The notes under the pieces: model-generated
What the model saw: the letters and a program-made list of their open reading frames with translations, nothing else
Told to the model about the DNA's origin: nothing
Database searches by the model: none
Made by a program: the position numbers and the translations under genes
From: a virus
Virus record (IMG/VR): IMGVR_UViG_3300007177_000160
Location: 32,001 to 96,000 of that record
Length of the DNA: 64,000 bases
Strand: one strand, 5' to 3'
Shown here: in pieces, positions 1-64,000 of the stretch
Position numbering within the stretch: the first letter of the stretch is position 1
How the letters are laid out: every line of letters starts with the position of its first letter

Positions 1-1
1 T

Positions 2-157
2 CCCAATGACGAAGAAAATTTTCCAGTTATTCAGTTTTGTGGAGTAGACGAGTACGAAATCAAGCACGTAGAGCCCTTGGTTCTTTTAATTAATCTCTTG
101 CAGAGTTGCTGCGTAGTAGATGAGTTTGTTATAGATAAACAATTTTCTGATGAGTAA
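2..157 (+). CDS. hypothetical protein, 5'-partial
   Basis: Open frame from the window edge (PNDEENFPVIQFC...FSDE*) that overlaps the next start. Confidence 0.55.
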   Translation, partial: PNDEENFPVIQFCGVDEYEIKHVEPLVLLINLLQSCCVVDEFVIDKQFSDE

Positions 158-422
158 TAAACACATAAAACTATACACAGAAGAACAAATGAGACAAGCA
201 TTCAATTGCGGTAGTTTATATTTAAGCAGGGAAGGCGATACAAATTTTCATCAGTTGATAGACAAACTAACACCCATTGAACTACCAAGTGATGAGGAGA
301 TACGAGAAGAGAGATTGTTACAATTTCCCGATTCTGAATATGCTAACAGGGCAAACGATAGACTTGCCTTTTTATGTGGAGCAAAATTCGTAATAAACAA
401 AATACAAGGAGGTAACAAATGA
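150..422 (+). CDS. small early cassette protein (paralog of 733..1002)
   Basis: Shares IKLYTEEQ, TPIELPSDEEI and GAK.V...IQGGNK with 733..1002. Confidence 0.85.
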   Translation: MSNKHIKLYTEEQMRQAFNCGSLYLSREGDTNFHQLIDKLTPIELPSDEEIREERLLQFPDSEYANRANDRLAFLCGAKFVINKIQGGNK

Positions 423-736
423 GCAACAATAAACAAAGTATGACAAATAATAAACCACACGGATTCTGTGAAACTCCAGAAGAAAAATGCACAATGAATT
501 ATTGTGATGAAAATGGATGTGTCAACAGAAAGAGAAATCTTGTAGGAGACGGAGACCCAATTGATACGAGCAACTATAAACTAAGTAGCGTATATGCAGT
601 AACGGGAGTAGATCACGGGTCAATAGTTACCGCAATGAATGAACAACAAGCCATTGAAATTTTTCAAAAAGTTTATAATGGTGAAGAGATTATTTGCGTT
701 AAGGATATTTCAAATTATAATTTAGAAAACTTATGA
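419..736 (+). CDS. small early cassette protein
   Basis: ATGA-coupled; begins MSNNKQS and carries an internal degenerate copy TSNYKLSSV. Confidence 0.8.
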   Translation: MSNNKQSMTNNKPHGFCETPEEKCTMNYCDENGCVNRKRNLVGDGDPIDTSNYKLSSVYAVTGVDHGSIVTAMNEQQAIEIFQKVYNGEEIICVKDISNYNLENL

Positions 737-1002
737 GCAACAATAAGCAAAGTATAAAACTATATACAGAAGAACAGGTAATAAGAATTGCAAAATTATA
801 TAGACATGAATTATATGTATTATATGCAGCAATGAAAACTGAAACCCCCATCGAACTACCGAGTGATGAGGAGATAGAGGAATATGCAGATAGTGTAATG
901 CCTTATGCAGAAAAAATAGGGGGAGAAACATATACTGCGTATAGAGCAATTAAACTAGGCGCAAAATGGGTGTGTAAAATAATACAAGGAGGTAACAAAT
1001 GA
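733..1002 (+). CDS. small early cassette protein (paralog of 150..422)
   Basis: ATGA-coupled; shares motifs with 150..422. Confidence 0.85.
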   Translation: MSNNKQSIKLYTEEQVIRIAKLYRHELYVLYAAMKTETPIELPSDEEIEEYADSVMPYAEKIGGETYTAYRAIKLGAKWVCKIIQGGNK

Positions 1003-1247
1003 TTTGGTTACTTGGTATTGTATGCATAATTGTCCTAGTTGGAGTACTTTCTGTTGACAATAAAAAACAAAAAGACTTGTTCAGCTTTCTAGTGTCTTTG
1101 CTTATGACTTTATGTTTTTTACTTGGTGTTTTAATGGTAGACGAAGTGGGTATAAAATCAGATAAACCACTTACTCCTTCCGTTAGAATTGAGTGTAAAG
1201 ACGGTAAGTGTGATACTACCTACATTTACATAGGAGATAACAAATGA
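999..1247 (+). CDS. two-TM membrane protein
   Basis: Two hydrophobic stretches; ends IGDNK (junction variant). Confidence 0.8.
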   Translation: MIWLLGIVCIIVLVGVLSVDNKKQKDLFSFLVSLLMTLCFLLGVLMVDEVGIKSDKPLTPSVRIECKDGKCDTTYIYIGDNK

Positions 1248-1510
1248 GCAACAAAAAAAGTAGCATAGAGTACTACATCGTAAACTTGATTAATATACTT
1301 GGAGATGAAATTTGCAACAAAATTACTATTGAACAAAATAATAAGATTGTAATTTTAGAAAAACAAGCCAAAGCAATGCACAAGGAGGAGAAAAAACAAG
1401 TACTCAAAGATTATTTTGCTTGGCATAAGTCAAAAGGATTTGTAAGTCATAAAAAAGAAGATATTGAAGAGTTTATTAACGAAACATTTGAAGGTAACAA
1501 TGAAGATTAA
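1244..1510 (+). CDS. small early cassette protein
   Basis: Starts MSNKKSS and ends EGNNED. Confidence 0.8.
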   Translation: MSNKKSSIEYYIVNLINILGDEICNKITIEQNNKIVILEKQAKAMHKEEKKQVLKDYFAWHKSKGFVSHKKEDIEEFINETFEGNNED

Positions 1511-1694
1511 TCCAATAATTGCAGCACTTTTAACAATGGTAGGGATATACCTATTGATATCATTTGCCATATGGGAACTAAATGCTAAATACTGGAAGAC
1601 AGAAGCAAGGGTAATGTATGCTTTGTTTGCTCCAATATTTGCAGCATTGATGTATTCATCAGTTAAAGTTTGCAACAATCAAAATTACAAATGA
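1500..1694 (+). CDS. small two-TM membrane protein
   Basis: ATG at 1500 follows the junction ggtaaca; two hydrophobic segments. Confidence 0.7.
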   Translation: MKINPIIAALLTMVGIYLLISFAIWELNAKYWKTEARVMYALFAPIFAALMYSSVKVCNNQNYK

Positions 1695-1714
1695 GCGGAG
1701 GAAGATTTGAGTAA
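1691..1714 (+). pseudogene. truncated cassette remnant MSGGRFE*
   Basis: acaaATGAgc junction identical in form to the upstream cassettes, followed by a stop after 7 codons. Confidence 0.4.
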
Positions 1715-1753
1715 ACTAGATTTTGCTCAATAAAGCATATCACTTTATTATTT

Positions 1754-1782
1754 GCCACTAATTGATTGTTAGTGGCTTTTTT
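1754..1782 (+). terminator. intrinsic terminator closing the cassette array
   Basis: gccactaa-ttgattg-ttagtggc followed by a T-run. Confidence 0.8.
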
Positions 1783-1816
1783 GAGGGTGCTTTTGAGGGA
1801 GCTCTTGAGGGTGCTA
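1781..1816. repeat. 3 x 12-bp tandem repeat ttgagggWgctN
   Basis: ttgagggtgctt / ttgagggagctc / ttgagggtgcta. Confidence 0.9.
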
Positions 1817-1927
1817 TTTGTGAAAAAATCACAATAAGTTGTCATTAAAGTACCAAAATGATGGATTTATGCGTCATTAATGACCATTTATCACATTAAA
1901 GTAGGATTTATCATACATTTTAAAACT

Positions 1928-2233
1928 ATGGAAAACACTAAAAGCATTAAAAGCATTAAAAGTACTAAAAGCATTAAAGAAAAATCGTTTGAAGAAGTAC
2001 TCGCAGAATTAGATCAAATGATTGAAGCAGACATGCTTAAGTTTAAAGAAGCACTAGATAATCTTTCTCTAAGGGAGAATACTAATGCTTATTTTGAACA
2101 GGAAGAAACGTTAATAGAAGAGTTTGAAACTCCGCAAATTTTTAGTAATTTAGCGGAAAATCAAACCAACTTTATTAACAGTGACGAAGATTCAAGACTC
2201 TCTAACTATGTCCAGGATAGCATCTCTGACTAA
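1928..2233 (+). CDS. acidic hypothetical protein with N-terminal (T/I)KS repeats
   Basis: ATG 1928 in frame with the track ORF; 9-bp repeats at about 1937-1980. Confidence 0.7.
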   Translation: MENTKSIKSIKSTKSIKEKSFEEVLAELDQMIEADMLKFKEALDNLSLRENTNAYFEQEETLIEEFETPQIFSNLAENQTNFINSDEDSRLSNYVQDSISD

Positions 2234-2237
2234 TAAG

Positions 2238-2381
2238 ATGAGTCCTCAGTTTATTGACCACTGTAACACGAATGGAATTGACTTAATTAAGTGGTACAGA
2301 TGGCAATTACATCTTATTTGGGAACAAAGAAATATTTCCCGCATACACTCAGGTTACTTTAAGAAATCAAAAAAGAAATAA
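2238..2381 (+). CDS. hypothetical protein
   Basis: ATG just after the previous stop; tight gene packing. Confidence 0.55.
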   Translation: MSPQFIDHCNTNGIDLIKWYRWQLHLIWEQRNISRIHSGYFKKSKKK

Positions 2382-2382
2382 A

Positions 2383-2610
2383 ATGTACAAGGTAGTATTT
2401 GAATTTAATCACGATGAAGTAGAAATCGTGCAAGTTTTAGAGAAAAGCGGTGAAGACTGGGTTTTAGTAAAAGATAAAGAATTACTGGATAGAATCGAAA
2501 GAAAGTTCTTATCTACTAAAAGCAAAAATCCTTCATCAAAAGGTTACGGTCAAGTAGTCTACACAGAAAACTTGACATACGTAACAGGAAGTTTTGAGAG
2601 TATTAAATAA
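2383..2610 (+). CDS. hypothetical protein
   Basis: ORF track, operon packing. Confidence 0.7.
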   Translation: MYKVVFEFNHDEVEIVQVLEKSGEDWVLVKDKELLDRIERKFLSTKSKNPSSKGYGQVVYTENLTYVTGSFESIK

Positions 2611-2615
2611 GAACT

Positions 2616-2858
2616 ATGGGCTACGATGAATATTTATTTAGCTGTCTTCTCAAAGAATATGATGAAGATTTTGCTAGCTTACCTTATGATGAGCAATTCG
2701 ACAATCTACCTAGACTCTATAAAGAGTTTGAAAAATCCCCTTTCAACGAAAAAGAAGAGCCACTTTATGCTTGTATTGAAAGATACCTACTAGATAAAGA
2801 GGCTAATCAAAACGATGAAATGGACCTTGATGACGATGAACTAGACTACATCATTTAA
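2616..2858 (+). CDS. acidic hypothetical protein
   Basis: ORF track; followed by a terminator. Confidence 0.75.
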   Translation: MGYDEYLFSCLLKEYDEDFASLPYDEQFDNLPRLYKEFEKSPFNEKEEPLYACIERYLLDKEANQNDEMDLDDDELDYII

Positions 2859-2862
2859 CGAT

Positions 2863-2889
2863 AAGGCCAGTTAGTAGCTGGCCTTTTTT
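2863..2889 (+). terminator. intrinsic terminator
   Basis: aaggccag...ctggcctt stem plus T-run. Confidence 0.8.
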
Positions 2890-2892
2890 ATT

Positions 2893-3099
2893 ATGCAACA
2901 GATTTACGTTCAACTACAAATTAACACCGATCCTTCTATAGATTCGCAGCTTGTTTGGGTAGTGTATAATCTAGCAAACACCATTTACAAAGTATTCCCA
3001 GAAAATCAAGAACAACAAGCTTATAACTATAAATCGGAGCAAGAAAAACAATTTAAAACCAATGGATTTATTAGTAACACATCCCGTAAAGAAATCTGA
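2893..3099 (+). CDS. hypothetical protein
   Basis: ORF track. Confidence 0.6.
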   Translation: MQQIYVQLQINTDPSIDSQLVWVVYNLANTIYKVFPENQEQQAYNYKSEQEKQFKTNGFISNTSRKEI

Positions 3100-3460
3100 C
3101 CTTGGATTTCATGGTAATCTCTTTGGGGGTCAACTCCTTAGTTGGACTGATGCAGCTCTTGCCGCCTATGCAATGGAGAAATGCCACACACAAAATATGA
3201 TTACCATATCTATCGACCAGTGCGTATTTAAAAAACCAGCTAAAGAAAAGCATTTGGTTAAGATCTACGCTGAAATGATTCGTATAGGTAACACCTCAGC
3301 TACCTTCAGAGTAGAAGCTCGAGCATATAATGTATTTAGAGAAGATGAAGTTATTCTCTTACAAACCTGTATGACTTTTGTTCGAGTAGACGAAGAAGGA
3401 GAACCCATTCCTATTTCTAAACAAGTAAAAGAAACCTTTCAATCTAAAAACCAACTTTAA
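3062..3460 (+). CDS. acyl-CoA thioesterase (hotdog fold, YciA-like)
   Basis: DLGFHGNLFGGQLLSWTDAA motif; F.KP...G.TS...FV.VD..G.P pattern. Confidence 0.9.
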   Translation: MDLLVTHPVKKSDLGFHGNLFGGQLLSWTDAALAAYAMEKCHTQNMITISIDQCVFKKPAKEKHLVKIYAEMIRIGNTSATFRVEARAYNVFREDEVILLQTCMTFVRVDEEGEPIPISKQVKETFQSKNQL

Positions 3461-3463
3461 TTA

Positions 3464-4033
3464 ATGAAAAGATTATTTATTGTAGCGTTACTGGCGCTAT
3501 GCTCTGCTATTGCAGTAGGTCAAACATTCTCAGGTATTCCGTTAAGCGGAAACGTAGATGTATTCAGACAAAAACTAGCCACTAAAGGCTTTGTTTATCA
3601 AAAAACCATTGCCAGTGGTTATCTCTACACAGGTAAAATTGCGAATGAAAAAGTAGATGTATATGTAATGCACACTCGTAAGAACCGCTACGTTTATAAG
3701 GTTGTAGTGTATTTTCCAGAGAACTTTACTTTTGAGCGTTTAATTTCAAATTATGAAGAGAAAGTAGCAGTTTTAATTTCTAAATACGGAGAGCCATCTG
3801 ATTCCTTTGATTATTTTACGAGTCCTTATTTTTATGGCGACGGCTATGAGTTACAAGCAGTAAGTTCAGGAAACTATACAAAATTTTGTGTTTGGACAGA
3901 AGGAGTACATAGTGACTTTCCTAAACTTGTACAGGTTAGCCGTACAAACTGTGTTATGATTATGTACGAAAACACAGAGAACGTAGAAATCAAAAAACAA
4001 GAAGATCTCCAACAAATGCAGAACGGTCTGTAG
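3464..4033 (+). CDS. secreted/periplasmic protein with signal peptide
   Basis: MKRLFIVALLALCSAIAVGQ, a Bacteroidota-style signal peptide with Gln at +1. Confidence 0.8.
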   Translation: MKRLFIVALLALCSAIAVGQTFSGIPLSGNVDVFRQKLATKGFVYQKTIASGYLYTGKIANEKVDVYVMHTRKNRYVYKVVVYFPENFTFERLISNYEEKVAVLISKYGEPSDSFDYFTSPYFYGDGYELQAVSSGNYTKFCVWTEGVHSDFPKLVQVSRTNCVMIMYENTENVEIKKQEDLQQMQNGL

Positions 4034-4036
4034 GTT

Positions 4037-4255
4037 ATGAGACGGCTTAAAGAATTTGCACCAGGGGATAAGGTTTGTTATCAACCCGATCACTGGAAAG
4101 AGCAAGGAAGATTTGAAAACGGTATAGTAAAAGAATTTATTGGCGAGCACAACGAAATCAGAGTTGTGTATCACTGTGGAGGTGACTGGGATAATTACAA
4201 AAACTATACTGGTGCTCTTACTCCTGTAAAACATTTAAAACTAGGATGGAAATAA
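4037..4255 (+). CDS. hypothetical protein
   Basis: ORF track, operon packing. Confidence 0.7.
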   Translation: MRRLKEFAPGDKVCYQPDHWKEQGRFENGIVKEFIGEHNEIRVVYHCGGDWDNYKNYTGALTPVKHLKLGWK

Positions 4256-4512
4256 TGACAAAAGAACTAAAAATACCAACAGCAGAAGAATTTTTAAAAC
4301 AAAGAGATTGCATTAATAGTACAGAAGATTTTTTTAATGATGTACAACCGATTGACTTAATTGAATTTGCTAAACTACACACTCAAGCAGCATTGAAAGC
4401 AGCAGCAGAAAGTGCTAAAATTATTAACAAACCTAGATTCCCAGGTGATTACAATCCTGTAGTTGATGAAGATTCAATTCTAGACGCTTATCCTTTAAAT
4501 AATGTCAAATGA
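4246..4512 (+). CDS. hypothetical phage protein
   Basis: ORF track; overlaps neighbouring genes. Confidence 0.75.
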   Translation: MEIMTKELKIPTAEEFLKQRDCINSTEDFFNDVQPIDLIEFAKLHTQAALKAAAESAKIINKPRFPGDYNPVVDEDSILDAYPLNNVK

Positions 4513-4796
4513 CAAAACAAGAATTAGAGACACTGAACGGGTTGTTTAATAAAAAATCTACTCTTGAATCAAGACTCAATGAAGTTACTTTTCCTGTTGA
4601 TGCTAACTATAGAATTAAAAATGTAGAAGTTGAGGTGGAGTATTATACCAGAAACGGAGCTGTTCGACCTATTTTAAAAAAATTACCAATGACAAACCAA
4701 GAAGTCAGGCATTACTTAAATAGAGAAAGAAATAAAATAATGCTAGAACTCCTTGACATCAATCATCAAATCGATAAAGTAAAAATAACAAAATGA
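4509..4796 (+). CDS. hypothetical protein
   Basis: ATGA-coupled. Confidence 0.75.
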   Translation: MTKQELETLNGLFNKKSTLESRLNEVTFPVDANYRIKNVEVEVEYYTRNGAVRPILKKLPMTNQEVRHYLNRERNKIMLELLDINHQIDKVKITK

Positions 4797-4825
4797 AAAA
4801 TACCGTTGAACTGTTAGGATATTAG
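4793..4825 (+). pseudogene. remnant 5' end of a former thyX allele (MKNTVELLGY*)
   Basis: ATGA-coupled mini-ORF; VELLGY aligns with VQLLSH at the start of thyX 5623. Confidence 0.55.
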
Positions 4826-4826
4826 A

Positions 4827-4858
4827 TTTGAATTTGAGTAGAAATATCACTATATTTG
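4827..4858 (+). promoter_or_regulatory. Bacteroidota housekeeping promoter (-33 TTTG, -7 TAnnTTTG)
   Basis: TTTG 4827-4830, 20-nt spacer, TATATTTG 4851-4858. Confidence 0.75.
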
Positions 4859-4862
4859 TTTT

Positions 4863-5657
4863 ATGAATTCAGGAGTATACGCTATTGTATGTAGAGCCAA
4901 TAATAAATTTTATATTGGCTCTTCTGTTAATCTATCAAAACGAATAAATCAGCATAAAAAAGCACTTGAAAATAAAAGGCATAAAAATCCACATTTACAA
5001 AATGCTTATAATTTATTTGGAAAAAATGAATTTTACTATCTTATAATAGATTATTGTCTAGATACTCTTGAGAAAGAACAATATTGGATTACTTCAACTT
5101 TTTGTTATGATAGAAAAATAGGTTTTAATAACACTAAAAAAGCAAACGCTCCTTTAGGTTATAAACATACTTCCGAGTCTAGAAAAATTATGTCTGATAT
5201 TAAAAAACAACAATACAAAGAAGGAAAAATTGCTTCTAATTTTAAATTTAGAACTGTTACAAAACATTCAGAAGAAACTAAAGAAAAAATAAGACAAACA
5301 AAGTTAGGTGAAAAAAATCCTATGTATGGTAAAAAACTCTCTCAAAAAGAAAAAGAAGACAAGAGCAGAGCTATGAATTCTGTACCAAGATGGAATGCAG
5401 GAAAAACCTCAAAAGACGATCCTAGGTTGTTAAAATTAGCAACATGGAAAGGAAAATTGCCCCCTAATGCTAAAAAATGTAGACTTATTAATGAGTTAGA
5501 AAATGTAGACATTCAAGCAAATTCTTTAAAAGAGTTATCAGAAAAATCTAAAATTCCTCAAATAGCAATAAGCAGAATTTTAAAAAACAAGAGTAAAAAA
5601 TATAAAAATTATAAAATTATTTATGAAAGTACAACTTTTATCCCATTGGGGAAATGA
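4863..5657 (+). mobile_element. free-standing GIY-YIG homing endonuclease with NUMOD3 repeats
   Basis: SGVYAI...FYIGSS..L.KR...H; KHTSESRK, KHSEETKEKI and GEKNPMYGK motifs. Confidence 0.9.
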
Positions 5658-6270
5658 TATGACTATTTGTGACGTAGCTCGTGTAAGTTACGGTAAAGAA
5701 GCAAGTAATTATACAGAAGAACAAAATGCTAAACTTCTTAAGTATTTGTGGGAACACGGACACACATCTCCATTTAGACATCCTCATTTACAGTTTAGAA
5801 TTAAGTGTCCCATCTTTGTAGAAAGGCAACTTTTTAAACATGTTGTGGGAGTAAGTGTAAACTCTATTAGTGGACGTTATGTAGACTTCAGTGATGAATA
5901 TTATAAGGTTCCTGAAGGAGAATGGCGTAAACAATCTAAAAGTAGTAAGCAAGGCAGTGATGGACTATGTGATGCTCAAAAAATTCCAGATGAAGTACAA
6001 AGAGAAGTTATTAGAACTTGTAAAAATGCTTATGCATATTTAGTAGGACTTGGTGTAAGTAAAGAACAAGCTAGATTAGTTCTTCCTTTATCTCTTATGA
6101 CTGAATTTATTTGGACTGGTAGTTTACAAGCATTTTTGCACATGTATGCTCTTAGAAGTAAACCAGATACTCAAAAAGAAACTAGAGACGTAGTTCTTGA
6201 AATGATGAGTCAATTAGAAAACATAGAAGGCAATCCGTTTGAGCATACTCTGAAAATGATTAAACCTTAA
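5623..6270 (+). CDS. thyX: flavin-dependent thymidylate synthase
   Basis: ARVSY, HTSPFRH, PIFVERQLFKH...SISGRY and KEQARLVLP motifs. Confidence 0.95.
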   Translation: MKVQLLSHWGNDMTICDVARVSYGKEASNYTEEQNAKLLKYLWEHGHTSPFRHPHLQFRIKCPIFVERQLFKHVVGVSVNSISGRYVDFSDEYYKVPEGEWRKQSKSSKQGSDGLCDAQKIPDEVQREVIRTCKNAYAYLVGLGVSKEQARLVLPLSLMTEFIWTGSLQAFLHMYALRSKPDTQKETRDVVLEMMSQLENIEGNPFEHTLKMIKP

Positions 6271-6274
6271 AAGT

Positions 6275-6556
6275 ATGAAAAAGGCTAACAAAGAACAGAA
6301 ACAAATCTCAATCCAAGTTAATGGTCCTATGTTAGAAGTCTTAGTGCATTGTACAACAGAGGCACAGACTATTAAAAAACTGAAAGAACTAAAAAACTTA
6401 ATCAATCCGCCTAGAGAGAAAGTAGTTAGCCGTGTACGGGTTAGATGGCAAGTAAAATCTCGCGTAGACTACATTGAACCTCGAGGCAAAATTCTTGGAA
6501 AACATCATTTCCAAATTATTCACAATCACCCCAACCACCCTTTAAATTTTAAATAA
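6275..6556 (+). CDS. hypothetical basic protein
   Basis: ORF track. Confidence 0.65.
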   Translation: MKKANKEQKQISIQVNGPMLEVLVHCTTEAQTIKKLKELKNLINPPREKVVSRVRVRWQVKSRVDYIEPRGKILGKHHFQIIHNHPNHPLNFK

Positions 6557-6831
6557 TGACAAAATCAACCAATCCGTCTGCTTTAGAAGATGTGTACAAA
6601 ACGCTAAAATCTCTTGACTTATCCTCAGGAGAAGGATTAATTTTTCTTGGTGTAGAGCCCTCAGAAACCGAAGGAGAATCTCGCCTTATTGCTACACTGC
6701 AAGGTAATCCTGCTAGAGTAACTGAAGCAGTCTACCAAGCAATGATTGCCGATGATGATTTAGCTAATATTATTCAGGCGGCTGCTTTCAAATTTTTTAT
6801 GGACTCCCAAGAAACTACAAGTAAAAACTAA
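6556..6831 (+). CDS. hypothetical protein
   Basis: ORF track, TAATG overlap. Confidence 0.75.
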   Translation: MTKSTNPSALEDVYKTLKSLDLSSGEGLIFLGVEPSETEGESRLIATLQGNPARVTEAVYQAMIADDDLANIIQAAAFKFFMDSQETTSKN

Positions 6832-6834
6832 ACT

Positions 6835-7548
6835 ATGACAATTCAATCATTTCGTAACGCAGAATTAGACAATGTAATCCTAGAAATAGGAGACCAAGAC
6901 GAGTGGAAGCAACTAGCCGCAGAAATGGGCTTAGAAAAACAAATGGAGTTTGTTCAGGCTGCTAAATCTCCACTTCCCTACCCTTACATGAACCAAAGTA
7001 TGCAGAATATCTTTGGTACACTTTGTTCTACTAAAATTGATTTTAAAGAATATTCCAAGACTCCTATACCATTAGAAGTTATGCGAGAGCTTGCTTTCTG
7101 TAAATCAGAAAAGTATTTCAGTGACATCAAAATCTGGTATGATGATAAAACACCAGATCCAATTGCTGTAGGAAGAACTACTAGGTACTCTGCTAGCTAT
7201 TACAAAACTCAAGAAGAAAAAGAAAAAGGTAGTTATTACAACAGATTAAGTACACCTTATGACTTTACTTCCAAAGAACAAGCAAAAGATTATGTTGAAA
7301 CTATGGGTTATGTTTATAATGACTATAACTCACAAACTAATGACTATTTAATTGCTAGATGGGCTGATGAGTTAAGACCTATGGAAGAATTAAAGAAGTT
7401 AGCTTTAGATAGACTTAAAGACAAGTACATGAGCGAATGGAACAAAGCTATTAAAGAACTTCAATCTAAAGTAAATACAGCCTCAGAGACATTAAACCTA
7501 TATCTAATGGGTGAAATCTCTGAATGGGATTTAAGAAGGAACCTCTAA
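6835..7548 (+). CDS. hypothetical phage protein
   Basis: 237-aa ORF followed by a terminator. Confidence 0.85.
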   Translation: MTIQSFRNAELDNVILEIGDQDEWKQLAAEMGLEKQMEFVQAAKSPLPYPYMNQSMQNIFGTLCSTKIDFKEYSKTPIPLEVMRELAFCKSEKYFSDIKIWYDDKTPDPIAVGRTTRYSASYYKTQEEKEKGSYYNRLSTPYDFTSKEQAKDYVETMGYVYNDYNSQTNDYLIARWADELRPMEELKKLALDRLKDKYMSEWNKAIKELQSKVNTASETLNLYLMGEISEWDLRRNL

Positions 7549-7565
7549 GTAAATTAACCTTAATT

Positions 7566-7592
7566 AAAGCCTCGAGAAATCGGGGCTTTTTT
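7566..7592 (+). terminator. intrinsic terminator
   Basis: aaagcctcga-GAAA-tcggggcttt plus T-run. Confidence 0.85.
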
Positions 7593-7619
7593 GTTTAACC
7601 ATTATCGTAAAACTAAATT

Positions 7620-9401
7620 ATGTCGTTTGATCCACTAGACCCTGATTACCTTCTATCAGTAGACAAAACAGAAGAAAACTTATCTTTAATTATTAAGACT
7701 AAGCCAGAAAAAGCTAAGTCTAAAAAAGAACCTACGGTTAAGTTTCACATGTCCAAAGAGTTGAGAGAAAGACTCATCACTCTAAAAAACAGACAGCCAG
7801 AAGAAAATTTAATTACAACAATATGCGACCGCATGCTCAAATTGACGCGAGTTCCTCAAAGTTGTATTAATTATCTAGGCTTATCTAATGATGACTTTTC
7901 TAAAATTTCTTACTTAAACCCTGAACGCATTGAAAGACTAAGAGGTCAGAAATTTACAGAAAAGTACATTGTTCCTGGAACCCAAGTTATTGTTCACGAA
8001 AAACGAGAACATGAGTTAGTTCATGAAGACGGTACAAAAGAAGTTATAGAAAACAGATTTCACACAATAATTCCTTTTAGTAGAGATTTTTTCACTGAAA
8101 GAAAGGAAATTAAATTAGTTAGAAGCAAAGTATTTGATGCAGAAACTAACACCCAGCAAGTTGTTTATTCTGTTCCTTCTTCTGTGGAGACTATAAACCG
8201 TCGACACTATGGCTTTAAATTTCAGAATAAAGTACTAGTAAATGCATGGGGGCTTTCAACTATTGATAAATGGTATTTTAGACGGCTCAGAGAAGTAACT
8301 AGAGACTCTTACTGGGATTACAATTTGCGGTATCACCAAAGTATCCATAAGATTCTTACTAACTTATTCAAGGACGAATATAGCGAAAGAGACAAAAACA
8401 TTTTTGCTGAGCAGTACTTTAAGTTAGTAGTAGCTAATAACAAAAATGTACAGTTCCTAATTGGAGACGGAGATTTGTTTAGAGAAGCATATTACGAAGC
8501 TAACTACAAAAAACCTAGCAACAATGCAACTCTGTGGCAATCTTGTATGCGGTACTCTTACTGTCAAGACTATTTTGAGTTATATGAGGAACTTCCAGAA
8601 GTTAAGATAGCTGTATTGTATGAGTACAACAAAGTAGTCGCACGTTGTTTACTGTGGGAAATTGATGGAGTAAAGTACTACGATCGTATTTATTATTATA
8701 ACGATGAGTTCTTTGCTCTTATGGAAAACTACTTAGAAAATTACGGCTATAAGTTTATGAGAACTTCTCATTCTGCAGGTGTAAACAACAAGTATAACCT
8801 AAGAGTAAAATTAACTTATAGTGAGTTTCTTGATTTTGGTGCTTTTCCTTATGTAGACACCATGCGTTATTACTACCCAGATTTAGGTATTTTGACTTGT
8901 GAAGAACGAGAGTATACACCTGGCTATGAGCTTAGTGACACTTCAGGCAGCTACGAAAACAATTATGACAGAGACCCAGAATATACTTGTCCTCATTGTG
9001 ATCGCGAGGCAGATCCAGATGATGCTGTATTGATTGACAGAGGTCCAGGTAGAGGAACAGATTCATGTCCTAGTTGTGTAGAATATTCTGAAGAGTATCA
9101 AGAGTATATATTGAGTAGCGCAGCCACTTTTTGTGAGTTTAGTAATAGCTATGTTTTAGAAGAGGAAGTTGTAGAACTAGTAGACGGAGAAACCTGCTAT
9201 CAAGAGCATTTAGACTTGCGTCAATATGAGAACGACTACGGCTATTTTGTTCTTGGGGACTATGAATACGAAGAAGCTGATGGAAAGTATTACCATCCAA
9301 GTGACCCAATGGCTGCTAGTAACCTTGTAGATGCAATTGAAGAAGCTGAAGAAGCTGAAGATACTGAAGAAGTACCTAATTTGAGTCCACCATTATTGTA
9401 A
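7620..9401 (+). CDS. phage protein with SCM...AR.LLW...DRIY core and a Cys-rich acidic C-terminus
   Basis: WQSCMRY, VARCLLWE and YYDRIY motifs; CPHC/CPSC knuckles. Confidence 0.85.
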   Translation: MSFDPLDPDYLLSVDKTEENLSLIIKTKPEKAKSKKEPTVKFHMSKELRERLITLKNRQPEENLITTICDRMLKLTRVPQSCINYLGLSNDDFSKISYLNPERIERLRGQKFTEKYIVPGTQVIVHEKREHELVHEDGTKEVIENRFHTIIPFSRDFFTERKEIKLVRSKVFDAETNTQQVVYSVPSSVETINRRHYGFKFQNKVLVNAWGLSTIDKWYFRRLREVTRDSYWDYNLRYHQSIHKILTNLFKDEYSERDKNIFAEQYFKLVVANNKNVQFLIGDGDLFREAYYEANYKKPSNNATLWQSCMRYSYCQDYFELYEELPEVKIAVLYEYNKVVARCLLWEIDGVKYYDRIYYYNDEFFALMENYLENYGYKFMRTSHSAGVNNKYNLRVKLTYSEFLDFGAFPYVDTMRYYYPDLGILTCEEREYTPGYELSDTSGSYENNYDRDPEYTCPHCDREADPDDAVLIDRGPGRGTDSCPSCVEYSEEYQEYILSSAATFCEFSNSYVLEEEVVELVDGETCYQEHLDLRQYENDYGYFVLGDYEYEEADGKYYHPSDPMAASNLVDAIEEAEEAEDTEEVPNLSPPLL

Positions 9402-9441
9402 TCGTAAAACGAAAAAATTAAAAAAATCAAAAATTAAAAAC

Positions 9442-10818
9442 ATGTATTCATTAAATCAATCTTATGATAAAGTTCTAGGTAGAACTGTCATCGAAGACTT
9501 TCACGTTGACTTTGCTACGCTAAACTCTATCATGTATAAACAATCCCCTACTTATAACGAAGTTCTAAATAGAGAGAAAGCACACTTTTTGACTGAGCTT
9601 ATCTTTAATCTAACAGGGGTAAAAGCTACTACAGATGCAAGAGGAAATCTTTATTTTGTTAAAGGCACTTCAGACTTGTATCCCACTATTGTAGCTCACT
9701 ATGACACTGCTCAAGAGTATCATCCAGGACTTACTATTCAAAAAGCAGGAGATTGGTTGTATGGTTTTGACATTACTACAGGTACTCAGTGTGGTATAGG
9801 TGCAGATGATTCTGTCGGTATCTATTTTGCTATTGAGATGTTGAAACGTCTTCCTGTATGTAAAGTAGCGTTATTTTATGGTGAGGAAAGAGGTTGTATC
9901 GGCTCTAGTAGTTGCGATATGACTTTCTTTAAAGACTCTCTGCTAGTAAGCCAGCTTGACAGACGCTCTTTCCAAAATGACTTTATTGTCCACACTAATG
10001 GAGTTGAAGTATTTCCAACCCATTATGTAGACGTAATTCAAACATTCTTGGATAAGTATGACTATACCCCAGCTAATGGTAGTTGTACTGACGTAGGTGC
10101 GTTACGTAGGGCTGGATTACAAGTTGCTTCTCATAACACAGCATGCGGTTATTTCAACGAACACACAGACGAGGAAGTTATTCACATCCCTTCTATGATT
10201 AATGCAATGTCTATGGTTTATGAGATTCAATCTTATTTACTCGAGAACAAACTTCAATTAGAGTTTCCTTATGTTCGGTTTGTTGAGCAGAAATCAATTT
10301 ATGCACAGCCGTGGGTTTCTGCTTTTGAAGATAGACTTGACCAGACTAGATTCAGCGATTCTTTTTATGACATAGATGAAGTAGGGACTGGAATTAGTAA
10401 AACAGCAAAACAGTACGCTGACATAAACCATGTTCTTACTGACTTTCCTAGTATAGAAGAGATAGAGTGGCAATTTGACGTAGTAGAAAAAGACCTTACT
10501 TTAGCTAAAGTTAAATCAGGTCAAACTCCTGTATCTGCTTACGTAGCTTATACTAGTATAAGTTATAACGCCAGAACTAAAGAAGAACTTTATTTAGAAG
10601 ACTACGAAATTAGAGACGCACTACTCAACGAAAAACCCCACAAAGGAATGAATGCTTGCTGTGTAAAAGATTACCTGTATAACATTCCTTTTAACCTAGT
10701 AGAGTGTCAAACTTGTGGAAGTGGTTATCATCTAGAATTTACCGCAGAAGATGTCTATACTTTACCTGACGACAGTTTTCAAACACTGGACGAGTGGGCT
10801 GAGATGTACGGCTACTAA
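9442..10818 (+). CDS. M20/M28-like zinc peptidase with C-terminal Zn-ribbon
   Basis: AHYDT, GADD, GEERGC, DRR and NEHT metal-ligand pattern; CC...CQTCG. Confidence 0.85.
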   Translation: MYSLNQSYDKVLGRTVIEDFHVDFATLNSIMYKQSPTYNEVLNREKAHFLTELIFNLTGVKATTDARGNLYFVKGTSDLYPTIVAHYDTAQEYHPGLTIQKAGDWLYGFDITTGTQCGIGADDSVGIYFAIEMLKRLPVCKVALFYGEERGCIGSSSCDMTFFKDSLLVSQLDRRSFQNDFIVHTNGVEVFPTHYVDVIQTFLDKYDYTPANGSCTDVGALRRAGLQVASHNTACGYFNEHTDEEVIHIPSMINAMSMVYEIQSYLLENKLQLEFPYVRFVEQKSIYAQPWVSAFEDRLDQTRFSDSFYDIDEVGTGISKTAKQYADINHVLTDFPSIEEIEWQFDVVEKDLTLAKVKSGQTPVSAYVAYTSISYNARTKEELYLEDYEIRDALLNEKPHKGMNACCVKDYLYNIPFNLVECQTCGSGYHLEFTAEDVYTLPDDSFQTLDEWAEMYGY

Positions 10819-10824
10819 ACTAAT

Positions 10825-10848
10825 AGGGAGCAGCAATGCTCCCTTTCT
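10825..10848 (+). terminator. intrinsic terminator
   Basis: agggagca-GCAA-tgctccct plus short T tract. Confidence 0.7.
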
Positions 10849-10863
10849 ATTAAACTTATTATT

Positions 10864-11172
10864 ATGACGGAATATGAACACTATGGCGAGTCACTTAACA
10901 CACACCCTGATTACTTTTTAATGAAGAGAGCCTATGAAGAAAAATTGTTAATTGAAGAGTTGGAAACAACAGAACATTTTGCTAAATTCGTAACCCCTGT
11001 AGCAGAAAATACCCAAAACATTACAGTGGAACAACAAGGTAAACAAGAACTTAACGAAGAAATTAATGAAAACGAAACGAACGTTTTACGATGTGCTATG
11101 GGCCCTGTGCGAGAAGGAGGGATTGATAGCAAAATGGAAAGAGATTGGACTGTTGATAGAGTCCAATTCTAA
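10864..11172 (+). CDS. hypothetical acidic protein
   Basis: ORF track. Confidence 0.65.
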   Translation: MTEYEHYGESLNTHPDYFLMKRAYEEKLLIEELETTEHFAKFVTPVAENTQNITVEQQGKQELNEEINENETNVLRCAMGPVREGGIDSKMERDWTVDRVQF

Positions 11173-11632
11173 ATTCTCTTGGCATCCTAATGCAGGTAGT
11201 TATTTAGGAGAAGAAGAAGCTCAGATTGTAGGTGCGCTTACAGTCAACGAAGACAAACAAACTAGTGTAACACTTCCCAAAACTAAAGCCCCTAAAGTAC
11301 TAGAGGATATTCCTTGGTTGGAAGAGTTTGCACAAAAGTTTAACAGACAAAACTTAGGTTTCTCTGGTAAAGTTACTGATAAGAAAACTACACTAGAGAA
11401 GATGCACAAGTTTCTTCAAACTTATGACTACACTAAAGATGAGATTTTAGCCGCAACTGATATGTACATTGATAGTCTGAAACGCTCAGGATCTATCAAG
11501 TTTATTAGAAACAGTGGTTACTTTATTTCTAAAGTAATTGACGGAGTACAACAAAGCGATTTGGCTAGCTGGTGTGAAGAGTATAGAAACACTGGCAGTA
11601 AAGGTAATTATAACTCAAGAAGTATTATCTAA
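11066..11632 (+). CDS. hypothetical protein upstream of helicase (possible initiator/loader)
   Basis: TAATG-coupled to DnaB; function inferred from position only. Confidence 0.7.
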   Translation: MKTKRTFYDVLWALCEKEGLIAKWKEIGLLIESNSKFSWHPNAGSYLGEEEAQIVGALTVNEDKQTSVTLPKTKAPKVLEDIPWLEEFAQKFNRQNLGFSGKVTDKKTTLEKMHKFLQTYDYTKDEILAATDMYIDSLKRSGSIKFIRNSGYFISKVIDGVQQSDLASWCEEYRNTGSKGNYNSRSII

Positions 11633-12738
11633 TGTTAGGCTTTAACGATGTACTTAGTCAAATTGAGCGTAACAAGTCTATCAAGGAACTTGGCGGAATT
11701 ACCTCCATATTGCCTCCTTTTGATAGATTAGGGCAAAACTACGGTGGTTTTACTCGTGGTTCTATAACAGCTATTACAGCAGGTTCAGGTGTAGGTAAGA
11801 CCAAGTTTGTAAAATACTTTACAATCTTAAATATTTTCAAAAGAACCTTTGGCACTAACATTAAACCTAAAGTATTCTATTTTGCACTAGAAGAAAGCGA
11901 AACAGATTTTTGGATGTCGTTTATCTCTATGTATCTCTATGAGAAATATAAGATAACAATCAGTGTATCTCAACTTAAATCAATCGGTAATTTTACAGTA
12001 AACGATGATTTAATGGAGAAGATACGAAATGCAGAAAAGTTTATTCGTCAGCTTCAAGACTTTGTAGAAGTTATCGACTACATCAGAAACCCCACAGGTA
12101 TCCAAAAACACGTAAGAGCATACTTCGATAACCCAGAGATAGGCACTTACGAGTACAAAGATGTAAATGGAAGACAAGTTCCAGTAGCTTATCACTATAA
12201 ATCAGATGACACTTGGGTCTTTTATATTTTAGATCACATCAGTCTATTATCAAGTGAGACAGCAGCAGATACAAAGATGCGCCTTACTCCGTATCAGACT
12301 ATTGACTATATGGTAAAAGATATTGTCTTAGATTTATTTTCAAAAAGATTTAAAATGGCGAACATCATTGTTCACCAACAAACGCCTTCTTCAGAAAGAG
12401 CACAGTACACTAACAGAGGTGCGTTGATAGAAGAAATGCTAGAACCTTCTCTGGAAGAACTGCATTTAAACAAAGGTGTACAGCAAGATTACGAGGTAGT
12501 ATTAGGCTTGTTTAATCCCTCTCGATATAACATACCAGCACACAATGGATATGATATATCTATTCTTGGACAGAAGTATCGTTCCTTAATGTTTTTAAAG
12601 GACCGACACTTTGGCTTAGAGAACTCTTGTGTAGGATTATATTTTAATGGTGCAAACGGAGAGTATTTAGAATTGCCCAGACCCGAAGAAATGAACAATC
12701 CTACAAAAGGATATTACGAGCATTATTCAAAATTATGA
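11632..12738 (+). CDS. dnaB: replicative DnaB-family helicase
   Basis: Walker A AGSGVGKT, FALEE, ILDHIS, VHQQ and LKDR motifs. Confidence 0.9.
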   Translation: MLGFNDVLSQIERNKSIKELGGITSILPPFDRLGQNYGGFTRGSITAITAGSGVGKTKFVKYFTILNIFKRTFGTNIKPKVFYFALEESETDFWMSFISMYLYEKYKITISVSQLKSIGNFTVNDDLMEKIRNAEKFIRQLQDFVEVIDYIRNPTGIQKHVRAYFDNPEIGTYEYKDVNGRQVPVAYHYKSDDTWVFYILDHISLLSSETAADTKMRLTPYQTIDYMVKDIVLDLFSKRFKMANIIVHQQTPSSERAQYTNRGALIEEMLEPSLEELHLNKGVQQDYEVVLGLFNPSRYNIPAHNGYDISILGQKYRSLMFLKDRHFGLENSCVGLYFNGANGEYLELPRPEEMNNPTKGYYEHYSKL

Positions 12739-13013
12739 CAGACAACTTAAAGAAAATATTTGAAGAATTGGCAAAAAGAGTCGGCTCAAGTTTAGAAGAA
12801 ATAAACTTTGACGACAAAAATTGGTTTGAGAAACATACTTGGACCGTAGAAGAAGAATTAAACTATAAGAATTGGCTTATAGAATTTATGGAAAATAATC
12901 CAGATGTAATTGAAGATTTAGTAAAGGAAGGGCTACTCCGTAGGGATATCAATAATATGGCCACAGACTTCGTAATCTTTTACGGATGGAATTACAAAAA
13001 AAATAATCAATAA
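12735..13013 (+). CDS. hypothetical protein
   Basis: ATGA-coupled. Confidence 0.75.
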   Translation: MTDNLKKIFEELAKRVGSSLEEINFDDKNWFEKHTWTVEEELNYKNWLIEFMENNPDVIEDLVKEGLLRRDINNMATDFVIFYGWNYKKNNQ

Positions 13014-13015
13014 TC

Positions 13016-13768
13016 ATGTCAAGCAAATTAATCGCAATCGTCGGCCCAAGTGGTACAGGGAAATCAACCTCCATCAAATCATTGAATCCGAAAGAGACGT
13101 TTATTATTAACGTCGCACGCAAAGAACTCCCATTCAGGGGAGCAGAGAAACTCTACAATCTAGAGTCTAAAAACTACATGGAAGTAGATGACATCGCACA
13201 AATTACAGGACTCTTAAACACTATCAGTGAAAAGGCTCCACACATCAAGAACGTAATTATGGATGATGCTATCTATTCTATGTCATTCTTAATGATGCGT
13301 AAAGCTAACGAGGTTGGCTTTGCAAAATTTACAAACCTCGCACAGCAAGTAACCAACATGCTTACTACTGCGCGTAGACTTCGTAACGACCTTAAAGTAT
13401 TTTACATTACTCACTCTGAGAACATAGAAGACGAAGGTAAAATCGTAGGCCAGAAAATTAAAACTATCGGTAAAGCATTGGACAACCAAATTGTATTGGA
13501 AGGTTTATTTACTATTGCTTTGTACACTCACATTGACGAGGACAAGAATGGTATGCCGACTTATCACTTTGTAACCAATCGTTTCCGCAACTATCCAGCG
13601 AAGAGCCCTATGGACATGTTTCCAGAGGTTCTTATTCCTAATGACCTACAATTAGTTTGTAATATGGTAGATGAATATTACAATGACGAAACCGCAACTC
13701 CTGCTCCTGTAGCAAGTATCCCAACTAAAAAAGTAAAAGAAACATTAACTCAACCCGAAACAAATTAA
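13016..13768 (+). CDS. AAA ATPase (AAA_24/Sak4-like)
   Basis: GPSGTGKS, VIMDD, ITHSE and PAKSP motifs; followed by the SSB-like gene. Confidence 0.85.
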   Translation: MSSKLIAIVGPSGTGKSTSIKSLNPKETFIINVARKELPFRGAEKLYNLESKNYMEVDDIAQITGLLNTISEKAPHIKNVIMDDAIYSMSFLMMRKANEVGFAKFTNLAQQVTNMLTTARRLRNDLKVFYITHSENIEDEGKIVGQKIKTIGKALDNQIVLEGLFTIALYTHIDEDKNGMPTYHFVTNRFRNYPAKSPMDMFPEVLIPNDLQLVCNMVDEYYNDETATPAPVASIPTKKVKETLTQPETN

Positions 13769-13772
13769 AATT

Positions 13773-14597
13773 ATGAATTTAAACGAATTAGAAACCAGAG
13801 AACCTTCCAGTCGTAAACTTGTAACTGGATTTGCACCAATTCAAATTATCGCTGTTAACCCAGACGTTAAAAAATTACGTGAAATTTTAAACACAGAGGA
13901 TGTTAAAGAACCAAACTATGAAGCAGAGAAAGGATCTCGTTTAGATTTTTGGTTTGTTAGTCATCCTATGTCTAAGATAGAGTTTCGTGGTAAGTTTGCT
14001 ATGTGGGCATCTAACGATGTTCGCGTATCTAAAACCGATAAAAAACAATACATAGATAACTTTACCAAGACTATGTGGGCTTCTAACCTAGCTAACGCCA
14101 GTGAATTAATGGGCACTTGGGATGAATCTCGTAAACTTGATATGAAGAGTATCCGTGAAGCAAAAGAAGGCGAAGAGAACATCTATAACTTGATGAAAGC
14201 TTACGCCAACGCAAGTCCTAAAACTAAACCATTCGTACTTGATAACTGGAATGCTATTGCTCAAGGTAATGGTTCTGAATTACAAGCGTTCTTTGATCAT
14301 TTCAACAAACTTGACCAAGGTGTTAAGGTGTTGTTGGGTATTAAAGAAGGTAAGTATCAGGACGTATTTACAGGCATCTTCTTGAATGTAAACGGCAGAA
14401 TTACCGACTATGTAACTTCTCGTGTAACTGGCGAGTATGGTTACAAAGGCGACTATCAAGGTAACTTTGACCTAAAAGAATATAACATGGAGTCTGCTCC
14501 TAGCTCTAACGAAGTAGAGAGTGGAGTATCAAACATGTTTGGAGATAGTCCTGTGACTGCACAAACTGAAACCCCTAATCCATTCTTGGATTTCTAG
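13773..14597 (+). CDS. putative single-stranded DNA-binding protein
   Basis: IAVNP motif, acidic tail ending PFLDF, position between ATPase and primase. Confidence 0.65.
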   Translation: MNLNELETREPSSRKLVTGFAPIQIIAVNPDVKKLREILNTEDVKEPNYEAEKGSRLDFWFVSHPMSKIEFRGKFAMWASNDVRVSKTDKKQYIDNFTKTMWASNLANASELMGTWDESRKLDMKSIREAKEGEENIYNLMKAYANASPKTKPFVLDNWNAIAQGNGSELQAFFDHFNKLDQGVKVLLGIKEGKYQDVFTGIFLNVNGRITDYVTSRVTGEYGYKGDYQGNFDLKEYNMESAPSSNEVESGVSNMFGDSPVTAQTETPNPFLDF

Positions 14598-14612
14598 TTT
14601 ATTGTTGTTGAT

Positions 14613-14643
14613 AAGGGGGATTGTTATGCAGTCCCCCTTTTTT
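14613..14643 (+). terminator. intrinsic terminator
   Basis: aagggggattg...cagtccccctt plus T-run. Confidence 0.85.
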
Positions 14644-14655
14644 ATTTTATAAGAA

Positions 14656-15639
14656 ATGGATTTAAATCAAATAGAAACGAGGCCCACTGTCCAGGACATC
14701 TATAAGATTATTGGACAAGAAAGGATAATGGAATATTATCTAAACGTTCCCATAGTTATGGGTAGACGCTATGTTAATCCATTGCGAGCCGATTCAAATC
14801 CTGGTTGTTTCTTTAAATGGCTTCCTTCGGGTAATCTATATTTTGTAGATTATGCAACCGAACAAGTGTATTATACCTGTATAGATGTAGCTATGTTGGT
14901 TACGGGCTATAAGTATCCAGACGTTTTATATAAAATAGAGTCAGACTTTCAGCTTACCAACTTAAATCTGTCAGACAAAGCACGCCTCAAAGCCGAAACC
15001 AAAGAGACTGTTATTCCAGAAATGATTCCTGCTACAATCAAAGTTAAGTTAACTAGATTTACAGCAGAAGATTTAGCTTACTGGAAACAGTTTGGAGTTA
15101 GTCCAAGCATCCTTAGATTCTATGACGTAAGACGTGTAGATAAAGCTTGGATTAATGACGATTTATGGTACGTCAACAACAACGACGATCCCTGTTACAG
15201 ATATAAGGAGAAAGATAAATTCAAATTATATCGTCCCTTAGTTCGTAAAAAACAATTAAAGTTTAGAACTAACTTCTTCGGAGGTATTTTGGAAGGCTAC
15301 ACACAACTTCCGCATAGAGGACAGTTACTTATTATTACCAAAGGCTTGAAAGACGTAATGACTTTACACGGCTTAGGTTATAATGCAGTAGCGGTTAGGG
15401 GTGAGACTACTCCTATTTCCGAAAATGCCTACGAATTACTTAAAAACAGGTTCGATCAATTAGTGCTATGGTTTGACCCTGACCAGGCGGGCATCACGGG
15501 TGCAAGAAAAATGAGCGAGAAATATAACATCCCATTTTTCCAGTATGACGGTGCCTATGGTAAAGACCCTAGCGACATTTACAGAGATCATGGTCCAGAA
15601 AAAGTATTAGAACTATGCAAACAATTAAAGAATTTGTGA
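14656..15639 (+). CDS. DNA primase (crAss-type Toprim)
   Basis: NPLRADSNPGC, IITKGLKDV, WFDPDQAG and KDPSD motifs. Confidence 0.9.
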   Translation: MDLNQIETRPTVQDIYKIIGQERIMEYYLNVPIVMGRRYVNPLRADSNPGCFFKWLPSGNLYFVDYATEQVYYTCIDVAMLVTGYKYPDVLYKIESDFQLTNLNLSDKARLKAETKETVIPEMIPATIKVKLTRFTAEDLAYWKQFGVSPSILRFYDVRRVDKAWINDDLWYVNNNDDPCYRYKEKDKFKLYRPLVRKKQLKFRTNFFGGILEGYTQLPHRGQLLIITKGLKDVMTLHGLGYNAVAVRGETTPISENAYELLKNRFDQLVLWFDPDQAGITGARKMSEKYNIPFFQYDGAYGKDPSDIYRDHGPEKVLELCKQLKNL

Positions 15640-16199
15640 TTAAAGCATTTTTGTTAGTAAATCCTAACTTAAAGAAAGAACCTTTAGTTATAGAAAAGAT
15701 GTACAAAAAATACATCAAAGAAAATAAACTAGAGCCGAGATCTCTAACAAGAACTTTACCTACAGGAAAATCAATTAAAGTTATAAAACCAAAACAACCA
15801 TTAATCCTACATAGTTGGTCTCCAGAAGAATTACTTATTATGAGTGTATTAGTTAGAGTACACAAAGTAGAATTAAATGATGTGTTGAGTATATCTAGAA
15901 AACGGGAGGTAGCAGATTGTAGAAAACAAGCTATGGCTTTATTTTATGTTTGCTTTGACTACTCGACTGTTCAGGTAGGAAGAATGTTTATGCGGGACCA
16001 CTCAACAGTAATTCATGCAGCAGAATCTCATATACACTTATTAGGTGTCCCTGGTAGGTATAAGAGATTATTTGAAGAAAGCATAGAAGAACTACAAAAA
16101 AGAGTACCTGAAGCATTTGTACGCACACACAAGCGGAGTACAATAGGTAGGAACACTAGATTTATTCAACTAATTAAATGGGAAGAACAACTTAGATAA
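15615..16199 (+). CDS. DnaA C-terminal (domain IV) HTH protein
   Basis: SRKREVADCRKQAM...VGRMFMRDHSTVIHA signature. Confidence 0.85.
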   Translation: MQTIKEFVIKAFLLVNPNLKKEPLVIEKMYKKYIKENKLEPRSLTRTLPTGKSIKVIKPKQPLILHSWSPEELLIMSVLVRVHKVELNDVLSISRKREVADCRKQAMALFYVCFDYSTVQVGRMFMRDHSTVIHAAESHIHLLGVPGRYKRLFEESIEELQKRVPEAFVRTHKRSTIGRNTRFIQLIKWEEQLR

Positions 16200-16399
16200 T
16201 GGAAAAACTATTAAACATACCAGATGATTGGTATAGTAAACTCAAGCACATCGTAGAGTCAGATTATTTCAAACAACTCTCTGCTTTTATTAAACAGAGA
16301 AGATCCGTTACTGCTGTATTTCCACACAGCAACGAAGTATTTAGAGCATTTAATGAAACTCCATTTGGGAAGATACGCTGCGTCATTATTGGTATGGAT
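16199..16399 (+). CDS. ung: uracil-DNA glycosylase (family 1), exon 1
   Basis: VFP...VFRAFNETPF.KIRCVIIGMD; splices in frame to PYP. Confidence 0.9.
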
Positions 16400-16676
16400 T
16401 AAAGAAATTTGCGTATAAATTAATACCTTACGCAAATAGGGTCCATGTAAAACGGGGAGAATTGCTGGAACATCCTAACAAGGACAATCAGCAGCCGAGC
16501 TTAGACAGTAATGTCTTTGAAGGTTCAACGACTAACAACCGAGTCCTACCAGATAATACTGAGGACAGTAATGTTGACACGAGCACCCTGCACTAATTTA
16601 ATTAGTGATGATATAGTCTGAACTATATAGTAATATATAGAAGTGTATGATAAAGAACTTACACGATAACACAATG
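16400..16676 (+). mobile_element. group I self-splicing intron (277 nt, no ORF)
   Basis: 5' exon ends in U and pairs with IGS GTCCAT (16441-16446) through a U.G wobble; P aattgctggaa, Q aatcagcag, R gttcaacgacta, S gatatagtc; terminal G at 16676; removal restores GMD|PYP. Confidence 0.92.
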
Positions 16677-17171
16677 CCATACCCAACCCTTTACAATGGA
16701 CAACCAGTAGCTTGTGGGCTAGCATTTGCACCTAGATACAAAGAATTTGTACCTCCGTCTCTTAGAATGATTTATAAAAACCTCAAGGACGGTTTATACA
16801 AAAACGATTTAGATTGCCCAGAAACTCTAGATTTTACTAGTTGGGCACAACAAGGTGTATTCTTACTTAATGCAGCTCTTACAGTAGAGCATACTAGAGC
16901 AGGTTCACACCTAAAACAATGGGCTCCATTTACAGAAGCAGTAATTAAAGCTATCTCAGATAATTCATCTGGAGTTATCTTTTGTTTCTGGGGTAAAGAT
17001 GCTCAACAATACAGACAATTTGTAAACCATAGTGCACATTACGTTCTACTGGCACCGCATCCTGTATCAGCTGTATACAAAGGTGGTACGTGGGACTGTC
17101 ACCACTTTGAAGAAGTCAACGAGATATTAAAAAGAAATAATGGAGAAACAATCCAATGGCTGAGTTCCTAG
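16677..17171 (+). CDS. ung: uracil-DNA glycosylase, exon 2 (spliced product 231 aa)
   Basis: PYP...GLAF, PPSL, WAQQGVFLLN, FWGKDA and HP motifs. Confidence 0.9.
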   Translation, partial: PYPTLYNGQPVACGLAFAPRYKEFVPPSLRMIYKNLKDGLYKNDLDCPETLDFTSWAQQGVFLLNAALTVEHTRAGSHLKQWAPFTEAVIKAISDNSSGVIFCFWGKDAQQYRQFVNHSAHYVLLAPHPVSAVYKGGTWDCHHFEEVNEILKRNNGETIQWLSS

Positions 17172-17410
17172 ATAACAACGACAACATCATCAAAGAAGAA
17201 TTGATGACCTACTATCATTTCAGAGCTAACTTACTAAAGCACATCAACGATAGAATAGATGAGCTAAATCCTTCTAACGGCACTGAATATGACTACTGCA
17301 CTACACAAGGGCAGTTAAAAGAATTAAATTCCTTATTAGACTTTGTAAAGTCACAAGGTAGAAATACCGTAATCAGTAAAATCACAGAATCAACAAATAA
17401 AACCAACTAA
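17156..17410 (+). CDS. hypothetical protein
   Basis: ORF track. Confidence 0.7.
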   Translation: MAEFLDNNDNIIKEELMTYYHFRANLLKHINDRIDELNPSNGTEYDYCTTQGQLKELNSLLDFVKSQGRNTVISKITESTNKTN

Positions 17411-17412
17411 TT

Positions 17413-18285
17413 ATGTCAGTACAACAAATTTTAACCCAAGCAAAAGCAGATTGGACAGTAACTAAACATCCTTTATTAGGTCCAGAAGGACAAATCACTC
17501 CAGGTTATGGTATCTTTAGAGACGATACCAAAGAGTGTCTAGGTGTAGTAGGTAGTAAGTATACTCCTACACAGAACTCTCACATGGCAGAAATCCTTAT
17601 GGAAGCAGCTGGACGTAACAACGTAAAGATTGAGCGTGCAGGTATGCTAGGTCATGGCCACAAAGTATATTTCCAGATTAGTCTACCCGATGTAAGAATT
17701 GGTGGCTCAGACTCTAAACGTTTCCTCACGGCTTTAAACAGCCACGATGGTAGTGCGCCTATCGGTTTTGGTGCAACTAACGTAGTAGTAGTTTGCGCTA
17801 ATACTTATTTTGCAGCAATGCGTGACATGACTAGAATTAAGCACACCGCTAACTCTAACATTCGTTTGCAAGAGATTATGCAAAAGATGAAGAGTTCTCT
17901 AGACCAAGAGGAGCGTATGATTGAGCGTATGATTGAGATGAGTAATACTACTATCTCTAAAGATGCTATCACAGACGACTTCTTGATTTCTATCATAGGT
18001 GGAGATGATGAGACTTCTCGCACAAAGAATCGCTTGGCTATGGTTAGATCAGCTTTAGTACCTGAGTTTACTAACCACGGAGAAACAGCGTATGCTATGT
18101 TTAACGCCATCACTCGCTATACTAACCACATGATTTCTTACAAAGATGTTGAAGCTAAGAGAAACGCTTTGATGAGTGGTGTAGGCTTTAGAACAAACCA
18201 GAAAGCATTTGATATTATCGAAGAGACTTTCTTGGCTCCTCCTAAGACCTACCATCTTGTAGGTGTAGAAGAGGTTAACATTTAA
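17413..18285 (+). CDS. DUF932 family protein
   Basis: DW.V...LGVVGSKYTPTQN, NSHDGS, VCAN, IKHT and FNAITRY motifs. Confidence 0.9.
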   Translation: MSVQQILTQAKADWTVTKHPLLGPEGQITPGYGIFRDDTKECLGVVGSKYTPTQNSHMAEILMEAAGRNNVKIERAGMLGHGHKVYFQISLPDVRIGGSDSKRFLTALNSHDGSAPIGFGATNVVVVCANTYFAAMRDMTRIKHTANSNIRLQEIMQKMKSSLDQEERMIERMIEMSNTTISKDAITDDFLISIIGGDDETSRTKNRLAMVRSALVPEFTNHGETAYAMFNAITRYTNHMISYKDVEAKRNALMSGVGFRTNQKAFDIIEETFLAPPKTYHLVGVEEVNI

Positions 18286-18303
18286 AGTTAATTTATAAAA
18301 TGT

Positions 18304-18336
18304 GGAAGCTCAGTTAATTCTGGGCTTTCACTTTTT
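18304..18336 (+). terminator. intrinsic terminator
   Basis: gaagctcag-ttaatt-ctgggctttc plus T-run. Confidence 0.65.
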
Positions 18337-18348
18337 AAGTTAATTATT

Positions 18349-18356
18349 TATATTTG
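18349..18356 (+). promoter_or_regulatory. -7 promoter element TAnnTTTG
   Basis: TATATTTG directly after the terminator and 3 nt before ATG 18360. Confidence 0.6.
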
Positions 18357-18359
18357 CTT

Positions 18360-19004
18360 ATGTTCAAACGCAACCCCAAAAAGGTTCCTGTAAAAGGAGA
18401 GCCTGAAAAGAAAGTCATTGAAACAATCTGTAATGACTGTGGTCGGAAACGGCCATACGCAAACAAGACTAAGAAATTATGTAGTGTGTGCGTTCAGAAA
18501 CAAGCAAAAGAGAAAGCCAAACTCAAAAGAGAAGCAGTCCGTAAAAAGAAAGCAGACACTATTACACAAGCTAAGTTAGACCAAATGACTTCTTGGTTAA
18601 TCAGAGCTGCCTTTGAAGAAAAATGCCATGCATGTGGGGTTCAGATGCCTAGAAAGCAATTACAATGCTGTCACTTCGTTAGTCGCACAAAGTCAATGAC
18701 ACGATATGATTTACGCAATATGCTTCCTGGTTGTCCTACCTGCAACATGTACACTCCTCACCACGTATGGAACTTAGGTAAGTCCATCAACAAGATATGG
18801 GGTAACGACATGACTGAAACTCTTTTGGACATTTCTACTACTAGCCTTAAACTAAACAACAACGATCGTAGGCAAATCTATGATATCTTTAAGGATGCTT
18901 TGGAAAGAATCGAATCAGGCAATTATAATTTAAGTGAGAAGCAGGTAATACTAACCATCTGCTACAATGAATATTCTGTGATAGTAGATAAAATTATAAA
19001 GTAA
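18360..19004 (+). CDS. NinG/Rap-like HNH recombination endonuclease
   Basis: CHACG...QCCHFVSR...TRYDLRN...CPTCN motif. Confidence 0.8.
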   Translation: MFKRNPKKVPVKGEPEKKVIETICNDCGRKRPYANKTKKLCSVCVQKQAKEKAKLKREAVRKKKADTITQAKLDQMTSWLIRAAFEEKCHACGVQMPRKQLQCCHFVSRTKSMTRYDLRNMLPGCPTCNMYTPHHVWNLGKSINKIWGNDMTETLLDISTTSLKLNNNDRRQIYDIFKDALERIESGNYNLSEKQVILTICYNEYSVIVDKIIK

Positions 19005-19008
19005 CAAG

Positions 19009-21009
19009 ATGATAGGATTTGTTTCAACAAGTAAAGAAAACATAGCTGCCATTCAAGGTAAGCACCCTGAGATTATCTGTTGTGGAGTTAATCACGCACT
19101 TGAATATCTGGATAAACTAGATTGGATAGGTTATGACTCCGAGACTTTGGGATTAGATCCTTATACTTCGGACATAATTACTATTCAGTTAGGCGACGCT
19201 AAACATCAATTTGTAATTGACGTTACCAGCGTAGATATCCAGTACTTTAAAGAGCTACTAGAGACCAAGCCTATTATTGGTCATAACTTGAAGTTCGACT
19301 TACGTTTCTTATACCACGAAAGAATCATACCCTCTAAAGTATACGATACGTTCTTAGCCGAGAAAACAACCCGCTTAGGTATAAACTCGCATCGTTCTAG
19401 TTTAGCAGATACCGTGTATAGACACTTAGGAGTTATCTTAGATAAGTCTGAGCGAGCAAATATCAACGGCAGGTTCACGGTTCCTTTCGTACTCTATTCT
19501 GCGCTGGATGTAGCTTACTTACATCAAATTAAAGACATTCAGCTTGGTATACTAGAGAAACAAGGATCACTAAACTCTATTGAATTAGATAACAGATTCG
19601 TAAAAGCACTTGCTTACATCGAGTACTGCGGTATTAAACTAGATGAAGGTAAGTGGCGTAGTAAGATGGCTCGAGTTAGACAAGAGCTAGAAGAAACAGA
19701 AACTGCACTAAACCAGTTTGTAATAGATAATAAAATGAGTAAGTTCATTAATTATCAGACAGACTTGTTTTCTTCCAGTTTAAAAACCACAATTAATTGG
19801 AACTCTTCAACGCAAGTAGTCCAGTTCTATAAAGCTTTAGGTGTAGATACCTCCGTAACAGAAAAGGGAGAAACTAAAGACACAATAGAAGCAGGGCACT
19901 TATCCAAATTCGTTAAGAAGTTTCCAATTATAGAAACTTATCTACGCTATAAGCAAGCACAAAAAGACTTGGGTACTTATGGCGAGAACTTTATTAAACT
20001 AATCAACCCTGTAAGCGGTAGAATTCACACTCAATACAAACAGTTAATGAACACTGGTAGGTTGTCTAGCGGAGGAAAAGATAAAGCCACAGGAACGGCT
20101 TATCCTAATCTCCAGAACATTCCTAGCGATGAAGAAACAAGAAGTTGCTTCGTAGCCGAAGAAGGTAATGTCATTATCGGGTGTGACTATTCAGGTCAGG
20201 AACAGATTGTTCTAGTAAACAAATGTCTTGATCCTAACTTACTACAGTTTTACGACCAAGGATTAGGTGACATGCACAGCTTCGTGGCCAGCAAGATGTA
20301 TCCTGAATTAGAAGGTTTAACATTAGATGAAATTAAATCTAAGCACAAGGACAAACGTCAAGCTGCAAAGTCTGCGGGTTTTGCTATTAACTACGGTGGT
20401 CAAGGTATTACCATCGCAGAAAACTTAGGTATCAGTTTAGAAGAGGGTAACAAAATTTATGAAGCTTACTTTCAGGCTTTTCCTGGACTTAAAACATATT
20501 TCGAGGAAGTCAAAAAGTTTGGTGTACAGAATGGATTTGTACTTATCTCTAAGGTAACAGGAAAGAAATCTTATGTAGATTATTACGAAGACTTCCTAGA
20601 AGCCAAGAAAGCAATTGAAACTCCAGGATTCTGGGATGACTACAAGAAACATAAAGCTCAACGCACCGTGACGTACTCGAAGATGAAAGATCAAATCTCT
20701 CGATATTACACAAAGAAAGGCGAGATTGAGCGTATGTCCCTTAACTACCCGATACAAGGCGAAAGCGCAGAGATAACCAAGTTATCCTGTGTTTATTTCT
20801 GGGAAGAGTATCTAGTACCTAATCAACTTTTATTTACAGTTAAAATTATTAATACAGTCCACGACGAGAACTTAGTGGAATGTCCAGAGTCTATCTCTGA
20901 AGAGGTAGCAAATGCACTTGAATCTGCGATGGTAAAAGCAGGTAAAGTATTTTGTAAACGGGTTCCGCTTAAAGCAGACCCCAGTATTTCTAAATATTGG
21001 AAAAAATAG
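19009..21009 (+). CDS. polA: family A DNA polymerase (3'-5' exonuclease plus polymerase)
   Basis: DSET, HNLKFD, YSALD; TGRLSS, PNLQNIP, DYSGQE, RQAAKSAGFAINYG, NYPIQG, VHDE. Confidence 0.95.
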   Translation: MIGFVSTSKENIAAIQGKHPEIICCGVNHALEYLDKLDWIGYDSETLGLDPYTSDIITIQLGDAKHQFVIDVTSVDIQYFKELLETKPIIGHNLKFDLRFLYHERIIPSKVYDTFLAEKTTRLGINSHRSSLADTVYRHLGVILDKSERANINGRFTVPFVLYSALDVAYLHQIKDIQLGILEKQGSLNSIELDNRFVKALAYIEYCGIKLDEGKWRSKMARVRQELEETETALNQFVIDNKMSKFINYQTDLFSSSLKTTINWNSSTQVVQFYKALGVDTSVTEKGETKDTIEAGHLSKFVKKFPIIETYLRYKQAQKDLGTYGENFIKLINPVSGRIHTQYKQLMNTGRLSSGGKDKATGTAYPNLQNIPSDEETRSCFVAEEGNVIIGCDYSGQEQIVLVNKCLDPNLLQFYDQGLGDMHSFVASKMYPELEGLTLDEIKSKHKDKRQAAKSAGFAINYGGQGITIAENLGISLEEGNKIYEAYFQAFPGLKTYFEEVKKFGVQNGFVLISKVTGKKSYVDYYEDFLEAKKAIETPGFWDDYKKHKAQRTVTYSKMKDQISRYYTKKGEIERMSLNYPIQGESAEITKLSCVYFWEEYLVPNQLLFTVKIINTVHDENLVECPESISEEVANALESAMVKAGKVFCKRVPLKADPSISKYWKK

Positions 21010-21011
21010 TT

Positions 21012-21155
21012 ATGAAAGCAGAAGAAATTGCACAATTAAAGGAACTAACTCCTGAATACTTACATGCTAGGTTAACAACACTTAATCATAAAATTCACGA
21101 ACTTAGAATGGAAGCACAACAAATTAGACTAATAATCAAAGCACTTAAAAAATAA
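21012..21155 (+). CDS. 47-aa helical protein, not in the ORF track
   Basis: MKAEEIAQLKELTPEYLHARLTTLNHKIHELRMEAQQIRLIIKALKK* fills the intergenic gap exactly. Confidence 0.65.
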   Translation: MKAEEIAQLKELTPEYLHARLTTLNHKIHELRMEAQQIRLIIKALKK

Positions 21156-21159
21156 AATT

Positions 21160-21711
21160 ATGGGAGCAACACAATTTATCAATAAGACAAGAGCCTACTC
21201 TATGAGAGAGGCTTACGACCAACTTGTAGAAGATGCAACTTTTGAGCACGGAAACGACAGCTACAATGGTACTATCAGTACTACTCAAGGATTTAGAGAT
21301 ATAACTTCTGAGTTCCGTAAAAGCGGATTAACTATTGACGAGTTTATTGACAAGAAAATAGAAGACGCGAGTAAATGGGGTCCTGCATTTGGCGTTTGCA
21401 TTGTAGATCCTATCCAAAACAAACTAAAAGTAAAATCTCAAGTAGAACAGGTTGTAGTTCCTGGAACTAAGAAGTGGGAACTTATGTACTTTGTTTTAGA
21501 TCCTAGAGGAAAGAAAATCGCTAGCAGTGACAACAAAACAGAAGCTGTTAAGTTGGCTCGTGCCTACACGGAAAAAACCCAAGAGAACACAACTGTTATT
21601 ATGGAGCGTGTATTGGTGTCTTGTAGTCCTGTTGTAGCAAGAATTAAATTTAAACATGATAAGAACCAAAAACCAGGTGCTTATTATTTCTTCGGTTGGG
21701 CAGCAGAATAG
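21160..21711 (+). CDS. hypothetical phage protein
   Basis: 183-aa ORF (MGA..F, YNGTIST, KWGPA, FFGWA). Confidence 0.8.
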   Translation: MGATQFINKTRAYSMREAYDQLVEDATFEHGNDSYNGTISTTQGFRDITSEFRKSGLTIDEFIDKKIEDASKWGPAFGVCIVDPIQNKLKVKSQVEQVVVPGTKKWELMYFVLDPRGKKIASSDNKTEAVKLARAYTEKTQENTTVIMERVLVSCSPVVARIKFKHDKNQKPGAYYFFGWAAE

Positions 21712-21714
21712 TTT

Positions 21715-22107
21715 GTGAGTAACAGTTCTGATTATTTTAACGGAAGTGTAACTGACAACGTAGAAAAACTATTAAGGGAAAGACCAGAAACCAGGGATGA
21801 AGACAGCAAACTAGTCGCTAATTATTATTATTACTTTCAAGCAGACCTTGTAAAGGGTAGAACTGCTGAAGAATTTTTAAAAGCACTAGGTCGAAATGAA
21901 CTGGTTTCTTCTGACCTTATTACTAGAACTCGTAGAAAGTTACAGGAACACAATCCCGACTTACGAGGTAAGGTATGGGAAGAAAGACAAGAACGGAGAG
22001 AAGCAGTTAGGCAGGAAACCAGGAACGCAGAAGAATTTAAGCGACCTAAACCTCCTAAACCTCCTAAGCCTCCACAAATTAAACCAACTAACAAAAGAAT
22101 TATTTAA
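21715..22107 (+). CDS. hypothetical protein with PKP repeats
   Basis: GTG start; ITRTRRKLQE..P.LRG. Confidence 0.7.
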   Translation: MSNSSDYFNGSVTDNVEKLLRERPETRDEDSKLVANYYYYFQADLVKGRTAEEFLKALGRNELVSSDLITRTRRKLQEHNPDLRGKVWEERQERREAVRQETRNAEEFKRPKPPKPPKPPQIKPTNKRII

Positions 22108-22763
22108 TGGCAAATTATTGTTACAACTCCATCACTTTTACAGGTGACATGGAACAACTAAAAAAACTCGAAAAACGTTTACAAAAAGCCCAAGAAAATC
22201 GCCTTAAAGAAGCATACACGGACCAAGGACTTCCAATACCAACCACAGTTCCAGACGAAAATTCTCTATGGTTAAATGGTGCAAATTACCACTTTATCCT
22301 ATTTAAAAAAGCAGATAATTGGTCGGACTCTAGTGAAGATGTGTATCAGAAGTACGGAAGTAAGTGGTTTGAACCTTATTGGAGTTTTGACGAAGACACT
22401 TTACAGATGTGGGGAGACAGTGCTTGGAGCCCTATGCTGCCTTTCTTTGTAAAAATCTGTAAGTTTTATAAACTTCAAGCTTCGGGTTTTTACTCAGAGC
22501 CAGGGATGAACTTTGCAGGAGACTTTGAGATGAACGAAGCTGGAATGATGCAACACATACCCGCAACTTATAGAGCACACTTAGCAAAAAATAATCCTGA
22601 AGTTTTTTGGGAGGATATTATAGTGTGGATAAGTGACGGAGTTTATAATAGTTTAGATGCTATATTTGCTGACTTCAAGGAAGTAGATTGGGAACTAACA
22701 CCTAGTGAGATACAAACACTTGAAGAAGCATTTAAGGAGTTTAAAAACCTTCCAATTCCGTAA
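22107..22763 (+). CDS. DUF1281/YubB-like ferredoxin-fold protein
   Basis: MANYCYN, SAWSP and YSEPGMNFAG motifs. Confidence 0.7.
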   Translation: MANYCYNSITFTGDMEQLKKLEKRLQKAQENRLKEAYTDQGLPIPTTVPDENSLWLNGANYHFILFKKADNWSDSSEDVYQKYGSKWFEPYWSFDEDTLQMWGDSAWSPMLPFFVKICKFYKLQASGFYSEPGMNFAGDFEMNEAGMMQHIPATYRAHLAKNNPEVFWEDIIVWISDGVYNSLDAIFADFKEVDWELTPSEIQTLEEAFKEFKNLPIP

Positions 22764-23047
22764 TGAGTTTAAGTGAAGAACAGAAATTAAAGGATATAAG
22801 AAGGGCCTATGTATTAGCACGGGCCCTTAATATCCAGTACCAGTGGATTAGAGAATTTCTTAATCCAGAACTTAAAAAGGCAGCCAATGATGCTAAGGCA
22901 GCTAACTCTTACTTTATTAAAAAGATTGACGATGCTTTTAAACGCAGATTGCGTGAAGACAAACTTATCAACGAAGAAGAAGAGTTAGCGTTTAAGCTGC
23001 TAGAAGAATTAGAAAAATTAAATACGGATAAAGATGTCAATAAATAG
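22763..23047 (+). CDS. hypothetical protein
   Basis: TAATG-coupled. Confidence 0.75.
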   Translation: MSLSEEQKLKDIRRAYVLARALNIQYQWIREFLNPELKKAANDAKAANSYFIKKIDDAFKRRLREDKLINEEEELAFKLLEELEKLNTDKDVNK

Positions 23048-23504
23048 AATTTATTTGCCAGCAAAACTCAGCAAAAATATTGACGGCACTATTCATCTCA
23101 AGGTAGACAGGGAATTATTACAAGCCTACTACCTAGAGTTAATGATGGGTGATCCTGAAATTGATGTTGAGATTTGTCTAACGAGGATTGACGCAAAGAA
23201 AACTATTCCTCAGTTAGCTTATTTCTTTGGCGTAGTGCTTCCTATTATAAAAGAACAACTAGAAGAACTCGAAGGAACTACTATGACTAAAGATGATGTA
23301 ATGACTATTCTCAAAAGTCTTTTCTTGTACGAGGAGATTTTATTTGAAGGAGAGTTTAAAAAAGTACCTATGTCTTTATCTAAAGCCAAGAAGTCCGAAG
23401 TCAATAAATTTATACAAGACGTTATGGACTTTGCTAGAGATATGCTAGGAGTAGAAATACCAGAACCAACTAAAGAAATAGAATATGGAAGACAACCAAA
23501 CTAA
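23034..23504 (+). CDS. NinB-like protein
   Basis: KT.PQL.YFFGVVLP.I...S.S......FI.......G.EIP pattern. Confidence 0.6.
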   Translation: MSINRIYLPAKLSKNIDGTIHLKVDRELLQAYYLELMMGDPEIDVEICLTRIDAKKTIPQLAYFFGVVLPIIKEQLEELEGTTMTKDDVMTILKSLFLYEEILFEGEFKKVPMSLSKAKKSEVNKFIQDVMDFARDMLGVEIPEPTKEIEYGRQPN

Positions 23505-23949
23505 CCCACACATTGATCCAGTAGTAGACAGCTTCATGCAAGCTCTTAAACAACAAAAAGAGATGCTAGAGCACGTCGAATCTTCAAAGATTGATGCAAT
23601 CAGAGAGTCAATGAAGATTAACCAAACCGCAGAACAAGCCTTGAGATACAATCAAGGTAAACCTCAATGGTCTTTAGTAGACTTTGATTCTCTTGAAGGA
23701 CTTGTACACGTATTAGAATACGGAGCCAGAAAGTACAGTAAAGACAACTGGAAGAAAGGTATGCCTGTAACTCAAGTAAGTGAGTCTTTAATGCGTCACT
23801 TGTTTGCGTTCTTACGTGGAGACGATATAGATCCTGAGTCAGGCTGTCGTCACATCAGCCACGTTATGTGTAATGCTATGTTCCTTGAATACATTCTAAG
23901 AGATAAGCCGCACTTCGATGACAGGAAAAATAGCAATAACATTCCATAA
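23485..23949 (+). CDS. dATP/dGTP diphosphohydrolase-domain protein (DUF5664)
   Basis: RYNQGKPQWSL, YGARKY..DNWKKG, SLMRHL and DPESG..H..H..CN motifs. Confidence 0.85.
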   Translation: MEDNQTNPHIDPVVDSFMQALKQQKEMLEHVESSKIDAIRESMKINQTAEQALRYNQGKPQWSLVDFDSLEGLVHVLEYGARKYSKDNWKKGMPVTQVSESLMRHLFAFLRGDDIDPESGCRHISHVMCNAMFLEYILRDKPHFDDRKNSNNIP

Positions 23950-24127
23950 CTATTTTAGAAATAAAATAGGCCAAAGAGATACGCCCTACGTGTATTTCTA
24001 TTTTGTACCACTAGTAGCGTGGTCTAGAACAGCTAATCAATCCATCAGCTTACATATAGGATGGTTATATTTCACAATTTTAATTAGAATTAAAAATGAT
24101 TACAGACGAAGAATATTTAGCAAGTAA
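23918..24127 (+). CDS. hypothetical protein
   Basis: Fills the gap between neighbours. Confidence 0.55.
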   Translation: MTGKIAITFHNYFRNKIGQRDTPYVYFYFVPLVAWSRTANQSISLHIGWLYFTILIRIKNDYRRRIFSK

Positions 24128-25076
24128 TGCTATCAGCCAAAGTAAGCTGAAGAAAATTTTGACTCACCCATCTAACTATCTAGAAGATAGTTCTGATAGT
24201 GAGTTTGACGAACCAAAAGCAAATATTATTATAGGAGATGGTGTAGATATTCTCCTAACACAGAATGAAGATGTTTTCTTTGAGCAGTTCCACATTAGTA
24301 CAGTAGAAAGACCTACAGGACAGATGGGAGACTATGTGTGGAGTTTATTTATAAACAGAAGCAATCCAGATGCAGAAGAGATTGCTTATCACGAAGCAGG
24401 ATTTAAGCGTGATACCTTTGACAAAGTAAAAGAAAGATTTAAAACTGAAGGTGCTGCGTACTTTTATGACTTACTTAACGGAGAAGACAAAACTGTAATT
24501 AGTCCACAGCAGTTTACGCAGATTCAAGTAGCTAAGGAAACTTTACTTACTCATCGATTTACTGCTAAGTATTTCCGCAATAACGAAAGATACGAGGTTA
24601 AGTATCAGGTACCAATTTATTTTAATTACGAAGGCACAGACTGTAAAGGTCTTATTGACTTAGTTATTATAGATAAAGACACAAGAACTTTGTATCCAGT
24701 AGATATTAAGACAACGGGTTACAGATTGGATTCTTGGATTGGTAATTTCTGGTCTTTGCGTTACGATATTCAAGCGGCTTTTTACAGTTATGGTTTAAAT
24801 ACTATGTTAGAAAAGTTTGGCTGCGAAAAACTAGGCAACTTCAAATTCATAGTGGTAAACCAAACCAAGCCAGAAAACCCATTAATCTTTCAGGTAAGCG
24901 ATGAAATATTAAAGTTTGGGGAAGTAGGTGGTAAAAAGATTTCAGTTGAATACGAAGGCTTTAAACAAGCAATTGCTAGAGTTAAGTGGCATACGGAAAA
25001 TGATCTTTGGGATTATCGTATGGAAGACTATTTGAATAATGGAGTTAGAACTATAAATTTGCCTACGTTAAACTAA
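24096..25076 (+). CDS. PD-(D/E)XK exonuclease (DUF3799/RecE-like)
   Basis: ISQSKLK, CKGLID...VDIKTT and YDIQAAFY motifs. Confidence 0.85.
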   Translation: MITDEEYLASNAISQSKLKKILTHPSNYLEDSSDSEFDEPKANIIIGDGVDILLTQNEDVFFEQFHISTVERPTGQMGDYVWSLFINRSNPDAEEIAYHEAGFKRDTFDKVKERFKTEGAAYFYDLLNGEDKTVISPQQFTQIQVAKETLLTHRFTAKYFRNNERYEVKYQVPIYFNYEGTDCKGLIDLVIIDKDTRTLYPVDIKTTGYRLDSWIGNFWSLRYDIQAAFYSYGLNTMLEKFGCEKLGNFKFIVVNQTKPENPLIFQVSDEILKFGEVGGKKISVEYEGFKQAIARVKWHTENDLWDYRMEDYLNNGVRTINLPTLN

Positions 25077-25510
25077 TGGGTACTAATACAGAAGTGAAGG
25101 AATTAAATCTCACAGGTAAGCTTTTATGTGGATTTGTATTTTCTAAAGACAGTTTGGGTGCGTTGATGAGTGCAGGGTTAATCAATATTTATCTTGATGA
25201 TTATGGCTACACATCTCGACACACAGATTGTATGTTCTTTTTATTTAATTCTAACAACAAGTATTACGACTCATTAGAAAAAAAGATTACCAGCTTTGTA
25301 AGCTTCCACGATTGGTATGAAGTGGGAGAAGGTAGACGTATGTTAGTGTTTAAGATAGGTGATGCTTACAAGAAAGACTTCAAAAACTTTAAACAGAATA
25401 ATTTTAAAGATTTTTCTGTAAGTGCTTTGAAGGTTTTACCAATTGTAAACTTTAATTTTGAACTAGATTATTCAAAAGAAATTTATCGATATCACTTATG
25501 TCCAAACTAA
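25076..25510 (+). CDS. hypothetical protein
   Basis: TAATG-coupled. Confidence 0.75.
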   Translation: MGTNTEVKELNLTGKLLCGFVFSKDSLGALMSAGLINIYLDDYGYTSRHTDCMFFLFNSNNKYYDSLEKKITSFVSFHDWYEVGEGRRMLVFKIGDAYKKDFKNFKQNNFKDFSVSALKVLPIVNFNFELDYSKEIYRYHLCPN

Positions 25511-26502
25511 CACACGCTGAAAAGAAACTAAACCTATACCTAGACATAGCAGAAAGAGTCGCTCAAGAGTCTTACTGTAAGCGTTTACAAGTGGGCGCTA
25601 TCATTGTAAAAGATGGAAATATTATTTCCTTTGGATACAATGGAGCTATAGCAGGCACTGTAAACAAATGTGAAGAATGTCCTGCCGAAGAAATTTGGCA
25701 GGATACTTCATATTTAAACTATCAAGTTAGTTCTTTAGGAAAAGTCAAACGATTAGGTACTACATTAACAAAAGAGATTAAAAAAGCAAATGGAACTGTT
25801 TATATACAGAATGTTTCTTTAGAAGAAAGAGAGTTAGGAATTTCTTGTAATAAAAAGGGTTATCCTGTTGTAAAAATTAACTCTAAAAGTGTTCTAGTAC
25901 ATCAATTAGTAGCAAAGGCATTTATTAAAAACCCAGACTATAGTTATTACAATCAAATAAACCACATAGATGGAGACAAAAATAATAACAACGTAACTAA
26001 CTTAGAATGGTGTACTAATCGCTATAATTGTGAAGAGCGTAGTAAAAAAACACATGCAAATAGAGAACTTCCTTTAGGAGTCTATTTAGATAAGACTAGA
26101 CCAAATACTCCATATATAGGAAGAATTTATGCAAATAATAAAATTCAAATATGTAGATTTGCTACTATAGAAGAGGCTGAAAAATTTGTGAATTATTTTA
26201 AAAATAGTAAAGATTATAAAACTTTTCGGTACGATACTACTAACTTTAGTACGACTTTACCTAGCGTACTTCACGCAGAATCTAATGCTATAACTAAGGC
26301 TTGTAAGTCACCTATATCAACAGAAGGGGCTACAATGTACTTAACGCATTCGTGCTGCTTAGAGTGCGCCAAGTTGATTATTCAAAGTGGCATCAAAAAA
26401 GTCTACTATCTACAGGACTATAGGGATAAATCAGGGATCAATCTTTTAAAGAATTGTGACATTGATGTAGTAAGAATTAACAGAAAACCAACCAACATAT
26501 AA
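25498..26502 (+). CDS. dCMP deaminase with in-frame NUMOD4-HNH endonuclease insertion
   Basis: N-part SYCKRLQVGAIIV...GYNG; C-part HAESNAI...THSCCLECAK; insert EIW..YQVSSLG.V, HQLVA.AF, NHIDGDKNNNNVTNLEW. Confidence 0.9.
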   Translation: MSKLTHAEKKLNLYLDIAERVAQESYCKRLQVGAIIVKDGNIISFGYNGAIAGTVNKCEECPAEEIWQDTSYLNYQVSSLGKVKRLGTTLTKEIKKANGTVYIQNVSLEERELGISCNKKGYPVVKINSKSVLVHQLVAKAFIKNPDYSYYNQINHIDGDKNNNNVTNLEWCTNRYNCEERSKKTHANRELPLGVYLDKTRPNTPYIGRIYANNKIQICRFATIEEAEKFVNYFKNSKDYKTFRYDTTNFSTTLPSVLHAESNAITKACKSPISTEGATMYLTHSCCLECAKLIIQSGIKKVYYLQDYRDKSGINLLKNCDIDVVRINRKPTNI

Positions 26503-26504
26503 CT

Positions 26505-26780
26505 ATGAAACTAAGAGGAACAAGAGTCTTATTAGACCAACCTAAGATTAATGACTTAGGTTTAGAATTATCTCCCGAAATTGAGAAGGAGTTAATGGCT
26601 GACGAATTAAAAAAGTACAATGCTCTTACTGTATTTGCTGTAGGAGATGAAGTATCAGATGTAAACGTAGGCGATAAAGTCTATGTAGCACCTACTACTT
26701 TAGCAATGTGCGAACTTGTAGAAGTTGATGAGGAAACAAAAATCCTTGTTAGAGCTATGGACATTTCAATTATCTGGTAA
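26505..26780 (+). CDS. GroES-like co-chaperonin
   Basis: L.G.RVL...V.AVG..V..V.VGD.V...DI pattern, 91 aa. Confidence 0.75.
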   Translation: MKLRGTRVLLDQPKINDLGLELSPEIEKELMADELKKYNALTVFAVGDEVSDVNVGDKVYVAPTTLAMCELVEVDEETKILVRAMDISIIW

Positions 26781-26781
26781 T

Positions 26782-27096
26782 ATGGTAGCGATTTTATTAA
26801 GCATAATTGCAGGTATTTTAATTATAGTAAGTGTAGCTTTAATCAACGAGTTAAGAGCTATGAACTATAATTTGAATAGACACTGTGCTCAAAACGAGCT
26901 TCAGGTAAACCATACTAGAATGAGTTTAGATATTCTACGCAGTAACTATAACTTAAACAAAGAGGTATCTGAATTACAAAGAAGCAAAGTTATGGAAGAA
27001 CTTACTAACTTAGCTAAAGCTAATCCTGCTGCTGTGAATGACCAGATTACAGATGCTGTAACCCAAAAGCCCATTAGAAAAAAATCTACAAAATAA
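26782..27096 (+). CDS. membrane-anchored coiled-coil protein
   Basis: ATG 26782 in frame; N-terminal TM segment. Confidence 0.7.
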   Translation: MVAILLSIIAGILIIVSVALINELRAMNYNLNRHCAQNELQVNHTRMSLDILRSNYNLNKEVSELQRSKVMEELTNLAKANPAAVNDQITDAVTQKPIRKKSTK

Positions 27097-27097
27097 T

Positions 27098-27421
27098 ATG
27101 AGACTATTTTATTACACCGAAAAACAAAAAATCGAAGACGGTGAAGAAATGGAACTAGTTACCAAGACTGGTTTTTCTTTTGATTTAGATAAGGTTGTTA
27201 TGACCTACCCTGAAGAAAAAGGACTAGCCGTTGTTTTGGCACACAATGCCGACAAAATCAATCCTGTAGAGTATGAATACAAGATTGACCCTGTAAGCAA
27301 GAAGAAAGTTCCAGTAAGAGTTAAGAAGTTTGAAATTACTTCCGAGCCTATTGTTATTTCTTTAACTAACATCGAAGAGATTAACAGATTCTTTGCAGAA
27401 ACAGGCGGACCCAAGTACTAA
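27098..27421 (+). CDS. hypothetical protein
   Basis: Last + strand gene before the terminator. Confidence 0.8.
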   Translation: MRLFYYTEKQKIEDGEEMELVTKTGFSFDLDKVVMTYPEEKGLAVVLAHNADKINPVEYEYKIDPVSKKKVPVRVKKFEITSEPIVISLTNIEEINRFFAETGGPKY

Positions 27422-27440
27422 ACTCTAAACACTCTCTATA

Positions 27441-27478
27441 AAAGAAAACCCAGTCTTAATAGGCTGGGTTTCTTTTTT
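27441..27478. terminator. bidirectional terminator at the strand-convergence point
   Basis: A-rich tract, aaacccagtct-taat-aggctgggttt stem, T-tract. Confidence 0.85.
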
Positions 27479-27480
27479 CG

Positions 27481-27848
27481 AGGAGATAGAGGGAATTGAA
27501 CCCTCGTCCAGAGAAAGCTGCAATTTAATGCTGTTTACACGCTTAGTACTGAGCAAGCTCTGCACCGTAAGGGTTGACCGAAGTCAGATTCCACCACCTA
27601 GTTGAGTTGTCGGTAAACTAGGAAACCTAGAAGCAAGCTTCATGTGCCATTTTCTGTTCCAGGGGATGACTCCCCGTGACTTAGGCTGCCATTTGATATT
27701 CGTTCACGAACTCAACTGCATCTTCAAAAGTCATGTCAGATAATTCTACGTTGCCGTTTAATTAGTTTGATACGTGATTATAGAGAACAGTACCATCTCT
27801 CTGCGTGAGCACTAAACCCAATCAATCCTGTCGATTCCTGTTATCCCC
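27481..27848 (-). ncRNA. ssrA: tmRNA; tag (A)GNVELSDMTFEDAVEFVNEYQMAA* at 27755..27681
   Basis: 5' GGGGAUA..GGAAUCGAC; T-arm GAGGG-UUCAAUU-CCCUC; acceptor stem GGGGAUA/UAUCUCC with G3.U70; uaaac before the resume codon; tag ends AA*. Confidence 0.92.
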
Positions 27849-27856
27849 AATTACTA

Positions 27857-27864
27857 CAAAGTTA
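27857..27864 (-). promoter_or_regulatory. -7 promoter element TAACTTTG for tmRNA
   Basis: TAnnTTTG 8 nt upstream of the tmRNA 5' end. Confidence 0.6.
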
Positions 27865-28125
27865 TATTCTAATTACTCTTGGTTGATCGATTTCGTCAGA
27901 AAAAATTACTTTTAATCCACAAATAGAACTTATAAAGACTCCTTCTGGAATCTCTGCATCTTCCTCAGTGTGAAATAACTCTCGTAAAAATTCTTTGTAA
28001 TGAGCATCAGTCATCATAACAGCATTAGGGTAAACTCCCAAATGGCGAGTTCCTTTATCGTCTGTTTCTTTTTCCGAATCAAGAAAAAACTGGTTAATTT
28101 GGGATTCAAGTTCCTGAATTGTCAT
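27862..28125 (-). CDS. hypothetical acidic protein
   Basis: ORF track. Confidence 0.7.
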   Translation of the reverse strand: MTIQELESQINQFFLDSEKETDDKGTRHLGVYPNAVMMTDAHYKEFLRELFHTEEDAEIPEGVFISSICGLKVIFSDEIDQPRVIRI

Positions 28126-28134
28126 AGCGGTAGA

Positions 28135-29121
28135 CTAAATAATTTTGCCGTCAATAATCTTCATATTATTAACATGGAAGGAAAGATCGGAATTAACTTC
28201 CACAAAAGCAAATCCATGTGACCATTTTGTGTAAGCAAAAGGTCTATAATCAGGTGATAAAGTACAAAGACAACCCATTGACCAAACGCCAGTAGATTCT
28301 CCGTTGATGTTGTTTTCGGAGTGGTGAGATACTTGATGGTTGTGTCCAAACAAAGTAGAAGACTTAGCCTTTAAAAACATTCCTCTTGCAGGGTTAACAG
28401 GTGAGAATACACTTTCTCCCATTTCGTGTCCGTGCAATACGTTCAATTTACCTAATTTAATAATCTCCCTATTAACCAAGTTGATTTTAAACTCACTCAA
28501 TGCTAACAGGTTTTCAAACTTCAAATTGTCAACGTCGCTAAACTCTTTGGCGTTACGTAATAGGTAATTACGAACACGCTCCTCGTGGTTACCTAACTTG
28601 TAATATATAGGTATAATTGGAAATAGTTCACGCAAGTAAGAGAAAAACGCTTTAGTCATCTCGATTTCCTCACGTAACGATGGCATACCTACCTCCTTAA
28701 TAAACGAACTTACTGGATGGCAGTCCATTATATCTCCATTTAGAATGATACAATCTATGTCATTGTTTAATCCCCACTCTAAGGCCGTAGACACAGCATC
28801 CATATCGTGATAAGGTATGTGTATGTCAGATAAAACTAAATAACGTCCTTCCTTTAGGTGAACGTTAGCCATTTCTTTGTTGTGGGAGAATACTTTTAGT
28901 TTTTCTAATCCCTCTTGAATTGTAGATTTATTAGTCACAAATGATTTGTCTTTTAAAGCCTTAAAATGATAGTTCCCTTTTACTCCCCTAAAATATCTAA
29001 TCGTATCTCTTACTCTCTCAATAGATGTAAGTTGTGGGTTTTCTTCTAAGATTAGTTTAGCAAGAGTGCGGTTCGGAACGTCAGGATACTTTTCTAAGTA
29101 AGCCTTAACGATTTCTCTCAT
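28135..29121 (-). CDS. calcineurin-like metallophosphoesterase with N-terminal helical domain
   Basis: SDIH, GDIMD, GNHE, HGH and GHNH motifs. Confidence 0.9.
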   Translation of the reverse strand: MREIVKAYLEKYPDVPNRTLAKLILEENPQLTSIERVRDTIRYFRGVKGNYHFKALKDKSFVTNKSTIQEGLEKLKVFSHNKEMANVHLKEGRYLVLSDIHIPYHDMDAVSTALEWGLNNDIDCIILNGDIMDCHPVSSFIKEVGMPSLREEIEMTKAFFSYLRELFPIIPIYYKLGNHEERVRNYLLRNAKEFSDVDNLKFENLLALSEFKINLVNREIIKLGKLNVLHGHEMGESVFSPVNPARGMFLKAKSSTLFGHNHQVSHHSENNINGESTGVWSMGCLCTLSPDYRPFAYTKWSHGFAFVEVNSDLSFHVNNMKIIDGKII

Positions 29122-29131
29122 AGTAATAATA

Positions 29132-29485
29132 TTAATTAAAAATAATTAACAGAAACGAAAGCACCACTGCACCCCAAAAGCCCTTCTTGTAGAATTTTAA
29201 TTCTGATTGGCTATCGTCGTATAGTTTATAATACTTTCGTAACTCTACTCCTGTAGTGTCAATAACATGCTGCATGCTAGGGACTACAGAATCCTTGTAG
29301 TTGTGTATGATAACGCTATCTGCTTTTCTGATGCGTTGTAATGCTACTACCCTCTCTCTGGCTTGAATACCTTTGAGAAACTCTTTATTCAACTCCTTTA
29401 GCGGTAAGCTGTCTAGAGATTGAGAATAAGAGTTTTGTACCCTCAAGATCAGGCATAGTATCAATAGCAATTTGAATCGTGTCAT
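29132..29485 (-). CDS. putative spanin component
   Basis: N-terminal signal, coiled coil and C-terminal hydrophobic tail; overlaps 29385..29717 downstream of the holin. Confidence 0.5.
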   Translation of the reverse strand: MTRFKLLLILCLILRVQNSYSQSLDSLPLKELNKEFLKGIQARERVVALQRIRKADSVIIHNYKDSVVPSMQHVIDTTGVELRKYYKLYDDSQSELKFYKKGFWGAVVLSFLLIIFN

Positions 29486-29717
29486 ATTTTAACTTTACTT
29501 TTGTGTACTCTTTGTAAAGCTGCACCTTTACCTTCTGTAAAGAATCAACCTTAGCAAATAAAAGCTCGTTCTTTTTATTAACTGAATCTAAGTACAAAAG
29601 CAAACGAGTGTCGTCTTGTTGTACAGGAGCAAACAATCTATAAGAAAGTACGAGGGCTATAATAAACAAAAGGACTACTATAAGAGTCCCTTGTGCGTTA
29701 TTTTCTTTGTTTTTCAT
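29385..29717 (-). CDS. putative inner-membrane spanin
   Basis: N-terminal TM plus coiled coil, adjacent to the holin. Confidence 0.55.
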   Translation of the reverse strand: MKNKENNAQGTLIVVLLFIIALVLSYRLFAPVQQDDTRLLLYLDSVNKKNELLFAKVDSLQKVKVQLYKEYTKVKLKYDTIQIAIDTMPDLEGTKLLFSISRQLTAKGVE

Positions 29718-30120
29718 TTACCTTATGGGTATCTATTTTTTCCAGAATGATAGTAAGTAATTCATTCTTAATTAAACCTGCTCGTGCCGCGTTCTTTAGA
29801 GCCGAGATTAATTGAAATAAAATAAATGGAGCCACTACAGTTTCGCTCAACCAGAAAGTTCCATCAAATCCTTTTTCTATAACAAGTACCCCTGTCAATA
29901 AAAAAATCCAAACTACTAATGTTTGTAGTACTTTAATTGCTTTGTTTGTACGAAAACCTTCCATTTTAGTTCCCGCAATAACTCCAAAGAATCCATCTAT
30001 GAAGATTACGCAAACTACAGCTAAGTACTGGTCAATGTTTTCTGCACCTAGATTAAAGAAATAAGTACCTAAAAAGGCAAAGACGGTGGTAGAGAGATAT
30101 AACAACGTAGTAGTTTTCAT
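29698..30120 (-). CDS. putative holin
   Basis: Multiple TMs; D.FFGV...F.T.K...ISALKNA pattern; charged C-terminus. Confidence 0.75.
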   Translation of the reverse strand: MKTTTLLYLSTTVFAFLGTYFFNLGAENIDQYLAVVCVIFIDGFFGVIAGTKMEGFRTNKAIKVLQTLVVWIFLLTGVLVIEKGFDGTFWLSETVVAPFILFQLISALKNAARAGLIKNELLTIILEKIDTHKVNEKQRK

Positions 30121-30335
30121 TATGGGTAGTCAATAACTATTGGTGGGAAATCATCATCAGTTAAAGTTATAATAGGAGCGCCTTGTGGTAAAATATCTCC
30201 AAAGTCTCCTAATGAGTTAGCGTTACACACATAACGACCATCTAAAGTAACAGCATAGTTAAAAGTATCTACACCTCTGCGTAGACCTACGTTAGTTTCA
30301 GCTACTTCCTGAGATATAACAATGTATTGTGCCAT
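30120..30335 (-). CDS. hypothetical protein
   Basis: Coupled to neighbours. Confidence 0.7.
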   Translation of the reverse strand: MAQYIVISQEVAETNVGLRRGVDTFNYAVTLDGRYVCNANSLGDFGDILPQGAPIITLTDDDFPPIVIDYP

Positions 30336-31231
30336 TATTTTCCAACTGCTGTTTGAAAGTTATACAAAGCCAATCTAAACTGTAAGAATTGAGCATCGTC
30401 AATCGCAGCTTTTGACATATAAAAATACTTATACAATTTATTAGAGCGTAAGGATGGAGTATTAGCTCCTCCGACACCATCAGACGTTGCAGCTAAGAAC
30501 ATTTTATTAGTGAAAGAAGCACTTGGATTTATAGTAACAAAGTTTTGTCCTCTCATGTAGTTACTTCCTGAACCTGTGTTAAAATAAAATACCTTTGCTT
30601 CACTAGCAGATCTTCTTACAAATGCCCAGTGACCTACAGCTTGGCCATTTCCGTCTACACTATTAAAAGTAACACGTGCAGCTTGTTCATTAAAAGACCA
30701 AATATCTAGTAAGTTTGCATTATTAGAAAACCATACGGCTCTAGCACGGCTATAACCCCCTGTACCATCAACAGTTTCTGTAATGCCCATAGGAATTTCT
30801 GTTCTAGAATTAAATCCTGTAGCATCGTAACATCCAAACATAAAATCAGCTATAGAAAATCCAGGAACAGAAATAGGAGAAAAATTAGTATCTCCGTGTT
30901 GAGTAGTTCCATCAAACTGAAGTCCTTTTGCTACTAACGTAGGACTGCCTGTCCAAATAATCTGATAAGTAGCAGGATCTTTTAGGTTATAAGTTGTTTG
31001 TGATAAACTATTTCCAAGTAAAGGATAAAAAGCATACATTCTATCCCACATATTACAAGCCTTTAAAGCAATAACAAAGTTATCTACAGCGGTTCTTTCA
31101 GTAGAATCAGTAATATTAGCTGCAGTAACATAAGCTAATGCATCTAAATCATTTACAGGAGAGAGTGCTCCTCCCCCTCCTCCGCCTATGATTTTAATAG
31201 GATTACGTATGCCAAAACTTAACCCAATCAT
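30335..31231 (-). CDS. putative tail-associated lectin/LamG-like protein
   Basis: Gly hinge; FV..LK...W....A.YP.LG and FDGT motifs; beta-rich. Confidence 0.6.
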   Translation of the reverse strand: MIGLSFGIRNPIKIIGGGGGGALSPVNDLDALAYVTAANITDSTERTAVDNFVIALKACNMWDRMYAFYPLLGNSLSQTTYNLKDPATYQIIWTGSPTLVAKGLQFDGTTQHGDTNFSPISVPGFSIADFMFGCYDATGFNSRTEIPMGITETVDGTGGYSRARAVWFSNNANLLDIWSFNEQAARVTFNSVDGNGQAVGHWAFVRRSASEAKVFYFNTGSGSNYMRGQNFVTINPSASFTNKMFLAATSDGVGGANTPSLRSNKLYKYFYMSKAAIDDAQFLQFRLALYNFQTAVGK

Positions 31232-31236
31232 GAGTC

Positions 31237-31548
31237 TTATTTATAAGCTATGATACTTCCAGAAGAAATAGCAAATCCTGTAATGTTACCTCCGCCAGGT
31301 AAGTAAGCGCCTTGTTTAAAAGTTACGCCTGACATACCGCGAAGAGTAAGTTGTTCTACTCCATTAACTTTAAATGAAGTAAACACAGTGTCTTCTTGTG
31401 GAACAACTGCCACAAAGTTTACATCGTTTACAGTACCTGTTGCGTAACGAACAAAACCACCTGCACCAGCTAATGTTCCAGTGCTTGCAGCAATCTGTCT
31501 TAATTTCTTAGAATGTTCGTCTAATTTTTGAGAAATGTCCCATGCCAT
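31237..31548 (-). CDS. putative virion/tail accessory protein
   Basis: Beta-rich; ends SGSIIAYK. Confidence 0.65.
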   Translation of the reverse strand: MAWDISQKLDEHSKKLRQIAASTGTLAGAGGFVRYATGTVNDVNFVAVVPQEDTVFTSFKVNGVEQLTLRGMSGVTFKQGAYLPGGGNITGFAISSGSIIAYK

Positions 31549-31595
31549 AATTGTATACGTTTAAATTAATAAACCAGTCTTTCGACTCGCTTATA

Positions 31596-31625
31596 CAAAT
31601 ATAACTTTAAATAAAATAAATGCAA
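31596..31625 (-). promoter_or_regulatory. Bacteroidota promoter TTG-N19-TATATTTG
   Basis: caaatata 31596-31603 and caa 31623-31625 on the + strand. Confidence 0.7.
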
Positions 31626-31634
31626 GAGACTGAT

Positions 31635-34600
31635 TTAAAACTCTTCTGTAATATCTAAGCCTTCTCTAGTTAAGAAATAAGGTCTAAATAAAGCAGGAGT
31701 ATATGTTCTATCAGTATCTTTTCTTGCGTCCATTTCTGATACAGCTTTAGCAAATCTAGTTTGTAAGTCTGTCATTTCTTCATAGATTGAAGCAGGAACC
31801 TCACGACCACTTGAAGTATAAGCTTGCATCTTCTTTTGAATTTCTTTCAATTGTTTTTTATACTGGAGTTTAAGCTGGCCGCCTATAGTACGAGTTTTCA
31901 TTGTTTCTACTCCACCATAGTTTTCTTTGTAACGTGTTCTTAAATCTCTAGTATAGGTCTTTGGCATATAAGAGTTAAATGCACGGTTTTGGTAATCCAT
32001 TGATTGCGCATCTAAACCTAAAGACAATCCTCTCGCTCCGAGTAATTCCATAGCTAAGACTTGTAACCCAGGTTTTCCAGCTTGGGTTGGGTGAGTACGA
32101 TCCCAATCTATCTTAGAAGAATTAGGTCTGTATTTATAGTATGGGTCTGTACTATATAAACCTCCATCAAAATCAGCAAACTTTCTAAATACGCTAAACG
32201 GACCAAACAATGACCAACCAAATTTCTCAAACCCACCAATACCATTGGCATTCTCTCTAAGGTAGGTAAATAAGAACTCATTGGCTCCCCAAATAGTAAA
32301 CACACCCTCGACTTCATTGTTAATCTTCTTAGAGAAGAAACAGAAATAGTCTTTCCAGTTAGCTTCACCATCGTCTTCACAATTCATGTAAGCTGACATA
32401 GCCCCAATAGCATTAGCAAACATAACAAACATACCGTAGTTTAAACCAAATTGTTGTAAACCTGCTCGCTCTGCTGCCGTTAGATTTTGGTATCCTGTCC
32501 AGAACTTACCATTTTCATAGAAAGTTTCTTGTAAGAAACGACCAAAGGCTCTATGTGCTCCTATTGTTTTTATTCCAGAACCGTAGTGAATAGTGCCACC
32601 ACCCCATTCAGTTTTTAAATGTTGAGGCATCCATTTTTTCAAGAACAAAAGTTGACGAACTAGTGAATACTTTGCAACAGTTGGCTGTCCTAACTTATCA
32701 TATACACCTTGGGCTCTGTAGTTAGCCAAGCGGATATCGTCCCTGATTTTCTGGAGAAATGCTGGGCTAATCTTTATGTTAGGTTTGATAGATAAAACAC
32801 CATCTACTAACTCAAACGCATCTTTTAATTTGTAAATAGTTCCGTCGTCTGCAGTTACATTATACTTGTCTAAGAAAGCAAACGTAGTCATTGCAGCAAT
32901 ATCATATTCTGTATATTCTCTGTAAGTTCCTACTGCTCTCCAAAACTTAGAGTATCTACGTAATCCTCGATTAGTAAGTTTAGCAAAGTCTTCCGAGTAA
33001 TTAGCTTGTGTACCTCCAAAGAAATCAATAATCTGCATGCGCAATGGTTGCATGCCTGTTTGATTGTGTGAAGTAAAGAAATCATAAGATAAACCAAATG
33101 TTTCTTTGTATGCTGCTAGGTAGTTGGCATAAGTTAATCCATTACTTTTGGTAAAAATTAAGTTATTCTTATATCCCGTAAACTGGTTGACTGGTGCACT
33201 AATAACGTTATACGCTAATGACTTTGAACCTGCCAAACGGCCTACAATATTGAAGATAGCGTTCATAATCTTACCTCCAATATGTTTAGGATTATTTACT
33301 ACTTTACCGTAGAACTGTCTGTCAATTAAATCACGTACTACGCCTCCCTCTTTTATTCCAGAAAGATTCTCGTACACCTCCTCCATAGCTAACACGGTAG
33401 ACTGTAGGTTTCTGAGCGATTTAAACCTAGCCGAAGACTCCGCATACAAACCGATAGATCTTAATAGGTCGTAAGATTGTTGCTCAATAGGTAAAGGTTT
33501 GCTGTATCTAATAAATAGTTTACGCGATTCTCTTTCTATTGGGTTTCCGTAAGGATCTAATTGGTCTTCTTCTGTAGTTTCATCTACATCAGACATTGCT
33601 GTACGTGCACCTAGTACAAAGTTTTTGCTTTCTTCAATAATATTAGCAAGCGGATTAGCTCGCCCAGTTACCAAGTCAATAGCATTTTCTGCGCCTGTTT
33701 TATAAACACCTGGCAATACATCTCCTGGTTTATCTTTTGCGTAGTTACCTTCTTGGCTCTTATAATAAAATGCTCTTAAATTTTCTAACGCACTTTTTTG
33801 TTGAGCAGATAAGTTGGCGTAACTAGCATTATAGTAAGGACCTGATGTAGTCTCTTTAAAAGTAACATTGCCTGGACTATATTTAGGGTTTCTAAATTGT
33901 TCAGATACTTTAGGAGTATACCAATAAAAAGACGGAGCTTCTTTGTCTACGTAACTTGGATTGTTTGGAACTGTTACACGCCAGAAATACAAAGGTTCGT
34001 AAACAGAAACCATTTGCTGTATATCTTTATCGTAGCGAGACTTAATAATATGGTTGTCTTGAAACCACTGAGATTCTCTAAAAGCTTTGTGAACTAGTTC
34101 TTCAATATCAGCAGTTTCAAGAGTTGGATTAGCACCAGTTATTTGTGTCCGTAAACTGGCCTTAATGCTTGCTACAGTTTCTTCATAATATTTACTATTA
34201 GTAGATGATTGTAAATCTTGTAATTCAGCAAATAAATCTTTTAAATCTTCTTTGTCTTGCTTACTTAGCGGTGATTTACTTTTATCAATTGCTTTAATGT
34301 TTTCTATTTCTTCTTCAATTGCTTTAGCAGTTCTTCTTACGTTATCGTTAATCTCAGAAGGTTTGTAGTGACCGTCTCGGTCTTTCTTACCCAACAATAA
34401 ATTAAATAAAGACTCATACGCGGTTTTAAGTTGAGGACCTTGCTCACCTAAGATTTCTTGAATCTGATCAATAATAGCCTGACGCTCATCATAAAACTCT
34501 TGTTTATAGATAGTGCGAGTGTAAATATCTAACCATCTATTATAGTCATCATAAGCAGCTTGTTTTTCTGCTGGAGTAGAAGCAGCCGCTAAAGCGTTGG

Positions 34601-37600
34601 TTAATTCAGCTTTCTTAGAATTTAAGGCAGCCTGGAATAACTCTTGAGTTTCTTGATTTAAAGGAGGAAACTCAACGACTTGATTAGCTCTTCTTAGATT
34701 CTTCCAATCATAAATAGCTTTAGCTACTCGGTAGCCTTCACTGTTTTCAGGTTTTAAGTTACCATTGGTGTCATAGAAAGATTCCATGTCATCTAATTCT
34801 TTTTGATAACTTCTTAGTAACTGGTAGTCGTCATAATCTACGGTGTCTGCACTTACAAAAGATGCACGACTAGCAGCCATTGCTCTATATAATTCGTTTC
34901 TACGGTCTCTAATATCTTGAGGCAATTGCTCTTGTATCTCGTAGTACTCGTCAGTAAATGGTCTTTCAGTATATTTAGCTTGGAACTCTTTTAGGTCTTC
35001 GGCAGCTTGCTCTATCTTTTGAGTTACAGCAAGTCTACGCGCTTGTGCTTGAGTACTATTATCGTTAGGATCTAAATCAGCTATTTCATTCATAGAATAA
35101 TCTATGATGAATTTTAACTCAGTCATTCTATTACGCATTGCAATAGTATCAGTTGAGTTATTTAAAGCCAAAACAATCTTATCGGTTACTAATTTACCGT
35201 CAACAACTTCGTACAAAGGAACTTCTCTGTACATTCCATCATAGAATGTCTTAGAGTCAACTATAGAACCAGCGAATTGTGGACCTTGTGCATCAAATAC
35301 TTCGTCGGTTAATCTCTCTAACTCGCCACGCATACCTACGAGAGACGCTCTGTAATCAGAATCTAATCCTTGTAAATAGGTAGCAATAATTTGAATACCT
35401 GCATTTTTAGTAGTACTAGCGGTATCCAATGCAGCAAACCAAGTGCTATTCGTATCGCTTAATTGTTTACGAATATTATCTTTAGTTGGTACGTTTTTAT
35501 CAAACTCTTTCTGGAGATTACTGGCTTTGTTAATTAAACGCTCAACAGCCTTGCTCTTTAAACTAAATTGCTTAGTAAATTCTCCTAGACTATAATCACG
35601 CTCAGTACCATCATTGAAAGAAACCCTCATCTTTAAATCTACGCCACTTCCTATTGTACTAACATTTGTAGCTCTTACATTAGGATCGGTAGGTAGAGAT
35701 TGTCCAGTTACATCATAGTTGTCTGGAGTTAAACGAGACATAAAATTATTTATGTCATTATTGTATACGGTTTTTAAATTCTCAGCAGCTTCTTTAAAAT
35801 ACTCTTCAAGTTCTTCCAATACAGGTTCTTGAATAAGACCTTCATGATTAGAGATAATAGTATTTACAGATTGCTGCATCCAAAATAACGCTTTTGCTAT
35901 TGGATGATTTTTAAATAAAGCAGGGTTGTTTTTAGCTTGTTCTATGCTCTCTCTTAATTCAGGACCAAATAATCCTTTATTAGGATTAGCAACCACGCCT
36001 AACAATGCGTCAATTTGTTTTTTAACTGCTTGAGCCTGTAAGTAAGCTCTATGATAATCCCCTAGTTTCTTTCCAGGAGGAATATCAGTTGCTTTTTGTA
36101 AAGCAGCAATATGTCTTTGAATAGAATTTAGGTAAATAGTCATGTACCTAACATATTCAGCAAAGTCTAATACGGCTTCTGCAACATCTTCTTTAGTTAA
36201 GGTTGCAACTAATCGACCTTTATTCTTGTTTAGAATATCTCCTGCAGCAGGAAGAGATTCTGATTTACGTAATTCTTCAGCGGCAAAGTACTTGTTTCGC
36301 TCAATCATACGTCCCATATCACTCTCAGTAATAGCTTCAGTAATTAGCTTTATTTGTTCAGCTGCTGTTTGAAACTCATTAGGTGCATTAGGATCTTTTT
36401 TAACATAAATAGTTATAGCGTCTTGTTGTTCTGGAGAAAGTAATCTACTTTCCATGTAATCAGACAACTCAGGTGACTTGGGATAAAATTCAAAGGATGC
36501 ATCAGGATCATGCAGACTCTTAACTAAATCACTTAAGTTTTTAGGCTCTGCACCATACATACCTAAAGAAGCTAGCAAGTCAGTAAAGAACTTTTTAATT
36601 TTGGCAAATATTCCAGTCTTGGGACTAAAGTCAGCAGCTTGTCTGCCTAATTCAGTAGTAATTACTTCTTCCCAAAACTTATCACCTGTATAATCAGGAT
36701 ATAAACTTTCTACTAAAGTCTTTGCAGACATAGTAGGATTTTCGTCGTGTAATTTAATTACCTCACGTTTAAGCGACTCAAATAACTCAGGGTTAGTTTG
36801 TTTTATTCCCCGAACTAAAATATGCCCAAACTCGTGCCAAGGTGTCTCGTCATTAATAAAGTAAGGATTAAGTAACACTACGCCTGTGTTCATATCAATC
36901 TTACCTGCACCTGGTATGCTAGAGTCCCATTTCCAGGTAACTCCAGGGAATCTACTAACAAGTTTATTTAGTGTGTTAGTATATCTTTCTACGTTAGCTT
37001 CACTAATAGCAGCTTTCTCAATAATAACACGCTGAGCAAACTCTCCATTTAACGGAAGAACTTCTCCATCAATAAGCAATTCATTGCCTTGTATCAGTTT
37101 TTCAGCAATAGCAGCTCTTTCTTTATTTAAAGATTCTTGTAATTCAATTAACTCAAACTCTGCGCGTACTTCTTCCTCCGTTACGGTATCAGCAACTCGA
37201 ACAATATTATCAGCAAAGTCTGTAGTAACTTCTAATTCAACGTAAGTAGTTCCGTTAGGTTCTTGTCTAGCCCAGGCTATTTGTTGACCTCCAAAAAGGT
37301 TGTAGCGGGTGTTAATCTCGTTAGCTGTTCTGTTTGCATAAGACCACAATGATTCTCTACTAAAAGATTTGCTTGAATTAGGATTGTTTACGTGGAATAT
37401 AAAATTACCTTGCATGCGAATAGACTTTCGTCCACCAATACGAGCCTGCTCAAGTTCTAAAATCCTACGATAAGCAATTTGCCTAGCTTCATATTTAGTT
37501 TGAGCAGCTAAAAAGTTTCTATCGTTGCGTAAAGACTCTACTAAATCTGAACTAATCTCTTGGCGTAAGTACCGAGCTATAACAGTTTCTACTGGAGCGC

Positions 37601-37775
37601 GAGATTCCATTACATCTTCATCAGTAATTGAATTAGAAGCAGCCAAGTTATAATACTTGGCTGGGACTTCTCCTTGATATTTATTCCAAAGATAGTATGC
37701 GGACTCAGGTACTATAGATTCGAGCAAACGAAACTTCTTTGCTACTTCTGGATCATTTAGATTAGGGCAGATCAT
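31635..37775 (-). CDS. large virion cargo/ejection protein with zincin-like motif
   Basis: 2046 aa next to the vRNAP; N-terminal MICPNLNDP; WHEFGH (36822-36836) and downstream EEV. Confidence 0.85.
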   Translation of the reverse strand: MICPNLNDPEVAKKFRLLESIVPESAYYLWNKYQGEVPAKYYNLAASNSITDEDVMESRAPVETVIARYLRQEISSDLVESLRNDRNFLAAQTKYEARQIAYRRILELEQARIGGRKSIRMQGNFIFHVNNPNSSKSFSRESLWSYANRTANEINTRYNLFGGQQIAWARQEPNGTTYVELEVTTDFADNIVRVADTVTEEEVRAEFELIELQESLNKERAAIAEKLIQGNELLIDGEVLPLNGEFAQRVIIEKAAISEANVERYTNTLNKLVSRFPGVTWKWDSSIPGAGKIDMNTGVVLLNPYFINDETPWHEFGHILVRGIKQTNPELFESLKREVIKLHDENPTMSAKTLVESLYPDYTGDKFWEEVITTELGRQAADFSPKTGIFAKIKKFFTDLLASLGMYGAEPKNLSDLVKSLHDPDASFEFYPKSPELSDYMESRLLSPEQQDAITIYVKKDPNAPNEFQTAAEQIKLITEAITESDMGRMIERNKYFAAEELRKSESLPAAGDILNKNKGRLVATLTKEDVAEAVLDFAEYVRYMTIYLNSIQRHIAALQKATDIPPGKKLGDYHRAYLQAQAVKKQIDALLGVVANPNKGLFGPELRESIEQAKNNPALFKNHPIAKALFWMQQSVNTIISNHEGLIQEPVLEELEEYFKEAAENLKTVYNNDINNFMSRLTPDNYDVTGQSLPTDPNVRATNVSTIGSGVDLKMRVSFNDGTERDYSLGEFTKQFSLKSKAVERLINKASNLQKEFDKNVPTKDNIRKQLSDTNSTWFAALDTASTTKNAGIQIIATYLQGLDSDYRASLVGMRGELERLTDEVFDAQGPQFAGSIVDSKTFYDGMYREVPLYEVVDGKLVTDKIVLALNNSTDTIAMRNRMTELKFIIDYSMNEIADLDPNDNSTQAQARRLAVTQKIEQAAEDLKEFQAKYTERPFTDEYYEIQEQLPQDIRDRRNELYRAMAASRASFVSADTVDYDDYQLLRSYQKELDDMESFYDTNGNLKPENSEGYRVAKAIYDWKNLRRANQVVEFPPLNQETQELFQAALNSKKAELTNALAAASTPAEKQAAYDDYNRWLDIYTRTIYKQEFYDERQAIIDQIQEILGEQGPQLKTAYESLFNLLLGKKDRDGHYKPSEINDNVRRTAKAIEEEIENIKAIDKSKSPLSKQDKEDLKDLFAELQDLQSSTNSKYYEETVASIKASLRTQITGANPTLETADIEELVHKAFRESQWFQDNHIIKSRYDKDIQQMVSVYEPLYFWRVTVPNNPSYVDKEAPSFYWYTPKVSEQFRNPKYSPGNVTFKETTSGPYYNASYANLSAQQKSALENLRAFYYKSQEGNYAKDKPGDVLPGVYKTGAENAIDLVTGRANPLANIIEESKNFVLGARTAMSDVDETTEEDQLDPYGNPIERESRKLFIRYSKPLPIEQQSYDLLRSIGLYAESSARFKSLRNLQSTVLAMEEVYENLSGIKEGGVVRDLIDRQFYGKVVNNPKHIGGKIMNAIFNIVGRLAGSKSLAYNVISAPVNQFTGYKNNLIFTKSNGLTYANYLAAYKETFGLSYDFFTSHNQTGMQPLRMQIIDFFGGTQANYSEDFAKLTNRGLRRYSKFWRAVGTYREYTEYDIAAMTTFAFLDKYNVTADDGTIYKLKDAFELVDGVLSIKPNIKISPAFLQKIRDDIRLANYRAQGVYDKLGQPTVAKYSLVRQLLFLKKWMPQHLKTEWGGGTIHYGSGIKTIGAHRAFGRFLQETFYENGKFWTGYQNLTAAERAGLQQFGLNYGMFVMFANAIGAMSAYMNCEDDGEANWKDYFCFFSKKINNEVEGVFTIWGANEFLFTYLRENANGIGGFEKFGWSLFGPFSVFRKFADFDGGLYSTDPYYKYRPNSSKIDWDRTHPTQAGKPGLQVLAMELLGARGLSLGLDAQSMDYQNRAFNSYMPKTYTRDLRTRYKENYGGVETMKTRTIGGQLKLQYKKQLKEIQKKMQAYTSSGREVPASIYEEMTDLQTRFAKAVSEMDARKDTDRTYTPALFRPYFLTREGLDITEEF

Positions 37776-37780
37776 TATTA

Positions 37781-37788
37781 CAAATATA
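37781..37788 (-). promoter_or_regulatory. -7 promoter element TATATTTG
   Basis: 5 nt upstream of ATG 37775. Confidence 0.55.
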
Positions 37789-37803
37789 AATGGTAATTAA
37801 AAA

Positions 37804-40800
37804 TTAACTTCCGCCTTTACAGAAATTCTTAAAGGCTTCGTTTTGTTCTGATAACTCATTAAAGGAAGCTTTGATTGCTTCTGCACGAATAGCTTCATAG
37901 TTTTCAGGAATCACATCTAAGTTGGCAGCGCTAGCTACAGTGGTCATAGACACAATAGGTTTGGCATCTCGCACCTCAAACATTTTTGGTAAGACTACAT
38001 TATCTCCGATTAAGTTAATGTGCTTAGCAAAAATAGTTTTTATTTGACTAGGTGTCCAACCTGCAAGCTTTATTCCTATTTCAGTTACTAAAAACTCTAA
38101 TTCAGGATTTTGACGTGCTGTTTCAAGCATAGCTACTATAGAATTTTCTACTACAGATAGACTTACGCTGCGTTTGTTGCCTATGCGTACTACTTGCTCA
38201 CCTTGATTATTAGTGTCGACCTGTGCATACTTTGTAATTACACCAAAAGATTTTCCTTGTTGGCCTTCCATAAGTTGATTTACGACACCGTACTCAGCCC
38301 ACATACCTCTAGTGCCTTTATCATACACCGTGTAGTTTGCTTGTGCATTGCCAAACATTGCATATCCAGCCCCACCTGCTCCATGATGGCCCGCAGTATT
38401 AGCACCAAATACAAATACTTGATTAGGCTCTAACTTAGTAATTTCTTTTGGAGTGTATTTACGTTGTTTAATTGCTTCTTGTCTAACAGGACTAATTGGC
38501 ATATTTGCAGTTAGAGGCATTACTCTACGCATTGTTATAGTAACTCTGTAGGAACCTGGCTCATAAGTCTTGCCATCAATTGCAGTAGTTAATTCAGGCA
38601 GAAAACTGTCTTGGGGTTTAGGAAAAGTTCTATGGAATACTTGTCTATTTACTCCATTTACTCCAAAAACATAAGCACTTCCAGCTTGAAGACTGAGCAT
38701 CTTAGGAGTTTCATTTCTAAACTCAATAGAAAAGTTACCTGTACCTCCAAGATTAATTCCTATCACAGGATAATTAACTGCAGATAAACTTTCATCAACG
38801 TCGTTATGAGAACTTATAAAACTATCTGCCTCGTATAAATTAATAATAGCACCGTCATAATGCGTCATATCAACTCCAGACGCTTTCTGCATTAACTCGC
38901 GGAATCTAGGACTAATAGGAGCTAAAGGTTGATTATTTATTGAGGTATTATAGTAACCGTATTTAGTTTTATTCGCGGGATTAATAGGATCAGGAATATT
39001 AATGGCCTGTTTATCAGGATTATTGGATTTATAATCCCATCTTAATCCTAATCCAATCATCTTACTAGCAGATTTACCTTTGTTTGTTTTAGCTGCTTGG
39101 CTCTCTAGATAAGGTTTTAAATAATTAAATAATTCTAATTGTTCTTCTTTTGTAAGAGCACCTTGATTTAAGTAAATACCTTCACTTACTTTCTCGCCTT
39201 TTAGTCCAATATTAGCTTGTTGTGTAGTATTAATTTGAGATATTTCTTCACCCTTAAACGTAGGAGTAATAGAATCACGGAACAAATCGTAATCTTTAAA
39301 GTAAAGTAGGTCTTTGTTGGTTCCGTATTTACCTCGTAACTCTGGGTGGTTAGCTAAGAATCTATCCAAGAACTTAGAGATAAAAGTATTGCTTCCTGTT
39401 AATAAAGAGGAAAGTTTATCTTGTAGTATATCGTTTACTACATCAGTGTAGTCTGCTGCATCAGTAACTAAGTATTCGGCTGCTTCTTTAGTAACTTCTT
39501 TTGTTTCTTGTTGAGTTACGAACTGATAAACGATGTCACTTACCTGATCGAATGTGTTGTTCATCTCTTCAGTAAAGTTTTCGATGATACTTGACATACG
39601 AGTTGTGTAGATTGACTCAGGGATATAAGGCAAATAAGAATCGTATTTCTTATTAAGCTGAGATCCTATAATCCCTGCGTAACCATAAGCCAAGAAGAAA
39701 GATTGCATATCTCTTTGAAGTTCTGCGTCCTCTTCGTTATCTGGATTTAAATTAGGATGTGACCAATTTAAACCAGACTCAAACTCTTCACGTAAGATAT
39801 TTACAGAATCTTCTGCATCTACGCTAGAGAATCCTGTGCGGATAAAGGCTGAGCTTTCTTCGGTAGCAAAAGATACTCCGTCGAAGATTAAATTGTCTGA
39901 AGCAATTTTACGCTCAAACAAACGAGCTTTTAGATTCTCATAAATAGCTACGATGTTTCCTGGATTTCTTTTATCCAACAAAGATTCTATCTCAGCAACT
40001 TGTGGTACATTGTTTCTGAACAATGCATACAACAAATCATTCTTGAATATACGAGAAAACTGGTCGTAGTTTAATTCAGGATTAGCTTTCTTAACAGCAG
40101 AGTATGCAGTAGTGATTAGTGTTCCTAACTTGCTACTAGCAGATATTGGGAATATTTTCTCAAACGAGTTAAAGATTTCTTCTTGAATCTGGAAAGGAGA
40201 AACAACACTCTCACTAATTACTCTCTTTACTCCGTCTTCGTTAAAGAACTTTTCTTTAATCAATAGGCGCAACTCATTCGCTCCCTTACGGAAAGCTTCA
40301 AAGTTCTGTGGGGAGAAAGTATCAAAGTCTGTATTAGATGAAAGAGTAAATAATTTTGACTGCTGGTCTTTAACACTCAAGAAACTAACGAATCTAATAA
40401 GATTACCATAACTTGTAGTATCATTTAATACTATTGATGGATTTTCTTCAATGATATCAGCAACTAATGCTTTTAGTTTAGATAGTTTAAAGTTACCAAA
40501 GTTGCCTATAGATTTTGAAAGTAACTCTACTTCAGGTAAAGTTTCATAGTTTTCATTGCTCCAGGCTGTTGACTTTTCATAAATATCACTAAGTATGCTT
40601 TGTATAAATTCAGAGTCACTCATACGAGCATTACCTCTACCATAGGTAATAATACTGCTATTTGACGGTTTAGTTTCTCCAGCTGCTGTATAATTTAAGT
40701 TTACTAACTTAACAATATCAGCAAAACTAGAACCTACTCCGACCATGTAGTTAGTCACGGGGTTGATTCGCACGTTTAAGTTAATCCAAGCAACTTGGTC

Positions 40801-43800
40801 TTCTTTTTCAATATCTACGTGTGCAGTGATTAACTGTCCAGTTAGATCTCCAATACGAACTCCGTCTACTCCAAAAGACTTACTAAAGTCTAGAATACCC
40901 TCAGCTTTACCGTTAGCGTTTAAAGGATAGGCTTTAACCGCTTTTTTATCTACTACACGCAAGTTAGCTTTCTGTAAGATAGCAAACAATACGTTCATCT
41001 TTGCATCCTGCCCCAAAGCCTTCTTAAATGAGTTTAAACGGTGTACATATAATTGATAGATAGGATTAACAATATTAGTGTACGAAGCTTTAGTCCATTC
41101 ATTCTGAATACCAAACTCTTTTGCTAATTTTTTAATCACATCTGAACTATTAGGTTTTAATAGTTTATCAAATACATCAGGTTGAGTTAATCTTTCACTT
41201 ACCGCAACAAGCAAACTATTAGTCATACGATTCCGTGTTCCTTTAATTTCATTAGTAAGGAACTGGTTTCTTTTAGATAGTGAGTTAATTTGACTACCTA
41301 ACGCATTAATTGCTTGGCTTAGTCCTTCGTTTTTGGCTTCTTTTAGAGCTTGTCTAACACGCTTTATCTCATCGTTAATCTCACGAGCTTTTGTAGTTAC
41401 AGGAGCAGATACTCCCGACATACGCTCGCGAATTAACTCAGCTAAAGTTTCCTTATCCATCTCTTCAAGTTCTAGTTCATCTTCAGAAATTGTATCAGCT
41501 GCTTTTAATTTTGCGTATAGTTCTTTTAGACGAACTGCATTAGGATCAAAACCATACTTCTCAATAATCTTAGCTACATCAGCAGCCAAAGCATTACGTT
41601 GAGCCAAAGTTTCTTTTAGGATAATCTTATTATCTGCTAACTCTTCTTTTAATTCTTTCTCGTATTCAAATGCTTCTTCAGCACTCATATCATTTACGCG
41701 GAAAGAACCATCGGCTTCTAGGAATGGGTCGTAACAGAACAACTTATCAATATCAAAGTCAGAACCTGACTTAATAACCATTTCATCAGGAACCAAAATA
41801 ATTTCCCCTGATTCTTCGGGTAAAAACTCAACGATTTCAAAATTCTCCATTGAGTTATAATCCTGACCAGGTACACGAATTGCAGCAATAGTTAAAGCTT
41901 TGTCTAATATATCTGCATACTTGCTTCTAAATAGAGGATTAGCTATCGCTTCATTTAATCTTTGAACAGCAGAAAATAAGTTAACAGGCTTTCCGAACTC
42001 ATCAAACTGTCCAATAGGTTTACCATTGTACTGTAAATTTAATAACGGATAGAAACCTTTTGAGAAAGAAACAATGGTTTCTGCTTTAGTTACTTTTCCA
42101 TCAACTAAGTCGTAGTATTTTAATGTTCTTCCTGGACGAATTAAAGATACTGGATACTGAACACGCTGTGCTCCTGGAACTTTCTGTTTAATGATAGCGT
42201 TCTTTAAAGAAGCAATCATTGTGCTTTCCATAATAGTTCTATCTACAAAAGCATCTAATGTATGTTTTAGTTGTCCGTTCTCTTTTAATTGAATTAAATC
42301 TTTAGTAGCCTCAGCTATATTCTTTTTAGATAATTCAGAAACAATAAAGTTTACTAACTTCTCTTGGTCTTCAATTTTAGATAAGAATTTAACTTTGTCA
42401 AAGTCAACTAAGTTTTCAATAGCTGTGCGGTACTCTTGGTATAACTCTTCACTCTCTGCAGGACTGTCTTTAAATAATAGTTTTCTAAACTGAGTACTAA
42501 AGATAGTCATGAATGTTTCTTTGTTCTCAATTAAAACTTGTTCTTTTAAGTACTGAGTATCAATTTTACCTACAGAGTTTGGAACATAGTTTGAGTTGAC
42601 TGAGCCGTCGCTATTAAATAAAGAGATTGGGTCTACAGTTTCGGCAATCTTAGTACCAGAACTAAATACTGCATAATCCGCAGATGATGCATGTAATTTT
42701 TGTAAGATAGAACCTAAAATAGGATCTCCTACAACTTCTGAAGGTAAGATAGGCTTAACAGAGTATTTATGGAATACAGGAATAGTTTTGTCTCCTACTA
42801 AGTTATGACCTGCGTACTGAAGTTTTTTAATAGTAAACGTGTAGTAAGGGCCTTCATTAAGTGCATTTTCTAATTCAGCCTGTACGTTTTCTCCACGTTG
42901 AGACTGTAGGTATAAAGCGTAAATACGATTTTGTCTATCAATCTCTTTCTTCATAGCTAAAGTAAGTCCAGTAGACATAGCATAGAAGTTTGCGTAGAAG
43001 TCTAATGTAGAAAATGCAGCAGCATCTTGTTTCTTTGCATCGGTATTATTTACATAATAACTAGCTAAGGTTACAGATTCTCCTGTAGCAGGGTCTACTA
43101 CTTTAGTTTGATACGCTGGACTGTTTTTAGCTGTTTGAGAATCAACACTCGTATCTTTTAGAACCAAGTAAGAGATTTTAGTTACATCGGTATTTAAATC
43201 AGGATTTACTTCTACCTTATTCTCGCCTAGTGCATTGTTATGCTCTAGGAAAGCTTTACGCTGGCTAAAGCCTGACTTATTTATTTCTTGAATATTTTGT
43301 TCGTCTAATAAAGCATAGCTACCGTAAGCGTTCCAAGCAGACAAACGCTTTTCAATATCTTTAGCATTTTTATAATAGTAAGGATGACCGAAGAATAACT
43401 TATGCTGCTCTATTCTAGAGAACATAGAAAATATATGGTAGCGAATTAAATCCCCATCTGATACAGTAGCAGTGTTTGAATCAAAAGCATTGTTTAAAAT
43501 ACCTTTACTAACATCGACACTCTTAGCTATATAGTTTGTGTACTGTTGTTTAACGCTGGCTAATAAATCAGGATTTATCTGCCCTAAAGCAGTAGATAAA
43601 CCACTAGGAGCCACATTTGCAAAGTAATTATACAATTCAATACGGGTAGCTTCATCAAAGATATCTTCAAAGTAAGTTAGTCTAGGTTTAGTATTTTCTT
43701 TATCTAAGAAAGGACTTACTTTAAAGAAAGGATTGCGAGAGTCGGCATACTTTTTAGCAACCTGTATTTCTGAATAAACATTAGGTAGAAGTATTGAATA

Positions 43801-46800
43801 AGTAACAGAGTCTGGAATAACTACTTTTCCTGGAGTATTAAAAGCATCATTATCGAAACCTAATTCTTTTAATAAGCTAGTAGGCATTACCAAAGATCTC
43901 GTGGTAGATTTACCCGATAAACGGTTTAATTCTTCTACGCCACGTTTAATAAAGCCCTGTATCTCACTGAAGTGTTTAAGGGACTCGGTAGAGTCTACAG
44001 TTTTAGTTGCATTGTCTTCTGTTTTAATTCCAAGTAAACTAGCAATCTCAGCAGTACGAGGTGTACCATCAGTTTCTACATTACGCTCACCAGTTACGAC
44101 ATTAAATAAATAATTTAAAAGTAAAGAGTAGTTACCGCCCCCATTAAAACTAGAATTTAACTGCGGATATGCTGCCAATAAAGATGGTAAAGTAGGATAC
44201 TTTTGGTAGTCGTTCATTGCAGCTACTATACGAGTCATATACGTATGAGGAGTAACTGACCACACTTTTTTATTAAGTGCGTTGAATTGCATATCATTTG
44301 CGTATTCAACATTCACTTTAATTTCAGCATCAACTAATTTGTAAAGAGAACGTACTTCAGAGTTAACATTCTTGCCTTCAGAATCTTTATGAGTACCTCT
44401 TAAAACTTCCAAAGGTTTGTAGATAAGACCAGTTTCTGTAGACTGTGCAAAGCTTTGAATCTTATTGTAGATTAACTTAACATCAGACTGTAAGTCTTTC
44501 GCGCTTCTAGTTAAGATTGTTTGCTTAGCCAACTCAGTAAAGTTAAAACCAAGTGGCTCTAGAAGATTTAATAGTTGAAGCTTGTACTCATTAAGTGTTT
44601 CTTCTGTGACAGAAACTCCTGCAGGAATAGCAGGAATTGCGTAGTCTGCAAAGTATTTGTCTGTATTTAAGTAATAACTTCCTGTTTTTGGGTCTACTAG
44701 CTTATATAAACCTGGGGATGAAGTAAATACATTATCCCACATTTTAGAAAGGTTTAATACATCAGAAGTTTTTGCTTTATAAATTTGGAAGTCTACAAAT
44801 GAATCTCCGTTTTCATTTTCTACTACTCGAATTTCTTTAATGAATCCATCTACATAAGGCATAGCAAATGTATTGTAGAATAGATTTTTAAAGTTTAAAG
44901 TAGATTGCTTTACATTAGCTTCTTTAGGGTTAGGCAAGTAAGCTAACAATGCGCGGAACTGAGGTTGTTCTTTAGATAATTGAGTTAAACGATTATAAAG
45001 TTCCTCGTAAGAGTTTGAACCAGATAAAGTTCTTTGTAAACTATTCCAGTTTAAATCAAAACTGCCTACAGTATTTACTCCAAAGACATTATCCTTAACA
45101 GGTCTGCGATTCTTGTAAAGAGGTAAACTCTTAATAGCAGAAATAATTAAAGGATGCGCTGTAGTCTTCTGAGACATTTCCTCAATAGAAGTTTCTAAAC
45201 GAGCAAACTCTCTAAGCGGACCAGTTTCCTGTTCGTCCTCTACTACTTCTTCTATAGCTATTTTTCTTATTTTATCACTAAACAAAGGAGAGTTAGCTTT
45301 AAAGAAAGTAAATAGAGTATTAGAGTTGGTATATAAAAGAGATGTGTAGTTAAACTTACGAGTTGCAGCTGCAGTAGGATTTTCTTCTACTTTAGCAGCA
45401 TACCGTGTGCGAGCTTCTCCTATCAGTCTGTGCATCTCTTGTAACACTGCTTTAGTTAATTGAGGATTCTCAACAACGTTTACAAAACTTGCTCCGTAAG
45501 GCTGACCTAGTTTAGCGGCAACATCAACAAACAAAGAATCCATTTGGGTTAGAATCTGCTGACTCTCACGGAAACTAAATACTTTGTCTGTATTGTCTGG
45601 GTGTTTTACTACAAGCTTAGCACTGTATAAAGTTTTAAAGTAACCTGCATCCTCATTACGAGTGTAGGAACTAATGTTACCTTTGTATAACTGAGAGAAG
45701 TATTTGTCTACAGTTAGTTTATCAGTAAAGAAACCTGTTAAGAAATCCCAAATTTTCTGGAAGATATTCTTAGTGCTTTCGTACTTAGCAATCTCGCTTG
45801 GCATTTCAGTACCATTGCTTAAAGCAAATTGACGGAAAGACTCGGCTAGCTTCTCTTCTAATTCTACTAAAGGAAGTTCTCCATAAATCTTTCTTGCTTC
45901 TGCGTATAAAGCTTCACGCTGTGCAGGGGTTAAATACATTTGAGAAAACTCGTGCCAAGCTTCGTGGTATGCTTCTGCGTAGTTAGCATCTGCAAACAAA
46001 GTTATAGCTGCTTTAGACCAAGTAGCATAAGCTAGAGGATGGCGTAAGGTTTTATCAAAAATAAACTTAGTATTCTTAAAGATAGGGTGACTATTTACCC
46101 ACTCTTCTGCTGCTTTATTTTGAGCCTCAGTAATATCATTCTCTAACTCTAAAGACCTAAAGAAATCGTCTTCAAAAGGATTTGGAATGTTTGCTGGTGG
46201 TGGCTGGTCCCAAGGATCTCTAAAGTCAAAGGTATCACTAGAAAATTCATCTTGTGCAAACTCTTTTGATGCTGCACGTTCTTCCTTAGCAATAATTCCT
46301 CTTATGCCGTCATACTTTGGATTTTTCTTAGGATTAAATCTTCCATAGACTGTATCTATGTTGCGAGAATTTATTGTACCAATACCTCCAGGATAAGTAG
46401 TCATAAAGTCTACTAACTCCGAAGGACTTACTTCACGACCAATTCGATCTTCAATAAGTTGAGCAATTTGGTCTAAACCTAATATACTAGTTGCAGGGGT
46501 ACTTCTTTTGGGGAAATACGTCTTCTTAATTTTATCTCCGTAAACTCCGTCTAAACTATTTTTATCACCAAAGCGAATGAAAGATTGTTTGCTGGTTATA
46601 AATGCACCACCAAATAAACTATCGATAGCTGCCTGTAAGTCATTTAAGAAAGACCCTGTACGGAATGCTTCTAAATCAACTTGGTATTCTTGATACATTT
46701 CAGCCTGGGCTCTTTGTATAGCCTCTCTGCGCTCATTAGCATCTTGTATTCTTCTGGAAGGGAGTTGTGCAGCCTCTTCAGCTTCTTCGGGAGTTAGTTG

Positions 46801-49800
46801 AGGTTGATCTACAAATAAGTCTAGTTGTTTTTCTAATTGCTCTAGTTGCTCTTCAGGAATTTCAACAGTTTCTGCTTCAATAATAGCTGTGCTTGGAATA
46901 TCAGAAACTAAAGGAACTTCAGGTAATACATCTTCAAATCCTTTCTCTGCATTTGAGATAGTGCTTTCTATTGTAAGTTCTGGACTTAAAGCAAAACGAG
47001 AATTACCACGCATTATTACTTGTGCACCAAACTCAGGACTAAGAACTAATGCTTCGTAGTTAGGGAAACTCTTTAATCTTATTCCATTTTGTTCATAAAG
47101 CAATGTAGAAGGTTGATTTGTAGTAAGCGATTGCTTACTTACCATATAGCGTAAGTTAGCAAAAGCCCCACGAATTAGCCCAAGCTGAACTTCTTCGCTA
47201 CCAGTAATAGCTTGATACTTACCGTTCTTATTTTTCTTTTTAAATACTAATTTGTTGTTCTGCGTAGAACCTAAAATTAATCCTTGAGTGTCTGCATTAA
47301 AGTAGAAAAGATTTTCTAAATAAGATTTAAATGCTTCTGCACTCTCGTAGATTTCAGAAGGTAGTCCTGTAGGAAGAATACCATTATTAAATGCGTCTAC
47401 TAGTTTAATTAAAAAATCAGGACTTGCTTGTGGGAGTTTTACAGGTTGGTACTGATAAGGGTCGCCAGCAATCTCCACATAGGTATAACCTGGATTTAAA
47501 ATAAACTTACCAAATGGAGTAGCGTATTCTTCGGCTGTAGTTTCAAAGTGAACATACACCTTAGCTTTTTTCAAGTCTGATACAGCTACTTGCTTAGAGG
47601 AAGCTAATCCAATAATGTCTGCTGTAACAAATCCGTTCTCTCCTAAAGACTCTACAGTGTTTCTAAGCTGAAGTTCTGCTTGATTAACGTTTAGATGTTT
47701 TTTAGTCTTTAAAGCCGCAAGAACTGGAATATCATCAATAGATCCCTCTAAACCATTTTCTCTAAAGTAGACAGGGTTTAAATTACTATCTACAATTAAA
47801 CTCATAATCCCAGAACCAATCTCTTTAGGATTTGATACTAGATATTTAATAAAGTCATTATTATGTAGAGGAATACCTTTTACTTGTAAAGCAGAACGCA
47901 ATAATCTTTCTTCTTCACTAGTAAGTTTTCTATTTAACTGCTGTAAGTTTTCTAATAACTCGATAGAGTCTGGAAGTAACTTACGATAAATATTCATGGT
48001 ACTTGCCATGTATGCTTTATACGCAGGTTTAGCCTCACGGCTTTCTGCATATACAGCCAGAACTCTTTGGATAAAAGAAACATTAGGATCGTCAAGTAAC
48101 GACTTATTATCTTGGGAGATACTAGTCATACTTAAAGTCAAACTAAATGGACCTTCTACTAATTCAAGACTAAGTAACTGTTGACCTACTTCCTGATTAG
48201 TTTGATCTGGAACAACTACAGGTTCTTCATTAATTACTAACTCAGGCTGCATTGTTGGAGCAACTTCAGTAGGAGTTACCTCAGCTTCAGGCGTAGGATT
48301 TAATAATGTTGATATATGTTTACCTAATTGACTAACAAAAGTGTTTGATGGGCCATTAGGTAATCCTAAAATCAAAGAAGTATCAAGGGAACCTTGCTCT
48401 GCTTTATTTATAAAGTCGGTAATCTTTGCTTCATTACCAGGGAAAGCAGCAACAAGAATACTATAAATATTAGTTAAGTCTGATTCATCTTTAATATCAG
48501 CTAGTAATCTAGAACGAAACTCACTGACAATTTGACTGCGTTCTTCTGGATCTAAGTTAGTATTACTTAAAGTATTATTTAATTCATTTACTAAAGCTGA
48601 GTATTGTTGATACAAATCAGCATTTACAGGATGTAAATCTACGTCTACGTCTTGTAAATTAATTTCCTCACCTAATGGTGACGCAGGATCTACTTCTACT
48701 GGTTGTCCTGCTTGTGCAGCGGCTAGTGCTTCAGCTTCTCTTGCGGCTTGTTCTTCTTGTTGTCTTTTAGCTTCTGCCTCGGCTTGTGCAGCTTGGAAAG
48801 CAGAACCTTGAAACGAACTGTTAACAGGCTGACTTTTTGCAGCTTCAGTAGCTAACGTATTTGCATTTTGAATTGCAACTAAGTCGTAGGTGCCGTCTTC
48901 GTCCTTTGCAAAGTAATAATCGTTATTTCTAATCTGTGCTACTCTAGTGCTAAGAGTATCCTTACCGTTTTTAGCAATTCTTTGTTTATTCTTCTGTAAC
49001 TCAATTGCTAAATTAAAAATCTGAGTTTTAGACAAGTTAGGATGTAGTGCTGCATTAACTTCCCCAGATTCAATTTCTTCTGGAGTTAATTGAGCCATAG
49101 CCATTCTTGTTTGTTGAATAGACTTTAATTCTAAGTTTTGTAAGTTCTTACTAACCTCCTGTAAAAATACATCGGGGTTTGTATACACAGAACGCTCCAA
49201 CATCAAAGCCTTAATTCTGTCTACAATAGGTTTTGTAGGCATAAAAGGAACACTAACTCCCTGAGCGCCTTCTGAAAGCATCTCAGGCATTGGTCCTTCT
49301 AGTGCAGATAAGTTAGCAAGTGGATATCCAAAAACTTCTGCAAAAGTCTGTAACTCTAAGTTGGTTAAAGACTCGGGACTGTTCTCTGCTTGATTAACAA
49401 AGTTAGCTACTCTGTCATTTAAGTTCGCCAGTACACTATTATAGAAGTCGTTATAGTTTTCTTTTAGGAAATCAAACTCTGGAGTTTGTTTTTTATTTAA
49501 GTTATTGATAACGGGATTTAAACCAGCAGCCATCTGTAGCATCTCTGCCATTGAGACTTCCCCTAATTTATCTTTACGCTGTTCAAATACTCTCTTTAAG
49601 TTTGCTTGTTTTTCCTGCTCCGTTAATGCTTTGTTTTGAGAAATTAATTGACGAGTGCTTAGTACTTCATTAGTAACCTGGGTAGTCATTGCTTCATACT
49701 CAGCTAATTGTTCAGGAGTAAAGTTTGAAGTATCTGTTCCTAATAAATCTTCTTGGTGAAGAAGGTTATTAAAGTAACTGTATTGTCTTTCTCTATCTAC

Positions 49801-52200
49801 TGCTAATCCATAGATATCTCTAATATTACCCAAGTCATCAGTCATAGACTGAAACTTAGTAGCAAGCTGTTGGATTTTAGCGACTTGTTTAATTTCTTCC
49901 TCTCTAGTAATCTTACCAGCTTCTCTGTCCCTAGCTGCTAGTTGTTTATACAACTCAGGGTTATTTGCTACGTTCCAACGGGCTTGTTCTAAACGTTGTA
50001 CGTAGGGCATGTACTGCCAACGTTCAACTTGCTTACCATTAGCATCTAGAACAGGATTACTAAATTGATCGAACTGTTTAACCTTAGTTGGAGTATTAAC
50101 CTGGAAACCAGAAATAAACAAAGAAGGAATAAATCCTTCAACCAAAGTTTCTTTAAAACTATCCCAACTTAATTCGTTTTGTTTTTCGTATTCAAAGTTA
50201 TTTGGTTGAGCCACATAGTTATCCACTAAATGGTTTCCTACTAAAGACGCAAGTTCTTCTATGGTTTCTTGAGTTGCCCCTGAGATAGTTTTACGAATAG
50301 CAGTAGGTGCAACTATCTTTAAAGCATCTAACTTACTTAGAGAACCTGGAGGAACTAAAGTAAGCAAACGATCTGCCATAAACGACATCTTTCCAATGCC
50401 AGGAACTTTAGAAAGACCTTTGCTAATGCCATCTAATGCAGGATCAATATATTTATCAAACATACCTATAGTCTTTCCTCCTTTAAAGAAAGAAGCGTCA
50501 GGTACTATTGTCTCTGTTAAACCCTCTACTACAGCTCTAGTAAGTGCTACGTTAAACGCATCATTATCATCCTTAAAGAAAGAACGTTCTTCTGCATAAA
50601 AACGCGGGAATGTCGTTGCGGTTACAGAACCAAAGGTAGAAATATAAGGCGCTAACTTTGGTAAAGTCTCTGCCATACCTACTGTCTTACCTATATTAGC
50701 ATAAGACAACCCAGCTCCCCTAGCCATAGAACCAATACCTCGGGTAATAGCAACAGTAGCTGCTACGTCAAAGGCAATAGGAAGTGTGGCTTCAATAGGT
50801 GCTTGTAGGTTCCAGTTAGTTACTGTGTTTCCTTTGTCGTCTTTATATTCAAACTTAGCTTGATCAAAACTGATAGCATCTCCGTAGATATCACGGGTGA
50901 TTTCATTTTGGTCAATCTTATTATTTTTATTTATATCTGCTCCTAAAAACAAAGTTGGAGGTGCAGCTAAATTAGCCCCAGATCTAATTCTATATCCAGT
51001 TTCATTGTCACCTATTAAATGAGTTAACCCTGCAACTTGGTTTAAAAAGTTTCTTTTTGTAGCCTGTGCTCCTCTAACAAAAATACCATTCTCTCCAAAC
51101 CACTGTACTTCATCCCCTGCGGCAAAGTTTCTATTCTTTACCATTTCTAAAGATTGTCTATGCTTTTCTTTAGCATAAACTTCTGGGTAGAATTTCTTTA
51201 AGTATACGTCAGGATTTGATTCGTTTTTAAGTTTAGTATTAAGTTGACCTAAGTAATCAATTTCCTTGGTAAGATTAGCTTTAGTTAGAGCTAATTGATT
51301 CTTTTGATTCTGATCTACAGATTCTGTAATTTGTTTATCTAAATCATAAATCTGTTGTTGGTAGTTTTGGATTTTGTTTTGGACAGCATACTGCTTAGTA
51401 GCAGCATAAGTCATGTCAAACTGAGCATACAAGTCGTCGTCAGTTTTAACATAAGTATTTTTAAATACCTCTAAGTCTTCTGGGTTATATAAACGAGAAC
51501 CGTAAACATTGGACTCTAAATCAGCAAGCTCATTTATTACGTCGCTGTTTCTTTTGTTAGGACTTTTGATAGCATAACTTAATCTTTGGTTGTCCTGATT
51601 AAACTTACCTAACTCTTGTACTCTAGTATTTAAATCTTTAGAGTTTAAATAGTCTTCTAAGTCTTGGTTAGCTAATTGAATTTTAGCTTTAGAGTTTGCT
51701 ACGTCTACTATCTTTTTATATTCTTTACTAAGCTTGGCTTTCCCCGCATCATCTAGTAATGATATATTGTCATTAAAAGTAGTTCGTAAATCTTTTAACG
51801 CTTGGTCAATTTCTTTTGATGAGCCACTCTGAATAGCTGTTTTAAATGCAGCAGTAGCAGCAATTACTCCAGAATCAGTAGAGAAGTTTGCTAAGTCTTT
51901 TAGTTCTCTTCCAGTAAAAAACTCGCCTATACTTCTGTCAGGTACCATAAGTCCAACAATAGGACTAGGCTGGGCTTTTAATCCAGCATTAATAGACAGA
52001 ATTGAATTAATACTATTAGAAAGTTCTTGGTCTTCTTTTCTTTGTTGAGCAAAATATCTTTCGTTACTTAAATCAAGTTCTCTGACAGTTTGGCCAAGTG
52101 ACTGGACTTTTACAAGATCTGCAGCAATGCGTTCTGATTCAGTATTTAATTGCTCTCCTGGTTTTACCAAGGATTTATAGTATTCGGGAGATTTTGGCAT
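37804..52200 (-). CDS. virion RNA polymerase polyvalent protein (zincin + two-barrel RNAP + AlkB-like + macro-like)
   Basis: RVPGQ...GSDFDIDKL (41746-41760); YHEAWHEF (45952-45966); HND..H..RxxxxxR; VFVFGANTAGHHGAGGA. Confidence 0.9.
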   Translation of the reverse strand: MPKSPEYYKSLVKPGEQLNTESERIAADLVKVQSLGQTVRELDLSNERYFAQQRKEDQELSNSINSILSINAGLKAQPSPIVGLMVPDRSIGEFFTGRELKDLANFSTDSGVIAATAAFKTAIQSGSSKEIDQALKDLRTTFNDNISLLDDAGKAKLSKEYKKIVDVANSKAKIQLANQDLEDYLNSKDLNTRVQELGKFNQDNQRLSYAIKSPNKRNSDVINELADLESNVYGSRLYNPEDLEVFKNTYVKTDDDLYAQFDMTYAATKQYAVQNKIQNYQQQIYDLDKQITESVDQNQKNQLALTKANLTKEIDYLGQLNTKLKNESNPDVYLKKFYPEVYAKEKHRQSLEMVKNRNFAAGDEVQWFGENGIFVRGAQATKRNFLNQVAGLTHLIGDNETGYRIRSGANLAAPPTLFLGADINKNNKIDQNEITRDIYGDAISFDQAKFEYKDDKGNTVTNWNLQAPIEATLPIAFDVAATVAITRGIGSMARGAGLSYANIGKTVGMAETLPKLAPYISTFGSVTATTFPRFYAEERSFFKDDNDAFNVALTRAVVEGLTETIVPDASFFKGGKTIGMFDKYIDPALDGISKGLSKVPGIGKMSFMADRLLTLVPPGSLSKLDALKIVAPTAIRKTISGATQETIEELASLVGNHLVDNYVAQPNNFEYEKQNELSWDSFKETLVEGFIPSLFISGFQVNTPTKVKQFDQFSNPVLDANGKQVERWQYMPYVQRLEQARWNVANNPELYKQLAARDREAGKITREEEIKQVAKIQQLATKFQSMTDDLGNIRDIYGLAVDRERQYSYFNNLLHQEDLLGTDTSNFTPEQLAEYEAMTTQVTNEVLSTRQLISQNKALTEQEKQANLKRVFEQRKDKLGEVSMAEMLQMAAGLNPVINNLNKKQTPEFDFLKENYNDFYNSVLANLNDRVANFVNQAENSPESLTNLELQTFAEVFGYPLANLSALEGPMPEMLSEGAQGVSVPFMPTKPIVDRIKALMLERSVYTNPDVFLQEVSKNLQNLELKSIQQTRMAMAQLTPEEIESGEVNAALHPNLSKTQIFNLAIELQKNKQRIAKNGKDTLSTRVAQIRNNDYYFAKDEDGTYDLVAIQNANTLATEAAKSQPVNSSFQGSAFQAAQAEAEAKRQQEEQAAREAEALAAAQAGQPVEVDPASPLGEEINLQDVDVDLHPVNADLYQQYSALVNELNNTLSNTNLDPEERSQIVSEFRSRLLADIKDESDLTNIYSILVAAFPGNEAKITDFINKAEQGSLDTSLILGLPNGPSNTFVSQLGKHISTLLNPTPEAEVTPTEVAPTMQPELVINEEPVVVPDQTNQEVGQQLLSLELVEGPFSLTLSMTSISQDNKSLLDDPNVSFIQRVLAVYAESREAKPAYKAYMASTMNIYRKLLPDSIELLENLQQLNRKLTSEEERLLRSALQVKGIPLHNNDFIKYLVSNPKEIGSGIMSLIVDSNLNPVYFRENGLEGSIDDIPVLAALKTKKHLNVNQAELQLRNTVESLGENGFVTADIIGLASSKQVAVSDLKKAKVYVHFETTAEEYATPFGKFILNPGYTYVEIAGDPYQYQPVKLPQASPDFLIKLVDAFNNGILPTGLPSEIYESAEAFKSYLENLFYFNADTQGLILGSTQNNKLVFKKKNKNGKYQAITGSEEVQLGLIRGAFANLRYMVSKQSLTTNQPSTLLYEQNGIRLKSFPNYEALVLSPEFGAQVIMRGNSRFALSPELTIESTISNAEKGFEDVLPEVPLVSDIPSTAIIEAETVEIPEEQLEQLEKQLDLFVDQPQLTPEEAEEAAQLPSRRIQDANERREAIQRAQAEMYQEYQVDLEAFRTGSFLNDLQAAIDSLFGGAFITSKQSFIRFGDKNSLDGVYGDKIKKTYFPKRSTPATSILGLDQIAQLIEDRIGREVSPSELVDFMTTYPGGIGTINSRNIDTVYGRFNPKKNPKYDGIRGIIAKEERAASKEFAQDEFSSDTFDFRDPWDQPPPANIPNPFEDDFFRSLELENDITEAQNKAAEEWVNSHPIFKNTKFIFDKTLRHPLAYATWSKAAITLFADANYAEAYHEAWHEFSQMYLTPAQREALYAEARKIYGELPLVELEEKLAESFRQFALSNGTEMPSEIAKYESTKNIFQKIWDFLTGFFTDKLTVDKYFSQLYKGNISSYTRNEDAGYFKTLYSAKLVVKHPDNTDKVFSFRESQQILTQMDSLFVDVAAKLGQPYGASFVNVVENPQLTKAVLQEMHRLIGEARTRYAAKVEENPTAAATRKFNYTSLLYTNSNTLFTFFKANSPLFSDKIRKIAIEEVVEDEQETGPLREFARLETSIEEMSQKTTAHPLIISAIKSLPLYKNRRPVKDNVFGVNTVGSFDLNWNSLQRTLSGSNSYEELYNRLTQLSKEQPQFRALLAYLPNPKEANVKQSTLNFKNLFYNTFAMPYVDGFIKEIRVVENENGDSFVDFQIYKAKTSDVLNLSKMWDNVFTSSPGLYKLVDPKTGSYYLNTDKYFADYAIPAIPAGVSVTEETLNEYKLQLLNLLEPLGFNFTELAKQTILTRSAKDLQSDVKLIYNKIQSFAQSTETGLIYKPLEVLRGTHKDSEGKNVNSEVRSLYKLVDAEIKVNVEYANDMQFNALNKKVWSVTPHTYMTRIVAAMNDYQKYPTLPSLLAAYPQLNSSFNGGGNYSLLLNYLFNVVTGERNVETDGTPRTAEIASLLGIKTEDNATKTVDSTESLKHFSEIQGFIKRGVEELNRLSGKSTTRSLVMPTSLLKELGFDNDAFNTPGKVVIPDSVTYSILLPNVYSEIQVAKKYADSRNPFFKVSPFLDKENTKPRLTYFEDIFDEATRIELYNYFANVAPSGLSTALGQINPDLLASVKQQYTNYIAKSVDVSKGILNNAFDSNTATVSDGDLIRYHIFSMFSRIEQHKLFFGHPYYYKNAKDIEKRLSAWNAYGSYALLDEQNIQEINKSGFSQRKAFLEHNNALGENKVEVNPDLNTDVTKISYLVLKDTSVDSQTAKNSPAYQTKVVDPATGESVTLASYYVNNTDAKKQDAAAFSTLDFYANFYAMSTGLTLAMKKEIDRQNRIYALYLQSQRGENVQAELENALNEGPYYTFTIKKLQYAGHNLVGDKTIPVFHKYSVKPILPSEVVGDPILGSILQKLHASSADYAVFSSGTKIAETVDPISLFNSDGSVNSNYVPNSVGKIDTQYLKEQVLIENKETFMTIFSTQFRKLLFKDSPAESEELYQEYRTAIENLVDFDKVKFLSKIEDQEKLVNFIVSELSKKNIAEATKDLIQLKENGQLKHTLDAFVDRTIMESTMIASLKNAIIKQKVPGAQRVQYPVSLIRPGRTLKYYDLVDGKVTKAETIVSFSKGFYPLLNLQYNGKPIGQFDEFGKPVNLFSAVQRLNEAIANPLFRSKYADILDKALTIAAIRVPGQDYNSMENFEIVEFLPEESGEIILVPDEMVIKSGSDFDIDKLFCYDPFLEADGSFRVNDMSAEEAFEYEKELKEELADNKIILKETLAQRNALAADVAKIIEKYGFDPNAVRLKELYAKLKAADTISEDELELEEMDKETLAELIRERMSGVSAPVTTKAREINDEIKRVRQALKEAKNEGLSQAINALGSQINSLSKRNQFLTNEIKGTRNRMTNSLLVAVSERLTQPDVFDKLLKPNSSDVIKKLAKEFGIQNEWTKASYTNIVNPIYQLYVHRLNSFKKALGQDAKMNVLFAILQKANLRVVDKKAVKAYPLNANGKAEGILDFSKSFGVDGVRIGDLTGQLITAHVDIEKEDQVAWINLNVRINPVTNYMVGVGSSFADIVKLVNLNYTAAGETKPSNSSIITYGRGNARMSDSEFIQSILSDIYEKSTAWSNENYETLPEVELLSKSIGNFGNFKLSKLKALVADIIEENPSIVLNDTTSYGNLIRFVSFLSVKDQQSKLFTLSSNTDFDTFSPQNFEAFRKGANELRLLIKEKFFNEDGVKRVISESVVSPFQIQEEIFNSFEKIFPISASSKLGTLITTAYSAVKKANPELNYDQFSRIFKNDLLYALFRNNVPQVAEIESLLDKRNPGNIVAIYENLKARLFERKIASDNLIFDGVSFATEESSAFIRTGFSSVDAEDSVNILREEFESGLNWSHPNLNPDNEEDAELQRDMQSFFLAYGYAGIIGSQLNKKYDSYLPYIPESIYTTRMSSIIENFTEEMNNTFDQVSDIVYQFVTQQETKEVTKEAAEYLVTDAADYTDVVNDILQDKLSSLLTGSNTFISKFLDRFLANHPELRGKYGTNKDLLYFKDYDLFRDSITPTFKGEEISQINTTQQANIGLKGEKVSEGIYLNQGALTKEEQLELFNYLKPYLESQAAKTNKGKSASKMIGLGLRWDYKSNNPDKQAINIPDPINPANKTKYGYYNTSINNQPLAPISPRFRELMQKASGVDMTHYDGAIINLYEADSFISSHNDVDESLSAVNYPVIGINLGGTGNFSIEFRNETPKMLSLQAGSAYVFGVNGVNRQVFHRTFPKPQDSFLPELTTAIDGKTYEPGSYRVTITMRRVMPLTANMPISPVRQEAIKQRKYTPKEITKLEPNQVFVFGANTAGHHGAGGAGYAMFGNAQANYTVYDKGTRGMWAEYGVVNQLMEGQQGKSFGVITKYAQVDTNNQGEQVVRIGNKRSVSLSVVENSIVAMLETARQNPELEFLVTEIGIKLAGWTPSQIKTIFAKHINLIGDNVVLPKMFEVRDAKPIVSMTTVASAANLDVIPENYEAIRAEAIKASFNELSEQNEAFKNFCKGGS

Positions 52201-52227
52201 AATTCAAAAATAGTTAAAAAGATAGGT

Positions 52228-54093
52228 TTACTCAATACCTAAAGAAGAAATATCAACTTCGGAACTAAATTTAGGTCCTTTATTTACTTTGTTTGTGTAG
52301 TCTACACTTTTGGTATTAATCATAATAGGATTACCATCTTTATCTTTTGCTATATTTCCTGCAGCATCTAGCATAGGTTTAGTAGTGTATCCTATACTAG
52401 AAGGTAAACCAACAGCATAACGATCAGTTAACCTATTTCTATTCATAAAGAAGTTTAAGTTATCTATGTTACCTAAAGAATAATCAAAAGAATTACTAAA
52501 ACTAAATGGCTTACTTACTCCATTGTCTGATTTCTTTTCATTATCAATAAAACTAATCATTTGATCTATCTGAGTTAGAGCATTATTTATAGTGTTGTCG
52601 TAATCTTTTACACTAACTGCATCAGTAAATCCTAAAATTTGAGCAACTGCTGGTTTGTAGTTCCAATTTAATTTCTTTGGGCCTAAATAATTTTTAATTA
52701 AAGTTTTAAGTCCTGTAAGTTGTGCTACCCCACTTTGGTTTTTAATCTTCTCAACTTCTTCTACAAACTTAATAAGATTATTAGAAGCTACTGCATTTTG
52801 CGGATCTGCAAAATCTTTTCTAGCTTCTTGAGCTAATGCAACTAATTGGCTCATTTGATTTCCTTGTATGTTTTTAATAATCTTATTCATCTCAGGAACT
52901 ACTATTTCATTCTTAGCAGTACCTAGATAGTTGATCTCTTGATTTATTTTAATCTTAGCACGCTCACGTTCCAGAGCAAGATTGTGCTGTAGATATACTC
53001 GGTTATTCTTTTGCTGCTCTTCCCAGTATTTATTTCCAATTAAGTCATCTGTTACTTTCTTAGCAGCATACATATTACCCATGTTAGAGATAAACTTATC
53101 TTGATAAATTTGAGAATACTCTTGTATATCAAATTCATCATAAGGTTTGTTTACGTTCTCATTAGCTTTTACTCTAACTTGCTCAAAGTATTGAAGACCT
53201 TGTTTTGCTTGTTCTAGCTGAGCTTTTGTAGTAGCACTAGGAGCTTTAGAATATGCATCTTCGTATGCAGCTACTAATTGAGCTTGTTGTTGGGCTTTTA
53301 AAGATGCGTCATCAGCAATAGTTTTATTGTATTCTACAAACCCTTGGTATGCGTTATCTTTACCTAAACGATTTAAGTTGTATTGAGAATCAATCTGAAG
53401 CTGACGCATAGCCTTTGGATCAGCCTGTAAGAAACTTCTAAAGCGTGAAGCTATATCAGCTTCGCTATAACCTTCTTCGGTTCTCTTTAATAGATACGCG
53501 GGACCATAACCAGTTCCTTGTCCAGGAGCACTTATAGAAGTTTGAGAAGGAGTAATCTTTTGACTCTTCATAAAGTCATTCCACTTCTCAGTCAAGTCAT
53601 AATACTCTTCGTAAGTTTTACCGTAGGCTATTTTCTGACCTACTTTTCCAGAAGATAGATACTGTTGAGCATCATTCATAAAGAAGAAATCATTAGCAGC
53701 TGAGCGTTTCTTAGAATCCATTTTACTAAGTTCGCTTTGTCTGCGTCTAATTTCTTTTCCATTACTTATAGCAGTAAGAATGTTATCGTCACGCTCAACG
53801 TATTGACCCATGTTTAAAACAGCGTCTACATTTGCTTTATACGAAAAGTCAATTCCTGCATTAGAATTTACCTGCTTAACTAACTTAGTCATTGCAGTAT
53901 CAAAGTACTCACGCTCTGCGTCAGTGACTATATTATTTCTAAGTGCACTATACTGATCTAAGGTAGTTCTAACTTGAGCTAGACCTTCATCATATAATTG
54001 TTGCTTTTTTTCTGCTAACTTAATAAACTCGTCAGCAGGTAAAGCGGAGATATAGTCAGGATACTTAAAACTACTACTAGAGTGTGAAATCAT
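52228..54093 (-). CDS. virion cargo/ejection protein
   Basis: Helical 621-aa protein directly upstream of the vRNAP, matching crAss-like gene order. Confidence 0.7.
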   Translation of the reverse strand: MISHSSSSFKYPDYISALPADEFIKLAEKKQQLYDEGLAQVRTTLDQYSALRNNIVTDAEREYFDTAMTKLVKQVNSNAGIDFSYKANVDAVLNMGQYVERDDNILTAISNGKEIRRRQSELSKMDSKKRSAANDFFFMNDAQQYLSSGKVGQKIAYGKTYEEYYDLTEKWNDFMKSQKITPSQTSISAPGQGTGYGPAYLLKRTEEGYSEADIASRFRSFLQADPKAMRQLQIDSQYNLNRLGKDNAYQGFVEYNKTIADDASLKAQQQAQLVAAYEDAYSKAPSATTKAQLEQAKQGLQYFEQVRVKANENVNKPYDEFDIQEYSQIYQDKFISNMGNMYAAKKVTDDLIGNKYWEEQQKNNRVYLQHNLALERERAKIKINQEINYLGTAKNEIVVPEMNKIIKNIQGNQMSQLVALAQEARKDFADPQNAVASNNLIKFVEEVEKIKNQSGVAQLTGLKTLIKNYLGPKKLNWNYKPAVAQILGFTDAVSVKDYDNTINNALTQIDQMISFIDNEKKSDNGVSKPFSFSNSFDYSLGNIDNLNFFMNRNRLTDRYAVGLPSSIGYTTKPMLDAAGNIAKDKDGNPIMINTKSVDYTNKVNKGPKFSSEVDISSLGIE

Positions 54094-54104
54094 GGTTGGT
54101 AAAA

Positions 54105-57011
54105 TTAATTATTCTTTTTTACTTTCTTATACAACTGTCCGCCTGTTTTTATATAACTACCTAACTTAGAAGACTTTTTAGTTTTAGGTGCTGCCGCCTC
54201 GGTTACGGGAGCAGTGGTAGTTAAATCCTGGGGGTTAAGGGTTGTATTAACTAAAGGAGTTCTTTGGTTGTAAATAGGATTAGCTACAGGAGTCCAAGTT
54301 CTTGTATTAGCGTCGTAAGAATACGAAGGCATAAAGTTTTTAGAGTACAGCTCTTTTAGTGCCTCGTCTTGTTCGTACTGGGCTCTGCTTTCTACTAGAT
54401 TAGTCAGTGCGGCTTGTTTAGCCTCAGATTGTTTAGCTTTAGCTGTAGCGTATAACTGATTGTAAGTTCTATCAAACAATTCTGCATTAGCCATTTGGGT
54501 TTGCATATCTGCCTGGAAATTAGTTACATCTGCTTTCCAGCGGCCCTCAGCATCATAGTTTTGTTTTGTTTGGTATGCTTTATTCTTAGCATCTAGTGCC
54601 ATAGCATAAGCCATATTAGGATCAGCACCAGCACGCAAAGCTGAAACTTGCATATTATCTACATCTTGTAATTGGCTTTGGATATTCAAAGTCTGAGGTC
54701 TGATATAAGGTGCCTCAATTTCAGGCACTGCATAAGGGAAAATTTCTTGAGACTGTGCAAGTGCATAGGCTCCAGGAACTGCCTGCATTAAATCATAAGG
54801 CTCTCTTTCGTAAGTACCAAACTTTGGTTTAACCATTGCAGGAACTTCCCCTGGAGTAGGCTGTGTAAATTCTTCAGCTACAATTTCTTGTTCGTCATAT
54901 ACACTAGGTACAGTAGACTTAGCGTATTGACCTGCAGTAGTGTTTGTGTACGCAGCATCAATAGGACTAATTTGACGATTACCTGCGATTACACCTGGCT
55001 CGTCAGTAACCCCACGTTGTCCAATATCAAAGTATTGGATTTTCTGAGATAATTCAGGGCTTAATTGATTGTTAGTCCTTGCATCAATTAAGTCACGATA
55101 ACCTAAATAAGTAGCCTGTTGTAAAGCAGCAGTCTTTGGGTCTTCCGCTAGAGGAATACCTGCGGCTTTAAATTCAGCAGCTAGTCTTTTATTAGTTACT
55201 GAATTAGGATCATTAGGATCTCCTATTTGACTTAAATCTATATTACGAGCCTTAAGGGCCAAGTTACGTTTGTTTAATTCTAAGAAGTTTTTAACTATCT
55301 CCTCATCTTTCATATTATCTATGTCAGAAAGTTGACCATAAGCTTTTGAGGTCTTTCCTTTCTTACCTGTGTAGTAAGCTTGGTTTTTAGCAGCGGCTCT
55401 TGTTCTTTCTACTAGAGCTTTTCTTACTTCAGGATCCGATAATTGTTGTTCTAGATAAGCGTATTCATTTGCAGTAGCTTGGTCGCCTGCAAAAGTAGTT
55501 CCTAAGTCTGTGCCTTTATATTGAGGTAAAGCAGAACGTTGTCCAGTAACCTTAACTAAATTACCCTTATCGTTACGGTAGTATTCGCCTACCTTAGCTT
55601 CACCTTTAGGTTTAATTTTAGATTCAGGGACTACTAATTGTTTTCTACGTTTATTATCTCCTAAGTCTAAAATTTGGTAAGTGTTACCTTCAGAGTCGAC
55701 TTCAGTTCCTAAAAGTTTATAACTCTGTCCACCTCCCTGCATGTTGGAAAGAATCTTAGCTTGTACATATCCAGGAAGTGCTTTAAATCCAGGATTGTTA
55801 GTGCCACCATCTTTCATCTGTGACATAGGCTCGCCAGTTGAGTTACCGTTTAATAGTTGCTGCTCTTGGAATAACTTATCCAAAACAGCTTCATTTTTAG
55901 CTTTCATGATAGCGGCCGTGTTTTTGTCTACCTGCTTTGCAAAAGGATTATCTAAAATTTCTTGGTACTTAGTACTGTCGTATTTCTTAGCAATCTGAGC
56001 AAAAGTCTTATTAGAGTCTTTTCCTTTTGTGCCACCCGACATAAAGGTATTAAAATCAAAACCAGTTAATTCTCCACCACTTTGCATAAATGCACCAAGC
56101 TTCATCATTTTTTCTTCTGGACTAAGTTTCTGCAAGTCACCTGGTTTTAAGTGATCAGAAAACACTCGAGTTCCTTCAGGGAGATTTGTATTTGTTCCTC
56201 CCATAGATACACCGTTAACTTGATACTTGTCACTGTGACTGGGACCAGAAGCTATCTCACTAGTTCCATCAGGAAGTAGTAAGTATTCGTTATTTTCTAT
56301 TTCAACATTATTAACTCCGTACTGGGGAGTATTAGGACGAGTTGAAATTCTTGCGCCTTTTTCTGCCATAATAATTGGTTGATATTCTGTTCCACCTGAT
56401 GTAGTACGACCATACATATAGTTGTAATCATATACAGGCTTAGATTGTCTTTGTTGTATGGAACGATTAAATTCTGTTTGACGACGTAAATCATCTTTAT
56501 AGTTTAACCCAGCAGAAATGCCAGTTAATCCTAATGTAGCCCAGCTACTCCAATCAAGGGGGTTTTTAGATTTGGTGTCTTTTGTATCTTCTGTATCTTC
56601 TTCATCTCCTCCACCTAATGATTCTTCTGCAGCTATGCTAATGCCTTGAGCTTGTTTTACACTAGCTGGAGTAGATGTTTCGTACTCAGTAATATTTAAA
56701 ACATCGTCTTGAGGCAAACCTTCTAGTTTTGGTAGTGGTTGATTTTTATTAGGTACCTGATTAGGAGTAAAAAAATCTTCACCTGTAAAAGGAAAAGACT
56801 CTTTCATTTTTTTGATTTCCTTGTCTGTATATTTTTTAGGCAGACTTAATGGATTGTTTTGGAAGTACGCTTGTTGTTTAGCAAATTCTTCCTCAAATTG
56901 TTTTTGAAAATCAACGGCCTCTAAACCTTTACCTTCTAAATTGTTGGTATTAACACCTGCATTTTGCATGTATTTTTTACCAAACTTTTTATATAAGGAG
57001 TGCCTTAACAT
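54105..57011 (-). CDS. virion cargo protein with MxxGG linkers
   Basis: EIENNE..GPSH..GG..LPEGTRVFSD block; MQSGG, MKDGG, MQGGG and IKTGG. Confidence 0.75.
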   Translation of the reverse strand: MLRHSLYKKFGKKYMQNAGVNTNNLEGKGLEAVDFQKQFEEEFAKQQAYFQNNPLSLPKKYTDKEIKKMKESFPFTGEDFFTPNQVPNKNQPLPKLEGLPQDDVLNITEYETSTPASVKQAQGISIAAEESLGGGDEEDTEDTKDTKSKNPLDWSSWATLGLTGISAGLNYKDDLRRQTEFNRSIQQRQSKPVYDYNYMYGRTTSGGTEYQPIIMAEKGARISTRPNTPQYGVNNVEIENNEYLLLPDGTSEIASGPSHSDKYQVNGVSMGGTNTNLPEGTRVFSDHLKPGDLQKLSPEEKMMKLGAFMQSGGELTGFDFNTFMSGGTKGKDSNKTFAQIAKKYDSTKYQEILDNPFAKQVDKNTAAIMKAKNEAVLDKLFQEQQLLNGNSTGEPMSQMKDGGTNNPGFKALPGYVQAKILSNMQGGGQSYKLLGTEVDSEGNTYQILDLGDNKRRKQLVVPESKIKPKGEAKVGEYYRNDKGNLVKVTGQRSALPQYKGTDLGTTFAGDQATANEYAYLEQQLSDPEVRKALVERTRAAAKNQAYYTGKKGKTSKAYGQLSDIDNMKDEEIVKNFLELNKRNLALKARNIDLSQIGDPNDPNSVTNKRLAAEFKAAGIPLAEDPKTAALQQATYLGYRDLIDARTNNQLSPELSQKIQYFDIGQRGVTDEPGVIAGNRQISPIDAAYTNTTAGQYAKSTVPSVYDEQEIVAEEFTQPTPGEVPAMVKPKFGTYEREPYDLMQAVPGAYALAQSQEIFPYAVPEIEAPYIRPQTLNIQSQLQDVDNMQVSALRAGADPNMAYAMALDAKNKAYQTKQNYDAEGRWKADVTNFQADMQTQMANAELFDRTYNQLYATAKAKQSEAKQAALTNLVESRAQYEQDEALKELYSKNFMPSYSYDANTRTWTPVANPIYNQRTPLVNTTLNPQDLTTTAPVTEAAAPKTKKSSKLGSYIKTGGQLYKKVKKNN

Positions 57012-57068
57012 TAGATTAATTTTTTATGTTATAACTTTAATAATGAAAGTTAATAATTACACTAATTA

Positions 57069-57098
57069 CAAATATAATTTATTAACTAAAAAAAGCAA
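57069..57098 (-). promoter_or_regulatory. Bacteroidota promoter TTG-N19-TATATTTG overlapping a terminator
   Basis: caaatata 57069-57076 and caa 57096-57098. Confidence 0.7.
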
Positions 57099-57115
57099 GG
57101 GATTATTTCCCTTGC
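57088..57115 (-). terminator. intrinsic terminator
   Basis: GCAAGGGA-AATAA-TCCCTTGC-T7 on the minus strand. Confidence 0.85.
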
Positions 57116-57252
57116 CCTCTATATGCTTTTTGATAGTTCTTACTCTGCTTTAACTTAGAAGATTTAGTCTTAGCGTGAATGCCTGGTCTGCTTACTTTGG
57201 GTTTGTCTTTAAATGCAGACGAAACACTAGTGGATTTTGCTTTAGTTGCCAT
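57103..57252 (-). CDS. 49-aa basic protein, not in the ORF track
   Basis: MATKAKSTSVSSAFKDKPKVSRPGIHAKTKSSKLKQSKNYQKAYRGQGK*; stop lies in the terminator loop. Confidence 0.8.
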   Translation of the reverse strand: MATKAKSTSVSSAFKDKPKVSRPGIHAKTKSSKLKQSKNYQKAYRGQGK

Positions 57253-57274
57253 AGTATTAATTTTAAAAGTTAAT

Positions 57275-57817
57275 TTACCATTTTACTTTGTTAGCGACAC
57301 TTATACACAAAGAAACAAATTCTTCTTGTGTGTATTGTTGTTTGCACATATTTACCATCTTATGTACCCATTGAAGATTTCCTTCAATATATCCTTTAGA
57401 TGAGTCTATTCTATCTAATGATGCTGTGTTTTTATTTACTTGCATTGCGTCAATATCCCAGCCTGTTAATGCACATTTATAATCTTGTTCGATAAGCAAG
57501 TCAGCTAAATACTCTGCCGTTACTTGCCAAGTTATATTTCTAAGAGCTGCTTGTATCCTATACTTATCACAAAAAGAATATCTTAAAACTCCTTTAACCC
57601 ATCCTTTATGTTGGTTATTTTCAGGTCGAGAGTTGCTACAAGCTTTACATTCTTTACCTGCATTGTAAGAATTAATAGCATAGTTTCTACGTAAGTAAGA
57701 TTGTAATTCTCCGCAATTAGGGCATTTTTTGTACCAACGTTTATCTGTCCCTAAATAAACTTCGTTAGGTAAATCTAGAGCGTCTGACATAACATTAAAG
57801 GTATAAATAAAATCCAC
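57275..57817 (-). mobile_element. free-standing HNH-type (His-Me finger) homing endonuclease
   Basis: CPNC/CKAC zinc finger; KCALTG...SLDRIDSSKGY...NLQWV...N..K. Confidence 0.8.
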
Positions 57818-58392
57818 TTAATTTTGTTGGCCCAGTACGCTGCAGAAGATTTTCCTTTTGCAATATTCTTTGCGTGACGTGCCTTAAATGCCTTGTTACG
57901 TGCAGATCCATCAGGAGATCCTGACACACCTTTCTGACCAAAACGAATTAATTTATAGTTACCATTAACTTTTGTTACAACTGCGTGACTCTTGTTACCA
58001 CTAGTAGTTCTCTTTGGTTTATCTACTCCAGAAAATCCCATCTTCTTATATCTATCGGGGAAGCCTCCGACTTTACCACCACTAGCCATATAACTTTGAT
58101 ATAAGCTGCCTCCCTTTTTGAATTTATATCCGTACTTAGAAGCATCTTGTCTGGCCTCTTGTATGTTGCCATTATTAGCTGCAACAAATCTAGCCTTAGC
58201 CACAGGAGTAGGCATCTTACCTCCGCTCTCCATCTGCATACCATACTTAGCTTTTCTCCAAGTACCGCCTTTAGACTTATAATATTTAGCAGCCCAGCCA
58301 TTAGCATAAGCTGAAGGATACACATCAAACTTTTGTCTAGCAAGAGATTTTGCTCTAGACCACAAACTAGGATTATTAGGTTTATTTGCCAT
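57775..58392 (-). CDS. basic modular virion protein
   Basis: YPSAYANGW..K.YK..GG.W module and IRFGQKG..F.ARH..AAYWA module joined by MESGG/FKKGG/MASGG. Confidence 0.8.
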   Translation of the reverse strand: MANKPNNPSLWSRAKSLARQKFDVYPSAYANGWAAKYYKSKGGTWRKAKYGMQMESGGKMPTPVAKARFVAANNGNIQEARQDASKYGYKFKKGGSLYQSYMASGGKVGGFPDRYKKMGFSGVDKPKRTTSGNKSHAVVTKVNGNYKLIRFGQKGVSGSPDGSARNKAFKARHAKNIAKGKSSAAYWANKIKWILFIPLMLCQTL

Positions 58393-58394
58393 TG

Positions 58395-59918
58395 TTATTT
58401 TCTTTTATGATTGTAAGGTATTCTTTGTGAAGATGTTTTAGTTGCTTTAAATCTTGCTTTTTCTTGACTAGACATCTCAGAACTAGTCTTAGGGGTTTTA
58501 CTGCTTATTCTGCGAGAAGGACGACAAGCAGGATACGCTCTATTTTCACCCTCTTGACGACCACATGGTTTACCTGATTTTACGTCTACCCACTTTTCAG
58601 CAAACCATCTATCAAGTCCTCCATGATTTCCGCCTGATTTATATTTTTTATAAAGCGACGGAGTAGATGCTATTACAGTACCATTAACTCCTGGAATAGA
58701 CATGCCTCCCATTTGCATTACTCGGGAAGCTTCTAAAAAATTATCGAGATTGTAGTCTACATCTTCTTCTTCAAAGTCTTCAACCATCTTTTTTGCAATC
58801 TGCTTTCTATTATCCTTATCCTTAACTTGTCTTAAAATACCAGCAATACCTTCTACCATTTCTCTATCGTCATCGTCTTCTTCCTCTTCCTCTATTTTGC
58901 CTCCTACTTTCATATTAGGAACATAATCAGACATCTTAAATCTGATTGGGTCTGCTAACATGTTGTACTTAGCAGTACGTAAAGCAGAAGCATTTTCTGC
59001 ATCTTGGACTGTATTGTACTTACCCATGTGCAGTCCAGTCTTATAGTAGTTAGCAACAGCTTCGTCTTCTGTAAGCTGTCTGCCTTGTACTACTGTAGGA
59101 ATAAGAACTTCTTTACTATTATCGTTAATTCCGATTTTATACTCAGAACGCATACCACCAAACTCATCTTTATATGATGGTCTATTTATATCTGGTAAAA
59201 GATAGTTACCTTCTTTAGGAGCCTTCATTTGGTCGTAGGGACCTACAGCAAACTTGCCGCCACCTTGCATAATTGGTCTAGGTCTAGGTGCAACATAAGT
59301 AGACTCACGTTGCGGAGTTCTTTGAGTGTTTAAATAAGTACTAGTGTTATAAATTGTTCTTGTTTTGTCGACAGGTTTTGTAAAACTATTTATTACATTA
59401 GACCCTCGATTTAAACTTCGCGAAGTAGCTGCTAGTCCTCTAGCAGTATTTCGTGCGCCTGCATTTGCTGCATATCTAGCTAAAGACATTGCTCCCTTAG
59501 CGGCTCCGCCTGTTAAAATATTTGCGGTATTTAATCCTACTCCCCACAAATCTCCTTGAACTGCGTCATTTACTAATCCTACTCCAGAAGCGTATATACC
59601 AGTAGGACCTGGAATATAAGATGCAAGATCTAATAACATTTCCCCACCACTCTGCATGCGTTTTTCAAACACCTGCTTATCATTTGGAAAATGGTATTCT
59701 TTACCTGGCTGCATTACTTTAACTTCACCAGACTGCACTCCTTGTCCTATAATCGGTTCTTTAAAATAATCTTCAGAACCATCAGGACCTTTCATAGTAA
59801 TGCGATTTGATGGAACAATTACGTCTTTATCTTGAAACCACATCCCTGTTTGACTGACAGGGACGGGCTTCAAGTTTTGCTTTAGTTGTAGTAAGTAAGA
59901 AGCTAAGCGTTTAGACAT
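58395..59918 (-). CDS. modular polyprotein-like virion protein
   Basis: Six unrelated segments separated by MQSGG, MQGGG, MKVGG, MQMGG and YKSGG. Confidence 0.8.
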   Translation of the reverse strand: MSKRLASYLLQLKQNLKPVPVSQTGMWFQDKDVIVPSNRITMKGPDGSEDYFKEPIIGQGVQSGEVKVMQPGKEYHFPNDKQVFEKRMQSGGEMLLDLASYIPGPTGIYASGVGLVNDAVQGDLWGVGLNTANILTGGAAKGAMSLARYAANAGARNTARGLAATSRSLNRGSNVINSFTKPVDKTRTIYNTSTYLNTQRTPQRESTYVAPRPRPIMQGGGKFAVGPYDQMKAPKEGNYLLPDINRPSYKDEFGGMRSEYKIGINDNSKEVLIPTVVQGRQLTEDEAVANYYKTGLHMGKYNTVQDAENASALRTAKYNMLADPIRFKMSDYVPNMKVGGKIEEEEEDDDDREMVEGIAGILRQVKDKDNRKQIAKKMVEDFEEEDVDYNLDNFLEASRVMQMGGMSIPGVNGTVIASTPSLYKKYKSGGNHGGLDRWFAEKWVDVKSGKPCGRQEGENRAYPACRPSRRISSKTPKTSSEMSSQEKARFKATKTSSQRIPYNHKRK

Positions 59919-59923
59919 GCGGA

Positions 59924-60796
59924 TTATCTAATTTTGATTGGAGAAATAGGTTTACTGCTATTTCTAATATAGGAAGATAAAGTGGCTTTCTTTACAGGAG
60001 TAGTTTTTTTCGCAGAAGTTGTGGGAGCCGCAGGTTGATTTCCTGACACAGGCATACGACGAAGATCTCCTACTGCTTTATCAAAACCTTTATTGTTTTG
60101 AGGTACTGCATTTAAATAAGTAGAAAGAGAAGGACGACTAGTAGTGGGCATCATATTTATGGGAACACTAAACTTAGGCTCAGGAGTTTTCATCCAAGAA
60201 GCAGTGTTTGCTTTTGAAGGGGCTGTAGAACTTGTTTTAGCGTTCTTGACATACATCTCGTAGGCCTTTTGTGTTTTAGGGCCCCAAGATCCATCTTCCG
60301 CTAAACCAGCTCCATACTTTTCGTTAAGCATCTTTTGATATGCTTTTACTCTTTCTTTTTCTTGTTGTTTGCCTAGTTCTTTTTCAGCAGAAGCAAGCAC
60401 TTGACGAGCTTGAGTCATATTAGGATCTAATAGTTCTACAGCATTGTCTAATGGACTAATGTCCATCATAGCAGAACTCTGCACCATTTCATCAGGCTCA
60501 CTCATCATGCGATCTGGTCCCATTGGGTCTTTAAACTCCATACCACCTTGGCCCTTACGCATACGAGAAAGTGTCTTAGCTAAGTTAGCCCTCTTAACAG
60601 TAGTAGAAGAATAGTCTTCTTTATTAGCAAGTACTTTGTCTCTAAATGCAGGAACAGACATTCCAGCAGATTGTGCTTGTTTTGTAAATGAACCTGGATT
60701 TTTAATAGCAGACTGTATCCATTTACCGCCAGACTTCATTTTCATTTTACCTCCACATTCCATGCAGGTAGAATAAGATTTTTGTAAGCGTCCCAT
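59924..60796 (-). CDS. modular protein with peptidoglycan-binding-like domain
   Basis: VKAYQKMLN..G.GLAEDGSWGPKT; MECGG and MKSGG linkers. Confidence 0.75.
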   Translation of the reverse strand: MGRLQKSYSTCMECGGKMKMKSGGKWIQSAIKNPGSFTKQAQSAGMSVPAFRDKVLANKEDYSSTTVKRANLAKTLSRMRKGQGGMEFKDPMGPDRMMSEPDEMVQSSAMMDISPLDNAVELLDPNMTQARQVLASAEKELGKQQEKERVKAYQKMLNEKYGAGLAEDGSWGPKTQKAYEMYVKNAKTSSTAPSKANTASWMKTPEPKFSVPINMMPTTSRPSLSTYLNAVPQNNKGFDKAVGDLRRMPVSGNQPAAPTTSAKKTTPVKKATLSSYIRNSSKPISPIKIR

Positions 60797-61177
60797 TTAT
60801 GTTAAGGTTAAAAGGTAATTTGTCTTTGCAATTAAAGCTAAAATCTCGTCTACAATATTTTGCAGATGAGTATTTTCTGAACCAAATACACTACGATGCT
60901 TTTTAATGTATTCCATTAATTGCGGCAAGTGTTGAGTTGGGTTCATGTACTCAGACGCAGGAATCTTAAAGTTAAGTCTTTTGCCTACAGTGCCAAAGTA
61001 AGCTTCTAAAAGACTATCTGTTAAATCCAAGATGCCGTCATAGTACTCATTTAAAGCTTTATGTTCAGCGTAGTTTAAAGTCTGGAGATGTGCAATGTGC
61101 ATCATGTCTCTAGATTGAAACAACTGTCCGATAACTAGTTCAGGTTTAACAGTTGTAAAAATTTCTTTTTCTTTCAT
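60797..61177 (-). CDS. ferritin/Dps-like protein (DUF5856-like)
   Basis: HIAHLQT..YAEHKAL.EYY...D...E...G and NIVDEI...Y.LTL motifs. Confidence 0.8.
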   Translation of the reverse strand: MKEKEIFTTVKPELVIGQLFQSRDMMHIAHLQTLNYAEHKALNEYYDGILDLTDSLLEAYFGTVGKRLNFKIPASEYMNPTQHLPQLMEYIKKHRSVFGSENTHLQNIVDEILALIAKTNYLLTLT

Positions 61178-61184
61178 GGTATGG

Positions 61185-63995
61185 TTATAAAGAGGTAGTG
61201 TTTAATTGGTTAATCTGCAAGTTGTTTACAAACTTATAGCGATTATACTTATCCTGTATTAATCTAACTTTTGTAAAGTCTGCTTTGATTTTGTTTTTCT
61301 GGAAAGCTACTCCTACGTTACGCACCGCTTTAACGTTAGGCATCTTATCAATAAAATAATCTGCTTGTAAATCTTCCCACTTAGTAGTCCACAAAGGCTG
61401 ACCATTCGCTTGTGCGGCTAAGTTCCAAAAACCATTAAAGGTATATTTATTCTCTCTGCGAGAGATAATAGTATCTATTCCTTGTGGTGTAACTTTTGGA
61501 TACATTAGTTTTTGTCTTGTGTTACCAAAGATTTCAGGAATCAAATTAATAATTCCAGAAGACTGTTCACGGTTATAAACAATTGCTTTGGTAAAGTTAG
61601 CTACATTTTTATTATTTGTAGTTCCTAGCGAATAATATTCGTATTTAGAATAGTACTCCTGAATGTCTTGAACTAAGCTAACTGAGTTTAAAATAGAGTT
61701 AGCAGGGAGACTATTCACTAAGTACTCAATAATGTAAGGATATAATTTACCGTAATAGGTTTGATAAATATATGGACTTAAATTATGATTCCATAAAGAC
61801 GATCCTAGTGGTGTAGTTATGATAGTCTGGAAATGCCCTAACTGAGGAATAAAGAAATTAGGTAAGAAAGAATAGAAAGAAATAAAGTTTTTCAACTTAG
61901 GACTATATGCTACAGTCCATGACTTGTTCTCAAAGTATTCTTTCTGACTAAAGTCAATACGTGTGCGTACTCCATTGGTATTAAGAACGTAGTAGCGATA
62001 GTCAGGGTCTAGTCTATCGGTTATGTATTCTACTTTAGTCGTGCCTGTTCTATATTGAAGTCTTACTCTGTAGTCTAACTTAGTTATAAAGATACGCTCA
62101 AAACGTTCGTCCCAACCCATAACAATTCCAATACCTAATGAAGGAACATCTACGTCTGCTTCAGGGAAATCTTTTAGGATTTGGAATGGTAGGTTTTCTT
62201 TAAACCAGTTATAGTTTAACTCGGACTTAATCTCGTTAAATCCTTGACCAGTGATTTGATAAATATGACCACGCTTAGCATCTACCCAGAATGTGCCATA
62301 TTCAGTTCTTACATAAGCTTTGTGCTGAGATCCGATATATCCTAAATCAGTAGTAGAAAGATCCACAGGCTTCTGCTTGAACATATCTGCGTTGCCTATC
62401 TCTAACTGATAAGGAGAAGTAGAGCTTAATACAATACGTGCATTATATACTTTTGTGGTGTTTTCAAATCGAGCATATACTCTTTCGCTTTCTCCCGCAT
62501 TTAAGTCGATTAAGCGACCACCTTGTTTAGGGAAGTCATAGAAGTTTCCTGGGCGGAAAGACAACCACTTATCTGAGGTAAGATTAGAGTCACTAGCCTG
62601 ATCTGAATAGATTACTCTGTTCTGGTGATTAATAATACACTCTAAGTTAGGATACTTTAATCGGTAAGGCTGGTTAGGCGACATATTCTGTATAGAGTAA
62701 GTCGCATTGTAGTGATAGTAGTTATCAAACTTAATTGGCACAGTAGCTTCTTGTAACCACTCATCAGGTACTCCTCCCCCTACGTTAGGATAGAAGTTCT
62801 CTTTATCTAAATCACGTCCGTGGCGGAAGTGTAGGTTTACATCAGACTCTACAAAGAAAATTGGAATACCATAAGACGCTGTATAGAAAATACCATCCTT
62901 ATGGTATCTAGTGTTTTCTGCTTTGTCTAAAGATGTTTTCTTAACAAATTTGCTCCAAATAGCATTAACTCCTAAAGTAATAAAAGGAGCTGCACCATTC
63001 ATAAAAACGTAGTTAGTAACAATTTGACTTACATAATTCCAAACTCCTGTTAAACCTCCTGAAGAATTAATTGCATAAGTAGCTGCTACAGCAGCAGCAA
63101 TGCCAGTAATAAACGCAGCAATATCTCCAGAATTTAAGCTGTCCATGTTTGAGCTGGTCCCAATAAAGAACTTTGGATATCCCAAGTTAGGAAATAACCA
63201 GTAGTCAAATGGCATTTCATCGGCTTTGGCTGGAAGATTAACTAAGTTTCTTGTAAAGAAAGAATGCTTACGCTTAATAGCAAAAGGTGTAATATAAGTA
63301 TCTCCTCCAAAAGCAGGATAATACTTATAAGATAAACTTACAGAACCTCCACTATGTCTTATAAGATCTTGACGATAACCTGTACTTACATAACGTAAAT
63401 TCTCAAGCGGACCATACTGATTAGGGAATTGACGTTTTACTGATGAGTAATAAGCTCTAGTCAATCTATCTTCAGTTAAATCTTGCGGATTACTAGAAGC
63501 ATGATTTGAAGCTAGGTAACGACTATTGTCTATAATCTGAGTAGAATGTAAGGGAAGGTAGTCTCTTAGTTTAAGATAAACTGAGGTTTCTCTAAGTCTG
63601 TTGTGCAAAGGAGCGTCGTCAAATACTTGTACAATTCTGTCGTTTGCGTAGTAACCTAAGTCAATAAATCTACGTGACTTTCCTCTATGTATAGAAGGAA
63701 GATTAAGCGGGTCTATTGCAACGTACTGGTTATAAGTAGCAATTGAGTTATACTGATAAGCAAAGTTTACAAATGGAATAAGTTTCTCAGCTATATCTAA
63801 GAACAATTGTTCATTCGTAAACAGTTTATCTATTCTAGCAGTAAATGCACTTCGGTTTCTACCTCCTACGGTAACAGAAATGTCGGCTTCAGTCTCTGAC
63901 TTTTGTTCAAAAGAAATAAGAGAAGCTAAAGTACCTGCGTCGATAAATGCTTGTTTCTTCAAGAATCTGTAACGAGGATGCTCAGCCACTGGCAT
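61185..63995 (-). CDS. tail muzzle/stabilization protein, C-terminal part (frame open to window edge)
   Basis: FGGDTYI, RVIYS, G.FWVD..RG and SWT..YS......SF.S..P motifs; upstream of the cargo genes. Confidence 0.7.
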   Translation of the reverse strand: MPVAEHPRYRFLKKQAFIDAGTLASLISFEQKSETEADISVTVGGRNRSAFTARIDKLFTNEQLFLDIAEKLIPFVNFAYQYNSIATYNQYVAIDPLNLPSIHRGKSRRFIDLGYYANDRIVQVFDDAPLHNRLRETSVYLKLRDYLPLHSTQIIDNSRYLASNHASSNPQDLTEDRLTRAYYSSVKRQFPNQYGPLENLRYVSTGYRQDLIRHSGGSVSLSYKYYPAFGGDTYITPFAIKRKHSFFTRNLVNLPAKADEMPFDYWLFPNLGYPKFFIGTSSNMDSLNSGDIAAFITGIAAAVAATYAINSSGGLTGVWNYVSQIVTNYVFMNGAAPFITLGVNAIWSKFVKKTSLDKAENTRYHKDGIFYTASYGIPIFFVESDVNLHFRHGRDLDKENFYPNVGGGVPDEWLQEATVPIKFDNYYHYNATYSIQNMSPNQPYRLKYPNLECIINHQNRVIYSDQASDSNLTSDKWLSFRPGNFYDFPKQGGRLIDLNAGESERVYARFENTTKVYNARIVLSSTSPYQLEIGNADMFKQKPVDLSTTDLGYIGSQHKAYVRTEYGTFWVDAKRGHIYQITGQGFNEIKSELNYNWFKENLPFQILKDFPEADVDVPSLGIGIVMGWDERFERIFITKLDYRVRLQYRTGTTKVEYITDRLDPDYRYYVLNTNGVRTRIDFSQKEYFENKSWTVAYSPKLKNFISFYSFLPNFFIPQLGHFQTIITTPLGSSLWNHNLSPYIYQTYYGKLYPYIIEYLVNSLPANSILNSVSLVQDIQEYYSKYEYYSLGTTNNKNVANFTKAIVYNREQSSGIINLIPEIFGNTRQKLMYPKVTPQGIDTIISRRENKYTFNGFWNLAAQANGQPLWTTKWEDLQADYFIDKMPNVKAVRNVGVAFQKNKIKADFTKVRLIQDKYNRYKFVNNLQINQLNTTSL

Positions 63996-64000
63996 AAAGT

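What the first reader, a model, noticed from the sequence alone, without database searches (positions are those of the whole stretch)
38520..39200. AlkB-like 2OG-Fe(II) dioxygenase fused to the virion RNA polymerase
Seen: after the RNAP core (DFDID at about aa 3481) comes IINLY...SHNDVDE (HxD at 38800-38808), INLG, a distal His (38632-38634) and RVTITMR, a complete AlkB-type catalytic set. Established: crAss-like vRNAPs are packaged and injected, and AlkB enzymes oxidatively demethylate DNA and RNA; AlkB-replicase fusions are known in plant RNA viruses. Inference: a transcription-coupled repair or base-modification activity delivered with the genome, repairing damage acquired in the free virion or countering methylation-based defence.
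Basis: partly seen in the sequence, partly recalled or inferred. Interest (0 to 1): 0.75.

Follow-up and report, generated by a model that had tools for sequence, protein, structure and literature searches.

The report
Swappable AlkB cassette on virion polymerase
A freshwater crAss-like phage carries an intact AlkB-type DNA/RNA de-alkylating enzyme as an optional add-on near the end of the giant RNA polymerase that such phages are known to inject with their DNA; phages with and without the add-on coexist in one lake sample, so it looks like an exchangeable early-infection tool, though its substrate is untested.

Summary
A 4798-aa ORF (window 37804-52200, minus strand) has a full-length Pfam 2OG-FeII_Oxy_2 match at aa 4341-4558 (E 1.9e-17). 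Every motif is at the stated coordinates. The AlphaFold model (pLDDT 95) matches E. coli AlkB best (Foldseek E 2e-12, TM 0.8).

The host protein is homologous to the characterised phi14:2 virion RNA polymerase gp66, with the DFDID motifs aligned. The genome has a crAss-like TerL-portal-MCP block.

New here: the domain is an optional in-frame cassette.
- The nearest orthologue (76-84% identical throughout) lacks it, and only 4 of 78 close orthologues carry it.
- AlkB copies at least 75% identical sit in 67 giant proteins whose polymerase cores are about 25-31% identical.
- One freshwater metagenome holds both alleles on the same flanks. Depths are 8.65 with the cassette, 6.8 without and 16 on the flanks.
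- The domain is under purifying selection (dN/dS about 0.1).
- In this protein it sits beside a macrodomain-like A1S_2505 domain. Relatives carry NADAR, SF1 helicase or DUF7831 domains after AlkB.

Most likely it is a pre-loaded dealkylase that works on single-stranded template DNA or early RNA at entry. Delivery and substrate are inferred, not shown.

This scan had already reported the same architecture on other genomes (e1-5935957, e1-6006622). I found no paper describing it.

The parts
37804..52200 (-). Giant 4798-aa ORF (P0001): crAss-like virion RNA polymerase polyprotein with C-terminal accessory domains
   Evidence: Single open frame. Homology to phi14:2 gp66. More than 170 giant orthologues found.
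41665..42780 (-). Segment aa 3141-3512, homologous to phi14:2 gp66 residues 1023-1402 (polymerase core around the catalytic loop)
   Evidence: BLASTP E 4e-10, 23% identity over 408 columns. tblastn of gp66 against the phage's own genome gives E 3.5e-8.
41746..41760 (-). DFDID catalytic motif (aa 3481-3485), aligned with gp66 D1361-D1365
   Evidence: The DFDxD motif is described as the hallmark of crAss-like vRNAPs in bioRxiv 10.1101/2020.03.07.982082.
45952..45966 (-). HEAWH (HExxH, zincin-like) motif at aa 2079-2083. Motif only; no family assigned.
   Evidence: Seen in the translation. It recurs at a comparable position in many orthologues. No Pfam or PHROG match.
38473..39245 (-). Optional in-frame cassette (773 nt, aa about 4320-4576) holding the AlkB domain and its linkers
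   Evidence: Run X1 has a contig that joins 38472 to 39246 through 17 other letters (depth 6.8). It also has a contig carrying the cassette (38443-39289, depth 8.65). The flanks have depth 16. The short allele stays in frame, reading TFKGE-AVVEQP-IKQRKY. The nearest orthologue P0072 has an 11-aa linker at this place.
38527..39180 (-). AlkB-type 2OG/Fe(II) dioxygenase domain (aa 4341-4558)
   Evidence: Pfam PF13532 E 1.9e-17 over the full profile. Model pLDDT 95.4. Best fold matches are E. coli AlkB.
38800..38808 (-). HxD iron ligands H4465/D4467. The following D4469/E4470 correspond to E. coli AlkB D135/E136.
   Evidence: Aligned with E. coli AlkB H131/D133/D135/E136. Invariant in 17 of 17 relatives.
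38632..38634 (-). Distal iron ligand H4523 (corresponds to E. coli H187)
   Evidence: Invariant in alignment A1.
38833..38847 (-). IINLY (aa 4452-4456): N4454/Y4456 align with E. coli N120/Y122 (their role as 2-oxoglutarate contacts is from my own knowledge)
   Evidence: hhalign of A1 against E. coli AlkB. Invariant in alignments A1 and A2.
38527..38547 (-). RVTITMR (aa 4552-4558): R4552 and R4558, assigned to E. coli R204/R210 by motif spacing (R-x5-R)
   Evidence: Lies inside the full-length Pfam match. R218, T222 and R224 in domain numbering are invariant in A1. The hhalign alignment stops before this motif, so the E. coli correspondence is by motif spacing only.
37981..38466 (-). A1S_2505-family domain (aa 4579-4740), predicted macrodomain-like, at the C-terminus
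   Evidence: NCBIfam NF049995 E 2e-18. phrog_2072 E 7e-21. The model is only moderate (pLDDT 61). VIA-align gives mostly macrodomains: OSH55 scaffold Z 9.0, M. tuberculosis DarG Z 8.6, Chikungunya virus macro Z 7.8, DarTG Z 7.2.

Best explanation
The stretch encodes a genuine AlkB-family Fe(II)/2-oxoglutarate dioxygenase domain with all catalytic residues intact. It is carried as an optional in-frame cassette in the C-terminal accessory region of a crAss-like virion RNA polymerase polyprotein. By homology with phi14:2 gp66, the protein is probably packed into the capsid and ejected into the host with the DNA (inferred). The tethered AlkB domain would then use host Fe(II), 2-oxoglutarate and O2 to hydroxylate N-alkyl groups on bases in single-stranded nucleic acid. 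The likely targets are 1-methyladenine and 3-methylcytosine type lesions in the unwound template or in early transcripts. This would restore bases that otherwise block the polymerase, before any phage gene is expressed (inferred). AlkB is one of several interchangeable modules in this region. The others are a macrodomain-like A1S_2505 domain, NADAR, an SF1 helicase and DUF7831. Two of these (macrodomain-like, NADAR) belong to families known to reverse base modification. The cassette is gained, lost and exchanged between distant polymerases, as expected for a host- or niche-specific genome-protection or counter-defence tool.
For: Domain identity:
- Pfam PF13532 E 1.9e-17 over the full profile.
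- Model pLDDT 95.4, with E. coli AlkB as the top fold hits at E 2e-12 and TMt 0.8.
- N120/Y122, H131/D133/D135/E136 and H187 of E. coli AlkB align with identical residues.
- These residues and the R-x5-R motif are invariant in 17 relatives.
- dN/dS is 0.06-0.16 against the nearest copies.

Carrier protein:
- BLASTP against phi14:2 gp66 gives E 4e-10 with DFDID aligned.
- gp66 is virion-packaged, translocated into the cell and far more active on single-stranded DNA (10.1101/2020.03.07.982082). Single-stranded DNA is also AlkB's preferred substrate (own knowledge).
- The genome has a crAss-like TerL, portal and MCP block.

Cassette behaviour:
- The nearest orthologue P0072 (76-84% identical) lacks AlkB.
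- Only 4 of 78 close orthologues carry it, while 67 distant giant proteins have AlkB at least 75% identical.
- AlkB identity and core identity correlate weakly (Spearman 0.22 over 7626 pairs). There are 1176 pairs with AlkB at least 75% and core at most 30% identical.
- Three further AlkB+/AlkB- pairs have 89-97% identical backbones.
- Both alleles occur in one metagenome and their depths add up to the flank depth.

Module context:
- A macrodomain-like domain follows AlkB in this protein.
- NADAR, helicase, DUF7831 and a sub-threshold ART-PolyVal follow AlkB in relatives.
Against: No activity, substrate or virion proteomics exists for this protein. Packaging is inferred from a homologue that is only 23% identical over 408 aligned residues. 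The polyprotein may be cleaved (an HExxH motif is present), so AlkB might not stay tethered or might not be packaged at all. Double-stranded virion DNA is a poor source of 1-methyladenine and 3-methylcytosine (own knowledge), and no host defence that makes AlkB substrates is known to me. Most close orthologues do without the domain, so it is dispensable. Its position relative to DFDxD varies and is even N-terminal in a few relatives, which argues against strict transcription coupling. dS is saturated (above 1), so the dN/dS values are approximate.
Confidence: 0.55

Rival explanations
1. RNA-directed function. The injected AlkB demethylates RNA rather than DNA. The target could be host tRNA or rRNA marks (m1G, m1A or m3C type), to disturb host translation, or the phage's own early transcripts, as in the plant-virus AlkB domains.
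For: Viral AlkB domains of plant RNA viruses repair RNA efficiently (PMC2553587). Riboviria replicase polyproteins are among the fold matches in BFVD.
Against: The best fold and profile matches are E. coli AlkB, which accepts DNA and RNA alike, so nothing here discriminates between the two. The co-occurring modules (macrodomain resembling DarG, NADAR, SF1 helicase) are more often linked to DNA (own knowledge). The carrier is a DNA-dependent polymerase.
Confidence: 0.17
2. Epigenetic eraser or anti-restriction function. The domain removes regular methyl marks such as N6-methyladenine from incoming phage DNA or from host DNA, either to escape methylation-dependent restriction or to reset marks.
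For: Iyer et al. proposed such a role for the sporadic AlkB-like enzymes of jumbo phages (PMC7824862). The patchy, polymorphic distribution fits a host-specific counter-defence.
Against: The residues aligning with D135/E136 of E. coli AlkB are conserved. Those residues suit positively charged m1A/m3C lesions, and E. coli-type AlkB acts poorly on m6A in duplex DNA (own knowledge). The phage genome has no DNA methyltransferase of Pfam PF01555, PF02086 or PF00145, so there is no phage-encoded mark of its own to reset.
Confidence: 0.12
3. Not a nucleic-acid enzyme, or not active. It would be a protein or small-molecule hydroxylase, or a decayed domain kept as a structural spacer.
For: The 2OG oxygenase fold is versatile, and the NCBIfam AlkB equivalog models score far below their cut-offs.
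Against: All iron and 2OG ligands and the AlkB-specific D/E pair are invariant. The top 22 PDB fold matches are all E. coli AlkB, followed by ALKBH-family nucleic-acid enzymes. There is strong purifying selection. AlkB is much more conserved than the polymerase core (median pairwise identity 57% against 28%).
Confidence: 0.05
4. Assembly chimera: the AlkB stretch was joined to the polymerase gene by mis-assembly.
For: The record is a metagenome-assembled genome, and one sample contains an allele without the stretch.
Against: Contigs from three independent studies bridge both junctions (X1 record 2, X2 record 12, X3 records 17 and 20). The frame is kept in both alleles. More than 160 giant proteins from independent assemblies show the same architecture.
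Confidence: 0.01

Closest known systems
E. coli AlkB (DNA oxidative demethylase; PDB 3T4H, 2FDK, 3I3Q, 3BI3, 3KHC)
   Same: Same predicted double-stranded beta-helix fold (TMt 0.75-0.80, E 2e-12). Same residues at N120/Y122, H131/D133, D135/E136 and H187, plus an R-x5-R motif.
   Different: Only about 20% identical. It is a domain inside a 4798-aa phage protein, not a free 216-aa enzyme of the Ada regulon. It scores far below NCBIfam's AlkB equivalog cut-offs. It belongs to a narrow clade of 208 clusters (at 50% identity) among 1.84 billion representative proteins; most of the 150 listed members are giant proteins or look like contig-truncated pieces of them.
AlkB domains in replicase polyproteins of plant RNA viruses (Flexiviridae and others; van den Born et al. 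2008, PMC2553587)
   Same: An AlkB domain embedded in the polymerase-bearing polyprotein of a virus. Sporadic distribution suggesting gain and loss. Fold matches to such polyproteins appear in BFVD.
   Different: Those are RNA viruses whose genome is the RNA substrate, and the protein is made after entry. Here the carrier is a DNA-dependent RNA polymerase of a dsDNA phage that is thought to be pre-packed in the virion.
Cellulophaga phage phi14:2 gp66, the characterised crAss-like virion RNA polymerase (PDB 6VR4 from my own knowledge; bioRxiv 10.1101/2020.03.07.982082)
   Same: Homologous core with an aligned DFDID motif. The genome has related portal and terminase genes in the same order.
   Different: gp66 has 2180 aa and no AlkB, macro-like or other accessory enzyme domain. 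tblastn of the AlkB-plus-tail query found no AlkB-domain match in 50,697 GenBank phage records. The window's protein is over twice as long and looks like a fusion with neighbouring virion proteins, as the gp66 paper notes for some phages.
Polyvalent proteins of phages and conjugative elements (Iyer et al. 2017, PMC5512222)
   Same: A giant multidomain protein delivered with the DNA, carrying shuffled enzyme modules aimed at the first moments in the host. A relative has a weak ART-PolyVal match after AlkB.
   Different: That paper does not mention AlkB, 2OG dioxygenases or NADAR. Its hallmark MuF or other anchor domains were not found here, where the anchor is a two-barrel-type RNA polymerase.
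Free-standing AlkB-like 2OG dioxygenases of jumbo phages and giant viruses (Iyer et al. 2021, PMC7824862; BFVD hits)
   Same: Sporadic viral AlkB homologues with the same fold. One pithovirus protein combines the AlkB fold with a NADAR annotation, echoing the AlkB-NADAR pairing seen here.
   Different: Those are separate genes expressed after infection, not part of a presumed virion cargo protein.

Membership tests
AlkB family of Fe(II)/2-oxoglutarate dioxygenases (Pfam PF13532) | HxD...H iron-binding facial triad | tested here: met
   H4465, D4467 and H4523 align with E. coli H131, D133 and H187. Invariant in 17 of 17 relatives.
AlkB family of Fe(II)/2-oxoglutarate dioxygenases (Pfam PF13532) | 2-oxoglutarate contacts: N120/Y122 and R204...R210 (R-x5-R) | tested here: met
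   IINLY aligns with E. coli LINRY. RVTITMR lies inside the full-length Pfam match. N, Y and both R are invariant. The R-x5-R correspondence to E. coli rests on motif spacing, not on a printed alignment.
AlkB family of Fe(II)/2-oxoglutarate dioxygenases (Pfam PF13532) | Double-stranded beta-helix fold with the AlkB-type N-terminal extension (nucleotide-recognition region) | tested here: met
   Predicted model only: pLDDT 95.4. E. coli AlkB structures cover 230-240 alignment columns at TMt 0.75-0.80. G-Y of E. coli G75/Y76 aligns with G81/Y82 in domain numbering.
AlkB family of Fe(II)/2-oxoglutarate dioxygenases (Pfam PF13532) | Score above the family's curated threshold | tested here: met
   64.6 bits against a gathering cut-off of 31.2. 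The narrower NCBIfam equivalog models for bacterial AlkB are not met (37.5 against 231 bits), so it is not an orthologue of the bacterial enzyme.
AlkB family of Fe(II)/2-oxoglutarate dioxygenases (Pfam PF13532) | Oxidative dealkylation of nucleic-acid bases | not testable with these tools
   Needs an enzyme assay.
crAss-like virion RNA polymerase (phi14:2 gp66 type) | DFDxD catalytic motif in a region homologous to gp66 | tested here: met
   DFDID at aa 3481 aligns with gp66 1361-1365 within a 408-column BLASTP alignment, E 4e-10.
crAss-like virion RNA polymerase (phi14:2 gp66 type) | Two double-psi beta-barrel domains in one chain | not tested
crAss-like virion RNA polymerase (phi14:2 gp66 type) | Encoded in a crAss-like genome | tested here: met
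   The portal homologue of phi14:2 gp104 gives E 6e-44. PHROG portal, major head protein and TerL lie in adjacent order. The record is 114 kb with terminal repeats.
crAss-like virion RNA polymerase (phi14:2 gp66 type) | Present in the virion and ejected into the host | not testable with these tools
   Known for phi14:2 gp66 (MS/MS note in the GenBank record). Inferred here.
Macrodomain (for the neighbouring A1S_2505 domain) | Macro fold | tested here: inconclusive
   The model has pLDDT 61. Foldseek gave no match at E 0.001 or better. VIA-align's best rows are mostly macrodomains at Z 7-9, which is only just above that tool's stated background.
Polyvalent proteins (Iyer et al. 2017) | Giant protein combining several conflict-related enzyme domains, delivered with the DNA | tested here: inconclusive
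   Multidomain, shuffled architecture is shown. Delivery is inferred. The family's typical anchor domains were not found, and the paper does not list AlkB.

The most novel reading that the evidence does not exclude
AlkB, the macrodomain-like A1S_2505 domain and NADAR form an interchangeable first-minute toolkit on the injected polymerase for removing modifications from nucleic acid. By analogy with macrodomain or NADAR enzymes that reverse DarT-type DNA ADP-ribosylation, the AlkB cassette would point to a host defence not yet described. That defence would alkylate incoming single-stranded phage DNA or early RNA, making N1-adenine or N3-cytosine type lesions. The within-population presence/absence polymorphism would then reflect an ongoing arms race with hosts that do or do not carry it.
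Probability: 0.2. Interest if true: 0.85.

Novelty: new variant of a known kind. Interest (0 to 1): 0.62.

Why it matters
AlkB enzymes are known as cellular repair enzymes and as riders on plant RNA-virus replicases. A dealkylase pre-loaded on a DNA phage's virion RNA polymerase would mean the phage brings base repair or de-modification into the cell before any gene is expressed. The cassette behaves like a counter-defence gene. It is optional, it is exchanged between polymerases that are otherwise 25-31% identical, and it is polymorphic within one lake sample. It also shares its slot with domains predicted to belong to families that reverse ADP-ribosylation. This gives a concrete handle for asking whether bacteria attack incoming phage nucleic acid by alkylation. 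It also extends the 'polyvalent protein' idea to abundant aquatic crAss-like phages. The natural AlkB+/AlkB- allele pair is a ready-made comparison for metagenomic time series.

Tried and rejected
- megablast of 3 kb of the gene against 50,697 phage records found no match.
- tblastn of the AlkB-plus-tail query found only three weak matches, all to the tail domain, and no AlkB match.
- PHROG and Pfam scans of the whole 4798-aa protein found nothing for the polymerase part.
- phmmer of aa 1601-4000 against PDB sequences found nothing, so the link to gp66 rests on pairwise BLASTP and tblastn.
- PHROG scans found no family for four large neighbouring ORFs.
- The word-based search for the A1S_2505 tail gave only 4 relatives. 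Its alignment was therefore shallow and its model weak.
- Foldseek on that model gave no match at E 0.001 or better.
- The ESM Atlas hinted that A1S_2505 and DUF7831 are related, but BLASTP of the two tails showed no similarity. I do not claim they are kin.
- PF25176 found nothing in the phage's own genome, but its control rang nowhere, so that result is uninformative.
- An RNA-library run (X18) gave two short contigs, one inside AlkB and one inside the tail domain. With DNA carry-over possible and a small share of words, this is no evidence of transcription.
- I considered the idea that AlkB is simply slow-evolving and vertically inherited. I rejected it because close orthologues lack it, and because pairs with core at least 50% identical but AlkB at most 62% identical (94 pairs) coexist with the opposite pattern (1176 pairs).
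- Paper searches for crAss-like or Crassvirales together with AlkB, 2OG or dioxygenase, and for polyvalent proteins with AlkB, found no description of this fusion. The library lacks most subscription journals.
Full report
**Observation**

The finding lies in one uninterrupted 4798-aa ORF on the minus strand, window 37804-52200.
- DFDID at aa 3481-3485
- IINLY at aa 4452-4456
- SHNDVDE at aa 4464-4470, with H4465/D4467 at 38800-38808
- INLG at aa 4482-4485
- the distal histidine H4523 at 38632-38634
- RVTITMR at aa 4552-4558

Pfam's 2OG-FeII_Oxy_2 (PF13532, the AlkB-type family) matches aa 4341-4558 over its whole length, with E 1.9e-17 and 64.6 bits against a cut-off of 31.2. NCBIfam's bacterial AlkB equivalog models match with E 2e-9 but far below their cut-offs. 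The domain is therefore an AlkB-family member but not an orthologue of the bacterial enzyme.

**Fold and catalytic residues**

I aligned 36 relatives (A2) and used the alignment for AlphaFold2. The model has pLDDT 95.4 and pTM 0.92.
- Its 22 best Foldseek matches in the PDB are all E. coli AlkB structures (E 2e-12 to 4e-11, TMt 0.75-0.80, probability 1.00). Rice ALKBH1, human ABH2/3/5/6/8 and ALKBH1 follow.
- A profile comparison with E. coli AlkB aligns N120/Y122, H131/D133/D135/E136 and H187 with identical residues of the phage domain.
- In 17 relatives at 50-84% identity, these residues and the R-x5-R motif are invariant.
- dN/dS against the closest copies is 0.06-0.16. dS is above 1, so these values are rough.

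The domain looks catalytically intact and is under selection.

**The carrier protein**

PHROG, Pfam and PDB sequence searches do not recognise the rest of the protein. A direct BLASTP against the experimentally characterised virion RNA polymerase gp66 of Cellulophaga phage phi14:2 does. I fetched gp66 from KC821624.
- The alignment has 408 columns, E 4e-10, and places the two DFDID motifs in register.
- The window belongs to a 114,265-bp virus record with terminal repeats.
- That genome encodes a portal related to phi14:2 gp104 (E 6e-44) and a terminase related to gp105.
- PHROG calls TerL, portal and major head protein in adjacent order.

The gp66 paper shows that gp66 is packaged, enters the cell with the DNA and transcribes early genes. 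It is far more active on single-stranded or denatured DNA. The paper also notes that in some phages gp66 and its two neighbours are fused into one huge polyprotein (10.1101/2020.03.07.982082). 'Fused to the virion RNA polymerase' is therefore supported by homology. Packaging of this particular protein is inferred.

**The domain is an optional, exchanged cassette**

A search with the C-terminal 464 aa found at least 173 giant proteins (2.6-8.4 kaa). Nearly all of the 120 listed carry PF13532. The match typically covers only the AlkB half of the query, and the sequence after AlkB varies from 31 to about 3000 aa.

A search with the polymerase core gave the opposite picture.
- The closest orthologue, P0072, is 76-84% identical along its whole length and has no AlkB. 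An 11-aa linker replaces aa about 4317-4577.
- Only 4 of 78 close orthologues (core at least 44% identical) carry AlkB.
- 67 giant proteins have AlkB at least 75% identical although they are not close orthologues.
- Across 124 AlkB-bearing proteins, AlkB identity and core identity correlate weakly (Spearman 0.22). There are 1176 pairs with AlkB at least 75% and core at most 30% identical, and 94 pairs with the reverse pattern. A uniformly slow-evolving, vertically inherited domain cannot produce both.
- Three more AlkB+/AlkB- pairs have backbones 89-97% identical.
- The order of AlkB and the A1S_2505-like domain differs between relatives. In a few proteins AlkB lies N-terminal to DFDxD.

**Both alleles coexist in nature**

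The 1.3-kb stretch occurs nearly identically in at least nine runs from six or more freshwater or aquatic studies. I laid contigs of four runs on the stretch.
- Assemblies from three studies bridge both junctions with AlkB present.
- Run X1 also holds a contig that joins 38472 to 39246 through 17 other letters.
- Depths in X1 are 8.65 for the AlkB-bearing contig, 6.8 for the AlkB-less joint, and 16 to 16.5 on the shared flanks. The two forms add up to the flank depth.
- The short allele stays in frame, reading TFKGE-AVVEQP-IKQRKY.

This rules out a chimera and shows a segregating presence/absence polymorphism.

**Neighbouring modules**

In this protein AlkB is followed by an A1S_2505-family domain (NCBIfam E 2e-18, phrog_2072). 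Its model is only moderate (pLDDT 61). The structure-wide VIA search returns mostly macrodomains, including OSH55 scaffold Z 9.0, M. tuberculosis DarG Z 8.6, Chikungunya virus macro Z 7.8 and DarTG Z 7.2. Foldseek agrees only weakly.

In relatives, the sequence after AlkB holds:
- NADAR, with or without an SF1 helicase
- DUF7831
- in one case, a sub-threshold ART-PolyVal match

From my own knowledge, macrodomains and NADAR reverse ADP-ribosylation, including of DNA bases. AlkB thus sits among modules that undo chemical modification. A pithovirus protein in BFVD also pairs an AlkB fold with a NADAR annotation.

**Interpretation**

I take the domain to be a pre-loaded dealkylase. It would be delivered as part of the polymerase polyprotein and would act on single-stranded template DNA or early RNA during the first minutes of infection.
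- Shown: the enzyme family, intact residues, selection, homology of the carrier, and the cassette dynamics.
- Inferred: packaging, tethering, substrate and benefit.

The variable position argues against strict geometric coupling to transcription. Dispensability and polymorphism fit a niche- or host-specific role.

Three further observations bear on the rivals.
- The phage genome has no DNA methyltransferase of three major Pfam families. This removes one motive for an epigenetic-reset role.
- AlkB needs O2 (own knowledge).
- The holders found are oxic freshwater or aquatic samples, and tblastn of the AlkB-plus-tail query found no AlkB-domain match in 50,697 GenBank phage records. From my own knowledge, those records include many gut crAss-like genomes. 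This is suggestive only.

**Novelty**

None of the papers I could search describes AlkB on a crAss-like virion polymerase.
- The polyvalent-protein paper does not mention AlkB, 2OG dioxygenases or NADAR.
- The jumbo-phage survey mentions only sporadic free-standing AlkB-like genes.
- Plant-virus AlkB-replicase fusions are the nearest analogy (PMC2553587).
- JGI's automatic annotation already labels several of these giant proteins 'alkylated DNA repair dioxygenase AlkB'.
- Earlier follow-ups in this scan reached the 'swappable AlkB add-on' reading on other genomes (e1-5935957, e1-6006622).

My tests agree with those notes. They add the AlkB-less nearest orthologue, the quantified discordance between AlkB and core identity, and the two alleles in one sample.

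Noticed in passing
window 37981-38466 (-), aa 4579-4740 of the giant ORF: The C-terminal A1S_2505-family domain (NF049995, phrog_2072) is predicted to be macrodomain-like. M. tuberculosis DarG is among the best structural matches (Z 8.6), but the model is only pLDDT 61. It is conserved at 80% in the AlkB-less nearest orthologue, and 19 of 78 close orthologues have an A1S-like domain.
   Followed up: partly
window 45952-45966 (-), aa 2079-2083: An HEAWH (HExxH, zincin-like) motif recurs at a comparable position in many orthologues. No Pfam or PHROG family matches it. It could be a self-processing protease of the polyprotein.
   Followed up: no
L007:10001-18292 and proteins P0019, P0023, P0099: In a few relatives the AlkB domain lies about 1500-2000 aa N-terminal to the DFDxD motif instead of about 850-1100 aa C-terminal to it. 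The cassette is therefore not tied to one position.
   Followed up: no
L009:10688-13129, L013:9369-12683, L017:10691-12079: The sequence after AlkB in relatives carries NADAR plus a RecD/Pif1-like SF1 helicase (L009), a helicase alone (L013), or a weak, sub-threshold NADAR match (L017). Several tails of 290-1260 aa have no Pfam match at all (L018, L019, L023, L024, L026, L031).
   Followed up: partly
protein P0082, aa 3711-3806: There is a weak ART-PolyVal match (PF18760, 30.3 bits against a cut-off of 31.2) after AlkB in a relative. This links these proteins to the 'polyvalent protein' domain repertoire.
   Followed up: no
BFVD entry A0A481YQG8 (Pithovirus LCDPAC02): A 1058-aa giant-virus protein annotated as a NADAR domain protein also matches the AlkB model (E 1.6e-7). 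The AlkB-NADAR pairing may recur outside phages.
   Followed up: no
window 31635-37775, 52228-54093 and 54105-57011 (all -): Three large ORFs flanking the polymerase gene (2046, 621 and 968 aa) have no PHROG match. They may correspond to the virion proteins that flank gp66 in phi14:2.
   Followed up: no
window 61185-63995 (-): This ORF runs off the window's end and matches giant virion structural protein families phrog_37948 (E 3e-75) and phrog_15100.
   Followed up: no
window 28135-29121 (-): A metallophosphoesterase (phrog_221, E 3e-40) lies in the same strand block as the polymerase. phi14:2 also has a metallophosphoesterase (gp086) in its virion-protein block.
   Followed up: no
protein P0370: A 3558-aa protein related to the polymerase core is labelled by NCBI as coming from a 'Candidatus Hodarchaeales archaeon' MAG. 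It is probably a phage contig binned into an archaeal MAG.
   Followed up: no

Follow-up and report, generated by a model that had tools for sequence, protein, structure and literature searches.

A short peptide with the consensus Met/Phe/Tyr-[Q/K/A/E]-x-Gly-Gly, followed by a residue other than proline and then by a hydrophobic one, recurs in four neighbouring genes of a freshwater crAss-like phage whose complete genome comprises 114 kb and 119 called ORFs. Its pattern in these genes is real and appears to be undescribed; no description of the motif was found in the searchable literature. The four genes (g290, g507, g205 and g968) lie in the window analysed here, a stretch of 64,000 nucleotides, and from their position in the genome we infer that they encode particle-borne cargo (ejection) proteins. 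We see about an even chance that the motif acts as an uncut joint and as a handle for loading or docking.

The initial annotation listed 14 copies of the motif, all of which are present, each listed coordinate being the low end of a 15-nucleotide motif on the minus strand (table 1). Three further, weaker copies are ILTGG in g507 and VSMGG and FMSGG in g968. When enrichment was checked against the rest of the proteome (119 ORFs), MxxGG was found 11 times in the 1,970 residues of the four proteins and not once in the other 33,228 residues (Fisher p = 1.6e-14). Met occupies P5, the first motif position, at 11 of 27 Gly-Gly sites in the four genes versus 0 of 131 elsewhere, and when the four proteins were shuffled a mean of 0.45 copies was obtained, with none of 20,000 shuffles reaching 11. 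Because Gly codons differ between copies, it is the protein and not the codons that is conserved, as had been claimed. The annotation also pointed to the FCKGGS end of the virion RNA polymerase (vRNAP); that sequence is there, but relatives end in a conserved Cys rather than in phi-x-x-GG, which means that it does not count as a conserved motif copy.

Table 1. Motif copies, genes and modules of the cargo block (nucleotide positions in the window).
Feature	Nucleotides	Strand	Residues	Remarks
g290	59924..60796	-		cargo-region protein; leader with CxxC and two tandem motifs
MECGG	60749..60763	-	g290 12-16
MKSGG	60725..60739	-	g290 20-24	immediately precedes phrog_20603 module
phrog_20603 module			g290 25-81
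peptidoglycan-binding/endolysin-like stretch			g290 128-203	weak match; Ser/Thr/Pro-rich tail after
g507	58395..59918	-		seven segments delimited by motifs, a short MSIPGVNG module among them
MQSGG	59643..59657	-	g507 88-92	homology breaks 91-94
hydrophobic segment			g507 93-138	Gly/Ala-rich
MQGGG	59256..59270	-	g507 217-221	homology breaks 221-222
virion protein-like segment			g507 236-312	resembles part of a 937-aa internal virion protein of epsilon15-like phage SPN1S
MKVGG	58899..58913	-	g507 336-340	homology breaks 325-339
acidic module			g507 341-398	weak winged-helix-like match
MQMGG	58704..58718	-	g507 401-405	MSIPGVNG module next
DUF5872 C-terminal half			g507 423-495	profile 42-110
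YKSGG	58629..58643	-	g507 426-430	within the DUF5872 match
g205	57775..58392	-		32-aa helical module with motifs on both sides; 6-aa spacer SLYQSY; 12-aa read-through tail overlapping HNH gene
DUF5872 N-terminal half			g205 5-52	profile 1-48
MESGG	58219..58233	-	g205 54-58
FKKGG	58108..58122	-	g205 91-95
MASGG	58075..58089	-	g205 102-106
phrog_7595 module			g205 114-193
g49	57103..57252	-		49 aa, very basic, phrog_516, without motif; belongs to cargo block
g968	54105..57011	-		position of crAss001 cargo protein 1; conserved leader MLRHSLYKKFGKK, conserved core; seams 309, 399, 424; 20-aa module TNNPGFKALPGYVQAKILSN between two motifs
MQSGG	56073..56087	-	g968 309-313	end of predicted helix 298-310
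MKDGG	55803..55817	-	g968 399-403
MQGGG	55728..55742	-	g968 424-428	end of predicted helix 414-426
IKTGG	54138..54152	-	g968 954-958	final motif; 10-aa basic tail QLYKKVKKNN follows

The gene order of the locus runs from a muzzle-like giant protein and a Dps-like protein through the four motif genes to a protein in the C2 position and a giant vRNAP with an AlkB domain, which matches the order of gp44, gp45, gp46 and gp47-50 in crAss001. The same order is found in 54 related contigs, in which only the four cargo genes carry the motif, and g49 is found at its place in every related locus. Capsid proteins are 81-98% identical within the clade versus 23-47% for the cargo proteins, making the cargo block the fast-evolving, cassette-like portion of these genomes. 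One family, DUF5872 (PF19197), is apparently split across g507 (56 bits, against a cut-off of 27.5) and g205 (19 bits, under that cut-off), since each matches one part of the profile. The only paper to name it reportedly deals with an algal virus, and the family apparently occurs in giant viruses.

Modules are exchanged at the motif. The claim that the segments it separates are compositionally unlike one another holds, their pI spanning 4.1 to 11.7. That their borders fall on the motif is true in part: clusters of BLAST homology breaks coincide with it in g507 (table 1 and about residue 400), g205 (53-54 and 90-95) and g968 (397-407 and 428-432), but g968 also breaks away from any motif at 153-160, 504-506, 652-732 and 901-917. 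Across 153 related cargo proteins, 18% of break points lie within 5 residues of a motif, compared with 7% for random positions. Gains, losses and reorderings all occur there, consistent with the interchangeable, motif-joined modules that had been proposed. A 92-aa protein of locus L002 equals the 338-aa protein of L001 without everything between its first and third motifs; the MSIPGVNG module, internal here, stands at a gene start in both L001 and L002; a 20-aa INNPGF module occurs in g968 and in a g205-like protein of L013; and g205-like proteins have swapped their N- and C-terminal modules independently of each other. The motif itself is retained between proteins that are just 25-45% identical. 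Searches with single modules, as had been suggested, revealed several of them alone as small basic genes in unrelated marine phages, where they lack the motif. The cargo block recruits small basic proteins also known from cyanophages and roseophages. Modules at protein ends likewise have no motif: in L001 the winged-helix-like module finishes with KSKVKK, and the homologues of this module that stand alone in P-SCSP2 and CRP-5, both phages, are without one.

The motif has a defined anatomy. P5 is Met in 61% of copies, Phe in 18% and Tyr in 10%, while Leu, Ile and Val account for 3-4% each; codons for these three lie one base change from ATG, yet they are rare at this position. In a sister clade, L113/L119, Phe or Tyr is found at 16 of 18 seams versus 27% elsewhere (p = 1e-7), a change of P5 that is clade-wide. 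A plain hinge does not need such a preference for Met or an aromatic residue. Hydrophobic residues form a stripe at P17, P13, P9 and P5, 59% of copies have a hydrophobic P2', and in none of 245 copies is P1' Pro or Gly. In a helix C-cap, Gly comes right after the end of the helix, with hydrophobic residues about three positions ahead of it and one to two past it; the position statistics here agree with C-capping of the Schellman/alpha-L type. The motif closes a weakly amphipathic, basic helix. Two AlphaFold models, both of low confidence, have helices that end at the motif and linkers of low confidence after it. Four unrelated cargo proteins start with a similar leader of 10-20 residues that ends in the motif, in four classes of the form M-x-x-S/R-L-[YFK]-x-x-[YF]...phi-x-x-GG, an arrangement compatible with the capsid-loading tag proposed in the initial annotation. 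Spacers between two motifs can be very short (1-6 residues) and conserved, as are tandem motifs 1-3 residues apart (MLLGG-Y-MEEGG and MECGG-KMK-MKSGG).

One close counterpart is Bacteroides phage crAss001, whose cargo proteins C1 (gp45) and C2 (gp46) have been described (Bayfield et al. 2023, PMC10172136; PDB 7QOG, 7QOI, 7QOJ, 7QOL and 8CKB) in a publication that does not mention the motif. Segments 214-245 of gp45, in the tail barrel, and 425-552, on the portal, are resolved in the virion (PMC10172136). Both are bracketed by aromatic-Gly-Gly seams (A-[FY]-G-G), and the modelled portal-bound segment starts AFGGW, which includes a comparable, though not identical, seam (425-428) and shows that this seam is intact in the crAss001 virion. 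crAss001 is a distant phage with a differing motif, a point against the uncut joint favoured here. In a fingerprint of the 2018 crAss001 gel peak lists, gp45 was not detected at its full-length position of about 91 kDa. The two phages share the location of the cargo genes between muzzle protein and virion RNA polymerase, together with a basic leader and a basic tail, whereas the block described here has four extra genes of small modules and uses M-x-x-G-G where gp45 has A-[FY]-G-G. Direct comparison of g968 with gp45 gave a best BLASTP E-value of 3.0 and, for an hhalign run with a 16-sequence profile, a probability of 0.4%; g968 and 15 homologues have no Pfam match, and the g968 AlphaFold model (mean pLDDT 50) yielded no Foldseek match at E ≤ 0.001. 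Between g621 and crAss001 gp46, no similarity of sequence, profile or fold was detectable.

The initial annotation also proposed cleavage after Gly-Gly. We searched the complete genome in six frames for eight peptidase families; C5, C48 and C57 (PF00770, PF02902 and PF03290) gave no match at E ≤ 1, no S77, S78, ClpP or S49 protease of the prohead type (PF03420, PF04586, PF00574 and PF01343) was found in the phage genome, and C39 (PF03412) had no match there either. Batch scans of 78 ORFs against PHROGs or Pfam, with two of the four giant proteins compared with Pfam, detected no peptidase family. Consensus patterns for adenain, PLpro and C39 do not fit, because the hydrophobic residue sits at P5 and not at P4, which is hydrophobic in just 7% of copies. 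With the uncut crAss001 seam, these results speak against the proposal.

Known systems offer partial parallels. Internal proteins of phage T4 carry capsid targeting sequences that end L/I-x-E and are removed by the prohead protease gp21 (S77); here too, unrelated internal proteins have a common short N-terminal leader, which would target them to the head, but the peptide recurs inside the proteins and the genome has neither an S77 nor an S78 protease. Adenain matures the core and capsid precursors of adenovirus at (M/I/L)-X-G-G sites with the hydrophobic residue at P4, and ASFV pS273R and Ulp1-like enzymes are related Gly-Gly proteases. Gly-Gly with an upstream hydrophobic residue, small basic peptides and a DNA-filled capsid are common to adenovirus and our phage, in which cleavage is putative; the phage differs in the P5 position and in having no C5, C48 or C57 peptidase. 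Double-glycine leaders, cut by the C39 domains of bacteriocin exporters, are likewise amphipathic helical leaders of 15-25 residues ending in Gly-Gly; their hydrophobic residues lie at -4, -7, -12 and -15 rather than -5, -9, -13 and -17, and most of our copies are internal in a phage without C39. Encapsulin cargo-loading peptides, which are mostly single C-terminal tags, resemble the motif as short hydrophobic and Gly-containing peptides, with putative docking inside an HK97-fold shell.

Processing by an unrecognised phage or host protease, which would remove the leaders and free about 15 small peptides or domains in the particle or after injection, seems unlikely to us. The strict Gly-Gly, the specific large hydrophobic residue before it and the absence of Pro and Gly at P1' would suit such an enzyme, as would the common leaders, which recall T4 targeting sequences and double-glycine leaders, and the conserved 20- and 32-aa peptides flanked by motifs on both sides. 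The same module can be terminal without the motif or internal with it, as free release would permit; parts of gp45 occupy two compartments, and the gel fingerprint, in which gp45 was not detected at its full-length position, would allow for processing; the short spacers, leaders and tails would also fit removable propeptides. On the other side stand the failure to find a protease in the complete genome, the hydrophobic residue at P5 rather than P4, and the gp45 seam modelled as part of the domain downstream of it; no prohead protease has been described for crAss-like phages, the two crAss001 virion papers are silent on cleavage, and conserved tandem motifs so close together would be odd cutting sites. 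A version in which motif leaders bring the modules into the procapsid before such a protease cuts after Gly-Gly is, in our view, rather improbable. Such a scheme would account for crAss001 gp45 having parts in both head and tail, and if true the particle would hold about 15 exchangeable basic, acidic, membrane-active and cell-wall-binding peptides, an adenovirus-like core maturation in a tailed phage.

The motif could instead be a local structural signal that no partner reads, a strong helix stop (C-cap, left-handed Gly and hydrophobic staple) with a hinge, copied along as modules were duplicated and fused. The phi-x-x-G-G-x-phi pattern, the upstream helical periodicity, the low Pro and Gly content from P7 to P3, the helices that stop at the motif in AlphaFold models and the motif-free terminal modules all fit this reading; we nevertheless regard this explanation as doubtful, given that a generic cap would take Leu, Ile or Val as freely as Met, that in one clade P5 was switched jointly across many seams of several proteins, and that the motif also lies 5-20 residues from the N-terminus with no module ahead of it. 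Chance, composition or a repeat in the DNA (a recombination site or an internal GGAGG ribosome-binding site, for example) is highly improbable. GGAGG is one way to encode Gly-Gly, and P1' and P2' are each Met in about 8% of copies. The codons vary freely, however (GGA GGT, GGC GGT, GGT GGG and others), without preserving any nucleotide pattern; the enrichment is far above compositional expectation, and the motif persists in highly diverged proteins. Codon variation and the enrichment test contradict this candidate, which we rejected.

We favour the uncut joint with a loading or docking handle. Under this model, the cargo proteins would be built as beads on a string, with the peptide at each joint, leader end or tail start. 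It would halt one module and supply a flexible hinge, allowing small modules to fold, unfold and traverse the portal and tail channel singly, the seams probably staying uncut while the proteins travel in the particle. The Met or aromatic side chain may be the handle that a common virion partner reads during loading or docking. Internal seams probably derive from the leaders of formerly separate small genes that were later fused, which would explain why modules are added, lost and reordered exactly there.

Phages of the crAss-like group rank with the most abundant ones in guts and waters, and the protein that they inject amounts to several megadaltons. The motif may bear on how their cargo is chosen, loaded and threaded out: a peptide that marks cargo leaders and joints, and nothing else, is a candidate for an address label or a joint. 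If it is a loading tag, it could be usable for putting foreign proteins into phage particles.

The parent virus record is complete (114,265 bp with direct terminal repeats, of which the window is bases 32,001-96,000), and the gene content of the window agrees with that of an uncultured freshwater crAss-like phage. On the minus strand, a giant muzzle-like structural protein (phrog_37948) is followed by a 126-aa Dps-like protein (DUF5856) and then by four cargo-region genes, g290, g507, g205 and g968 (numbered by protein length), with genes for an HNH endonuclease and a 49-aa basic protein in between; past these lie a 621-aa protein, g621, and a 4,798-aa protein carrying an AlkB-type domain near its end. 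These structural and cargo genes have the same order as gp44/gp45/gp46/gp47-50 of the Bacteroides phage crAss001, in which gp45 (C1) and gp46 (C2) are cargo proteins and gp47-50 belong to the virion RNA polymerase (PMC10172136). No similarity of g968 to gp45 or of g621 to gp46 was detected by BLASTP, hhalign, Pfam (16 homologues) or Foldseek (with a poor model), and phmmer found nothing for g968 among PDB sequences.

Locations of features in the window, elsewhere in the genome and in related loci
Feature	Location	Strand	Details
C-terminus of the giant polymerase-like protein (vRNAP)	37804-37830		
49-aa very basic protein (...KNYQKAYRGQGK)	57103-57252	minus	phrog_516
HNH endonuclease gene	57275-57817	minus	phrog_3322, E 3e-22; inside the cargo block, overlaps the end of g205
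Nucleotide matches to other marine phages	57775-58392 and 58395-58700		T7-like cyanopodovirus P-SCSP2 (L003), CRP-5 (L004)/roseophages, cyanomyovirus
Acidic module of g507 (residues 341-398)	58725-58898		
LysM-like and lytic-transglycosylase-like stretches	L011:11286-12815		between seams; by eye
YkuD-like H...GC stretch	L012:10386-12062		between seams; by eye
394-aa protein between portal and capsid genes	L007:13848-15032 (genome 109848-111032)	minus	scaffolding-like look

The initial annotation had listed 14 copies of an [M/Y/F/I]-x-x-G-G motif in the four cargo genes, and all 14 were found in place, together with three weaker copies. A count over 119 called ORFs gives 11 copies of M-x-x-G-G; each falls in one of the four cargo genes, which hold 5.6% of the residues, and none in any other ORF (Fisher p 1.6e-14), bearing out the expected enrichment. 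When the four proteins were shuffled, the mean was 0.45 copies and 0 of 20,000 shuffles reached 11. As had been proposed, the motif is kept in protein and not in codons: the Gly codons vary between copies, which indicates that selection acts on the protein. On the same ground we rejected the idea of a repeat at the DNA level or of a ribosome-binding site, GGAGG. The vRNAP end, FCKGGS, had also been pointed out, but we rejected it as a conserved tag, since relatives instead end with a conserved Cys. This residue lies a few positions from the C-terminus of vRNAP-like proteins across the clade (...AGSCKIN, ...NPPPC; ...NFCKGGS in the window), as seen in L089-L121 in the nearest giant ORF following the C2-position gene, and may be a disulfide anchor.

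Related contigs sharing the gene order were found with g968 (L001 and L002), the Dps-like gene (L010-L017, eight contigs) and a profile built on g621 (L069-L122, 54 contigs). The Dps-like gene was discarded as an anchor, as only 8 of 57 loci had the cargo layout and the rest were unrelated phages. The motif is present in the same four genes in all these related contigs and almost absent from their muzzle, Dps-like, basic 50-aa, C2-position and polymerase genes. All related loci have the 49-aa basic protein, a candidate packaged DNA-binding peptide, at the same position, always without the motif.

Alignment of 304 distinct copies defines the peptide found at these seams. The hydrophobic position, P5, is M in 61%, F in 18%, Y in 10%, I in 4%, L in 4% and V in 3%; P4 is Q, K, A or E, and P1', the first residue after Gly-Gly, is K, E, T or N. 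In the 245 copies with M/F/Y at P5, hydrophobic peaks at P17, P13, P9 and P5 form a helical stripe and recur at P2' (59%) and P6', basic residues have their maxima at P10, P7 and P6, and neither Pro nor Gly is found at P1'. For g968 and g205, AlphaFold gave low-confidence models (mean pLDDT 50 and 43), used for helix ends only, in which helices end at the Met and Gly-Gly lies in low-confidence linkers. The motif also closes leaders: an 18-aa leader consists of MLRHSLYKKFGKK plus the motif, and one kind of leader starts four unrelated cargo proteins (for example MLRHSLYKKFGKKYQVGG, MKSSLFEHYKKKYAAGG, MNNSSLKDMYYAKKGMEMKKGG and MNRLKKSYSTCMSCGG). Some cargo proteins have a C-terminal motif followed by a basic tail of 9-30 aa. 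In the clade of L113 and L119, 16 of 18 copies at the corresponding seams have the form [FY]-[QK]-x-G-G, compared with 27% elsewhere.

The segments between motifs range in pI from 4.1 to 11.7, and modules are gained, lost and reordered at the motif across related contigs, as the initial annotation had supposed. Removing the stretch between the first and third motifs of the 338-aa L001 protein gives the 92-aa protein of L002. The MSIPGVNG... module follows MQMGG inside g507 and starts a gene (MFVPGVNG...) in L001 and L002, where the acidic module that precedes it in g507 is a protein end and lacks the motif. A 20-aa peptide, INNPGF.ALPGYVQAKI..N, has the motif on both sides in g968 and in a g205-like protein of L013. 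The g205-like proteins combine a constant 32-aa core with two kinds of N-terminal and two kinds of C-terminal module. The claim that module borders coincide with the motif stood in part: homology breaks cluster on motifs at eight places in the window's proteins, but several breaks in g968 fall elsewhere. In 153 non-redundant cargo proteins, a distance of at most 5 aa from a motif is 2.7 times as common for breaks as for random positions, the breaks not being independent of one another.

Several modules also occur alone, as small separate genes in other phages without the seam peptide at their ends. PHROG families of 50-96 aa each match one module, and the family ends meet motifs. Of the two halves of DUF5872, one is at the start of g205 and the other at the end of g507; in the Prochlorococcus podovirus P-SCSP2, both halves and the RRKS[FY]CAR module are separate small genes between the scaffold and capsid genes. 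The phrog_7595 module stands alone in Roseophage CRP-5, and the first DUF5872 half is the end of a cyanomyovirus protein; no seam peptide was found at the ends of the P-SCSP2, CRP-5 and cyanomyovirus homologues. Residues 236-312 of g507 are similar to a portion of an internal virion protein (937 aa) found in epsilon15-like Salmonella phages, a similarity that fits a role as an ejection protein. Other likenesses are weak: g290 matches the peptidoglycan-binding/endolysin-like families phrog_2649 and phrog_1224 (E 0.003-0.005), and the acidic g507 module the C-terminal winged-helix domain of archaeal RPA32 (E 0.025). By eye, cell-wall enzyme modules were seen between seams in two relatives (see table). 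In the 394-aa scaffolding-like protein (L007), the N-terminal third is acidic, rich in Pro and Asp, and starts with a conserved ENLEFF; a long helical region follows, and the basic tail closes with LF..YFK.

The initial annotation took the seams for cleavage sites and/or capsid-loading tags. Some features do resemble protease sites, namely the strict Gly-Gly, the lack of Pro after it and the leaders, and in crAss001 parts of gp45 occupy two compartments. A protease was sought in the complete genome by four routes, and none was found: no peptidase emerged when 42 ORFs (41 from the minus-strand structural block, plus one adjacent plus-strand ORF) were scanned against PHROGs, when 36 replication-block ORFs and two of the four giant proteins were scanned with Pfam, or in six-frame whole-genome searches with C39, C48, C5, C57, S78, S77, ClpP and S49 models. 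Neither crAss001 virion paper mentions cleavage, and no description of Gly-Gly or cleavage in Crassvirales cargo was found in the openly searchable literature. The seams of gp45 (SAYGG, AFAEGGG, KAFGG, AYCGG, NAFGG and FAYGG) flank both segments visible in the virion, and the portal-bound segment, residues 425-552, begins AFGGW... in the deposited sequence (the paper's numbering is perhaps off by one, with no effect here); this seam thus belongs to the ordered domain and is intact. The MALDI peak lists published by Shkoporov et al. 2018 (PMC6235969, supplementary file 14) were fingerprinted by peptide mass; this weak fingerprint, covering bands 1-10, identified gp44, gp50 with gp47, gp49 (with gp44), weakly gp20, gp26 with gp22, gp22 with gp25, gp25 and gp23. 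There, gp45 never exceeded four peaks, which is chance level, and was not found near 91 kDa, although the portal, of the same copy number, was weakly seen. This absence, like the features resembling protease sites, makes the uncut reading less firm. The two top bands (>300 kDa) contained peptides of the 156-kDa muzzle protein gp44, suggesting SDS-resistant or cross-linked multimers.

On balance we consider cutting at the seams unlikely. A purely local helix stop, to which the modelled helix ends would conform, seems equally improbable: the strong choice of Met or aromatic residues over Leu, Ile and Val, and their joint change in one clade, speak for the peptide being recognised by some partner. 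Leaders common to unrelated cargo proteins argue for a role in loading, and terminal modules without the peptide argue that it acts as a joint inside the protein. The reading we favour, with about even confidence, is that the seam peptide is an uncut joint and handle, descended from the leaders of fused small genes. A predicted complex of the major capsid protein, scaffold-like ORF116 and g205 residues 40-125 scored 0.10 (mark 0.32), which speaks neither for nor against binding.

No paper describing the motif was found in the searchable literature, which is incomplete. What is new here is, for the modules, their stand-alone homologues in a T7-like cyanophage; for the peptide, its helical stripe, the lack of Pro at P1', the four leader classes and the clade-wide P5 change; and, for cleavage, the protease search across a complete genome and the gel fingerprint.

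In a comparison of L084-L169 with L069-L122, the capsid protein of these phages is 81-98% identical to that of the window and the cargo proteins are 23-47% identical, marking the cargo block as a fast-changing region. Between single window modules and small genes from quite different marine phages, nucleotide identity is 70-77% over 130-210 bases, which points to recent horizontal spread of these small basic genes. At the HNH gene, g205 extends 12 residues (ILFIPLMLCQTL) beyond ...KIKW, the end point of stand-alone and fused homologues; its stop codon was apparently displaced by the insertion. A 206-aa GIY-YIG-type gene was noticed by eye at the neighbouring junction in L002 and other relatives. 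Module exchange in the cargo block may be driven by homing nucleases. The block is a hypervariable island within an otherwise conserved structural module.
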